Shown here: in pieces, positions 1-64,000 of the stretch
Layout of the letters: every line of letters starts with the position of its first letter
Position numbering within the stretch: the stretch's first letter is position 1
Source: Entomortierella parvispora E1425
Lineage: Eukaryota; Fungi; Mortierellomycota
Assembly: GCA_020891255.1 (NCBI GenBank)
Contig: BQFW01000007.1
Coordinates: forward strand, 496,001 to 560,000
Direction of reading: 5' to 3'
DNA length: 64,000 nt
The notes under the pieces: model-generated
Told to the model about the DNA's origin: nothing
What the model saw: the letters and a program-made list of their open reading frames with translations, nothing else
Database searches by the model: none
Made by a program: the position numbers and the translations under genes

Positions 1-61
1 GCAGCTTGAGAATGCAGAGGCTGGCAAGATGGTCCCTCAGACCGGGGTCAGGATACATCAT
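1..61 (-). CDS. Possible 5' end of a gene running off the left edge of the window (MMYPDPGLRDHLASLCILKL...)
   Basis: ATGATG at 61-56 on the minus strand, open to the window edge and preceded by a pyrimidine-rich UTR-like tract. Too short to identify. Confidence 0.2.
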   Translation of the reverse strand, partial: MMYPDPGLRDHLASLCILKL

Positions 62-1863
62 GTTTCGCAGGGAGACACCGCCGTGCAACCAGAGGGGAGA
101 GGAGCCACGATGGAGGAGGAATGAAGCGAATAATGCTGAGAAGAATGTTTTGCAAGGGCAAGGACAAAGCAGCAAACGGATGGGCAACGGACGGCGAGAA
201 GGAGAGTGGCCGCTAGAGTTGCTATTGATAGGGGAGGAGGAGGGGAGGAGGAAGGGAAGAGTGGGGAAGGGGAACGGATTACAAGAAAGAGGACAGAAGC
301 GAAGAGAAGGTGGGAAGAAGGGAGGCGGTGAGTGTGTGTGTGTGTGTCAGTGTGCACCATTGACCTCGCTGGCAGACTCGTGATCTAGTCACATGACTGG
401 CTTCTGTCAGGTGACGAGTTGAGTTGTCAGACTCAGACTCAAGCATTGCGATTCTCCTCTGGAAAATAGTGTTGACAGTTATCGGCGATTAGCCGACGCT
501 GACTGAGGCGATTGATATGTGTGATAATGGCCCAAAGTAGACTATATGGGATAATGGCCCAAACAAACCAGAAAAGAAGCCATGGGTCACTTCTCTTTCT
601 AGAGACTGTCTGCACTTCTTTGAAAAGCTTGGGTCCTGTCGTGTACTTTCGCTTCCTGCAGCTCTATGACAACGAACTTGGGTTCTTCAATTCTATCAAG
701 AGATTCGTCTCGAAAGAGCCAATTTATTACCTCTAATATTGCTATGTGCCGCCGCATGTTGTTTCCGGCGCCTGCCAGTATGCAATTGCTCAGGTTATCA
801 AGTTGATCTCAAACTCACCTAGGACGAAAGAGCAACAAATTGTCGCCAGTCACTTGTGTGGCTTTTTTCTTGCAGAATGAAATAGCCCCCATGTAAACAG
901 TCAAGAACAACTGCTCTTCCGGTTTTCACCCTATACTTTTACAGCTCAGCCCTGTCCCCTCTGCCCCCGTCACTTCGCGCTATCCAATGGCCGCCATGAG
1001 GATTCTGAAACGGTCCCTACCCTATAAAAACCAATTGCTCCCTGCGGCCCTTGTGTGCGGATTAATGTCACGCTCGCACAGAGTCACTCTTTTGTTTTCT
1101 TATGATCTCCATAGCATCAAAGTGCTAGTGTATAGCAAGAAGGATTGTAATCACCAGAGGTCCCTCACAACACCCCATTGGGGTGGGGACCCTGGCAGGG
1201 GCACTTTATATCGTCTCGGCTTACTCCTCGCCCGGGATCGAGTGTCTACAAAGCCTCTGCGGAAATTTTTATTTTTATTTTTTTTTTTCTCTTTGTCACT
1301 TGAAAGACAACCAACAAAAAAGAACTTGGGCGAATTTGGAAGAAGGAATGGGCTGGCTTTGAGTTATGGTGACGGATACCATTATCCAATTGCTAAGTAA
1401 AAAAAGGCAACGTTCCGTCGGTGAAAAATCGCCAGCATTCATCAACCCTCCGTGCTGCACGCCATCGCGCGGCGTTCCTTCCTCCTTGGTTCTTTTTCGT
1501 GTGGGCCCCTCACTTTGTTCTTGATGTCTCCGTTTTTATATTCTTGGCCGCGGATCAGATCCGTGAGCCTCTTTTTTTTCAGGTTCGCTCCCTTTCTTCT
1601 TCTACGAATGATGGCAAGGGTGTTCCTCGGACGGAGAGAGAGGCACGGCTCTTTTTTTTTGTTGTCTTCCATTGTTCTTTTTATCTTTCTTTTTCTCTCT
1701 CTCTCGTTCTCTTGTTCTCTTGCTTTTCTTCTCCTTTTCCCCTTTCTTTCATCATCAGACCCACACGACTTTAGTACACACGACACAGAGCAATCTCCTC
1801 TCCTTTGTCGTTTTCGTTCCAATTGCTTTTTTTTTCTGCTCCCGTCTTTTGCCTTGGTAACAA

Positions 1864-3591
1864 ATGCTCTGGCACTATTTTCCAGGTATTCTGGCCATTG
1901 CCTCTATTGCTCTAGCAGATGGTAAGGACTACTAAGAGAGAAAAAAACAGTGATCAACGGACATCCCCCTGCCTGGCTCTAACCGCTTACGACTTTTTTT
2001 CTTCGTCCCAAAACAAAAAGTGACCTTCAATGTCGTCGGCTTTCCAGACTCTGAAGGTGAAAAGTTTGGAGTGATGATCGACAACAAGATCACTGAGCTA
2101 TCCTCCTCAGCGGCTACATTCCCTCTCTGGTCTGGCAAAGTTGCAGGAACTTCGTCCTCGGCCTATCAATATGTTCAGCTCTCCGCCTCGGGCGCCGTTC
2201 TCAAGAAGGAACCCTTTGTCCGGTCACTCAAGCACCAAAAAGGCGGCAAGACTCTGAACGAGTTTTTTGCCAGAGAGGTCCTGGTCACGTCCCTCCCAAA
2301 GATCCCACAGATCTATCCCAATGTCGAGCCCAGGGCCTCCAAGGCCTTTGATGACCGTCAGATCGGAACAATCCACCTCAAGGCCAATCCTGCAGAGTTT
2401 TCAGACATGCTCAAGCATCCTCAGGCCTTAGATTGGCCACCTGTGAAGGCCAGCTTCCGGTTTATCAATTCAGACACGGTGTACTCTTCCGACGCTGTTA
2501 CTGTCAAGGTGTCTGGCCATGGCTCTCGCAGTTACCAGAAATTGTCGCTGCGGGTCAAGTTTGACGGGGCCAAGCCCGGCGGCAAAAACACGTTCTTTGA
2601 TCGACCCATCATCAAGCTGCGATCCGAGACGGCTGACCCGACATTGATCCGCGAAAAGCTGTACTTTGACGCGCTCAACTCTGTTGGGAGCCCGACAGCA
2701 GAGGGCTCGTATGTTCGTGTGTACGTTAACAATAAGCCCTATGGATTCTTCCTCATGGTCGAAGACATTGATGCCCCATTCCTGCGCTCGACCATGCAGC
2801 GAGGTTCACATACCAAAGCTGTCGGTTCTCTCTACAAGATGGGGTCTCATGTCACCGGCAAAGAAGCCACGTTGCAGTATGAGGGACCCTCTACATCAAA
2901 CTACGATCCCGGCGTGTACGAGAACAAGATCCTAGGCGCGAATAGCGCGGCAGAGCCCATGGCTCAATTGATTCAGTTTTTCAAGGACCTTCAAGAGTTT
3001 GACCCCTCCAAGCCTGGAGCCATTCGATTCTGGAAGGCACGATTCGATCTTGACAACTTTCTCCGCTATATGGCCATGGAATACCTTGGAGGAAATTGGG
3101 ACGCGTATTGGTGGAAGGGCAATAACTACTTCATGTACTACAACCCAGTCCGATCCATTTGGCAGTTCATCCCCACCGACTTTGACTCGACCTTTAATGA
3201 CGGCAGCCGGCCCGATGTCGTGACCGACTACAAGCACTTTGCCGCCAGTCGACTCAAGAGACCGGGCAAGGATCATCCCTTGATCACGAAACTAATTCTG
3301 AAGAACAAAGATATCAATGCCCTATTTGAGGAGATTCTCTCGTCCATCGTGAAGGGCGTCTTTAAGCCAGAGGTTCTCAACCCACGTATTGACGCCTATG
3401 TGTCCATGATCAGGGATGAGGTCAAGTGGGATCTGTCCATCTCAAGAACCTCCAATCAAGGCAAGCGTGGTTTTACGCTCGAGGATTTCAACAACGGCAT
3501 CAAGCAGAGTGTGCAGACAATCAATTACGGCATCAAGCCGTGGATCGAATCCAGAGCCTCCAGTTTTCCCAAGCAGATTTCGAAAAAGTAG
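1864..3591 (+). CDS. cotH: CotH family (spore coat protein / atypical kinase fold) secreted protein, 2 exons
   Basis: Exon 1 (1864-1921) encodes the signal-peptide-like MLWHYFPGILAIASIALAD. GT-AG intron 1922-2020, then ORF to 3591. CotH-type motifs: GHGSRSYQKLSLRVKF, IKLRSETADPTLIREKL, VYVNNKPYGFFLMVEDID, GSLYK, WDAY, NNYFMY, FIPTDFDSTF. Confidence 0.9.
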
Positions 3592-3723
3592 CGGTATATA
3601 TCAGGTCAAGCATCAGGCACTCGCATTTTATACTTTAATATCGCCTTATCCGCATCGCATCTTCGGCATCCCACCTTAATAAACAAGCATGCTTTTTAAT
3701 CTACATTGAACGCGGTGTCTATT

Positions 3724-4809
3724 CTATTCGGCAACACTCTCGACCGCCTCCTCGGCTGCCTTGATTACCGGACCTTCAGCCTCCACGGCCTTTGTATTAC
3801 ACTCATCTGGCTTTTCTGTCAGCATGGCAAGCTCGATCCGCTTCCGAACTACAGCCTGGTGAGCCAGAGACGAGGCGCGGCCTGATCCAAAGATGGGTGC
3901 AATCACATAGTCGTGGATCATGGCGGAGCATCGCGCACCCTTGTCAAAACACCACGCAGCCCAGAAAGGTGGGCGGGTGATCTGATCCGCAGTCTTCCCT
4001 CTGTTTCTCAAGAACATGACCAAGAACATAAGCATCAAGGGAGTGTTCATAGCCGAGAACAAGATTCTAGCCACCTTGGATCGAGTTCCTGTGCACTCAT
4101 ATGGGACAATGCCTGCCAGGTATTGTTGGTAGGCTGGATCCAGATTGTGATGTGCTGCTCCAGTGGTGAGAAGGCCCTTGTAACGAGCCGTGGGCTGACA
4201 GTATGATCTTACAGAAAGAGGGCGGGCCTCGAGGACCATGGCAGAGAGGTGTTTTTTATCCTTGCCAGCCAATTGACAGTCCACTTCGATCTGGTTGTAA
4301 CCTGTGGGGACATCATAACCCCATCCACCCTTTCATATCACGAAAAAAACAAGGAGTTTTTGTTAGTCACTGAGCCATCAAGAGCGACAAGAAGAGAAGA
4401 AGGAGAAGGGTCTTACCTCTGAATGAATAACAAGGTCCCAGTCCCTGAGGGTAATTTTGTGGGCGACACCCTGAAGGACGGGTGGGTACGATCTCATGGG
4501 ATGATCGGGGTGACTCTCGTCCCAAACAAACTCGCGGCCCCACTTTGTCCTTGCGTGGACCTCCTCTGCATAGGCTCTGTCTCTGAGGCGGGAGTGATCA
4601 ATCTTGAGGATGGAGGCAAAGCAAGGCTCGACAAAAGGAATTCCTCCAATGTCAAAGCTGAGCCAGTAACCAGGCACGACGACAGGGTGGGACTCCAAAG
4701 GTTGGATCTTGCGACGACCAGTGAGAACCTTTGGGTCCATGTTGGATCCATAGGCCAAATAGTATATCGTTTCCGTCTTGGAAGCGAGGGAGGGGAGAGG
4801 CACGGTCAT
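3724..4809 (-). CDS. Gamma-glutamylcyclotransferase-fold protein (GliK/AIG2-like), 2 exons
   Basis: YLAYGSNM motif near the N-terminus, LQGVAHKIT, and spliced HSE|GGWGY. QPTARYKGLLTTGA...LDPAYQQYL is followed by a hydrophobic segment. ATG at 4809, intron about 4416-4328. Confidence 0.8.
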
Positions 4810-5173
4810 TGCGAACAAAGGAATGAGACGAGAGTGCAATGGATGGAATGTCCGATGTAAGAGTATTACTGACAACGAAAAAAGAATGAGCAGAATGAAG
4901 AAACGAGATGAGAAGAGAAAAAGGAAAAAAATAAAGCAAGGCAGGGGTTCAAAGCAGGCGGAAGCTTTTATCCGGCGCAGGAACAGAGGTAGAGAGAGAG
5001 AGAGAGAGAGAGAGAAGGGGCTGGTGTGCGTGGAGGTGGAGTATGTGCGGAGTCTCTTTTCTGATTTAATTCAATTCGCTGATCGATCGACTATTTTCTG
5101 CCTCTTCGTCATCGCACGCCAGCGTTCCACGGGCGCTGACAAAGACAAAGTTGATCTCCCCCTCTCCCTCTCT

Positions 5174-7243
5174 CTAATTGCACGCGTCCCTAGCTCTCTC
5201 GCTTCTAGACCCTCGCTTCCGTCGGACGTGGCTTGCTCGCTTGTCCATCATCGGCAATACCTCTCCATCCGACTCATTCCCTTGCTCATAGTCCTCTGTC
5301 GATACTCCTTCCTCTTCGCAGTCGTACCCCTCGAGAAAGTGCCCAAACGGGTCTTCGTCCTCTTCCTCATCTTCCTCATCTCCGTTACTGTCTTGTTCTA
5401 ATTCGGGTCGTGTCCTAGCCAGATCCTCCTCTTGGATATTGTCCAAGACTGGTCCATGCATGCATTTCGGTGGCGGTGGCGCCTGGAACAGAAAAGACTC
5501 GTCCAGACCATTCGTCTTTAAAAAATTAATCATGGCCCACGACAAATTGGGTCGAAGAGTAGGGGGCAGGAACGGTGAGCTTGGAGGTGAGGGAAGAGTT
5601 GAAACCGCAGAAGAGAGGCAAGAGTCCGAACGGTTCGATAGGCTGGGGTCAGGGGAGAGAGGATAGATCTTGCCCAGAGTCTCTTGCATGCTGCTCGACC
5701 GAGGTGAAAGTTGGATCGGGCTTACCCTGCTGACAGATGGTGGATCGATAATAGGGGTGCTTGAAGAAAACGTGCTGCCATGATCGTGTTTTGGGTCCAG
5801 AGGAGGTGAACAAAGGGAAGCTTGACCCACGGCCAAAAAAGCTGCGGCTGCTGCAAGGACCTCGTGTTGCGTCAACAATTGCCGCCCTTCCAGTACGAGT
5901 CCTACCGACAAAGGCGCGTGAATAATCATTGGCTTGATGTGAACATCTGAAAAGGTGATGGTCACTTTAAGGGTATGGCTAATCTCCAACCAAGATGTAG
6001 TTTCCGCAGGGAGCACCTGGTCATCAAAGAGGTCCATTTCAAACTCGAGCAGTGGATCCGAAGCCAGAGCAGGGGTGGGGTGTTCTCGAACGATGTCCTG
6101 GGATGGGATGCGCAAGACAATTGTTGGCGAGATGGGCTTATTATGAAGACTGCTTACCAACGGCGTCTCATCTTCCAAGTCGACATGCGCAAAGTTGTTT
6201 ACCCTAGTCAAGAGATATGAATAGATGGTATAACAGCGATATCTCATCAGTCAGAGAGTCTGGTGCGATTAGTCTTAATATGGTATGCATTACGGTCGCC
6301 AAAACCTTACCCAGCCCTCAAGCCCTCAATTGTGGCTAGTAATTTCTCAGGAACAAAGACAATCTTCTCCTGTTGAATGGCAACCACATGGATTTCTCTG
6401 ACCTTAAACTGCGGGTAAAAGGATTTGAGGGTAATCGCTATAGAGAGGCGTCTTTGATCCGGGTGCACGATCCTCGGCATGTAGATTGAGCATGCAAACT
6501 GATCTTCACCTCGACAAGCTCCAAATCGGAGAATGCCCGTGGGGATAGAGCAGGTCCATACTTTTTGGAGCTTCAGTCGTTGTTCATAAATGTTCTTTTT
6601 GGGCTTGGAGCGTCGACCGAGCTGGATCGTCAGCTTTTTGATCTTTGGGCTACGTTTGAACGAGGGCAGCATGGACTGTGTGCTAGGAGCCACGGCAGCA
6701 ATCTCCATTCCAGAAGCAGGTCCAAGGCCCTCAGCTTCGTACTCTTCCAAGCCATCAGGGATCCCACAAGTGATCAGCTTGTAGCCCCAAGTAAGTTGTT
6801 GCGATCGCAGCCTCGCACAACATGCCGCAGACAAATCACTTGGGATGTCCAGGACAAAAGGAAATCGATAATTGCCTTTTACAAATATCCTTGCGTACGC
6901 AATTGCGTGGAAATCAGATCGGTAGATTTCTGTTCCTTCGACTGCGGAAGTGCAGATCAAGTGAGTTGCTCTCATGTTAGCGCGACATGGATGGGCATGG
7001 CTTGGAAATAGGAACTTGGTCAAGTGCCCGACTGTGTCATACGCCTTGCCAGTTCGATCATATGTGAATGGCAACTTTACCTTGGCAAACAAAGGAGACA
7101 GAGAGTTGCTCAAGTCGCATAGGCTTCTGAACGTGCATGAGTAGTGTGCCGGAAACCTTGTGCATCACTGGTGTGAAGTACTCTATCAACTCCAGGACGT
7201 TGGGGACGCTGGTGTTGAGGACCGTTTTGAGTGTGAATGTCAT
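5174..7243 (-). CDS. Arrestin-fold (alpha-arrestin-like) protein with Ser/Pro-rich and acidic C-terminus, 3 exons
   Basis: Beta-sandwich-like N-terminus (VSGTLLMHVQKPMRLEQLSVSFVCQG; GNYRFPFVLDIPSDL; WGYKL) and C-lobe-like LEISHTLKVTITFSD...IIHAPLSV. Splice phases are consistent at about 7080/6974 and 6311/6242. Family call is from motif resemblance only. Confidence 0.55.
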
Positions 7244-7577
7244 GGTAGAAGTAATTATTGAGGTAAGAGCAAAGACGAGAGTGAAGCAAAAAGACGAAAT
7301 GGATTGCGAGAGGGTAACAAAGAAGGAAAACAGAGGGAGGGATCAATCCTTATTTGTTCCTGGCAGTCTGCGACCCTTCCCGCAAAATGTGGCCATGGCG
7401 CACTTTCTTAATTGGGTACCTCATTGTGACCCAAGAATAATGGCACTGGTGAAAAAAATACAAAAAAAGATGGTACGTCTGCATACGACGCTGTTTATTA
7501 CGATCAAGGCCATCTGACCCCCAGTTTTGCGAGGATCGTCGATCTGCTGAAGCCTCAGCTATTATGGTCATAGACGA

Positions 7578-8782
7578 CTAACCGCGCAAAGCTCGGAGTC
7601 GCTCAGTAAGATCGTCTTGCTCTTTAGCTTCCTCCTTGTTGGCGGGCTGGTTCAACGCAGTATCTGGAGTCTCGCGCAATTCTTGATTCAGCTCCAATCC
7701 GTGCTCGTCAGCAACCTGGTGCATCAACGTGTCAACCTCGTCCTGAGGCGTGGATAGGGCAGACTGGTTGCCCATAGTGTTTTCCATGTATTGTGTTTGC
7801 ACATCCAAATCTTCAAATTGTGATTCGAACTTGTCCATGACCATCGAGATCTAACAAGACAGGGAGGGGTAAATCAAGCCAAAGGGCACAATTAGTTAGA
7901 CAAATACTGATCTGAAGCCAAGTCCCATTCTTGAAAAAAAGTCGACAGGATGCTGTCAATACCTTTTCCAAGTTCATCGACTCCATAGCCTTGTCCATGC
8001 CCTTGACTACACTGGCCATTGACATTGTCACGTTACGCATGGTTACAGCTGTCTGTACCCTTGACGCCACCGCATCAATTCTGGACGATAAACGCAACAG
8101 GTTCAATCCTTCATTCTTTTTCCTAATCGCGTTAGCAGCATAGATCCTGGCCCCTTCCATGTTTCCTTGTTGGATAGCCTAATATTACCAGGAAAAACGC
8201 ACGCAAAGAAAAAGAATGAGAATCAAACAAATCAAAGTCAGAAATGGTGGCGCATCTGCCACGGCGTGACGAGTGCCAAGCTCCCTGCAGAAAATCGATT
8301 TCATCGAAGAGCTCTGTTACCTTCTTCAGTTTTGTCTTTTCGAGACCCTCATCCTTTGTGCATTTCTTGGCTTGGCGCTGGAGCTGCTTGGTTGTGAACT
8401 GGTGGGCACAAGCAAAGAAGGCGAGGAACAATGAGAATGAGTCGCAGAATGACAATTTGTCAACACATTTCGTGCATGGATGTTGCGTTGACTGTTCCTG
8501 AGTATGAGTTCACAATTCCATCGTCAATCCCATTCCTGTTTGTGTTATCAATCGGCCGCGCATGGATGTTCTCTGCCCTTTGTCCTGGTGAGCGTCATCG
8601 CCTCTACTATTGTTCCTGTATCTGAGTTAGGAATAGTAGGTGTGTGCATACTTTGAGCTGGAACAGACTTTCTATGGACGCAAAGGCAGCGTGGAAGAGA
8701 AAGAGAGTTAGCTTCATGCAGTGTCGTGGTGGACGAGAGACTAGAGCCGCAGTGAACTCGACATACTCTCAAGGTTGCTCAT
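7578..8782 (-). CDS. DID2: ESCRT-III protein Did2/Vps46/CHMP1, 5 exons, 200 aa
   Basis: Exons 8782-8767, 8671-8652, 8398-8321, 8178-7963 and 7850-7578 assemble in frame to [25 protein letters not shown]...[19 protein letters not shown]...[15 protein letters not shown]...[12 protein letters not shown], ending in a MIM1 motif. Confidence 0.95.
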
Positions 8783-9064
8783 GACTGTATATATCTATGA
8801 ATGTGGATGAAAGTGGAGATGAGGGGTGGAAAGGATGGATGATGGATGGAAGAGAAAGTGCAACCAAAGAGAGTCGACAACAGGGACCAAGGAGAAACCG
8901 CGTCCCCTCTCTAATTGGTTGACAGTGCTGTCATAGTGTGCAAATACAGAGGGGTTTTCTTCTCTTGCATCAAACATCGAAGGCGTCTCGTTTTGAATCC
9001 CTTCTGCATCAATCAACCCAACTCGACTCACACACCCAGCAACAATCATCCATCCTATAGAAGC

Positions 9065-12000
9065 ATGCCAGCTGTTGCAGAGGCATACAGATTGATCGAG
9101 GCCGGAGGGGATCCGAGGCAAAGCCCTGCCTTGGTAAATCTTGACTTGGAACTACACGCGCTTTTTATGCTGTTTGAATCAGCTCCTGGAGAACCATGAT
9201 CGAATGCAATGCATGCATGCGTGTGCACATGCGCACAGCATAGCCTATAATGTCTTTAAATATCGACTAATCCAATCTGAATCCAATCAACTATAATCAC
9301 CAGGACTATGGACCTTTTCTGCCGTTGCTGTTGACGCGCCATCGACTTGAGACCATGCCGTTCCTGATCCGCTATGCCCAGGTAACCGACGTTCATATCA
9401 ATGAAATGAGGTTGTCATCAAATTTGAGCTGAAAATAACCCTTTTTTCGTGTTGACACGGTAGACTGCAACCGTCCTCCGATATACCGATCTGGACTACA
9501 GGTTGATCCAACGACAGGTCAAGGAGCAGCTTCAAATGGAGAAACAGGATACATCTGGTCGCTATCTTGGCCACATGACCCGGCTTTTCGAGGTTGGATC
9601 GCCTGAAGAGCGTGCAAGGTAACCGTGGTCTCTTGATTCAAACCATACCCTCAGTGAAGAGTACTGTCGAGTCTTATGTATTGTTTATAACACACTGCAT
9701 TCTACATTCGACAATAGAGTGGTCTTGTTGGAGATTACGAGAATGCTGCAGGAGGACGCCAGGGATGCGGAAGAAAGAAACGCCATCGTGGATCAAAAGA
9801 GGCAACAGCAGCGTCTCCAACCGTCCTTCTTACTGAGCAGCCCAATCTGTCGTCAGGAAATGGCCATCATCCTTCCCATGCTCGTGTTGCGATGTAGGCA
9901 CCCTGCAGTACATATCCAAGTAAGTGCTCGCAGAGTCTAAAACACTCGTTATTTTCGTCACCAATATTGATACTGTTAACTCTTCATTTAGAATCTCGTA
10001 CGATCATTAAGATCCATAAGAGAACCAAGTCAGCTTGTTGTGGCGCTCGTTGCCAATTGCCCTTCAGAGTTCTCGCCGACTGTGGACTCGTTGCTGGATC
10101 CATTTGACCCATACCTTACCGCCAGACCAATCTTGCTTCGCCTGTGTAAACTCGCAGATCACAGGACCTGGAATGTACGACAGCGACTTGTAGACAGGAA
10201 GCAGCTACCCAATTTAGCCCTGGAGCTTACGATCGAACATTGTCACGACGAAACTTCCTTCATGAACCGGATATTGCAGGGTCAACCGGAGTGGCTCACG
10301 AGTGGACCAGATCCGGTGACCAGAACAAGTCTTGCCTCCATCATGGAGTTTTTATTCTCATCTTTAAATGACGAATTGACCGCAAAGCAGCCGGACCACG
10401 TGGCCGTCAACAGACTCTTGAGAATCCTCTCTGGTATGATTGGGCTGATGAACTTGACACTTTCATCAGAGCAGTTGGAGATATCGTTACTGGTACTAGA
10501 GATGGGTCCCTTAGAGCCGAGCACAGTGGGCATCAAGATATGCTTACTGTTGATGGCAGCTTCACAGCTGTTAAAGTATGGAACTGTTAGAGTTGAGCGG
10601 GTTCTACATCGACTGATGAACTGCCCCGACTCTCCTCAAGTGCTGTTGCTTCACATATTTTTCCAATCGGGACAGTTGCTTCGCATCGATGACTTTGCTT
10701 CAAAGGTACTCTCGATGAACCTCGTCATCCCTCGAGCTGGACTCATGGATTTGGGAGCAATCTTCACGTCTTTGTTTTCCAACAAAGAGCTGGGCACTTG
10801 CGCACTGGCACTCGGTCGTTCAAACTACGCTCATACAGGGAACTCGGGAATCAAAGGCGGCGAGATTACTTCCCCAAGGATACCGGCATCGGACCGTCTG
10901 CAATCGGAGTTACGATCTGTCGCCAACTTTTGCGTCTCTCACCTACTGAAAATCGATATTTTCCACCGCAGTGGTATGGATGTACGGGCTTGGGTGATGC
11001 AGCAAATCCAAGATGCGACTGTTCCCCTGGACACCAACATGGTTCCCCTTCTGCGTGCCTATACGACGGCAATATCCCACTCGGACCATATCACACGGAT
11101 ACCAGAAGGCGATATCCGCGCTCTCTTCCGGAATCCATGTGAAGACTTGACACCAGCCAAGGCGCTCCTGGTCCTGTACATGCTTCTCAACAATGATGTA
11201 TGTATCGCAAACCTGGGAAGCGATAATATGGAGCGAAATCGAGGCAAGTTTCTTGACATGGTTGTTTAATTGATGTGTTGAACATATCCCAGTAAAACTG
11301 AACTAATTTAGTAATGGCTTGGACTGCATAGAATATGATTCTGCTCTCCTGGAATATGTACAGATCCGAAAGGTTCTGTTGTACGTGCAAAACTATCAGG
11401 ACGGTGTGGCCTTCAGGACGGTGCAGCCAATGTTTTTAAAACTCGTCAATGCACAGTTCCCAGAGCTCTTTGATGTGACTACGTTGCTTATGGAGGAGGG
11501 CTTGTCAACAACAGCAGCCACTACCGCTGCTTCACCACCGGGGCAGATAGCACTTGTTTCCAGTTTGGCGGCAACACTCAAGTCAGTCAGGGCACGGTCA
11601 TCAGGGGTAGCGTTGTTCTTGGAATCACACTATCACACCATCAGCCGTCATATCGAGTATCCTGAGGCTGCTGTAAAGGGTAAGTGGCCACAATGACAAG
11701 ATAATGCTGACGACGGTATTTCAAATGTACGAGAAGAGATGATACTAATTTCGGTAATTATTTTTTTAGCGTACCATGCATTCCAGAGATTGTCACAAGA
11801 AGAAAAGCAATCGTTGGCTCAACAGATTATCCACGCCAGTTTACCGTCATTACTTGATCCAAAATCGCATCCGACGGTCATGGAAGCATTCAAAAACACT
11901 TGGGACCAATTGAACAGGGTCATGCCTCACGACCTTTGGGGTATGACAATCCATGCTCTTCTCGCCCAGTCATCTGCACCCACGCAGCCAGCAGCTCCAC

Positions 12001-13412
12001 CACCAATGAAAATACCGACGCCATCTGCTAAAACGTTTGTTCCTGCTTGGAAACGCTTTTCATCCCCCTCGCCTACTGGCAACAATTCCCAGCCATTTGT
12101 TCAATCTCAGAACCAACGGCCTCTCCATCAACATCCTGGACTGCAGCACCAAAATCGCTCTGCAAAGCCGCTTTATACCTTTGATCAATTAGTCCAGGAC
12201 CCATTACTGCTCTTCAAAGTCGACCCACGCGTGGGCAGGACCCCGACCATCTTTCGACTCTTTATCCAGATTCTGGGAGCGGTCATGGTTGGCTCGCGAC
12301 ATTACTTTCGGAAACATTTCCAAGCATCACAGGCTATTCTCCAGAGTCATCAGAGTCGGAACCCCTTTCAAAGTCACCACCATCACTCAATCCAAAAGAA
12401 CCGACAATTCAAGGATGCAAATCTAACAGCATTGCTTCACACTCAAGATGTGACCTTGATTCAATTCCTGCTTGAAATCTGTCAAGCGCGACCTGAGGAT
12501 TTGGAGCAATTAGAGTCAGAGCCAATGATGCCGTCATCGCATCGTCGACTCTCAAAAGACAGCGGCGACCGCCTTGCAGAGGACCGAGGATCATTGGCTG
12601 ATCGCAGGAACTCAATTCTTAGTCAAGGAGTTGGCTCTGCGAGTGCAATCACACCCGCGGACAAGGAAGGTGTCAATGAAGTACTGAAGGAGATTCGGGT
12701 GGTAACGTTCAACTTTTTACACCAGCTGTTTATCGACCACACAATCTATTCAAAGCTGATTCATTTCGAGGGATACTCAATGGATTTAATTCCGAGCGTA
12801 GTTTCAGGAGTGGATTCGATCCATGTCTGCTTTGATTTCCTACCAGAGCTTCTCATCTCGAATCCAGTAGTCGCTGTGGCAGGTGGTGGAAATGCGACAC
12901 CCATGGTTTCTGGGCCAGCCGCAGGAGGGGATGCAACCTCTGGTGTGTCTTCGGCGGCAGCGACAATAGCATCGACAGTATTGGGTGGAGGACTTGACAG
13001 TTTGGGAGCTAGTGAGACGGCGGCGCAACTATTCTCACTCCGTTTTGCTGCACAGCTCTGCGAGCGATACCCATTACCACACACTCTGAAGATCACAATG
13101 GACTACATTTTGCCGAGACTACGAACAATGGCGATCAGATCTGGATTTGCAAAGGAGGTTCTTGAAAGCGCCAGAGTCCTCGCGCGAGCATTCCCCCACT
13201 TGAGTTCTGACATTATCCAGATCTTGCAAGGTAAAAAGGAGAGCGACTGGCACCATCACTATTTCTTTTTCTCACAGTCCTCTGACACGCGCTTCTCTTT
13301 CATAAATATAGAAACGAGTGGACTGAAGGATCAAGCAGAGCTTCAACGAACGGTCGAGGCCATTGAGCTGGACATGGAGGATGCAGCAGTGTGGGACAAG
13401 AGCGTACTTTGA
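9065..13412 (+). CDS. INTS2: Integrator complex subunit 2, multi-exon
   Basis: Segments resembling animal INTS2: LVALVANCPSEFSPTV, LLRLCKL...NVRQRLVDRKQLPNLALELTIEH, AKALLVLYMLLNND, and FNFLHQLFIDHTIYSKLIHFEGYSMDLIPSVVSGVDSIHVCFDFLPELL. Includes a probable GC-AG intron at 11244-11331. Confidence 0.85.
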
Positions 13413-14629
13413 ACCACAAAAAATATAATAAACGAAGATGTTCCGAAAAGAGCATTATAATCGAGTGTAAGCCGTATCCTTATTTTGGTAGTTGCAAAGT
13501 ACCTCGAGGCATGGTACTGCATATCCCCCACATTATCTGCATTCCTATCAATTTTCTAACCTCTTTATCTAATATTTGCGAGACTGATGATTGAGTATCC
13601 TCAATCATGTTGAGATACTTTGTTTGGAGCGACGAGTCCAAGGATCTGGAGGGATTGAAGGGAGACAAGGCGGTCTGGCCTTTTTTGCAATCGGCCGGAA
13701 TCAAATTACACGCTCGAAAACGCAGAGATACTACCGCGATTGAATGTGGCCCCGCGACGCCTTGTATCTTGTTCTTCAGTGTCGAGATGGACTCCATCAG
13801 AAATTGCTTTCGGCGTTGCCAATGACAGGACCTTTCCTCCGTTTCCTTTCTCTTTTCATCGGAGCCGCGGATATAGGTTGTTGACGTGTTGTGAGTGAAA
13901 CTGGAAGATGATGAAGAAGAAAAAATAACATAAGTGAATGGAGTTTCTTTCATGTGCATCCAATATAGATGCCCGTAGTGTCCACCCGAGCTGTTAACAT
14001 GAACAGAGGAGGAAGGTGCCTTGTGGACTGGACAAGGTTCGAACGAAACAAAAGATACCCAATGTCTTTTGTTCCAATATTCGCATATATTTCTTTGCAG
14101 TAGCCTCTCTTTTCTCCGAAAGCAAAGGGCAGGCAATGACAAAGGAATAGAGAATGCGGGTGTTTGTTCGGAGAGTGCAGCTTATCAATGACCCACGATC
14201 AATTGTGGACCGTGCCAAGTCAAAGACCACGTCCCCGACCTTGCTTGAGAGTTGCAACAAGAATTTGGAATAAAATTAGTCAAAGGAAAAAAAAAATCAC
14301 GTGCGATGCCACGAGAGACACATCATCATCTCGCCTGTTTCTCTTCCGTCTCCTTTGTCATCATCCCCGCATCCACCCATCCTAGTCATCTTTCATCTGG
14401 CCTTCTCTCCCTTGCTCCTTCTCTCCCTTCCTTCTCCGCCTTTGCCTTTGTTTCCTTTGCTTGTTCCCTTCTCCCCAATCCTCATCTCGAAAAAAGGGAG
14501 CGAGAGCGGTGTTTTCAATTCCTTGGTCTCGTCATCATTCCTCTCTCCTCCACAGTCCATTAAATCAATCATCATCCTTTCATCCACCTCCACCTTCAAT
14601 CTGTCCCCCCTCTCAACTTCACGCCCAGC

Positions 14630-17600
14630 ATGATGACTACGGAGGGCAAAATGGTCCTGTCGCTCGTTGGCAGGATCATTGCAAGGGTATGGACAACCTC
14701 TCATATTTAATTTCCCCCCTTCCCTTCCACCCACACATCTCGTGGGAGACAGTTGTGCATGTGTCCCCTCAGCCGTCTACTCATGCATCCTCTGGACAGT
14801 GTAGATTTAACAGAGGTCATGTCTTTGTTTGTTTGTCTATTGTCCACCTTAGTTACCCTACAATGGTCGCTCCCTCGAAAGCATAGAGATGGACCCGCTC
14901 ATTCAGCAGTCGATCGTCTCGCTGGTCGAACTGTCGCGCTACCGCCTCGGTTTGATCTGCCACCATCTCGTCAACCAGCTCGAGAACATCTCAAAGGTAC
15001 ACACAGACGCATGCACTCTTCAGCCATCTTATGCACTGCTCTCTAAAGCCCAGAGGAATAGAGCAAACAATACAGCACCAGGACATGAAGAGGAGCAGGG
15101 CAAGAGCAGAGGACAAGGACAGGGACAGGACAGGACAGATGAGCACATGAACAACGGGATGGGATAAGATGGGTTGTCCCGAGAGCATCTGCAAAAAAGC
15201 ACGGGTGATGAGCCCTAGATGGACAGACAAGACTAAATGGGCTGCGAGAGCAGAAGCTACGTCCTTTTGTTTCTCCCCGCCGTTTGCCATTGGATTCGAT
15301 GGATACAAGCGTACCGAGGTCTTGTCCAAGAGAGGGAAAGTGCCCTTTTAACCTCATGGGCGCAAAATATTCGACCGGGACAGTTTACGCGGTTGCAAGG
15401 ACAATGAAAAAAGATGATGCACCCTTGTTTGGAGTACAAAAACATAATACAGGGCAACGGCATGGAGCACAACAACCCGTGGGAGTGCCTCGTGGTCTGT
15501 CAAAAAGAGCCTTGCGTAGGATCTAACCGTTCTTGTTACTTCTCTCTTGATTTGATTATCTACACATATCTACAACCTTAGCAAGCAGGCATGGTCTTGG
15601 AAGAAGTCGTGCCGTACGATGTTATGCAGTCTCAGCTTTTCGTACTTAGGATTTTGTCACAGTGCATGGAGGCTCACTGGAAGGCCTACAGAGATCAACT
15701 GACGCAACATCTACGCGAAAACACTGAGCATGGTTCTGAGAGTGGCAGCACTTTGCGCGATGGTGCGTCAACAAATGGATCCATGGCAGACACTGCAGTT
15801 TCATCTATTGCAGCGGCAGCGGCAGCGCGTCAGAGCGACCCACCACCATTGGAGGACGCCCTTGCAAAGTACGTTCTTAGCGTCCTTTCTCGATTCCTGA
15901 ATGAAGGAACACACGACAGCGACCAAGCGGCGCTTGCAGATCCTACTCCAAGTCCCAGTACGAATAGTAGCAGCAGTAGCAGCAAAAAGAAGACCGACAC
16001 GGATAGTGTGCCCATTACAACCACGCACAACACCGTTGCCGTTCAGGACCCAGAACTGTCCAATGAAATCTACAAGACCGCTGGCCGGATTCTCTTTTAT
16101 ATTAGTGCCTCCAATTGGCCCATCGTCTTTGCCCGTCTTAAGGCCAGAATCCAGCATCTATCCACCACCAATGATGACTGGCCCGAGACCGCAGAGCTCA
16201 AGCTTTTAGAAACGGCGAGTTTGAACCAACGCCGTCTTGGTCAGGTCCTGACAGGTAATACATGCACAGTCTGTATTTTATTATACTGGATGTAAGTCGG
16301 CTTCTGACCTTCTTAATTTATTCTTGTAGAACTGCGGTCCACATTTCTTCATCTTAAGCGCTCTGCCCAGACGGTCATGGCACAGGTTCTTCATAAGGCC
16401 ATCTGGAACTGGATCGAGGTTTTCCCCTCCGAGTTCGTGCATCTCTGCCAGACTCAGAAGAGGATGGAGGGTGAACCACATATCCTTTTCGACATTTGCC
16501 ATTCACTTGCCACAGACAACAAGCGCCGCGTCTACTTCTGGCCATTGCAGACGATGCTCCTTATTCTATGCCCAGATATCCTGTTGAACGCCGCCATGAA
16601 TGACTCCCGTAACAATATGTCCAAGAAGGCCCAGTTCCTGGAAGGTCTTAAAAAGTCATTGAGGAATAAGAGTCTCATGGAGATTGCTGGTCGCTGTTAT
16701 GTGGATATCTGCAAAGCATCGACCTATGTCTCCAAGAATGATACCTCGGCACTCCGACATATTGTCCCTGAAATCGAAAACGAGCTAAAGGTATGGATAT
16801 ATTTAGCGGAGTGATGGCATCGGAGCTAAGCAGACCCTAACCCGTGTCGTCCCGACCCATTTTTTAGGAACTGTTATTCACACCCGAGCGCCCCTATGTG
16901 GACAGCGAAGGCACTGTCGACAAGGCGACGATGGCTAGTTGCTTGACTGCTTTCTATCGGTTGAATCCTCGTCACGTTATCCACTCTCTGATTCCAGAAT
17001 GTGCGGGTGAAAAGGCACCCATCTCGTTCAAGCTTGTTCTTGTTATGTCCTTTTATACCATTGCCTCTGAGGAAGATCGCCTTCCATGGAATCCCACGAT
17101 TCAGCCTGCAGCATCCGCACTGGGTGGGCCTCTTCGGAGGTTCTTTGCTGAAAGTGTCGTGAGAGAAAGGGCTCAAGATATCCTGAACAAAAAACTTCAG
17201 GTCGACAGAAAGTTGAAGAAGATCATGGTGGACAATGCCAAAGACAAGCAGGAGTTGATCATCTATCTTTTGAAGATGTATCAGATTGACCCTGCCCTCG
17301 CAGTTGCTGTAAGTCAGCTCTAAGTTGCAATGGTACTCTCCACGAATTGCTCTTACCTTGCTAATATTCTACCACGATTGATTAACCTTGTAGACGGAGG
17401 CACCAGAAGCTGTAGAAGAGGAAATCCACCAGCTCTTGAAGGGTCTCCTTCAATGCCTGAATGATGTTCATATGGGGATTCGCACCACAGCCGGTGAGGT
17501 TCTCCTCCAGCTTTTCGACTCTCGAATCATTGAGCGTTGGGGTTCAGGAGCAAACCTCATGGTGACTTTCTGGAACTTAAGTTCGGATGTTATCATTTCG

Positions 17601-20600
17601 ATCGCACGCCAGTTGATGGAGCTCAAATGCACCGATGAGAAGGCGCGATTCTTGTTGGAGCTGCTCCAACAGCTCATGTCGAGGCGAAACATCTTCTTGA
17701 AGGACCACCAGGTAAGATTTAATTTCAAAGAGACCATTGTTTTCTCTCGTTCATGGCTAACCCAGTACTGTGTTATAGGACCTGGCCATCGCATGTCACG
17801 ATATTCCAAAGCGATTCGCCACCAGTGTAGCGCTGGAGATTGCGCTGTTGATCCTCATTTGTGCCCCAGACCAGGATATCTGCACAATGGCTGTCAATTG
17901 TATCAGTCTGCTTTGTGAGGAAACAGTAATCACGCAAGAGGTCGTAAATCCAAATGTTGGACAACTTTCTCTGCTGGAGAACATCGACGTGTATATGGAG
18001 CTTTCGGCCCCCAGCGCGGTCGTTGCAGGTAAAGAGGAGATCCTGCACGATACCATTTTCTGAAAAAGAGTTGTTACTGTACAGATGCTAATCAAATTTT
18101 GTTATTTCTCATCGCAGGGCGAATCTCTCAACAAAAACGACTTAGGAGAATCATTCGACAGATTTCACAACCTACTCCCGGAAACTTGGGCGCTTGGGAG
18201 GAAGCCTATCGTCGCTGGAGGAACATTACAGTGTTTTGGACGAAGGATGAAATGGCCTTTTACGACTCTATGGAGCCACTGGAAAAGAACAGAAACGCCA
18301 AGAGGTCGACTGCCCTTCCTCCTCCACCAAAGGGTGGCTTTGTGATTGACCTTTCGGATTCACGGAATATGGAGTGGCAAAATTTTACAGGATTTTTGGC
18401 TGCTCTCGCTGGAGCCTCACTGCCATCCAATGTCGTGCCTCGAACAAGTCCCCCTGGCGAGAACTTCCGTCGATCATCAGTAAACGAGACTAAGGCGGCG
18501 CAAGCAAACGTAGAGCGGTATATGCTGGACATGGTGCAGCTGCTTGTTAACGAGCAAATCTTTGTCCGAGATGTGGTGAAGCAGACTCTGGGTTCTGAGC
18601 TCTCTCCAGCGCTCTATCCAGTTCTGTTCAAGCAGCTGATGTTTGTGGTGGCGCGATTCTTTGACGGCCACGGCGAGCCCGTGTGCACGGATCAGTACAC
18701 CATGTTTGTGGACCAAGCCATTTCTGTTCTCAAGCTTGTTTTGGACCGTATGTCGACGCCTGCAGATTCCATTTTCTCCGTGGATTTCGGTGCTCTGGTG
18801 CTTTACTTTGCACGTTATCTCCACCGCCTCGGCCACAGTCTTAATGGACTTCGTGTCAAGATCAAAATGTGTCAGCTTTGCGAGACACTCATGCTCAAGA
18901 AGGAGTACATCAGTCTTCGGCAGGAGATTCGTCTCCGAAACAAGATGGTCGAGGTCATGATTGAGTGGACCTCTGACTTCTCACTGGTATGTGATACACA
19001 AACGTTGCCGACTAAATTGGACCTGGCTTCAAGAGATATTCTAACTGGTCGAATCTTTTAATTGATAGCCAACGGAGATGCCATCTTATGTGGAGGAGAA
19101 GGAGGACACCACAAACAACGGTCGTCTGTACCGGGATCTGGATCTCGCCTGCATGAAGTCAATCGTCACTCTTCTATACCAGCTTCCATTGCAACCATAC
19201 GAGACGACCCATGACACCGACATGACCCAGATCAGATCAGCCATCTTTTATCGATACTTCAACTTCTTCTTGAAGCTGTTGAACCGATGCCGTGTCCTCG
19301 AATACATCGAGTCTGGTCCATCATATCACAGGCAAAATAATGAGGACCTTGCCCTTTTGTTTGCGAAGGTAAGAGTTCGACCTTATCATCCTTTATTTTA
19401 ATGCAATTGCGATGTAATGACCTCTGACTTCGATTCTTTATTATTCTGTTTAGTCAAAGGCCATTGTCCGCGACCTTGGACCTCTCAAAGATTATACCAT
19501 TAAGGCATTGTCCAATATGCTTAGCGCTAACATCGAAACTGGACTCAAGTACTCACTTTCTATGGGATACCATGAGGATGACAGGACAAGGACGGCCTTC
19601 ATGCAGGTGCTCACCAACATTTTGAAACAGGGAACCGAGTTCGCTGTGCTCTCAGAGAGTGCCATGGAGGATCGCTATGAGAAGTTGATTGATCTCATTG
19701 CCTCACCTGACCTTACCCTGGTGCTCTCACTCTGTCAAGTGTGCCCAGTCAGCGAGATTGATGATTTGGCGATTGTGTTGCTGCATGTATTTGAGAGTCG
19801 TGGCCTTGCAATGCCTCTTCTCAAGGCCATTATCATGAAGGAGGTCAGAGAAACAGGCAAGTCATCAGGACCTATCGCTTTTATACAGCTATTGGCATTG
19901 ACTGCGCAGTATACTAAACTTCAAAACTGAACTTTTGCTATTAGGCGAATCCGAATTGTTTCGCAGAAACTGTATGGCCACCCGTTTGCTGACAGTCTTT
20001 GCTAAGCTTAAAGGAGGAGATTATCTCAAGAGCACCCTACAGCCTCTTTTGAACGCTCTGATGGTCCTTCCGTCTCAAGGCTCATACGAACTTGATCCCA
20101 CCCGCCTGGGACCCGATGAGGACGTCAATGTTAACTTTGAGAACTTGAAGAACATGGCACAGGTCTTTTTGGATAAGATCACCGACTCTGCATCAAATGT
20201 GCCCAGTTCCTTCAGGGAGGTCTGCTGGTACCTTTCTCAAGCTGTGGGCGACCGCTTCCCAGATGCAAAGTTCACAGCTGTGGGTGGATTCATCTTTTTG
20301 CGTTTCCTCTGCCCAGCCATTGTGGCACCCGAGTCTGATGGCCTGTTGCAGGGTCCTATTGAGAACACAAAGGTTCGTCGTGGCCTCCTGTTGATCACCA
20401 AGGTTATCCAAAACCTCGGAAACAACGTCCTTTTCGGAGCCAAGGAGCCATTCATGATTGTTCTCAACGACTTTTTGGCCGCCAATATCCACAAGGTGAC
20501 TCGTTTCCTTATCACGATCAGTACGCCGCAAAAGTTGGAGCCTGCCTCAACAGATCCAGCGCATTACAGAGCCATTGAGGTTGGTGATCGGTCATCACTG

Positions 20601-23600
20601 CACCGCCACTTGGTGCTTAACTTAGAGCGAATGAGCAAGGACTTGACGGTGAAGACCTCTGCGGAACTTGAGGAGGACAAGACATATCTGTCAACCAAAC
20701 GCTCGTTTGATACCCTGTCGACTCTTTTGGCCCAGCTGGGACCACCACCGGAGCGTCATCGCCGCGACGTTGTTCCCGTCACCTCGAACACGGCGCCCAA
20801 CATTCACCAATACCATGAGTTCATGAGAAAGAATCGTGGACGGGCCATAGATGATCTCCTGAAGGATGGCGTCTTTTACGAAGGAGGTCTTTCCAAGGAG
20901 CGTCGCCCAGTCTTTTACTTTGTCATGCGCAAGCTCTCGTTGGACAATGTTGACCTCGAAACAGTGATGTACCGTATCTTTTTGGTAAGTTCTACAGGAA
21001 ATAGCGGGCCAGGGACCCACTTGTTGTTTTCAACTTATTGACACCTACTTTTATTTTATAGTTACTGGAGCCTGTTGCCAACAAGACATTCGACTTGGTA
21101 GTGGATGTAACAGGATTTGGACCTTCGAACGAGATTTCAGATCACAACATCAGCCAGTTCTTGCAGCTGCTGCCTACCGATACGGCGATTGGTCTGTGCA
21201 ACCTGTACTTTGTGAACGTCAACACAGCCTTCCGCCGTTATACCAAGACGCTATCGCGCCAGCTCACCTCCCGCATTGCCAAGAGGATCGTCTTCCCCTC
21301 AGGTTTGCATGAGTTTAACGAGTTCATTGCTCCCTCGGACCTGCGACTTCCAAAGTCTACCACTTCTTTGGAGGCGGATGCCAACATTAGCATTGTTGGT
21401 GTCAACAAGCTGACTCCTGGACAACCACCTGCCCCCGTCTTGTTCAAGATTGGTCACGAAGTTATCCAGATTGTCATGGTGCGTATTACTGACTCTGCCC
21501 GACGACGACATTAGAATAATGAGTGATGAGTGACTAACTGTGTCTACCTTTTCAATTCCCCAATATAGCAAAAGAAGCAGGATATCTTTACTGGAATGAG
21601 CTGCCAGTTCAACGACGTATACCACATCAGCGAGCTGGATGACATCTCCAAGGCTCATAGCAGAGGCGATGACGGAGAGTTTTTCATCATCTACGAGGAC
21701 GGTACTTTGTCCATGACTTTCTCCAGTCCTAAACGCGACCAAATTATTTCGGCGGTCGCAAAGACCAAGCAGCGCTTCTTGGCCTCAAAGCCTGCCAACT
21801 ACAGTGCTCGTGTCATTCGTCCCAATGATGTGCCTGGAACGTTGCTGACTATGGCCATGTTCAACTTGTCGAGCCCTGATTCAGCGCTGCGCCTGGCCTC
21901 TTATAACCTGCTCTGTGCGTTGTCCGACACATTTAAGTTTGACACTGGCAATCAATTACTGAGTGCCAAGGGGCTGTGCATCCCAACCAACAACGCTCCC
22001 TTCATCAGACGTATGAGTGAGATGCTGGCTAGGACAGAGAGTCATTTGACTCTCGAATTCTTGACAGAGTGCTTCGTCGGCTTTCAAAAGACTCCCAAGG
22101 CTTTGAAGCCCCGCTGCTTGGAGTTCGTCTCGCCATGGCTCTCGAATTTGGCCAAATACTGCAGGAGCTCAAGCGACAACCATGCTGGATTCGCAAAGAC
22201 TCGTGAGATCATCAAGGCCCTCATTGACATGACGGTGAACGAGCCCGAAATTTATGGATCCATGCAGGACATTATCTGGAGTCGCGTGGAGGAGATTGAT
22301 GCCCTAGTCGTTCTGGTTTTGGACTTGTTCATCTCAGAATCGATGGATGGAGGCATTGGATCTGTTCAGGCAGAGAAGCTCGGTGATACACTTGTTACTC
22401 TTTCATCCGTTTCCATCAGCGGCAAGGTCATCTCACGTTTGCGCAAGGTCATCTCGAAGACTGGCCTCAAGCCCATGCGTCAATTAACCGATCACTCCTC
22501 TTGGACCGAAATTGGTGTCCTGGTCCGGTTCTGTATGAACTTATCCTTCAACGACACCAAAGATGTGCTCAACTTTTTGCCTGAGGTCTGCCATATCGCC
22601 ACGCTATTGGTAGCTGCAGGTGCATCTGTTGTTCGGTCGGCTGTCCATGGAATGGTCACTAATATTGTCCAGGCATTGGCAACAACAATCCCTGCCAGCG
22701 ATCCTAACCATGCCAAGCTGCTGGATCTCCTCCAGGAGCTGTCTGAGAACAAGTTCAGGATGCTCTTTGGCCTCAGTCGGTCGTACAGCAACTCGTTTGT
22801 CATTTCCCCAGAGACTCTCAAGGACTTTAATGAGCCAATGCCCTTGACTTGGCTCGAGAACATCTGCAAAGCCCTTATGGAGGTCATTGAGCTCGGCTCT
22901 CCCTCCAACGGTATGTTTTTTATATCTTGTCTAGAGTGCCATCGCCTGCTCTTATAAATGTGGACAAATGTTTCTAATATCCCATCAATTCGCCTCATAG
23001 ATGCTGCCAATGCTGCAAGGGCCCGATGGATGGGTCTCGTTACGAGCACTGCATTCCAGTTCAACCCCGCCATCCAGCCTCGCGCGTTTGTCGCTCTTGG
23101 CTGTCTTGCCAGAGAGGAGGTGGACGACGACCTGTTGTACCAAATCCTTGTCGCCCTCCGAGGAGCGCTCGCCATGTTTGTGGAATCGGACTGCAACTTG
23201 ATTGCCAGTATTGTGATGTGCCTGACCAACATTGCAGCCAATCTGCCGGCGGATTCGAGATATCTCCAGCACATGTTCTGGCTCGGATTGTCGATTGTGG
23301 AAATTGGTCATGTGCCCTTGTTCAACTATGCCCTGGAGTTGCTGCAAGTGGTCTTGAAGGTCTTGGATGCTCAAGGATTCTTTGTTCACGAGCCTTTGGA
23401 CGAGGTCTTGTTGAGGGCGCGTATCCCACTTTTGGACGTTACAAAGGAATTGGACGAGTCGATTGGTCTCAACTTTGAGACGCACTTTTCATTCGGTGTT
23501 GCGGGTGCACTTTTGAAGGGACTGAAGCATCCCTCCACCAAGACCATCACAACGGAGGTCTTGCGATCCATTCTTCAGATTGCGGTCAAGGGTACAGCAC

Positions 23601-24302
23601 CCAACATGGTCGATGTGCGTGTGATGGGATACTTGGCAGCCCTTTTGCCTCAAGCGGCTAGGAACATGGAACTTAAGGAGTTGCTGCATATGGTTGGAAT
23701 CACGTCGATTGAGGTTAACAACAACGCGTTGAACGAAACCTACTACAAGATCTTTGACTACCTTGTGATTCCGGACAACACCACTGGCCTGTTGCTTGTC
23801 ACTTTGGTAGTGACCATGCTCCAGAATGCTGAGACAGAATCGGAGAGATTGTTCTTGTATGCATTCCTGGCCGAGGCGGCCGTTGCTCTTCCCGAAGTGT
23901 TTGCTCTTGTGTAAGTTCTTTGTTGATTGATATTTACTAAATGAAATGAACAGGATCTGAACGAAGAATCCGTTACTTACTTTGTTTTCTCTTTCTTTCG
24001 TTTTTGAACACGACAGTTATGAGTCGCTCCTTCCAAAGATGAACCAGATCATCAACAGCTCCCAGATTGTGCCAATCATTGATGCAGTCCAATCCATCAT
24101 CTTTGCAGTCGTAGCGGATCCTGTTCTTAGCGCTGCAGCGGCCAACACCCAGAAGGCAAGCCAGCTGGCGTACTTGACCGAGCTGGGCTTTGCGGGTCTG
24201 ATGGACACTGGTGCACCGGGGTTCAACCCCAGCAATGGACGCCCAACTGTGCACAAGCACGCGCTGTTGGTTAGCGAGCTTGTTGAGCGGATAATTCAGT
24301 AG
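14630..24302 (+). CDS. NF1: Neurofibromin (NF1/Ira-type RasGAP) with GRD, Sec14-PH and HEAT-like regions, multi-exon
   Basis: N-terminus MMTTEGKMVLSLVGRIIAR|LPYNG. Conserved segments WPLQTMLLILCPD, WQNFTGFLAAL, RDLDLACMKSIVTLL and YSLSMGYHED. Arginine finger LFRRN and GAP signature GGFIFLRFLCPAIVAP. Also RVIRPNDVPGTLL and NPAIQPRAFVALGCL. Stop at 24300-24302. Confidence 0.95.
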
Positions 24303-25104
24303 ACGCCATTATTATCGTCATCATCATATATATTCTTGTTTTCGTTTTTTCCCTTTTTTTGTACCGTAAACCATGAAGTTGAAGAAAAAAAAAGACTCTG
24401 TAATAAACGCCTAGAAGGCTCTTGATCTACCTAATGTTGCACAGCACAGGCCGATGCAAAGGAAGCTAACGAAGAGTAGAAGATAACCCCAGGCATGGGT
24501 CACAAGGGGCAAGGTCGCATTCTGACAGACAGACCACCTTTTGGCTGTGCCGATGTGGATTTTGGCAAAGTAAATCATGCCTGCAAGCAGGGCGTCCAAT
24601 CAGTGGGATATGGCAGGGCATATTTTTGCCTCCAGCTTTGCCTTGCATTTTGTGCCCACGCTCATCGTTTCCTTCCGCTCGCTGTTTCTTTTTCGCTTCT
24701 TTCATTCTCTTTGCTTCTTCCACCCTCTCATCTCATTCACCCACCCTTCCTCTCCTTCGACGACTGCACCAGCAACAGCAGCACTGACAACACTAACAAC
24801 AGGACTAGCAACACTGACCGTGGACATAGCAGCAGCAAGCAGAGACAGCAGCAGCAGCAGCCAGCAACCACAACAATAAACAAACAGCACGCACGCCAAC
24901 AAAAACACAGCACTTTCTCACTTTCTGTGCCTTCAGCCACAGAGCAGCGCCATATCTCATTTTTTGCAGCACCATATTCGCGCAGAGGTACTTTTTATTC
25001 TTGCTTTTTGCTCTGAGTGGCTGCAGGATCATCGCTGGTCTCTAACGTGTTGCTACTACTTCTTTTCATCTTTTCATATATCACAACAGGACCCTCACTG
25101 AACC

Positions 25105-28100
25105 ATGACTAGTGGAGCACAACGCGGACGGGGCCAGTCAGGCGGAGGACGTGGCGGAGGCTTTTTTAAAGGACCAAACCACAACGAGTCCTTTGGCCGA
25201 GGAGGAGGAAGAGGAGGAGGAGGTTTCTCTGGCCGTGGAGGCGATCGAGGAGGAGGCAATCAGGGTGGTCGAGGCCGTGGAGGCATTTCGAATGTCCAGA
25301 GAGCACAGATTACCGGAGCTACACGGCCCAGCTCCATCCAGGTCGGCAGCGATGGAACAGACGACATCATCGTGGCATCTGCTGCCGGAGAAAAAATCTT
25401 GAACTTTGCGCGGACGGTCTTGACCAAGGAGAACTTTACCAACTTCAGCAGCCGACAAATGCGTGAGTTTGTCAACTCGTGTCTGCTGAACTTGTCGAAC
25501 CATCATTCCGTGGATGTCTCTGGTCTTTTACCCCTCTTGGCATCCAAGACAGGACATGCGCGTCTGAGAGACATCATGATGATGCCCATGGGTGTCGACG
25601 TTGGTCTGGATACCTCGCGAATCTCGTTCCAGTTCTTGGCTTTGCCTCTAGTCGGTGTCTTGACAAGAGAGGCTGTTTGCATGACGACCATGGGCAATGA
25701 GTCCAACGTTATATATGCAACCGTCTACAACTACCGCGAAACATTCATCGAGGACGGTATTGTCGCTTGCATGCAGCAACTTTTAACTCGTGGGTCTCTC
25801 GACGACTATAGTCCCGGAGCAGCGAAGATTCAACGGGAGGACGATTACCTCTGCGTGGTCTCCTCTTTGTCATGTGCTCTGCTGGCGATTGTGCGTCTGG
25901 TTTATCAGATCGTCACCCGCATTCGTGATGCCCGCACGAGCCTCTCAGAAACGGTCCGGACCCTCTCAAAGCAAGTCCAGACATGTGTCAAGATTTCCGT
26001 CGCCACCGAACGAGACCAGTTTATCAACAGGATCATGGTCAGCGAGATCAACAAACTGGTACGAATCATCTCTGACGCCGAAGACGCCATCATCCCAGAG
26101 CTGGAGGTAGCCACAGCCGATCGTTCCAACGGAGGAGGTGATGTGCCCATGATCAGAGCCTTGCGCCACACCTTTGACCCCCCAGGCGCGCTCTCAGAGC
26201 TTGGACCTAGACATAACAACGACCACTCAGAGATCGCGGACATCAGCATCCTTCCAACTCAGCAGGAAATCACTTGCGGACGATCACCTTTCCTACCATC
26301 CAACTTGCTCGATGCGCCTCATTTCCTTGCAGCTGGATGGAAGCGTCAGGTTGACACTCACTTTCGCCTCTACCGCGAGGATATGATGGACCCATTGCGC
26401 CGAAGCATTACATCTTTCCTCTCTGCTCTCTATGATACCCCCTATGGAGCAGAAGACCGCTTGCTCGCAAACAAGGAACTCCGCAGGGTGCTCGATAACA
26501 ATGTCAATCTCAACGTTTACGGTAACGTTCAGGTCTTTGGCATGATCATGGAAAAGCACACGGGCGGTAATATCGAAATCGGATTTACTCAGCCACCCCA
26601 GATCCTTGGAGCGTCCAAGGAGCGACGCACGGTCATGCGACGGACAGAATTCTGGAAGCGTTCCAAGAATCGCCTCATGCATGGCGGACTTGTCTGTCTT
26701 ATTAGCCGCGCTGATGGATTGACCACCAGAGGAGACACCGAGAATGACTTTCAGCTGATTCTGGCGGTCATTGCGAACAGGAACGACGAAGCGTTGGCCA
26801 AGGACGAAAATGTGGCACGTATTCATATCACTCTTGCCAACCCTCTCCAGTATCTCGACTTGTTGAACTCTGGAAGAACATCCAAGCATTGGTTCCTAGT
26901 AGAGTCGCCTGGGGCGTACTTTGGTTCATACCGCCCTATTCTGAAGGCCCTCCAGCTCAGTATCCCTGCTTCCTTGCCCTTTGGAAAGTACTTGGCCCCT
27001 ACCGCGGAGGAACTTGCCGAGCGTGGAAACACGGTGGATCCACCCATCTATGCTCGAGCTCCAACCTTTAGCTATGACCTTTCTGTGCTGCTGACTGGAC
27101 GAACATGCAATCTGGATGTCAACAATGTCGATTCTGTTCAGCAGGCTGTCCGCACTCTCCAACAAGGCGGAAGCACCTTGGACCAGACGCAGGCGATTGC
27201 TTTGGTGGACACTCTTTGTCGAGAAGTCGCTCTCATTAATGGGTATGTTGTTGGAGAAAGTTGATGTGGGCCAAAAGTGTAGATTCAACATGCTAATTTT
27301 TTGTTTTTGGATTGTAGACCTCCTGGTACTGGAAAGACCTGGATTGGTGTTGCATTGATGCAGGTGCTCCTAGCCAACAAGAAAAAGTCTGAAATTGGGC
27401 CTATTCTGTGTATTTGTTACACCAACCACGCCTTGGATCAGTTCTTGGAGCATCTTCTGGACAAGGGTATCGACAAAATTGTCCGTGTTGGTGCTCGTTC
27501 GCAATCAGAGAAGTTGGAGCCGTACAACCTGCAGGCACTCATGATGAGCTGCGACAAGCCATACTCTGTGCGACAATGTATTAGAGATACAATCACGGAA
27601 TTGGAAGTTGCCAGCAAAAAGATCAAGGCTCTCGAACGCGACATCCAAGGAGACTGCGTCAAATGGAGTCTCTTGGATGGTTCTTTGAGTCTCGACTATC
27701 CCTTCTTGTTTGATCAGTTCGACAAGGCGATCAGAGAGTACCAGCGAGGCCCAAGAGGAATCTGTGACATTGGCGACGATGTCGACGAGGGATTCACCGC
27801 AGTTGAGAATAAAAGGTCGACAGGAAGACACCCTTTTGATCGCTGGAGATATGGTATCGACATTCAGGAGATAGCAGACTTCAACAAGAAGTTGAAAGAG
27901 GACTATGAAAATCCCACCGAAGACTCTCAACAAAATATATACAATGTGCTAGCGGAAGACAGGAATGATAGTCCTCGACGACCCCCCGTCATGAAGAAGA
28001 TTCCAATGAGCAATCGACCGGTTGAAGTGCTTTACAATGCCGATATCTGGAAAATGTCAATGAAGGAGCGCGCTAAACTCCTTTATCAATGGAGACCAGA

Positions 28101-31100
28101 AATTCAGAAAACACTCATGCTGCGGCTTGGGGAGCTGATCAAGCACGTTGAGACCCTGAACGACAAAAAGAATGGCGCCAACGATGAAGTCCGCCGTGGC
28201 ATTCTCCGTGGGTGCGAAGTCGTAGGAATGACCACCAATGGAGCCGCCAAGTCTCAAGAGCTGATCAAGAAACTGGCGCCCAAGGTCATCATCTGTGAGG
28301 AGGCTGGCGAAGTCCTGGAGTCCCACATCCTCTCAGCCCTCTCAGCATCCACTCAGCACTTGATCCTCATTGGTGACCACAAGCAGCTTCGACCTCAAAT
28401 CGAGACTTATAATTTGCAGTCGGATTCCCCTGTTGGCAAAAAGTATAGCCTGGACAAGTCTCTTTTCGAAAGACTCGTTACCTTGGACAAGAACCCGCTC
28501 CCGATGTCTATCCTTACCACTCAGAGACGAATGCGACCTTGTATCTCCAATCTCATCCGCAAACCTCTTTATCCTGATCTTGAGGACGGTCAGAATACTC
28601 ATCACTATCCACCGGTTAGTGGAATGAGCCAAGATCTGTACTTCATGCACCATGCCCACCCCGAGGACGCAAAGGATGATGCATTCGGAATGCAGTCGTA
28701 TTCAAGCACCTTCGAGGCGAACATGGCTGCTCAGCTCGCTGTCTACCTAATCAAGAATGGCTACGATCGACCCGGCGACATTGCCATCCTTACACCTTAT
28801 CTTGGACAGCTTTCCAAGCTCCGTGACGCGTTAAAGAAAAAGGTCATGGTTGTCCTCGATGAAAGAGACCAGGAGCAGTTGGACCAAAAAGAGCTTGATG
28901 AAGGAATTGAGGTCCAGGAGGTGCTTATACAGAATGGGACAAAGGTGGGCACGAAGAACATCTCGCTGCAGAGACAGGTGACTCTCCGCACCATTGACAA
29001 CTACCAGGTATGGTATTCAAAGGGTCCACCAGAACCGGCTCAGAAACCGTTTCATTTTTCTAGTTGCTCATGTCATCTCACACTGACACTTTTATTTCTG
29101 AATATTTTTAGGGAGAGGAGGCCAAGATAATCATCATCTCCTTGGTTCGTAACAATGTTGCCAATGACCCGTCGTCGTCCGGAAACATTGGCTTTTTGAA
29201 GTCGCCAAACCGCACCAATGTCTTGCTATCTCGTGCTCAGCATGGCATGTTCATTATGGGTAATGCATTCATTATGGATCACGAGAAGAACGGGATCTGG
29301 CCCAGCGTCATCAAAGAGTTGAGATTGCATGACAGAATTGGTGAAGGCCTTCCGATTCAATGCAAGAACCATCCCAACACCACTCGACTGGTGGACTCTA
29401 TCGACAGCTTCAAGATCATGTCTCCTAATGGTGGATGCAATCTCCCTTGTGGCCGCGGCATGGGCTGTGGACATACATGTCCGCTCCAGTGTAAGTATAC
29501 CTACCTCCTGCTCGCCGTTTTTCCCATTCGTAAAAAGGCCTTGTATGCTAACTTTGTCGGTCTTGCTTATCTCTTTAGGCCACCCTGACGATGTTGAACA
29601 CCGCCTTGTGAAATGCTTCCAGCCATGCGATCGGCTGCACCCCATTTGTCAACATGCGTGTCCCAAACAGTGTGGCCAAGAATGCGGGGATTGTAAGGAG
29701 GTCGTAGAGCCGCTTTTACTCAAGTGCGGCCACGTTCTGGAAAAACCCCTGTGTCATCAAAAGAAGAATCCATCCAATATCACTTGCAGAGTCAAGGTCA
29801 TCCGCAAGCTACCCACTTGCGAGCATGAGCACGAGATGCAGTGTTATCAGGATCCCGCAAAAGTTGTCTGCGAGCGCCCATGTGGTTCACCCTTACCCTG
29901 TGGCCATAGTTGTGTGAACCGCTGCTCAGCCTGCCAGAAGGCTTCGACGCCCAAGCTGGCAAGAAAGAACCTCGAGCCGGTAGCAGTGAAAGTCATTCCT
30001 CGTACCAACCATGGGCCTTGCGGTACCAAATGCGGAAGCAATTTGTTCTGCGGTCATGCCTGTGATGCCTACTGCCACTCAGGCGAAGATTGCCCAGCTT
30101 GCAAGCAAAAATGTGCTGTAGCATGTGTGCACAGGACCTGCCATCTCGCGTGTGAAACCGCTTGTGCCGCTTGCAGCGAGGACTGCACCTGGATGTGCAA
30201 GCACAAGGGACGCTGCCGAATGCCATGTGGAGTTCCTTGTGACCGCTTGCCATGCGACATGAGATGCGACAGAATACTGGGCTGTGGACATCAGTGTCCC
30301 TCCGTTTGTGGCGAAAACTGTCCCCCCTCAAAGTTCTGCGTGGAATGCAAGGACCCTGAAACCATGAGCATGGAGGTCGACATGATCATGATGACCAGTC
30401 TAGGCGAGACAAATGTGTCCGAGGATCCGATCCTGGTCCTTGCCTGCGGTCATGCTCTAACCGTGTCCACTTTGGATGGCCTGATGGAGATGGGCCAGTA
30501 CTATAAGGAAAGCACAAATGCAGCAGGCAATCCAACCTTTACCGCGATACGAGCAATGCCTGGAGGGGAAGTTAAGCAGGTGTCTTGTCCAAGCTGCCGA
30601 AAGCCCATTGTACAGCTTTTGCGATATGGACGACGTATTAAGGACGCCCAACTGAGCATGCGCTTGAAAAAGTACCAGATCGTTCAAGAAAACAGCATGG
30701 GAGAAATCAAAGATCGATATGATGTCACCAAGGCGCTAATGGATCAGAAACATAATGCTTTCCTGCAAGCCCTGTCCAAGGTCAAGGCCGAATCTTGCGC
30801 TGATCCTCCTCTTTCATCTGCTCGGAAGCTTGGAAAGTTTGCGCGAGAGACGGATCCATTCCCCGGCTCTGTGTTTTGGTTCGTGGATGCGATCTATGGA
30901 GTTCCGCCGGAGCACCGTGATGCCTGGGAGACGCATATGGAGTCTGCTGGAAGTCTAACGAAAAAGCTCAGGAAGATCAATAGCGCAGCAATCAAATCCC
31001 CCACAAAGCAACTCTTTGAAGCTGCGGTCGCGCGTCTGTACCGTTTCCAGCAAGAAAGCATGCAGATTGAGCAGGATGCGAAAGCAGACCAAGGAACGGC

Positions 31101-31779
31101 ATCGGCCATCATTCAAAAATGCATCCAGCAATGTGGGCTTCCTGCCGATGGAAATGGCGGTTCATCATTCGTTGAATCCCTTGCAGAAATGACAAACGTG
31201 TTATTGCTGGTGCTTTCTGAAGCTTCATCTGCCATGGTAGCGGCCGGGACAAATACAGGCTGGTATTACTTTGTGGAGGATCTTCTCTGCTGTTGCTTGA
31301 GCTATACTCTAGTCACGATGAGAGCTGCTGAGAAGGGAAACTACAACCGCCGCGTCGCGTATTCGCGTGTGAATCTGCTCTATATCTTAGGCGAACAGAT
31401 CCGCTGGCTGGGCCACCGGCCTATCGCAGACATCGGGCCGGAAGCCTCAACCACGGAGCTAGAGGTACCAGGCACATTGCCAAGCGCCAAAGACGCCCGC
31501 AGTAGGATTGTCGACGCACTGGTAGAGACCTTCACGAAAGAGTTCAATGAGCTGAGGAAAAACTGCCCTCTAGGGATCAAAACAGAGTGCCTGGCTAGAG
31601 CGGATGAAATCAAGGAGCGGATGGCTACAGCAGTGAAAATTGCCAAGGGAGACCTCAACGCGCCATTAACGAAGGCAGAAAAGATGGAAGTCTTTCGGGC
31701 AATATCTGCCACTCTTGGAGGGTCGGGACATTGGTACAGATGCCCGAATGGTCACACGGTAAGGACCTGCTTTGACTTG

Positions 31780-31813
<34 letters not shown>

Positions 31814-32020
31814 ACATATATATTGCATGCAGTCAAGGAACAATGGCTCACCCATTTCTTTTGTCTGATCACATAGTATGTAATTGGTGACTGCGGGATG
31901 GCCATGATGGAATCAACATGTCCAGAATGCGGGGCCGTAGTTGGAGGAGGTCGCCATCGTCTCCGGCAAGACAACGCTATTGACACCGAGTATGAGAATC
32001 TGTATAGACGAGCTGCCTAA
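25105..32020 (+). CDS. ZNFX1: ZNFX1-like SF1 (Upf1-like) RNA helicase with RGG N-terminus, NF-X1 zinc fingers, RING-like region and C-terminal RZ finger; 5 exons, 2176 aa
   Basis: Exons 25105-27242, 27318-29007, 29112-29490, 29579-31758 and 31877-32020 total 6531 nt in frame. Helicase motifs GPPGTGKT, YTNHALDQF, ICEEAGEV, LIGDHKQLRP, TQRRM, TIDNYQGEEA, NRTNVLLSRA. Repeated CGHxC knuckles; LACGH...CPSCRKPI; GHWYRCPNGHTYVIGDCGMAMMESTCPECGAVVGGGRH. Confidence 0.92.
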
Positions 32021-32087
32021 GTCGATGACATGGGAGCGAGTGAACGGATCATGGTGGCAGATAAGAAAGAGAGGACTAGGACAAGTG

Positions 32088-32093
32088 AATAAA
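32088..32093 (+). terminator. Candidate polyadenylation signal of the ZNFX1-like gene
   Basis: AATAAA 68 nt after the stop codon; sequence match only. Confidence 0.3.
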
Positions 32094-32493
32094 GATCTAT
32101 GTTGCCATCCCGATTCTACGAAAGAAGTGCATGGATGATAAAGAGAGTGGACGAGGTGAGATTTTTAGCGTGGTCATAGGCCGCGAACAAGGTCATAGTC
32201 ACTGTCGAGATAAGGAGAAAGATATGATCCCACCACGGGGCCCCTTTATCCACGCGAGACTTGCAGGGAACACACTTTCAACCTTCATCGTCATCATGGC
32301 TATATCGTCCAAGTGAGAGGCAACAGGAAGAGCGCGAGATCACACCTGTGCGTTCAGTTTACCCAAACAGTGAATCTTGGGAGGTCGGACTGTTGTACTC
32401 CACCCCGAGGTAACACAATATGGCGGATTTCAAGTCGAAGTGAGTTGGCCAGTGCACGCTCTTGTTGACGGAGTCTTATTTTTCGCCGGTATT

Positions 32494-33591
32494 CTTATAG
32501 GGGTGCGGATCAAACCCTCCAGCGCAAAGAGCAACCAAACGCCAACTCTTTGTCCATCCAGAGGAAAGCAGAGTCACTGAACGACATGCAAGCTGACTTT
32601 GTCTTGCCCACCCTGTTTGGTTTCCTGTGGCTAATCGATGAGTGCCATGAGGCCCTGAAGAGACTTCTCTTTTTTTTTTGTTTTGTTGTTTCATTTTGCT
32701 CGATCGCTGTTTATTGCTTTTTTCTTTCTTTAGAGAGACAACAATCGAAAGAGCTGGAGCCATCGGCACTGTTGACCTTGATTCTTGGAGGACTGTTCAT
32801 CATCTTGGCTTGAGAACCTATCCCTATTAAGACTCTTGCCAAAGAAGAAGGAGAGGGGAGGGGAGGGGAAGGACAAGGAGGACCACTTACCATATCATCA
32901 TATCATAGCATCACATCATTCATATCATCAAGACCAGCATAGCATGCATACATCATATCATCAAGCAACCGAGCATAGTATTCATACAACAAGTCATCAA
33001 AACTCAACATAGCATGCAAACATCAAGTCATCAAGCAACAGGTCATCTTATCCAACATAGCATTCATACATCAAGGCATCATACATCAGGCATTCATACA
33101 TCAAGACATCACACATCAAGGCATCACACATCCAGGCATCATACATCAAGGCAACATACATCAAGTCTTCATATCCAACATAGCATTCATACATCAAGGC
33201 ATCAGGGTATCAAGGTCATCTAAGCGGTGGGCAAGAACGAGAGTTTTTGGTGAGTGCAAGGTTCGTTTCGTTGAGGAGACAGACTGGGAAGAAAGGGGGA
33301 AGACTGGAGGCAAGAGTGTTAGGGGGGAAAAGCAGGAAAAAGAAAAGGTGTTAGTGCTGAAAGCCGGGAACGAGAGAAAAGATAACAGGAGGTGGTCGGA
33401 CGAGAAGGGCAAGAAGGGCCAGTGAAGAGCTGGTTGCGAAGGAAGGAAAGGTGTTGGAGAGGTATGGACAGCTGGGGGAGAGAGTGTGGGGACAGTGGAT
33501 GGATGTTGGGTCATGGTGGTGTGGCAAGGGAAGTGGAAGGGTGAAGAACAGAAAGGAAAAGGTGAGAAGCGAAGCAGATAAAGGCAGGCCA

Positions 33592-33622
<31 letters not shown>

Positions 33623-34093
33623 CGTCAGAGGAAGGCGGCAACATCGTACAGGCTTCGCTGTTGCTGTTGACTGGGAGGGAGATAGGGGAGGGAGATAGGG
33701 AAGGAGAGGCAGAAAGAAGACATGAAAAGGACCGAGGAAGAGAGAGAGACGGACGGACGAACGGACACACGGGATTGACACGGACTGATCAAACTCTTTT
33801 TTTTTTTTTTTTTTTTTGGCTTTTTTTTTTCTTGGGGGGAGGTCCCTTCATTTGACTGGCAAGATGAAGGGGAACTGAAGTAGGAATGGAGAAGCAACAA
33901 AACAGGGAGCGTGAGAAGCTGGTGCAGGAGGTGAGAGCAACATCAGCGTTGCTGATCTAAAATGAAGATTGAAAGAGAAAGAGAAAAAGAGGGCGAGAGA
34001 GAGAGAGAGAGAGAGAAAGACACATTTCATGGACAGGCTTGATCACCGACTAGAAGGCCCCTCATCTCTTCTCTCCCCGGAGGACACGGCTCA
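32494..34093 (+). repeat. Left arm (1.6 kb) of a long inverted repeat
   Basis: Reverse complement of 34342-35942. Mirrored identical ORFs in the track (33014-33223+/35212-35421-, 32785-33012+/35423-35650-, 32711-32893-/35542-35724+) all give a coordinate sum of 68435. Confidence 0.97.
33061..33199 (+). repeat. Degenerate tandem repeat, 14-16 nt unit CAT(T)CATACATCAAGG, about 8 copies (left arm)
   Basis: cattcatacatcaagg / catcatacatcagg / cattcatacatcaaga / catcacacatcaagg / catcacacatccagg / catcatacatcaagg ..., embedded in a G-poor CATCA-rich tract (about 32890-33220). Confidence 0.9.
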
Positions 34094-34341
34094 TGTTATA
34101 ACCTTCAACTTCTTTCCGCTATTTGACAGGCATCGTTGGTCCCTGTGGGCCTGTCAAGTTAGAACAGAGTGACAGATGGTGAGTGTGAAAGGCCAGGAGA
34201 AAGAGAGCAGGAGATTTCTGGAGTAGGTATCATTGTCATGCCATCTTGATATTCATCATACAATACAACAGATGCAAGTTCGTGGCCACCCTTACAATAT
34301 CGGCACCTCCCTTAGTTTCTTCTCTCTCTCTCCTGACCCAG

Positions 34342-34811
34342 TGAGCCGTGTCCTCCGGGGAGAGAAGAGAGGAAGGGCTTTCTAGTCGGTGATCAAGCTT
34401 GTCCATGAAATGTGTCTTTCTCTCTCTCTCTCTCTCTCTCGCCCTCTTTTTCTCTTTCTCTTTCAATCTTCATTTTAGATCAGCAACGCTGATGTTGCTC
34501 TCACCTCCTGCACCAGCTTCTCACGCTCCCTGTTTTGTTGCTTCTCCATTCCTACTTCAGTTCCCCTTCATCTTGCCAGTCAAATGAAGGGACCTCCCCC
34601 CAAGAAAAAAAAAGCCAAAAAAAAAAAAAAAAAAAAAGAGTTTGATCAGTCCGTGTCAATCCCGTGTGTCCGTTCGTCCGTCCGTCTCTCTCTCTTCCTC
34701 GGTCCTTTTCATGTCTTCTTTCTGCCTCTCCTTCCCTATCTCCCTCCCCTATCTCCCTCCCAGTCAACAGCAACAGCGAAGCCTGTACGATGTTGCCGCC
34801 TTCCTCTGACG

Positions 34812-34842
<31 letters not shown>

Positions 34843-35942
34843 TGGCCTGCCTTTATCTGCTTCGCTTCTCACCTTTTCCTTTCTGTTCTTCACCCTTCCA
34901 CTTCCCTTGCCACACCACCATGACCCAACATCCATCCACTGTCCCCACACTCTCTCCCCCAGCTGTCCATACCTCTCCAACACCTTTCCTTCCTTCGCAA
35001 CCAGCTCTTCACTGGCCCTTCTTGCCCTTCTCGTCCGACCACCTCCTGTTATCTTTTTCTCTCGTTCCCGGCTTTCAGCACTAACACCTTTTCTTTTTCC
35101 TGCTTTTCCCCCCTAACACTCTTGCCTCCAGTCTTCCCCCTTTCTTCCCAGTCTGTCTCCTCAACGAAACGAACCTTGCACTCACCAAAAACTCTCGTTC
35201 TTGCCCACCGCTTAGATGACCTTGATACCCTGATGCCTTGATGTATGAATGCTATGTTGGATATGAAGACTTGATGTATGTTGCCTTGATGTATGATGCC
35301 TGGATGTGTGATGCCTTGATGTGTGATGTCTTGATGTATGAATGCCTGATGTATGATGCCTTGATGTATGAATGCTATGTTGGATAAGATGACCTGTTGC
35401 TTGATGACTTGATGTTTGCATGCTATGTTGAGTTTTGATGACTTGTTGTATGAATACTATGCTCGGTTGCTTGATGATATGATGTATGCATGCTATGCTG
35501 GTCTTGATGATATGAATGATGTGATGCTATGATATGATGATATGGTAAGTGGTCCTCCTTGTCCTTCCCCTCCCCTCCCCTCTCCTTCTTCTTTGGCAAG
35601 AGTCTTAATAGGGATAGGTTCTCAAGCCAAGATGATGAACAGTCCTCCAAGAATCAAGGTCAACAGTGCCGATGGCTCCAGCTCTTTCGATTGTTGTCTC
35701 TCTAAAGAAAGAAAAAAGCAATAAACAGCGATCGAGCAAAATGAAACAACAAAACAAAAAAAAAAAGAGAAGTCTCTTCAGGGCCTCATGGCACTCATCG
35801 ATTAGCCACAGGAAACCAAACAGGGTGGGCAAGACAAAGTCAGCTTGCATGTCGTTCAGTGACTCTGCTTTCCTCTGGATGGACAAAGAGTTGGCGTTTG
35901 GTTGCTCTTTGCGCTGGAGGGTTTGATCCGCACCCCTATAAG
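34342..35942 (-). repeat. Right arm (1.6 kb) of the long inverted repeat
   Basis: Where I compared the arms by eye, differences are 4 substitutions in the innermost ~60 bp plus several 1-nt homopolymer length differences (e.g. T21/A22, T10/A9, G6/C5). Confidence 0.97.
35236..35374 (-). repeat. Mirror copy of the 14-16 nt tandem repeat (right arm)
   Basis: ccttgatgtatgaatg / ccttgatgtatgatg / cctggatgtgtgatg units, the reverse complement of the left-arm array. Confidence 0.9.
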
Positions 35943-36461
35943 ATGATGGTGTGTGCAATGAGAATACCAGGCAAAATTGTTCAGCGCGCACTGGCCAACT
36001 CGCTTCAAGTTACAAATCCACTTGCTGTTCCACCGCAGGACGCGTTCTGGACCTGAGGCACCCTTCCGCGTCAAAAGTAGAGCAGTGCCCGTGTCGCCCA
36101 GATGAGTAAACGACTTAAGACTGTGCACGCAGTTTCAGAATGCCTGAGGGTAGCCTCATACCAATGCCCACGGTTCCAGTACCTGTGAATTTTGAGTTGC
36201 TGAACAATTCAACGAGCAGGTGCACACTCCAAAAAAGCCCCCTCTCCTGAAAGCAGCCCTCGATGACAAAGTCCACTTCTTATTCTGCCTTAAAGCAGTT
36301 TATCTCAGTATTCCGCCAACCGCTGATGGATCTCGCCTTACTCAACCGGCTTCCAAAGGGTCACAGGCGCGGAGTGGTAAAAGATCGGTCCCACCCCCCC
36401 TTTTTTTTTGTTTCTTGCGCGAGTTTCTGCCTGTCTTTTACTCTCTCTGGAATGTACCCTC

Positions 36462-38027
36462 ATGCATCCTCATCCACTCCATCTTCCCGAGGTTCTTGGC
36501 CTCTTCGGTCCTTTCCTCTCCATAGAGTCCCTCGCCTGTTGCATCCTTGTCAATCGGCAATGGCACACAGTGTACATGCCTCATCTCTGGCATACTGTCT
36601 GCGTCTCAACTCATTTTGCCCATGGGCCCTACATTCTGTCCAACTTGGCGCTCCATGCTCATCTTGTGCAATACCTGGATTATGGCATTGAAGGCGACGC
36701 TCAGGAGCAACCATTCTCCGAGCTCCATTTTCCGCGTCTCCGGTCCATGACCCTCTATAGTCGTGGCAGCCAACCAACTCTTGGCCAAATTCTCTGGCGG
36801 CGACACATGGATCATATCCAAACCTTGAACATACAGAACGCATCTGAGCTTCACTCAGGTTTCTTCAAACGAGTCCAACCGGGCGCGTTTTGTGCGTTAA
36901 AGTCCTTGACGTTGGCGAATGGATCCCTTGTGTTCGAAGATATGGACAATGATGTCCGAGAACTTCTCTGTCAATTGGACTCGCTGGACTTGCGACTTGT
37001 CACGCTGAGCGAGGTCGACATCGACACCAGACCTAACTACATCCCCCAATGGGAATTCATGACGGACAGCAGCGACCATGCTGCGGAGCGCAGGTCGCCT
37101 AATATTCGGCACCTCTCTCTAACAAGTTGTCGAAGCTTGGCCGACGAGCTTCACTTGATCAAAGAATGCCGGCAACTCGAATCTTTGGAATGGAAGGATA
37201 TTCGACGAAGAACTGTACCGCCAAAGAGTTTTGTCCGAGTCAGCGGGATGTGCCCATTTCTGGAGAAGCTGCATCTCACAATGGAATTCCAAGACGAGGA
37301 CCTAGCATTGTTCCTAGGCAGGTTGACCTGTCCTCTCCGAGAATTGAGCGTGGTAGGGTCATTTTTTGGAGATCAGAGTGCGCAGGCTTTACTGGACGCG
37401 TCAGGACCGAATGGCGAGAGGAAACATAGTAATCGATTGGAGAAGCTTTCTTGGATTGACAAGGGTGCGACCACAGGTGCGATGATACAGCGGATCATGT
37501 GCGAGTGTCCAAAACTAAAGGATTTTCAGGCAAGGTTAATAACGGACTTGGACTTACAGAAGGATCCGCGCCCTTGGGTCTGCACCGATCTGCGATCTTT
37601 GAGTATCACATTAGCCCTAGTGATGAATGACCAAGACAATGATGACAAGACCCTTACAATCTCGCCCTTCTTTGATCGCCTATCGACTCTTACCCGCTTC
37701 GACACCTTGGTCCTTTTCAATATGATACGTAACAGTCGTAATGGAGAAATTGAAGAGGCAGCATGCAGGGATCAGAAGTTCAAGCTGATGGAGGTCAATC
37801 TCGAGAAAGGGCTGGATCGGCTTAACACTTTGACGAGTCTTCGATTATTCGACCTGGAACTCACTGAACCCAATACGTTTTCTGCAGAGGAAGCTCTTTG
37901 GATAGTTCAACATTGGCCTCGACTCGACAGGATTAATGTTTCAAAGGTGCAGGACGCAAATAAGCAAGAGATCCAGAATATTTTTGAAAAGTCCTGGGTG
38001 CAGTGCAATTTTGAAAATGTCTGGTAA
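36462..38027 (+). CDS. F-box protein with LRR-like (RNI-like) C-terminal region, single exon
   Basis: HPLHLPEVLGLFGPFLSIESLACCILVNRQWHTVYMPHLWHTV F-box, followed by LRR-like repeats (FPRLRSMTL, CALKSLTL, CRQLESLEW, CPFLEKLHL, CPKLKDF, WVCTDLRSLSI). Confidence 0.85.
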   Translation: MHPHPLHLPEVLGLFGPFLSIESLACCILVNRQWHTVYMPHLWHTVCVSTHFAHGPYILSNLALHAHLVQYLDYGIEGDAQEQPFSELHFPRLRSMTLYSRGSQPTLGQILWRRHMDHIQTLNIQNASELHSGFFKRVQPGAFCALKSLTLANGSLVFEDMDNDVRELLCQLDSLDLRLVTLSEVDIDTRPNYIPQWEFMTDSSDHAAERRSPNIRHLSLTSCRSLADELHLIKECRQLESLEWKDIRRRTVPPKSFVRVSGMCPFLEKLHLTMEFQDEDLALFLGRLTCPLRELSVVGSFFGDQSAQALLDASGPNGERKHSNRLEKLSWIDKGATTGAMIQRIMCECPKLKDFQARLITDLDLQKDPRPWVCTDLRSLSITLALVMNDQDNDDKTLTISPFFDRLSTLTRFDTLVLFNMIRNSRNGEIEEAACRDQKFKLMEVNLEKGLDRLNTLTSLRLFDLELTEPNTFSAEEALWIVQHWPRLDRINVSKVQDANKQEIQNIFEKSWVQCNFENVW

Positions 38028-38142
38028 GGAAGACCAAAATAAAAAAATAAAATAAAAAAGAGGTTGACCATCCATTTTTTATTCTGAGAGGATAACTGTA
38101 ACTGCTGTGTCTGATCTGCATCGAACCAGCCAATCAGGACCA

Positions 38143-41100
38143 TCAGATGACGAAATGACTCAACTCCTTGACCGGCGAGGGCACATTGCTCAACCCTAGT
38201 CCTGCTTTGTAAGATCCGAGATCGGCAATCATCGCTTTACCTTCTGTCAACTGAACCTTCTCATCCACCAGTTTCTGAGAGCGCATGTGGATAGACATTG
38301 TCTTGCTCATGGGAGAGTCTGGCAAAACACTCTCTGCAAAGAATCGCTTCACGTCGTTGAGCGAGACTTTCTCGATCTTTTCCGCTTCATCTGCAGCCTG
38401 AGTAAAATCGTACCGGCCAGACAATATTTGTTTCCAGTGTCTTAAAGTTTCTTGGCTCAGATTCTTGTCCTTTTCCAGCTTGTTCTGAATAAGAGATCTA
38501 GTATACTTCTGGAACCCTTCCTCCGACATGGTTTCCAGCAAATTAGCGATCCTCACTCTCAAAAACTCCTCGATCCGATTCTCCACATACATAGGGTCCC
38601 GAGTCGACTGCACTTGGATCGAGATCCCGATATTGCTGCCGTCAGCTAGGAACGAACAATGTACACTATATCCCAGCTGTTCAATTGTGCGCAATTGACT
38701 AAAGCATGGCTCCTTGGCGATATGGCTTACGATCTGTGCCAGAACGCGATCAGTTTCGCGTTTCGTGACATCACCAGAGGACTGATTCTGAAACTGAATG
38801 TAGTAGTTGACGGCTGAATTGGTTTCGACTGGGTCAGGAACTTCATGAACAAGAATGGCCTTGAACTTTTCCGGCATGATAACGGATCGCCCATGCACCT
38901 GCTGCGACGGTAAAAGACTCTTGGATGCTAGATTTCTTTCCACGATCTCCCCTGATAACAAAGCCTGAGAATCAGACATGTTGCCGTGGACTAAACCCTC
39001 GATGTGGACTCTTGAGAATACCTGTCGATGGAACAGCTGGAATTCGTCCAATGTGACTTGTTGGAGTTCTTCAAGTTGCTCGCTATAAAGCCACCTTCTC
39101 TCTGAACGGAGATACTTCATAAAGTACGAAGCTTGGACATCCACTCGCTGATGATCAGTATTTTTCAAGTCTGTCTCCAAACGATCTTTGACCCTTCGGA
39201 ATTGATCTTGACCAGGCGTGAGCGTCTTGAGAGCGTGGATAATCCTCTCAAGAAGTATGTTGGCCTTTTCGCTATATCCACTGATCTTGAGGATCATTCC
39301 ATCCATGGTACTGGTGAAGGAATATGAAAGTCCTGCGAGGGTGGCGCCATAGGCTTCCTCTTCAAGGGTATCCTTGACCAAATGCACCATGAGCTTCGAT
39401 TGGACATGGTTGCTTGGAGAAGATATCGCGACGGGTGAATGCAGGCGGAAGTTGATATTCACTTTTGGTGTTCCAAAGATGGTATCCTGCTTGTGCCAAA
39501 GTCGTGATATGGGGGTGTTCTTGATCAAGACAGGACGAACAAGCGAGTCGGGTATTTTTTCAGTCTGGTTGCTATCCAAGATGGCTGGAATGTATGGATT
39601 GGGTGTGGGCACATGGAGGTCGGGGTGGAGCTCCAGAGTTTGCAGCTTGGCGACGAGCGAAGACGAAACGCTTGCGACGTGGTATTCTGCTCTATACCAG
39701 TACTCCACTGCTGTGAGCTCACCGCCTGGAATAATTGAAAGATCTGGAGACACAACCATCGCTTTCCAGCGGTCGATCTGCAGCTCATGGATGTAGCTCA
39801 TAACTAGCTTTGGATTGATATCGCGTAAAAGATGGGCACCTGAAAGCACCATCTCGGGGGCATATCCTTTGTGCATGGACCGTCCAACTTCTTGAACGTA
39901 GACTGCAGCACGACTCTGGTCCTTGTAACGGAATTCCATGTGTGTCAATGAGAAAACCTGTTACAGAAAAAACAAGGGTATGGGTGTAAGTCATCATTTT
40001 TTTAAAACTTGTCAATATCAAAACACACATGGTCTTGTACCTCGTCATAGATGTGAGATGGAATCCCTTTCTCCTGAAGCATTTTGATGTACTGAAAAAT
40101 CAGGACAATGACCTCCTCATGGTGGATCAGTCCTTCATTGGTGAGGCCAATACTGATAGTGAACGTGTCATGACCAAGTGTCATCTCGGAAGCGGATGAA
40201 CTCAAGGTGTTGGCCCAGCCTTTTTTCTTCAGCAAGGAGAAAAGAGATCCACCACCTTCATGGCCGATCAAGTGTCCAATGATCCCAGCCGGTCTTGAAG
40301 CATAGTGTGCCGATACACTAGGAATTGGGATCCTGATTGTCATCTTCTTGATATCTTTCACAGGTTTAGCATAGACGATTCTCTATCAACAGATCGAATG
40401 TTAGTCTCTCGGAGATCAACCGAGAAAGGAGAGAAAAAACAACAACAGAGCAGCAACTCGCTCTCACCTGCAACTCCTGCTGTGTCAAGGGTGGGTAGGG
40501 ACAAGGAGAACGCTGAACATGAAGGTTCTTGACTTCAGAAAACTTTTCCACGGCCCACAATGAAAGCTGGTCCAAGGGCTCTATAACCAAGCAACAAACA
40601 AAGACCGTCAGAGCGGGAGTCGACATAGATGCGGGGAGTCAATTGTCAGAGCGTTGTTGTTACCTTGACCGAGGATGACAAGCTTCATGATATTCGAGGA
40701 ATAAAAAGATCTGTAGAACTTGATGATCTCATCCCTGACGTTCAATCCATCGCGAGCTGGGATATCCTGTAGCGACTCCAAGTTGCCGATATCAAACTTC
40801 CAGTAGGGATTCTGACGACTGCAGAGGTGCTTTTCAAGATAAAACATCCTCCACATGTCATTCTGAAGGTTCATTTTATATTCGGAATCCACTGCTCGCG
40901 CCTCGCGCTCTTGGCAATCCTGGTTAAACAGTGGGGAGATGAAAAACTGAGCAAACCTGTAGGAAAGGAAACAATAGATAAGATGTATGATCAGATCACA
41001 GCATAGATAGCCCGATCACAGTGTGCCTTACCGGTCAAGTGCGCCTTCCAAGTGATCGCGCCCAACATCCAGATAATAGTTTGTGTTCTCCCTGCTTGTG

Positions 41101-41561
41101 AATGCATTACGTGATCCTGAATGACTCGCCAAGTACTCGATGTAATCGTTTTCACGCGGATACTTGGATGTGCCGAGGAAAAGCAGGTGCTCTAGAAAGT
41201 GTGCGAGCCCTTGCATGTTGTCCTGATACCACGGATGTCATCAGGTGAAAGAGATAGCACCTTAGTGAGTAGATCAGATCAGAGGACAGAGCTTCGATAC
41301 GACGTCTTTCTTTTCCAGAGACAGGCAGGTCGGTACACATACTGGATCACTGGAGCTACCAACATGGACATTCATGGAGGCTGCGGCTTTGTCAGACTCC
41401 GGGTCGTGAATAAGGAGCACTTCCATGTCGTTTTTCAGTCTGATCAGACGATACAGTCGTTTGTCGTCCGCCGGTTTCTCAATCGATTTCCCAAAGACGA
41501 AATGACTTCCATCCTGGGACTCTTCATATCCTTCCGGTAGTGCGTGAGGCTCGATTGTCAT
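38143..41561 (-). CDS. M16A metallopeptidase (insulin-degrading enzyme / Ste23-like), multi-exon
   Basis: [38 protein letters not shown], inverted zinc motif [63 protein letters not shown]. Confidence 0.93.
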
Positions 41562-42421
41562 TGTTCCTGGATGAGAAAAAGGGATGATGGTACGAAAGAG
41601 AGTTGTGCTATGTGTAAAGAACGTAGAAAGGTGAAAAAAACAAGCTCATTTTATAGCAGCCCAGTTTTTTTCTTCTTTTTGATCCATTGCCCCAGCATGC
41701 TTTTGCAGAGTTGGAAAAAGGAAATTCCCAGCCTGCCGCCCAATGTGAGCTTTTTGTTCAACAAGGTTGAGGAGTTGGGGCGCTTGCTTGCGTGCTGAAG
41801 AGGGACAGAGGAAGAACTCTGATTCTTCCAGGATCAATCCATTAGGCTCCCGTCTTCGCCCTTGCCCCGCCCCGCCCTCGCCCTTGCCTTCGCCCTCGCC
41901 CTACGAGCAATCAGTTTACTAAGCCCATCTAAAGTGATGTGCCCAGAAATTCATGCAGCCAGGGTCTTCCGTGTTCGTTGATGCACAAAATCTTGGCTCT
42001 CACTTTAACAGGGCATATAGCCACAGAATGAGTAACAGAGGCGCGGAGTTACCCTGCGCTGCGTGGCACTGAAATAGGTGAGGCGTGACGAAGAAAGGTA
42101 TTATGGCAATGTAAAGGTGAGGCTGACATGCATGGATTGGATAGGACACTGTACAATGCCCTTAGACCCTCCATTGAATTGTTGCCTAGAATCCTGACTC
42201 AGAACTACAGAGGCTCCATATCTCGTATCCGTAGTCACCTGCTACCTGTTCGCCAGTCGGTTAAGGTTAACGGCATGGTATTGTTGGCGACAGCAATGCA
42301 GCAACAGTTCCTCAGTCCGTCGCAAACAAGTCTCTCCTTTGTTTGGTTTGAGTGCAACAGATCGCCTTCATTTTATCTCTCTTTTCTGCTGACAATTCAT
42401 TCAGGATCGCGGATGACATCT

Positions 42422-44279
42422 TCAAACAGGTCTTGCTAGAGGGTATACTTGACGTCCTTGGGCTGCCAGGATTTCGCGCGTTTTGATCAAGCTACGCTGA
42501 GGTACAGGAGGGACAGTTCCAACGTCCTCATACGGCGCAATGAAGGACGCTTGAGGTCTGTGCAAGACCACCTTTTTCAAGAACCGAAGCCAAAGCCAGG
42601 CAGGCATGTTTCTCCGGAACATTCTGAAGAGGGCTCCTTTCAGATTCTACCAAAAAAAAAAAAAAAAAAAAAAAAATCAGCACAGCGCGAGAATTACGAG
42701 ATGATATCCCTCCCGATGTAGCCTACTTTTTGGTTGCCGGTTGCCAGTCTTCGAGTATCCTCATAGTACTGGACAGCTAGGGGATATCTCTCCAAGTAAT
42801 ACTCCTGGAAGGTCTTTTCTACCGTTGGCACATCCAAAGAAGGGAGAACGTTGATCCAATTGGCAAGGCAAATTGCGTCATGCATCGCCGCGGTTGCTCC
42901 CGAACCTCCAGTAGGATCCAGTTTGTGACATGCTAGAAAAAACCGCCAAAGGGTATGTTAGCCAACTTCCAAGGCAGCACAGCACGTAAACCCAAATGCA
43001 CAGAGGGGATCCCTACCATCACCAATCAACACACAACGTCCAGAGTACCAAGTCTGAAAAACTTTTTCTTCGAGAGACACTTTGGAGATAAGTTCCTTGG
43101 GTGTAACGTCAAAGAGTGTTCCCAGAGTCGATCCAGGAGGTCCATTAGGGATGGGAAAGTCACGTACTTCATCACACATGGCCATCGCAGCCTCTGGTCC
43201 CCATTCAGAGGTTTTGAAAGTGTCGTGATCCTTCATAGTTGTCTTGTCCAGGTGCTGCGTCACCATCCAGCAAATGGTTTTGTGTCCAGTAGTAAAAGTC
43301 CACCACTATATGAAAATGATGTAAATTAGCTGTTGAACGAGATTGTCCCATATTGCTTTCTATAACTTGCACCGCCGCAGTTTCCGTGTCTTACCGTGTA
43401 TTTGTTTTCCACGCCGATCATCTGGTTCGTATCGCAGGTGTCCTTCTTCAGCTCTGGAAAGTCGTTCATATCCAGAGGAGGTGTCTGTCCCACGATGCAG
43501 ATCATGTCGTAGGGCAAGGCAGTGTCATCTGAGGATGGCAAACGTCCCTCTTCCTTCAGCCGGCGGTACAAGTTTTGCCGAATTGAGGAGTTCGTTCCAT
43601 CGCACCCCACAAGAATATCACCCTCGTGCTCTGAGTTGTCTGAGCAGATGATCTTCACTCCATTCTCTACCTCCTTCACCGATAGAATGCGCTTGTTGAA
43701 CAAGATTTTTTCCCTGGGAATACGTCGGAAGAGCATCCCGTAGAATGCGGGACGAGACACAATGCGGCTGTCTGCGCCACCACTATATAAGAGCCGAGCC
43801 AAGATTTGTATTTAGGAATCTCAAGAGCAACCGTAAAGTAAGTCGCCCTACCAAGGTCTTTTCAAAAGAATGGAAGACTTACAAGGCAATTGTGGGACTG
43901 AGGTCGGTGACAAAGTCAAGCTTGGCGTTTCCATCTCTTACCTCGATGGTGTGATTTACAATAGAAGCGGCACGGAAGTCCTCGTAGACGCCTAGTTGAT
44001 GAAGCACGGGTGCTACCCTGGATGCAATGGAAAACGCAGATCCTTCAAACAGAAGAGGGTAAGTTACAGAGGATAAATATTGTCAGAGGGAATTGCGTTA
44101 TATGTCAATGAGATTGTACCCAAAGGCTTGACAGCCAGGCTGCGCTCAAAGATAGTGTAGGGTACTCCAGCCTTCTCAAGGAGGAGGGCGAGGGTCAAAC
44201 CACTGATGCCTGCACCGACGATCAGGACTCTAGGACGGGTCGGCGGGGGTGAAAAAGATGCGGGCGGGCCTTGAGACAT
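42422..44279 (-). CDS. FAD-dependent monooxygenase (group A flavoprotein), tandem copy 1 of 4, 6 exons
   Basis: RVLIVGAGISGL (GxGxxG), VGCDGTNSSIR (DG motif), LIGD|ACHKLDPTGGSGA...MHDA (GD motif). Splice phases checked; frame intact. Confidence 0.92.
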
Positions 44280-44611
44280 AGTCGACTAAAGAGGAGGGGG
44301 AGGAATGAAGAAGGGTGGAGTGAGGAAGGTGCAGTGAATGACTGGAAGGGTGCATCTCTTGCTCATTAGTCGGCCCGCATTCACCCTCATGTGCTGCTCA
44401 TTCTTCTTCCTCCATCAGCTCTTGACTTTGTGCGACACAACAAAAGGGACAAAAGTTGGATGTGGAGCAGAAAGCAAGGTCCTCAAATGTTGCACAAGCT
44501 CTTTTGCCCTGCTGCTCTGCCCTGCAGCTGTCACAACTTGTTTGCCCGGTCAACTGCAGCCGGCTTGGCAGTGCGCATGGTCATCTTTATATACTGGTGA
44601 GATCTATGTCA

Positions 44612-46517
44612 TCATATGGTTGCTGCCATATCGTGCACCTGGCGTCCTTGAGCCGCGAGGATCTCACGTGTTTTGATCAAGCTCCGTTGAGGTGCAGGCG
44701 GAACCGTTCCTACATCCTTGTAGGGCGGCAAGAACGAGGCTTGAGGCCGGTGCAAGACCACCTTTTTCAAAAACAGGGTCCAAAGCCAGTTCGGCATTCT
44801 CCTTCGAAAAAGTCGAGCAAAAGCACCCTTGAAGTTCTAGATATGAGAAAAGAAAGGAGAGAGTCAGATCCAGCATCCGTGGAAGCCTAGGGTGAAGATC
44901 ATCCTTGACCTTCAATTCCGCCCTACTCGTGAATACCTTCTTGTTGCTTGCCGCCAGTAGCTGAGAACTCTCAAAGTATTGAATTGCGATGGGATATCGC
45001 TCCAGGTAATACTCTTGAAAGATGTTTTCAACTGCTCGCTCATCCAACGAGGGAAGGACATTGATCCAATTGGCAAGACAGATAGCGTCCTGCATTCCTG
45101 CGGTGGCCCCAACTCCCCCTGCTGGATCCAATTTGTGGCAGGCTGCATCCCACGGAACACAAAACACAGAGAAATCGCAAGACAGGATCATGAAAACATT
45201 AATCGCACGATCTTTTTTTTTTTTTTTTAAAAAAAACACACATGCTGTTGGCACAACTAAGTTTCTTACCATCACCGATCAATACGGTTCGGCCAGAGTA
45301 CCAGGTCTGGAAGACCTTTTCTTCCAGCGTCACTTTGGAAATGAGTTCCTTGGGCGTTAGATCGATCAATGTCCCAAGAGTTGATCCAGAAGGTCCATTC
45401 GGGATCGCAAAATCCCGCACCTCGTCGCACATGGCCATCGCAGCCTCTGGTCCCCATTCAGACGTTTTAAAAGTATCATGGTCTTTCATTGATGTCTTGT
45501 CGAGATGCTTGACAACCATCCAGCAGATAGTATCGTACGCTGTGGTGAATGTCGCCCACTATACACAGAGAAGGCGAAGAAAATGCCAAGAGGGTGTCAA
45601 AAAAATGCAATTGAAATCTTCGAACGAGCTCCCCATCCAGATCCGGTTTCATTACCGTGAACATTTTCTCTACGCCAACCATGGTATGCATTTCACATTC
45701 TTCTTTCTTCAGCTCGGGAAAGACATTCACGTCCAAGGGCGGTGTCTGGCCTACGATACATATCTTGTCATAGGGTAGGGCCGTGTCATCTGAAGGTGGG
45801 AGACGACCTTGGTCTCTGAGCCTAGAGAACATGGCCTGGCGAACAGCCGAGTTTGTCCCATCGCAGCCCATGATAAGATCACCCTCGTACTCTGAACTGT
45901 CCGAGCAAACGATCTTTACGCCACTTTCTGTGTTCTTCACAGACAGGATGCGCTTGTTGAACAAGATTTTCTCTTTGGGGATCCCCCTATAGAGAATCTC
46001 ATAGAAAGCAGGACGAGAGATAATACGTCCCTCGGCGCCCCCGCTAAGTAATCTTTTTAGTAAATAACAATAGGAACGGGGGATATCTCCTTCCCTGATC
46101 TCAAGAGGCAAGAAAATTGAAGACTTACAAGGCCGCGCCTGCAGTGAAGTCCGATACATAATCCAACTTTCCATCCTCATGTCGATTGTATGTAAACCTG
46201 TTAATAAGAGAAGCAGCGCAAAAGTCGTCGTAGATGCCCAACTGATTCAGGAGAGGGGTGATTCTTGATCCAAGAGCAAAGGCCGACCCTTCAATGTAGA
46301 AAATGCAAAATTCCTTGGTGAGAAAGTGAGATCCGAAATAAGTTGCACGTTGTCACCAGAAAAGGCACCCACCTAATGGTCTGGCTGCAAAGCTACGTTC
46401 AAAGAGAGTGTAAGGAACCCCAGCTTTCTCGAGGAGGAGGGCAAGAGTCAGGCCGCTAATGCCAGCACCAACGATCAAGACCCGGGGACGCGTTGGCGGA
46501 GAAGTGAATACTTGCAT
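44612..46517 (-). CDS. FAD-dependent monooxygenase, tandem copy 2 of 4, 6 exons
   Basis: MQVFTSPPTRPRVLIVGAGISGL, MGCDGTNSAVR, LIGD|ACHKLDPAGGVGATAGMQDA. Same intron positions as copy 1; frame intact. Confidence 0.9.
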
Positions 46518-46825
46518 TTAGGTGCAGAAGAAACGAGGAGAAAAATGAGAAGTGGAGGAGAAAAAAAAAGGAAGAAAGAAGTTGTGGGTGCCAGGGTGAA
46601 TGGCAACACGATTGTCCCCTTCCCATCTCCCCATCCTCCCACCTTCCCATCTTCATGTGCTCATTCTTGAACTTGATTGATCTCTCATTTGCTCCTGCCT
46701 TGTGTACTTTGTGCCCCGCTTGTGCTCTGAACTCAATCAAGTCACATCGGTCGCAGGCCTATTATTTTCCCTTCGTTGTACAACAAACTTTTATTGCACT
46801 CTTTCCAAAGCGAAGATAGTGGTCA

Positions 46826-48761
46826 TCAAACGGTTGTTGCCATGGCATGCACCTGTCTTCCCTGAGACTCCAGTATCTCACGTGTTTTGATCAAGCTCTG
46901 TTGAGGTGCAGGCGGAACCGTTCCTACATCTTTGTAAGGCGGCAAGAACGAGGCTTGGGGACGGTGCATGATACTCTTTTTCAAAAAGATGAGCCAAAGC
47001 CAGTTCGGCATTCTCCTTCGAATAAATCGAACAAGGGCCCCTTTCAAGTTCTGTGTCATTAAAGAAAAGGAAGGAATAGGTGATCGTGAGTACAAGAAAC
47101 AACGAGTGATCGGCCTTTTCTCTTTTTTTTTCCCTCTTCTTGTTCTCTTCCTCCTTTGATAAGTTATAAGGTTGTACCTTCTTGTTGGTGGCAGCCAGCA
47201 TTTGAGATTTTTCATAGTACTCAATGGCGACAGGATATCGCTCCATATAGTACTCCTGGAAAATATTTTCAACAGCTCGCTCATCCAGCGAAGGCAGAAC
47301 GTTGATCCAGTTTGCGAGACAAAGAGCATCCTGCATGCCGGCAGTGGCCCCAACTCCTCCTGCCGGATCCAATTTGTGGCAAGCTGTAATCCACAGATCG
47401 TTCAACAACACAGCAAACAAGAGGGTTGTGGAAATGTCAATACAGACGATCGCGATTTACAATACATGGTTCTTACACGCCAGGCTCCTTACCGTCGCCA
47501 ACAAGTACTAATCGGCCAGAGTACCAGGTCTGAAAGACCTTTTCTTCCAGCGTCACTTTGGAAATGAGCTCTTTGGGTGTGAAGTCGATCAGTGTTCCAA
47601 GAGTTGACCCAGGGGGTCCGTTCGGGACCGCCAAGTCACGCACCTCATCGCACATGGCCAATGCAGCTTCTGGTCCCCATTCAGAAGTTTTGAAAGTATC
47701 ACGGTCCTTCGTTGAGGTCTTGTCAAGGTGCTTGACAACCATCCAGCAGATGGTATTGTATGCTGTAGTAAATGTAGCCCACTAGATACAAAGAATAGAG
47801 AGAACCAAAAAAAAAAAAAAAAAAAAAAACCCCCCAAGAGGATGTCAAAAAAAAATTGCAGTCATCGGTTTGATCCTCCATCCAAATCATGTTTCTTTAC
47901 CGTGAACATTTTTTCTGCGCCAACCATGATGCTCATGTCACACTTTTCCTTCTTCAGTTCTTGAAAGAGATTCACGTCCAAGAGAGCTGTCTGACCAACA
48001 AGACAAATCTTGTCATAGGGTAAGGCCGTGTCATCTGAGGATGGGAGACACCCTTGTTCCTTTAGTCGGCGGTATAGGTTTTGACGAATGGCCGAGTTTG
48101 TTCCATCACAGCCCACAAGGAGGTCGCCCTCATACTCTGAATTGTCCGAGCAAACGATTTTGACACCGTTCTCTGTGTCCTCCACGGACAGGATGCGCTT
48201 GTTGAGGAAGATCTTTTTCTTGGGAACACCTCTATAGAGGATCTCGTGGAAAGCAGGACGAGAAATGATACGTCCCTCGGCGCCTCCGCTAAACAACATT
48301 TTCGGTGAGAAGTGGTGTATCAAGACATCTCTCAAATAGAGGCATTGGTAAAAGTATAGGAACATACAAGGCCTCGCCTGGACTGAAATCGGCAATGAAG
48401 TCAAGTTTGGCGTTGTCGTCACGCATGTGCGCAAGATGATTTACGATAGATGCCTTGCAGAATTCGTCATAGATGCCCAATTGATGAAGAATAGGGGCAA
48501 CGACTGCCCCGAAGGCGAACGCGGACCCTTTCAGGAGAAACAACATGAACAGATCAGCATAGCGCATTGAAAGGGTTACAAGACTTTGTATTTTATCGCT
48601 TGTATCCTACCAAGAGGCTTGATGATGGGATTACGTTCAAAGATCATGTAGGGTACTCCAGCCTTTTCCAAAAAGAGGGCAAGGGTGAGACCGCTGACAC
48701 CTGCACCAACGATTAAGACCTTGGGACGCGTTGGTGGAGGGTTGGATGCGTGCTGCAACAT
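46826..48761 (-). CDS. FAD-dependent monooxygenase, tandem copy 3 of 4, 6 exons
   Basis: MLQHASNPPPTRPKVLIVGAGVSGL, VGCDGTNSAIR, LVGD|ACHKLDPAGGVGA. Same intron positions. Confidence 0.9.
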
Positions 48762-49001
48762 AACGGATGGTACAATAAATACAGGAAGGAAGAAAAGAAT
48801 GATGGAGGAGATGAGATGATCTCCTTCCCATCTTCCCATCTTCCCGTCTTCCTCTCATCTTGTGCTCATTGATGGTCTTCATTCAACACTGATCTGCTCT
48901 TGCTTGTTTCACGAACCTAATTCAATCATCTGGCCCTCTTCTCTTACTTCTGTGTCACCAAGTCGAACGTTTATTGCGCTGTTAGAGAGTCAAGGCAACC
49001 C

Positions 49002-50847
49002 TCAGATGGTCGTTGCTAAATCGTGCACCCCGCGTCCCTGGGCCACAAGGATCTCACGCGTTTTAATCAAACTCCGTTGAGGTGCAGGTGGAACTGTTCC
49101 CACATCCTCATACGGCGGCAAGAACGAAGCTTGAGGGCGGTGCAAGATCGCCTTTTTCAATAGCGAGGTCCAAAGCCAACCAGGCATTCTTCTTCGAATG
49201 GTTCGATACAAAGCCCCTTTCATTCCCTTAGGTAAAAAAAAAAAATCAGGACAGTGAGCCATTGGAGTGAGGTTAAGGATCGCCTCCAGCCGCTTTTTTC
49301 CTTTGGCAGAGTGCTTGCGTACCTTTCTATGGGTAGTTGCTAACATTTGAGAAGTCTCGAAGAACTGAATGGCAACGGGGTATCGCTCCAGATAGTACTC
49401 TTGGAAGGTGTTTTCAATCGATCTTTCATCCAGCGAAGGGAGGACGTTGATCCAGTTTGCGAGACAAAGAGCATCCTGCATCCCAGCGGTGGCCCCAACT
49501 CCTCCTGCTGGGTCCAACTTGTGGCAAGCTACACCCCGATCAAAAAATAACGAAGGAAAAGAACATGCTGTCAACTTTTGCGCACGATCCACAGAACCTG
49601 GAGCACTATAGATCCCTTACCATCACCAATCAACACGATTCGGCCGGAATACCAGGTCTGAAAGACCTTTTCTTCCAAAGTCACTTTAGAGATCAGTTCC
49701 TTGGGCGTGAGGTCGATCAGCGTGCCAAGAGTCGTCCCAGGGGGTCCATTTGGGATGAAAAAGCCGTGCACTTCATCGCACATGGAAGACACAGCCGTTG
49801 GTCCCCATTCTGAAGTTTTAAAGGTGTCGTGGTCCTTCACCGTAGTCTTGTCGAGGTGCTTCACTGCCATCCAGCATATAGTCTTGTGCACTGTGGTGAA
49901 CGTAGTCCACTATATACTCAGATAACATCGGGTCTGTTAGGGAAATGGAAGAAGTCATTACTACGTCCAAGCCTCTCTTTTTTCTTACCTTAAACATATT
50001 GTCCAAGTCGACCATCTGGTTCATCTCACATTTTTCTTTCTGTAGTTCTGGGTAGTCATTCACGTCCAATGGAGGTGTCTGACCAACAAGACAAATCTTG
50101 TCATAGGGCAAGGCCATATCATCCGAGGATGGTAGACGACACTCTTCCTTAAGTCGGCGATACGTGCTCTGGCGAATGGCCGAGTTTGTTCCATCACAGC
50201 CCACGACGATATCACCCTCGTACTCTGAGCCATCAGAGCAAACAATCTTGACCCTGTTTTCAATGTCATTGACGGCCAAGATTCGCTTGTTGAACAAAAT
50301 CTTTTCCTTGGGGACATGTCGATGGAGGACTTCATAGAATGCAGGACGGGAGATGATGCGTCCATCGCCACCCCCACTAAAAATAATGTTACGCGTGAGC
50401 TTAATCGCGATACACTAAGAAGAATACCTCAGACAAGCAAACATGAACTTACTAGGTCTCGGCAGGGCTAAAGTCGGATATGTAATCCAGTTGGCCATCT
50501 CCATGTCGATGGTAGGCAAAGTGGTTTATGATGGAGGCAGCGCGAAAGTCCTCGTAGATGCCCAACTGATGGAACAGAGGGGCAACCCCCGATCCAAAGG
50601 CAAAAGCGGACCCTATGAAAAAGAGTCAAGACGTCAATACCGCGTTGAGAATCGACGTGATGTGGTTTAATATTGTCTGCATCCTACCGAGCGGTTTGAT
50701 GGCAGGGCTACGTTCGAAAACCGTGTAGGGGATAGCGGCCTTCTCCAAGAGGAGGGCAAGAGTCAGGCCGCTGATACCTGCACCAGCAATCAACACCTTG
50801 GGACGAGTCGGCGGAGCTGACAGAGAAGCGCATTCGCGTTGAGACAT
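49002..50847 (-). CDS. FAD-dependent monooxygenase, tandem copy 4 of 4, 6 exons
   Basis: MSQRECASLSAPPTRPKVLIAGAGISGL, VGCDGTNSAIR, LIGD|ACHKLDPAGGVGA. Same intron positions. Confidence 0.9.
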
Positions 50848-51173
50848 TGCAGAAGGTGAGAGGGGAGAAGGGCGAGGAAGGCGGAGGAGAATGGAGGAGA
50901 AAAAGAAAACACGAATGCACAAGATGATGACACTCTTTCTCATCATCTTGTGCTCCTCCATGGGCCTCATTCCAACTCTCATCTGCTCTTGGCCTGTGCA
51001 ACGCATTCTTGGGTCTTTTTGCCAAACAAGTTTGTTCGTGTCACTTGCACGTTTCTTGTGTCATTTTGAATGCCGCATGATGGTTGGACCGGATACTACA
51101 GGTGGAGAACGGTACAAAAGTTTGCCAAAATTGTAATAGGGATGGTATTAGGTCTAGTTGAGACTATGATATT

Positions 51174-54100
51174 TTACGAGTATCCAGCAAGGTTACGGAC
51201 CGACAGCTCTGCCTTGACCATCGTCAGCTCGGCCTCTAGTGACGCGATTCGTCCCATGTTCCGGCTCTGCTCCGACATCCGTAGCCGCTTCTCCTTCTGT
51301 GCCATCAGCTCCAGCTCTCGAATCCTACTGCCTTCAGCAGCAGAGCTGTTTGGCGTGGACGGCATCGTAGGAACACCGGCCATGCCCCCTGAAGAAGGGG
51401 GTGGTGTTCCACTAGACCGTGCATACTCCAATTTCCTAACTTGATTTCGGAGCTCAGTGATCGTGTTGAAGGCCATCTCCTTCTCTTCCTCGAGAACAAC
51501 AATCCTTTCCCGTTGTTCCTCTAACTCAAGCACCAGATTCCTAAACTCGTCCGAATCCTCAAATGCGACCATGTCCTCCAACTTCTTTTCTTGGTCCACG
51601 ACCACAATTTCTAGTTCCCGCTTTGCTTGCCTCAACGACTGAAGCTCTGATCGCATCTCTAACAACTCAGACTCCAGCGCCGCGCTCTTGGCGATAGACA
51701 AGGCGTTGGTACCTTCTCCCTCGTCATCCGAGTCTCCTGGGGCCAGTACTAATAGACTTCTTGAGTCATCATCCATAGCTGTTCCAATGCTTTGTGTCTG
51801 TGATGTAGTGCCTTCCTGCTTCTTTTGCAAGGCCAGCAAGGCGGCAAGATCACCATTTTCTCCTCCAGCATCCAAGTGCTCCAGCTCTGTCAAGTTCATA
51901 ATTGAAGCCCTCTTTTCCATCAAGAACTTGTCCCTGGGGGCCACAGGATTCATCTCCAATTTCGCCAATGTCCTCTCCAGATCAACGACCTCGCCCTTGG
52001 CTGCCTTCTCCAGGGCAGCTCGCATCAGCGCGACCTTTTCCTGTTCGACCTCTAGCTCTGTTTGCAATTGTCGTACCATTGTATCCTTACGAGCCAACCT
52101 GGACTCAATCTCCTTTGGAAACTCTAGAACAGTGCCATCCGAAGACGTCTCCACTGTATACCGAGTCGCTGCCTGTTCCGGCACTGTGGCCCTGGAGTTG
52201 ACTGATTGTGAAGTCAAGATCAATTTGGTGAGGTGGTCGATTCTCTCTTTCAACGCGTTCCTGACCATGTTCATTTCCACCATCTCTTCCTCGTGCTTAA
52301 GTCGCTCCTTTTGTAACAGACTCGATAACTCTGCTTGTTGTTTGCCTCCAACTGCAGCCTTCGCTCCTGATGCATTTGCTCCAGCTGCTTCACCTGCGGC
52401 AGTCATCATAAGCTGTGCTTTCAATTCCGAGATCTCCCTTCTGTACTTCTCCAATAGCGCCTTGTCGTCCATCACTTGGTTCGTCTGGGCCTTGGTGACG
52501 ACCTTCTTCACTCGTGCTGCAAATTTGAGTGTGTTGTGCGACTCTTCCACGTTCAGGTGCGAAGGGCTGATTGTACAGATCACAGATACACGTGCACTTC
52601 CGTTCAATGAGGACTGTAAAATACGAGTCAGTTTCGAGTCTCGGTAAGGAATATGAGCCCTAATGGAGGTATCAAGAAGGTCTGGTCAGGAATAGCTTCA
52701 AATGTTGTGTCCACAAAACGATAAAGAAAAGCATCTTACCCTTTCTCCTCGGTCAGCTTGGAAATGACAGTACCCAGGGTCAAAAGCGATTTGTTGATAA
52801 ATGCGCCTTCTTTCCTCCGTTCTACATCTGTGGATGCCTTTTCTGATCCAGCCAAGTCGATCAAGTTCAACTGAGACACTCGTACTGCACTGGCAGATTT
52901 GGCTCCAAGAGGTTTACGCACAGTCGGGCTTCCTGTAGTAGCCCCTGGCGAGCGGTCTCTGCTTTCAATAACCTATACATGAGGAGCACGATGAAATGTT
53001 GTAAGTATCTTGTCCTACTATCACTACAGGTAAAAAAAAAATACATTTCGCCAAGGTTCACTCACAATCTGGAAGATAGAGTGAGATCTACTACTGTGCG
53101 CATTGAAGTCTGTAGAACTGACATGTCGCTGGTCTATGAGTCAGAAAAGGCGTTAGTAACATTGAATGAGGTAAAACGGTCAAAAAGCACTACTAAACTT
53201 GAACATACAGTCTCCACGCTCGATGATTCTCATGACTTGGCTTGGAGTTGTTACGATTTCTTCTTTCAAAGGACTGACATATACACCTCGCTAGGATACC
53301 ATGGCGTGTTAGTCATTCATGTAAATATATACAAGCAAACATTGCAGGTAGCGATCTACACTTACTCGACGGTCTTCATGGATCCTCAGGTCAATAGCCT
53401 CTGGAGAAAGTAGGTCGCGAATAGACTCGTTGTAAATTTCCAAGTAGGACACACGCAGCAGAAACTCGCGGTCAGAGTTCTGGCGAATGTACTTGAATAC
53501 ATCTTCGACAGCCCGCGGTGTGATACCCGGTTGATCCTCTGTTCCACTCTAGCAGAGTCAAAGAGAGAAAGAGAACGAGATCAGTTTTGTTTGTTTGTGG
53601 CTCCACATTCTCGGTTTGGTCTTTAACAAGACAGCACAATGCCACATACCATAGTCTACCAATTTATCAGCCAGTGCATAGCAAATAAGAAAAAAAAGGA
53701 GGGGCGACTGTTAGTCGATGGAATGTTACACGGACGCGTCGATTCGAACAAGGGACAGACGGGCCTGTTCACAACTCTCCGTCTTTTTGGTTCCCCTGGC
53801 TCCTTACGTAGGTCTTTCCAGAGGACGTTTGGCCATATGCAAACACCGTTCCTAAGGGCAAAAGAGAAGGTAAAAAAAAAAATTAAAAAAAAAATAAGGA
53901 GGCTGCGGGGTAAAAGTCTTTATGGGCCAATGTTCCCATCAAGCATGCGAAGAAGAATCCTCACCGTTGTAGCCCTCCATGGCCGACTGGACCAAGTTCT
54001 TGACGCTGGTGCCGTAAATGAGTTCGTTATCGCTTCCCGTCAATGCATGATCTATTAGAAGGTGATAAAGAGTAGAGTTGGTTAACACCATCAGCGATTG

Positions 54101-54716
54101 CCCCTTCCCGCCTCCCGCTGCACTTCTTACCATAGCCATAGTCGACCATGGCCCGTCTAGCCTGCACGGCATAGTCATCTGCATATCCGATGCGTGAGCC
54201 ATCGTCGCTCACAGCCCAGACATCTGTGGGACCTCCAGCGACTCTTAGTTCAGAGTTGCTGAAGGGCCTGATCCTGACCGTTACGGTGACATTCTCTGTT
54301 TTCTCTGTTTTTGAAGTCGAAGGTGCTGCAGAGGGGGAGGGGGTGGTTGCATGATCTTGATATTGAGCTGCATTGGCGACGGATGTGGCCAGACTAGAGT
54401 GGTCGTGGGCGGCCAGGGGTGGCAGAACAGGCATTGGAGAAGAGACAGAGATCTTGCGGATGCCGCTTGCACTCTGCTGTCCTGGAGGGGCGAGAGAGGA
54501 TGGCGTTGCTGAGGAAGGCTTGGGGATTTGTTGCTGGCGACTGGGCGAGCGGGATGAAGGGGAGGCGACGGAGGAAGAGGACGACGAAGAAGAGAAGACA
54601 GAGGTGCGCCCTGAAGGATTTGGCGACGTGGCGCGGGAGGATGAGGGCGAACGGGAGAGAGACGAGGACGAGGAGGAATGGGGAATGCCCAGTCTGTCCG
54701 CCACGGATTTGAGCAT
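51174..54716 (-). CDS. KIP2: Kinesin-7 (Kip2/KipA/CENP-E-like) motor with Ser-rich N-terminal extension and coiled-coil tail, multi-exon
   Basis: [24 protein letters not shown]|TM|[63 protein letters not shown]. Orthology to Kip2/KipA is at family level only. Confidence 0.9.
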
Positions 54717-55060
54717 GGTGGAATGGATCAGGTGAATGGACGGCAGGTAGGAAGGAAGAATGGAGAAGAGAGGAGGAGAGGAGGGAGGGGAGGGGAAGGG
54801 ATTGAGAGAATAGAGATTGGATCAGAGCGAGGAATGAAAGGAAGGAAGGAAGGAAGGATCAAGAAAGAGAGGAGAGAGAAAAGAAGCAAAACGAAGGAGG
54901 TCAAGGAAGTGAAGTGAAGGAAGTGAAGGAAGCAAGTGAAGGAAGCAAAGACGACAAAGAAAAGAGAACGGTCCTTTCTCTCTTTCTCTCTTTCTCATTC
55001 TTCTTTGTCCCCGTCTTTGTCTTCTTCCTGCATGCTGATCTAATTGATCTGATCCTGCCC

Positions 55061-56715
55061 ATGCTCCCCCGGATCCATCGTCTCTGCTTGTTCATCACTG
55101 CATTCATCCTCGGTGTTGCCACATGCCTCATCTATGAGCGAGCCATGCATCCTCGGCAGAGTGCAAGTACAACCATCGCCCGGGCTGCCACCTCCATGCC
55201 AGCAACCATGCCTTTGTCTCCGTCGTCATTGCCCCTTCAACCTCGTTCTCCAGACCTTCAATCTAATCAGTCCACTACTGCCAGGGTCAATGCGGCCTTT
55301 GTCGTGCTTTTGCGGAACAAAGACATGCACGACATGCGCAAGACGATGCGCATGCTCGAGTCAACCTTCAACCACCGATACAACTACCCTTATGTCTTTC
55401 TGAACGACGTGCCCTTCACTGAGCATTTCAAGACTCATATTCAGGCCATGACTAAAGCCCCCTGCCAATTCGGTACATTCATCCTTGCAGCTTTGCCAAA
55501 CAAGTTCAGGCTCTCATTCAACGTCGCAGTCAAAAAACTGACTTTTTTTCATCTGTTTAGGTCTGATCCCCATAGAGCATTGGAGCTACCCGGATTTTGT
55601 CAACCAGACTCAGGCGGCTATCAGCCGCAAGGATATGGAGGACCGCAACGTGCCTTACGGCGACAGCGAGTCCTACCGCCACATGTGCCGGTGAGTGCCT
55701 CCTTGATTTCAACGTGTGCCTTTCGCGTCGCGTACGCGAGCGGGCCCCCTGCCTGACTGGCTGACGTTTGACTGGCCAGCAGCTTGACTGGCTAGCAGCT
55801 TGACTAACATTCCTATCATGTCGGGTTCAGGTACGAGTCTGGCTTCATCTTTCATCATCCTCTTGTCAAGCCATTTGACTACTACTGGCGGGTCGAACCC
55901 GGTGTAGCCTACTCCTGTGATCTGGATTTCGACCCCTTTGCGGTAATGAAAGCCAAAAAGATCAAATACGGTGAGTTCTCTCTTGCTTACTTCAGATTAT
56001 CAACCTTTGTCGCATTGCCTCTTTCATGCGCTGACATTACAACTGTCCCTCTATCAAATGGCATCCTTTGTCAAAGGATTCACAATTGCTCTACCAGAGT
56101 ATGTCGAGACGATTCCCACGCTCTGGGAAACTGTTAAGCGATTCCGGAAAGAGTACCCCCAGCATCTTTCCAAACGCAACTCTCTCGAATGGATCAGCTA
56201 TGACAAAGGGGACACATACAACAACTGTCACTTTTGGTACGTACAATTCTCACCCTTGCATCATTTCCGCTATTCTCAGTGAACTAACGACATTTTTTAT
56301 GGGAGATGATAGGTCCAATTTTGAGATTGTAGACTTGTCATTCTTTAGATCCCAGGCGTACACGGACTACTTTCAGCTGCTGGATCAGACTGGGGGGTTC
56401 TTTTACGAGCGATGGGGAGATGCGCCTGTACATTCGATTGCTGCCGCTTTATTGCTGGATCGCAAAGAGATACATTTCTTCAACGAGATTGGCTACAGGC
56501 ACGGGATTTATGAACACTGCCCAGAGAGCTCGGCTTTGCAACTCAAGTGCGCGTGTGATCCCAAAGACAATGTTGGTGAGTTTAGCTTCTGTACATGTTC
56601 CGCAAAAAAAACTTGCAGCTGTAGTTGAGGAATAGTGCTCTAACTTGCCTATGTTTGCTGCCTGTTGTTAGACTGGGTGCAGTTCTCTTGTCTGCGCAGA
56701 TTTCTTGAGACATAG
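55061..56715 (+). CDS. Glycosyltransferase family 15 alpha-1,2-mannosyltransferase (Kre2/Ktr-like), type II membrane protein, multi-exon
   Basis: N-terminal transmembrane helix; [10 protein letters not shown]; [14 protein letters not shown]; [17 protein letters not shown]; YYWRVEP; YNNCHFW|SNFEI; [17 protein letters not shown]. Confidence 0.93.
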
Positions 56716-57049
56716 ATGAGTTTAGAGTAAGCGTGGCTTGAATATAGCAAAGCATCGAAGGCTGAACAGGAGAACCGACAGAGAGACACGAGGCAGGGAA
56801 GGATGGCGCAGGCTTTGATCGAGCTATTTGTGAAGAACAGTGGACAGTGCGTGGTGCCGCGCAACTCGTTCGCTCTCTCGGCCAGTCGATCACAGCGCTC
56901 CCCCCACGCGCACTCGTAATTTTTCCTTTTCTGTCTCTCAAATGTCCACTTTTTTTCCCTCTCTCTTTCTTCTGTCTTTTACTATCCTCCTCCTCCTCCG
57001 ACCTTCTCTTCTTTCGTCCTCATCCATTCATCCTTCCACATCGCCCACC

Positions 57050-58647
57050 ATGTCGCGCCAGCAGATTCTCACCTTTGCCTCCTCCAGACTCAATCGGCTG
57101 CCTCTCAGTGTCGGGCATCGGTAAATGGATGTTTCCTTCCCATGGGTGGGCCGCAACAGGGTGGGGGACCGAATATGCAATGTGACCCCGTACCAACATC
57201 GCAGCGCGCCCATTTCCCCCCTTTTCTTTCCTTTTAGCGGCGCATCCGAACAATGGCCCGAAAACTCAATCATCTCGATGGCTCAGGCTATTAAAGATGG
57301 AGCTGATGGACTTGAAGGAGGTGTGTTACCATTGTCGCATCATTCTTGTACCTGCGCCCGCATGAACCATTACCCGGAGACACTCATTTATTTTCAATTG
57401 TTCTTTAGACCTCCATCTCACTGCAGATGGCGAGATCATTGTAATGCATGATCCTTCATTAGACAGGACAACCAATGGCACAGGTCTGATCAAGGACCGA
57501 CCCTGGCATGGATACATTGACGGACTCCAGTCCAAGAAGGAACCTCATGTGGGTGTCCCCCGCTGTGTGGATGTGCTGGCGTTTCTGGCCCAGGAGGGCA
57601 ACGAAAAAGTCTGGTGGAACATTGATATCAAGGTGAGGCAGCTGTGCGTGTCAATTCGGATATGAGGTCAACAATACGATCCCGCAGGATTCTCGGGATT
57701 CTTTCTGGACTGAATGGCATTGATCCGCCATGGCATGGCACAGGAAGAGATCATGATGACAGCATGATGACAGCCTGTTACAGCACGACACCAGACACTC
57801 CTGTAGTCAGAGGCGCCAGAGAGAGAAGTGCATAGGGGGCCGGGCTAAGAAAGAGCGCTATCGGCGCCTTAGTGTGCGTTAGATCAACAAGGGGTGGCCA
57901 AGGAGATATGTTCTTTGGCACATGTGAATCCGAAATTTACTGGACCCTGTGTTTGAAAGAGCGCACAAGCAAAAGAAAAAGAACCCATTTTCGGAATTTG
58001 TGTCCAAAGTGCTAATCCCTAAATGGATGGCAATCCTCCTTCTCTCCTCGTTTTTTTTATAGATGGACAACTCGCCGTCGCTCCTCTTCTCCAAGTTTGC
58101 GGCTCTTTTGAAGGAAAACTTCCCGGGCCGTGATTTCTCGTCCCAGATCGTGTTGGGACTTTGGCACCCAAAGTTCCTTCCTGCAGCTGACAAGTACCTC
58201 CCCAAATTCAGTCGTGTCCACATTGGCTTTAGTCTGTCCGTTGCGCGTGAGCATTTCCCTCCCGACACTGTGGATGGCTACTCTATCAACTTTATGGTCC
58301 TTTCCACCAAGGAGGGACGCTTGTTTATCAAGGAGATGCAGGCTGCTGGAAAACAACTCTTGACCTGGACCGTGAATGATCCTGTGGAGGCTCGCGAGGC
58401 CGTGAGGATGGGACTGGATTATATCATGACGGACCGGACAAAGGTCTTGGAGAATGTCCTCCGAGAGTTTGAAACTTTGGGCAAGGACGGCGTCGAGAAG
58501 AAGTACAAGGAATCTGGAGAGGTCTTTAATACCTGGTCGAGATGGTCCCGCTACACGTTCTGGAGAGGCTTGATCTGGTGCTTTTTGACTTTACGCTTCA
58601 ACCGGGCGAGCAAGCAACTGGACACCGATGTTACCCACCACAACTAG
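57050..58647 (+). CDS. Glycerophosphodiester phosphodiesterase family protein (Pgc1-like), 4 exons
   Basis: VGHR|GASEQWPENS, ADGLEG|DLHLTADGEIIVMHDPSLDRTTNG, NIDIK, LLTWTVND, GLDYIMTD. Confidence 0.9.
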
Positions 58648-58871
58648 AACGCTGTAATTTCCAATATTCTTGGGCCCATTTTCCACATCATCCTGCCACC
58701 ACATACCATTTCTCATTCATTCATAATAAACACCATATTCCAACTCTTATTTATTTCGAGAGGATATTCATTACAGCAAAAGAAGGAGAGATAGGTATAT
58801 ACCGTAGCAATGGAAAGCGACCTGACAGATGAAGTGGAGGTTTTTTTTTTTGTTTGCTTTTGGGGAAGAGT

Positions 58872-61800
58872 TCACTTTGACAACTTTGACTTTTTGGCGG
58901 AACCTCGTCTTTCTGAGGGACTTGAAGGTGCAGAGATGTCTACGGATGGAGATGAAGGGGTTGAGGATCCTCCACGTTGCTTCTTTGCCTTTTTGGTGGT
59001 AGGGGTTGAGCGGGGAATGATCGCCCCACTGGAGGAATTCGATTTTCCAGTTCTGAAGCTGGTGGTGTACCGATTCGCGTTCAGTTTAGCAGGGGATCCC
59101 GCAGGGCTTTGAGACGCGAACGTAGGAACCGAGGCGGCGACTGAAGCTGATACGGAGCCTCTCGAGCTTTGCTTTCCTGCCAAGAGATCCCAATGACTCG
59201 GTGCAAAATCGTCATCCACCTCTTCGCTATCACTGCCACTGCTGCTGGTATCTGAATTATTGGGTCGCGGGCGCCTGCGCGAAAGGTCTGTTGAAGCAGA
59301 GCTAGCAACTGGGGAAGTCGCTGAAGCCGCTGCTGCCGCTGCCTCCTCCTCTTGCATCTTTTTCCTTGCCGCCAATCTGACCTCAATATTCTTGGATTGA
59401 AGTTGCTTCTTGGCAGCCGTTACAGCCTCTGGGACACGAAGCTGCGCAGTTCTGGAAGACGAAGCGCTGACCTTCCGGGCCCTCTTTTGTGGCTCTGCAG
59501 TGTCGCTGTCGGAATCACTAATTACGATCGCAGGCCCATCTGCCTCCTTTGCTTCTCCAGCAGCACCCTCCGCGGCACCGCTCTTCTCCTCCCCGTCCTC
59601 TTGCTGACTCTGTTTCTTCTTTTGTTTCTTGGAAGCGCCGGTCGATCCAGCGGTGGTGGCGGTCTTCCGTTTCGCAGGCGTCTTTTTCGTTTTCTTGGCC
59701 GGTGCCTCGTCGCCGACCATGCTAGTGTCACTGTCTACAGGAGACGACGTAGCCGAATCTTTACTACCACCATTCCCGCTGCCTCCTGTGAGTCCACTAA
59801 CAATCTTGCGCAACCTCGCACTCTTGTGCAGGGTCTTTCTGACAGGAGGCTGAAATACACCTGTGCCGACCGAGGCATCAAAAAATCCATCCAAGGTCGT
59901 CTGTGTACCTTCCGCATGTGCCCTAGACATTTGTCGAATGATGGGCAAGAGCAATCGATCAACCTCTGCACGATCCCAGCCAAGTGTCAACCGGAGGTAA
60001 TCCCGCAGTCCGTCCAGATCCGGGATACCCCATTGGAAACGTGTGGGGTCATCGTCGACCATGGGTTGGATATAGGCATCCGCAATGTGCGGGTCTGGAA
60101 ACGAGCTCGGCATCTCGATCTTCTTACAAGACTTTGCCTATTAAAACGAAAATATTAATTCATTTGAACCAAAAGGTGGACATGTGCACTGCGGACAAAA
60201 AAATTGAATAACAACAACCAACTGTACCAATTTATCCAGGGCAATCTCGTCCACAGAGTCCAGATCCCAATCATCTTCCTCAATCTCATCATCAATACTG
60301 TCCTTGACTGCTTTGGCCTCGTCCTCTGGCTTGTCCTTCTTGACCAGCTCACCTCGCCACCACTTGGCAAAATTCTCCAGTTTGGGGAACAGTCGCAAGA
60401 TTTCCATGGCGGTGACAATACCGATGCCCTTGATGCCGGGGGTGTAATCACTTCCGAGGAGATAGGCCAGCTCCACTAGTCGATTTCGACCGACGCCGAG
60501 ATCCCGCTCAATGTCGCTCATCAGATAACACTCGACATATTTTTCCTCCTTGAACATGTTCTTGAAGACTCTCATTCCTCCAAACAAGAACACATCGCTA
60601 TCCTCTGTCAAGATGCCGTCCACAACCCCACGGATCTGGAGGTCCGCACATTGCGCCTCGGCCTCCATGGGTGCCACAATATAGGGGATTCCAAAGAGCT
60701 TGAGCAGCATCTGAGTATCGGCAACCATGGTCTCTGTCAGATCATCCGCATTGCGTTGTTGCTTACGACGTTGATCTTGCAGGATTTTGATCTCGCTTTC
60801 CAACGCTCTGGATTCCTGGAACATCCGGGTAGCGTCCTGCTGATCCAGAGCTGCCTGCTCCTCTGCAGTAAGCACAGGGGCTGGCGAGGGTGAAGGTGCT
60901 TTTGGAGCCAGGACAAACGCCCCTGGGAGCGTGGCCATCTCGGGGAAGAGTTGCGTGAAATTGTGCTCTTCGTTTTCGAGATCGACTTCGTGCGCCTCAT
61001 CTTCGTCCTCATCGGCATCCTCATCCTTCTGCTCCTCTTCATCGTCCTCCTCAACACGCTCTCCCATCTTTGAGAGCTCCTCTAGCGCAAAGTCAAAGTC
61101 TCTTTCCACCTCATCATCCAGATCATCGACGACCTTCACAGGAACCGAGACTTCGCCCGGGGTGACCTCCACAGATGCTCTATCAGAGACAACTTCTGAT
61201 TTTTGTTCAGGCTCGTTCACTGGGTGAACGTCCTCTGTTTCTGTTTCTGTTTCCATGTCCAAGTCGACCACGACGGTCTTTGTTGATGAACCCGTGCTTG
61301 CACGAGAGGTAATGTCTGACAGAACCGTGGTGGTAGGCTTTCGTCGGAAAATGGATGTCGAGAGATCTAGTTTCATACCCTCATCCGCTTTCGTCTCCTC
61401 GGCAACCGAAACGGACGTCTCGAGCGGAGCAATAGTTGCCGGTTGTAGTATGCTGTGGATGATTTGATCCGCCGTCACCAACCCCTGAGTAGAGGGCGAT
61501 TCGTACCTGGAGGTGAGGCGTTCGTCCTCGTCTTCATCTTCATCGTCGTCGAACAAGATAGACTGCGAGAGTCGGCTCTTTGGCTTCTCTGGACTCCTCT
61601 CCGCCTCTACTATCTCAAGCTCTGGTAATTGCGCCGCGTCGTCTGATGGCGGAGGGATCTGGGTCATCAACTCCTGGGCCTGTCTCCAGCTTTGGACCGA
61701 AGTCAAAAATGTCAACCAAAACTGGAGGGCATCGATCCCGTCCACGTCATTCACGTTCGACTTGTCCAGCTTTCTGGTGGCGGAATGTATCTCCCCCTCC

Positions 61801-63867
61801 AGGTCATCCTCGCTCCAGTCAAATATGGCGTCCCGGATCATCCATTCATAATTATCATTCCGGTTCTTGAACGATTCAGCAGTATGTCCGGTCCAGTAAC
61901 TGAAAAAAGCTTCCTGATCCAGACGATTTTCCTCTTCGATGGAGAGGGCTCTTCCATTAGGAGGCTGAGCCTGGTTCTCTTGATCGACATTATACTTTAG
62001 ATCGTGTTCCTGCCGAGTAATGATCTCTCCCGTGTTCTCGTCTTCAACAAGATCGTCAAATGCAGAGTAATCCGTCATCTGATCCGGGTTGATGGTTTCG
62101 AAAGAGTTTTCGTTGTCGGAAAGAACATCGGGCCAATCTGGACTATGGCCAGCCTGGATTAACCGAAGTCGTGCTGCTTCATGGTCCTTATTATCAATAT
62201 CATTAATGACACCGAGTCCAGTGGTGGCACCTGGGTTGCTTTCAGCATTTCGCCTACTAGATTGTTCATTATCCAGCTGTGCAAATTTGGCCATGACCTT
62301 CTCAATAGACTCGTCCTCGTCCATGTATGCCTCGGGATGATCTATAATGGAGTCCACACGAGGTATTGCTGGTGCTGGAAGAGGAGGGGTCTCGACTTTA
62401 GTCGTCAGTCTTGGCGATAGTGTTGCCTTGAGGGGGGTATATAATGGTACCGCCTCCAAGTTGGGGATCTTCACCTCCTCAAATTCCACGCCGTCCTCGT
62501 CGTCACTCTCCCACTGATCCTCGTCGCCATCCTGTAGGTCTACCTGCTCCTTTTTGGGCTTGATATCTTCATCGGGATCCAGATTAACAGGCCGCTCAGC
62601 TGTTACGCCCTCTGTTGGCTTTCTCCCGCCCAAGACCCATCCGCCTTCCTCATTCTTGACCAAGAGGTATTGTCGATTTCTTTGGGATGCAATCCTGCCG
62701 GGCTTGGCTGTTGTTTCATCGCCAATCTTGCTAACGGCCTGATTGACCGAGAGAAGCTTGTGTGTGACAGTGTTCCGTCGGATCACTCCTTCGACCTGTA
62801 GCTTTGAAAAGTCCATCGGGGTCTCGGACAACCGAACCATTTCCTGCACACGCTCATACGAGGTGACTCTGGATCGCAAACGGATATCGTGCAAAATTTC
62901 ATATTGAAGTTCAGATGGTAGGGCCTTGAAGACATCCGAGTCAATGTTGGCAACGCCGCCTTCCCGTTTGAAATCGTTCAAGAATGTGTTGACATCATCA
63001 TCGTCCTGTTGGTTGAATCCGAACCGTTCATCGTAGCTCCGAATCTTGGCCAAGGTCTCGAAATCAGTATCCATAGGGGGTAGCACATAGTTGTCCTTGA
63101 TGCGTTTAGCGTTGCTTCCTGTCGTAGCTCCGGTTCCAGTGGCTGTGACTTCGGGGGCTGTCGAGGTCACAGCATTGACAATATCATCCAGATAGTTTGG
63201 GTCCTCGATCGAGTCATGTACAACTTCCACACCTGAGCTTCCTGAAGACTGGGCTTTCTTTTCCTCGGCCTTTTTCTTTCTGTAAGATCATTATAAGAAC
63301 ACGGTTTCAATGAGTTTTTGTTGAAAAGGAATCAGATGTGAAAAGATGAAAAAGAATAAGAAAACAAAATTATATGGGAAAAAAAAGTGGTTTACCTTGC
63401 AGCTTTACGCTGCTCGAGAGCATGAAGACGGAGCTGAGCTGCTAGCAGCTTCTCGGCGGTTCGCTTGACCTGGTTGACATCGTGGTGCTTGCGTCGCTGG
63501 CGCTCTTGCTATAAACAATGGCCCATTTCGAACAAATTAATCGTTGATTTTTAGATTACCGATGCTCCGCATAAAAACAGGGAAAACAATCTCCAAAAGT
63601 TACAATTGTCTTTCGCTTCAAGGCCGGAGTGCCGCCATCGTAGATAAAGATGGGTTTGATGTTGTAAAAGAGCAGCTTGCAGATGCGTCTGAAGAATCCA
63701 ATCAAGTGGGCGTTGCCGATAGCTTGACCTTCCTGATCACGCATTCCACGCAGGAACTGATGGAGCCAGATACTGGCATCGATCGCCAGCTGCTTGTTGG
63801 CGAGTGTTTCTAGCTTGATGGGTCGAGCGACCGGGTGCAAGAGCTCCCAGAGACCCTTCACACCCAT
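58872..63867 (-). CDS. RAD2: XPG/Rad2 structure-specific endonuclease (ERCC5), multi-exon
   Basis: N domain MGVKGLW...[12 protein letters not shown]...[14 protein letters not shown]; UBM-like [13 protein letters not shown]; I domain [18 protein letters not shown]...[12 protein letters not shown]; H2[16 protein letters not shown]; PIP box QTTLDGFF. Confidence 0.95.
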
Positions 63868-64000
63868 GGCGGCGGTGTTGGGCTTGGCGTGGCGTGGGGG
63901 CTGATATTATTAACAAAGAAGAAGGAAGGGCCGGGGAGTGTCAGGTAACCGACAGTGGCGGAGTCGTCCAAATATAACAAAAAGGGGGGTGCGGTGTGGT

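Follow-up and report, generated by a model that had tools for sequence, protein, structure and literature searches.

A 3.45-kb non-coding palindrome between two genes of Entomortierella parvispora, a probable lineage-specific inverted duplication with near-identical arms

The palindromes of primate sex chromosomes have two inverted arms that are almost identical and are separated by a unique spacer. Their arms are much more alike than the DNA that borders them, the differences lie at the arm edges, and intrachromosomal gene conversion accounts for this likeness. Foldback transposons, such as FB of Drosophila, likewise carry long inverted arms, which contain tandem repeats and enclose a short middle; they do not code for protein. 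The inverted-repeat centromeres of Komagataella phaffii, Candida tropicalis, and Schizosaccharomyces pombe are mirror-symmetric around a unique core; their cores and arms measure several kb to tens of kb, and they occur once per chromosome in gene-poor DNA. The locus described here shares all of the listed features of the primate palindromes, with gene conversion as the probable explanation of its arm identity, and of the foldback transposons, and it shares the mirror symmetry around a unique core with the centromeres. A literature search of limited reach found no description of palindromes in Mortierellaceae.

The window, which is the whole stretch of 64,000 nucleotides that was analysed, originates from the soil fungus E. 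parvispora E1425, and its sequence is identical to the record BQFW01000007.1. It contains a real, non-coding, mirror-image inverted duplication of 3.45 kb between two genes, and a mirror repeat of such size is far beyond chance. The left arm (32493–34093) and the right arm (34342–35943), an inverted second copy, enclose a spacer of 248 nt (34094–34341); no strand is assigned to these parts or to the sequence blocks within them. An initial annotation, made from the sequence alone, had placed the arms at 32494–34093 and 34342–35942. The inverted repeat stands as described, while its outer ends were each set 1 nt too far inward. The spacer is unique and asymmetric; no palindromic symmetry was found within it, and it resembles no other sequence in the window or in the relative described below. 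No further copies of the arms were found in the 64-kb window.

The arms differ from each other at seven sites per ~1,601 nt, corresponding to 99.6% identity. Four of the differences are substitutions (34036/34399, 34056/34379, 34061/34374, and 34064/34371), all located at most 58 nt from the spacer. The innermost segment of the left arm (34036–34093, 58 nt, with its partner at 34342–34399) thus holds every arm substitution (7%), and there is none across the core of ~1.54 kb. The other three are one-base homopolymer differences at 32669/35766 (T10 versus T11), 33376/35058 (A4 versus A5), and 33821/34614 (T10 versus T9); they may be typical residual errors of Nanopore polishing and not real. Beyond the arms, a diverged homology extends between 32400–32492 on the left and 35944–36045 on the right. 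The alignment of these outer ~90 nt comprises 73 columns and has 88% identity (z = 8.6 versus shuffles); there are several indels, among them one of ~20 nt at the arm edge, and a 37-nt block at 32425–32460 matches 35983–36019 with 84% identity (E 1e-5). Overall, the divergence of the outer extensions is 12–16% plus indels. These values agree with three statements of the initial annotation, namely that the substitutions cluster next to the spacer, that the middle, where it was compared, differs only in homopolymer lengths, and that the homology decays outside the arms.

The genome paper reported Nanopore, PCR-free Illumina, and TruSeq RNA-seq data, and the assembly is based on Nanopore 1D reads (PMC8759367). 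Such reads can be palindromic, and a Nanopore fold-back chimera could have produced an artefact of this shape. The Illumina data contradict this explanation. Illumina-derived contigs with zero mismatches had a depth of 68–77 in both flanks, and a contig of 34006–34429, which runs through the inner arm, the spacer, and the other inner arm and so spans both arm-spacer junctions, had the single-copy depth of 74. The arm contigs 32493–32914 and 33263–33459 had a depth of 149–153, twice that of the flanks. The spanning contig ends exactly 30 nt (k−1) past the first differing base on each side, and the two flank-arm junction contigs (31826–32522 and 35914–36900) stop exactly k−1 inside the arms. These DNA reads probably served to polish the assembly as well; the support is at the level of reads, but it comes from the same sample. 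Because the arms have twice the flank depth, a contig of single depth passes from arm to arm, and the junction contigs are present, an assembly artefact is excluded, and we regard its probability as practically nil. It had already been disfavoured in the initial annotation, and the k-mer depth and the junction contigs now refute it.

The palindrome is flanked on the left by a gene for a ZNFX1-type helicase (25105–32020, + strand) with a ZNFX1 domain, AAA_11/AAA_12, and an RZ finger. Its last intron (31758–31875) is confirmed by an RNA joint, and its stop codon (32018–32020) is located 473 nt from the left arm. The right neighbour is an F-box-like/LRR gene (36408–38027, + strand), which is without annotation in the NCBI record; an RNA contig covers it from position 36540, and its sequence from 37236 on is conserved in the relative. 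Its open reading frame starts at 36408 or 36462, which is 465–519 nt from the right arm. These distances confirm the statement of the initial annotation that unique genes flank the palindrome at ~500 bp or less.

The relative is a close uncultured species known from two independent metagenome assemblies, L005 (ENA) and L006 (JGI), which are 99.7% identical to each other. One metagenome scan for more relatives returned only this species, and loci from Podila, Gryganskiella, and other Mortierellaceae were rejected as comparators because they are too distant or not syntenic. In both assemblies, the gene order is the same as in E. parvispora (ZNFX1-type helicase, element, and F-box gene), and the longer L005 also has an M16 peptidase gene in the matching order. 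Each assembly holds one arm homologue in the orientation of the left arm, with 67.5% identity over 820 nt (E 1e-45) and with collinear blocks that reach the GA microsatellite. Its outer end joins the ZNFX1 side and its inner end joins the F-box side. The left arm matches this single copy (L005 12960→11588) in position and orientation, and the right arm is missing from the relative. The orthologous site is therefore neither empty nor palindromic, since it has one arm. Because a relative with matching gene order holds one arm only, the palindrome represents an inverted duplication, specific to this lineage, of an intergenic element that is older. Strictly speaking, the loss of one arm in the relative instead of a gain in E. 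parvispora is still conceivable.

The copy number and the comparison with the relative also bear on the proposal of the initial annotation that the palindrome is a non-autonomous transposon of the foldback type, one of five models that it left side by side. The shape of the palindrome fits such an element: its arms are long, inverted, and contain tandem repeats, its middle is short, and it does not code for protein. However, the clean arm contigs have exactly twice the single-copy depth, so there are no further copies. The diverged homology runs past the ends of the arms, and no target-site duplication is seen at 32492/35944. Moreover, the relative has one arm at the syntenic site, with its two ends on different neighbours. 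The proposal was abandoned for these reasons, and a foldback origin is highly improbable.

Several sequence blocks can be distinguished within the arms. A minisatellite at 32935–33225, mirrored at ~35211–35501, is composed of 15-nt units inside 123-nt units and is CATCA-rich on the + strand; its length differs between E. parvispora and the relative. The following block (33230–33790) is purine-rich on the + strand, has a pyrimidine-rich mirror in the right arm, and is the part of the arm that is best conserved with the relative, except that an (ACGC)n run at ~33592–33620 inside it is absent there. Long poly(dT)/poly(dA) tracts at 33797–33832, mirrored at 34603–34637, are also present in the relative; they look like promoter elements, and such a role would be conjectural. 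A (GA)n microsatellite at 33985–34022, with its (CT)n mirror at 34413–34450, occupies the same place in the relative. A short Illumina contig with a depth of 120 and five mismatches at 34909–34959 points to a possible second site in the genome with partial similarity.

The comparison with the relative also distinguishes the arm from coding sequence. In the ZNFX1 exon, the mismatches between the two species are distributed over the codon positions as 140/54/45, and there are no indels. The corresponding values for the arm are 98/93/90, with ~90 mostly frame-breaking indels, and the tblastx scores of the arm versus the relative are at noise level. Because codon periodicity is lacking and the indels mostly break the frame, the element is non-coding. 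The open reading frames of the arms had no Pfam match, an Rfam search of the element gave sub-threshold low-complexity matches only, and neither the NCBI record nor AUGUSTUS has a gene called in the palindrome. The initial view of a non-coding structure without a transposase or recognisable gene is therefore upheld. In the best-conserved block, consensus folding of 350 nt yielded energies close to zero (−11 and −1 kcal/mol for the two strands), and no conserved RNA fold was found.

Three kinds of gene candidates were considered and rejected. An inward open reading frame at 32550–32813 resembles a gene in its codon score and has a hydrophobic tail. It was rejected because past the T-run the frames of the two arms no longer agree and the relative has frame-breaking indels and no codon periodicity. 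His-rich frames in the 15-nt repeats had no Pfam match, an unconserved repeat length, and stop codons in the relative. Telomerase RNA and other known RNAs were dismissed since the sole telomere-like CCCTAAC stretch is missing in the relative and the Rfam matches were sub-threshold.

The arms are transcribed. RNA-seq contigs were found on 32698–32833, 33124–33198, and 34647–34749, and a GT..AG joint (31757→31876) together with an adapter end identifies the run as RNA-seq. The Logan RNA contigs carry no strand. A candidate intron in the outward direction (GTAAGT...AG, 32824–32891 in left-arm coordinates) has a 5′ site that is conserved in the relative, and the sole RNA contig that reaches it is unspliced. 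No RNA contig was found on 33853–34576, which comprises the inner arms and the spacer; rare molecules are lost from Logan contigs, and a hairpin that is diced would be expected at low abundance. As a weaker inference, each arm is probably one non-coding transcription unit that reads outward from the centre. Its promoter would be the untranscribed inner 300 nt with the (CT)n and poly(dA:dT) tracts, and a conserved AATAAA lies close to the outer end. With such outward reading, the RNAs of the two arms would be identical and not complementary.

The direction of transcription is relevant to the idea of a hairpin-RNA or siRNA locus, in which a transcript of arm, spacer, and arm would fold into a 1.6-kb double strand and feed RNA silencing, perhaps linked to the ZNFX1-type helicase. 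ZNFX1-family helicases participate in small-RNA pathways in nematodes and in the sensing of double-stranded RNA in mammals. The arms are transcribed, the sequence permits a perfect 1.6-kb hairpin, and a ZNFX1 gene adjoins the element in the relative too. On the other hand, the interval 33853–34576, which such a transcript would have to cross, has no RNA contig, and two outward units would not yield complementary RNAs. The relative is single-armed, so any hairpin would be new and the conserved element works without one. ZNFX1-type genes are numerous in Mortierellaceae, and their adjacency can be due to chance. We thus consider a hairpin-RNA locus unlikely. An equally low probability is given to a palindrome that is not neutral, where read-through or convergent transcription of the conserved non-coding unit would generate a 1.6-kb hairpin or double-stranded RNA and thereby a new siRNA source adjacent to a gene for a ZNFX1-type helicase.

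The transcription of the arms is also difficult to reconcile with an inverted-repeat centromere or replication origin, which was another model of the initial annotation. Only the mirror symmetry and the long purine/pyrimidine and poly(dA:dT) tracts point in this direction. Against it, the whole structure measures 3.45 kb, its arms are tiny, and its core has 248 nt; in addition, an expressed gene is found within 500 nt of it on either side, and the ancestral state was a single copy. A palindrome serving as a centromere is very unlikely, and the model as a whole, including the origin, has a negligible probability.

Inversion of the enclosed segment is an expected by-product of recombination between long identical inverted repeats. 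Crossing-over between the arms could accordingly invert the spacer, possibly as a switch. However, the 248-nt spacer is without a gene, promoter evidence, or RNA, and no recombinase gene is located nearby. Both orientations of the spacer give the same k-mers, and short-read contigs are blind to its flipping. A recombinational switch of this kind appears quite improbable.

The reading that we prefer, and that we hold to be probable, is an inverted duplication of an older non-coding, transcribed intergenic element with arms that are kept alike by gene conversion. The ancestral single-copy state is kept in the relative, and in E. parvispora the first copy is followed, on the side of the F-box gene, by a second inverted copy of ~1.7 kb. 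Wherever the arms differ from L005, they do so identically; with one outgroup, a duplication after the split would give the same picture. The duplication would not be brand new, because the outer ~90 nt have diverged by 12–16% with indels and the innermost 58 nt by 7%. Since the central 1.54 kb is free of substitutions while the edges diverge, intrachromosomal gene conversion most likely copies the arms onto one another, in tracts that rarely reach the arm edges. The initial annotation had named such conversion as the process that usually keeps arms identical, and the gradient (zero in the core, 7% in the inner 58 nt, and 12–16% with indels outside) is consistent with this. The conversion is inferred from this gradient, in which the flank sample amounts to 73 aligned columns, and a second, more recent duplication or conversion spanning exactly the core would look the same.

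Alternatively, the arms could be alike only through very recent copying, without any gene conversion. Their 99.6% identity would suit a young duplication, all the more as the three homopolymer differences among the seven may stem from Nanopore errors. A single recent event, however, should leave one sharp edge and uniform identity; the homology instead extends past the identical core for another ~90 nt, where identity is 88% and several indels occur, and four substitutions fall in the innermost 58 nt versus none in 1.54 kb. We therefore judge a young duplication to be rather unlikely. For the duplication with gene conversion, the persistence of the palindrome could be explained if the 248-nt spacer lowers hairpin or cruciform formation sufficiently. 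The palindrome is most likely a tolerated structural variant.

The palindrome alone changes no open question, as structures of this kind are well known from other organisms. Nevertheless, it is a clean and datable small example, with a single-copy ancestor in hand and a structure confirmed by raw reads, and its two ends show the reach of homogenisation. For those who study gene conversion or inverted duplications in early-diverging fungi, it can be a useful case. Compared with the inverted-repeat centromeres, its core (248 nt) and arms (1.6 kb) are small, and it is wedged between expressed genes. It differs from foldback transposons in having only two arm copies, blurred ends, no target-site duplication seen, and a single arm at the site of the relative. 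Conversion in E. parvispora is deduced from one genome and an outgroup; the pattern is that of the primate sex-chromosome palindromes, in a structure that is 100–1000 times smaller, contains no protein-coding genes, and resides in a fungus of the Mortierellomycota.

A repeat search, together with a global alignment in which the left half was compared with the reverse-complemented right half, placed the arms of the palindrome at 32493-34093 and 34342-35943, on either side of an asymmetric spacer of 248 nt (34094-34341). The inverted repeat reported in the initial annotation stands, but its outer ends are 32493 and 35943 instead of 32494 and 35942. In the global alignment, the arms differ at seven sites. 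The four substitutions (left/right arm: 34036/34399, 34056/34379, 34061/34374, and 34064/34371) are all clustered within 58 nt of the spacer, and the central 1.54 kb differs only in homopolymer length (T10/T11 at 32669/35766, A4/A5 at 33376/35058, and T10/T9 at 33821/34614), as had been noticed. The three one-base homopolymer differences are of the type left by Nanopore polishing and may not be real because the assembly is a polished Nanopore assembly. Neither the spacer nor the arm has a further copy within the 64-kb window. The reported decay of homology outside the arms was also found: a collinear mirror block of 37 nt (32425-32460 and 35983-36019; 84% identity, E 1e-5) is retained, and approximately 90 nt of the two flanks outside the core can be aligned at 88% identity with several indels. 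At each inner arm end, a purine run is paired with a nearby pyrimidine run (33974-34022 and 34411-34459). These runs can fold locally into stem-loops or constitute mirror repeats prone to triplex formation, and one may speculate that they favoured the template switch behind the duplication.

A fragment of the neighbouring M16 peptidase matches an insulysin of Entomortierella parvispora at 100% identity, and the contig encoding this protein, BQFW01000007.1 of GCA_020891255.1, has positions 32000-36500 of the window without a single difference. The genome of strain E1425 was assembled from Nanopore 1D reads with SMARTdenovo and polished by Nanopolish and Pilon with PCR-free Illumina reads; the same paper (PMC8759367) also describes a TruSeq RNA-seq library and gene prediction by AUGUSTUS. 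Contigs from two sequencing runs of one sample were placed on positions 31500-36900. One run behaves as the Illumina DNA run; it is probably the polishing data set, and gives read-level evidence from the same sample. Its depth, taken from mismatch-free contigs only, was 68-77 in the left flank, 75 in the right flank, and 74 across the inner arms and spacer (34006-34429), and it was 149 and 153 in two arm contigs (32493-32914 and 33263-33459). The contigs break 30 nt inside the arm from either flank (32522 and 35914) and 30 nt past the first arm-specific substitution on either side of the centre (34006 and 34429), which are the exact break points of a 31-mer graph if the assembly is correct. 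Therefore, the arms are present twice, the centre is present once, and both flank junctions exist. The four inner substitutions are real. An assembly artefact, which had been disfavoured at the outset and for which a single arm or arms at half the flanking depth had been named as the sign, is refuted by these depths and by the junction contigs. An extra Illumina contig of depth 120, with five mismatches, lies beside the exact contig at 34909-34959 (mirror position approximately 33477-33527); it may come from a short, diverged look-alike of this arm segment at another genomic site.

The left neighbour of the palindrome is a ZNFX1-type helicase gene with exon ORFs at 25105-27264, 27301-29130, and 29329-31757 and a last exon at 31876-32020, which contains the CPECG motif of the RZ finger and ends in a stop codon at 32018-32020. 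The Pfam domains ZNFX1, AAA_11, and AAA_12 were detected in it, and the RZ finger is present on the NCBI product. Its last intron (31758-31875; 118 nt, GT..AG) contains a T-run of approximately 30, and the splice joint was confirmed by an RNA contig. On the right, an F-box-like/LRR ORF on the plus strand (36408-38027) is followed by an M16 peptidase gene in convergent orientation. In BQFW01000007.1, the NCBI annotation has no gene between the M16 and ZNFX1 genes; therefore, the F-box gene is unannotated and the arms carry no prediction. An RNA-seq contig covers the F-box gene from 36540. It is conserved in a close uncultured relative from 37236 onwards, and its N-terminal part has no counterpart there. 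Farther to the right, four tandem units of approximately 2.2 kb (42418-50816; mutual identity 63-85%) look like an array of FAD-dependent monooxygenase paralogues; ORFs of three units gave weak FAD_binding_3 matches, and the NCBI record merges some units into a single 1288-aa product.

This relative was reached through an ENA metagenome contig (L005), found with a fragment of the M16 gene, and a JGI metagenome contig (L006), found by scanning with the ZNFX1 C-terminus. The contigs are 99.7% identical and represent one species, independently assembled. L005 carries the M16, F-box, and ZNFX1 genes in the window's order at approximately 65-90% amino-acid identity. Each contig holds one arm homologue (BLASTN, 67.5% identity over 820 nt, E 1e-45), and further collinear blocks reach the (GA)n run, so that the homologue spans 32493 to about 34040 of the window (L005 from 12960 to 11588). 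The homologue is oriented like the left arm, with its outer end toward ZNFX1 and its inner end toward the F-box gene. This joining is impossible for a collapsed palindrome because both outer ends would there face the neighbouring genes and the inner ends only the spacer; therefore, the relative is truly single-copy. The comparison identifies the E. parvispora palindrome as an inverted duplication of a pre-existing element; loss of one arm in the relative is the less simple alternative. The foldback transposon proposed in the initial annotation fails three defining tests: the arm copy number is two by Illumina depth, no target-site duplication was seen at the blurred arm ends, and the relative holds one arm in place instead of an empty site.

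The relative has a small inverted duplication of its own (94 nt, 80%; L005 11058-11151 and 11473-11566, L006 4909-5002 and 5324-5417). This duplication lies next to the single element, at its inner end, and upstream of the portion of the F-box gene that is conserved. In both lineages, this site seems liable to inverted duplication. Two Mortierella genomes contain, in a different gene arrangement, a diverged palindrome of approximately 1.3 kb (L001/L002 8272-8616 and 9321-9589; arm identity 80-82%) that is flanked by an F-box-like gene and an M16 peptidase gene. This palindrome shares no sequence similarity with the arms of the window.

Compared with L005, a ZNFX1 exon of the window has 140/54/45 mismatches by codon position without indels, and the arm has 98/93/90 with approximately 90 indels, most of which are not a multiple of three in length. 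Tblastx gave noise-level scores in the arm, all six frames are broken in E. parvispora or the relative, and arm ORFs had no Pfam matches. One inward ORF resembles a gene in its codon score but was rejected; its frame shifts between the arms at a T-run, and the relative has not preserved the ORF. In Rfam, nothing reached the gathering level, with low-complexity noise below it, and consensus RNA of the best-conserved block folds nearly energy-free on both strands. The arm is nevertheless approximately 78% identical to the relative in aligned columns, with several identical blocks of 12-17 nt, whereas the ZNFX1-to-arm spacer gave 63%, near the yield of gapped alignment for unrelated DNA. The second run is RNA-seq, as its spliced joint and adapter end show. 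Its contigs cover 32698-32833 (depth 31), 33124-33198 (6-10), and 34647-34749 (24), compared with 47 for ZNFX1 and 15 for the F-box gene. With its conservation, its RNA coverage, and no coding signal, the arm is a non-coding unit that is both conserved and expressed, either a long non-coding RNA or an extended regulatory or untranslated region. A putative hairpin RNA formed by the two arms lacks support, as the inner arms and the spacer are free of RNA contigs.

Three weak hints tilt slightly toward transcription of the arm outward, from the centre to the flanking genes, over inward transcription. The inner 300 nt contain (CT)n and poly(dA:dT) tracts, are free of RNA contigs, and look like a fungal promoter in sequence. 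On the outward strand, an AATAAA near the outer arm end and a GTAAGT are both kept in the relative; the RNA contig reaching the candidate GTAAGT intron is unspliced. With outward transcription, both arms yield the same RNA and not complementary ones, and in the relative the unit and the F-box gene would be transcribed in opposite directions from a common upstream region.

Other roles were also considered. A centromere or origin, as suggested initially, is unlikely on anatomical grounds: the palindrome has neither the scale nor the setting of one. Recombination between the arms could flip the spacer, and both orientations would give identical words in short reads. The spacer carries nothing for such a switch to act on. 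A link between the ZNFX1-type helicase and the palindrome as a hairpin template has a low probability: ZNFX1 adjoins the element in the relative too, but the element is single-copy there and ZNFX1-type genes are many in Mortierellaceae.

Left-right divergence forms a gradient, from no substitutions in the central 1.54 kb to four (7%) in the innermost 58 nt and 12-16% plus several indels, one of approximately 20 nt at the arm edge, in the approximately 90 nt outside the core. A single recent duplication would instead predict uniform identity up to a sharp edge. By alignment score, the outer flanks are far closer to one another (8.6 standard deviations over shuffles) than either is to the relative (1.8 and 2.7). 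The duplication would thus have arisen after the split from the relative, yet not recently, and gene conversion between the arms would homogenise the core, with tracts that seldom extend to the arm edges. From one genome and one outgroup, we infer that an older duplication with a conversion-homogenised core is the simplest reading. No description of such palindromes in Mortierellaceae was found in the literature searched. The palindrome is real and well documented, with no function demonstrated, and its kind of structure is already known: the same pattern of a conversion-homogenised core is found in the palindromes of primate sex chromosomes.
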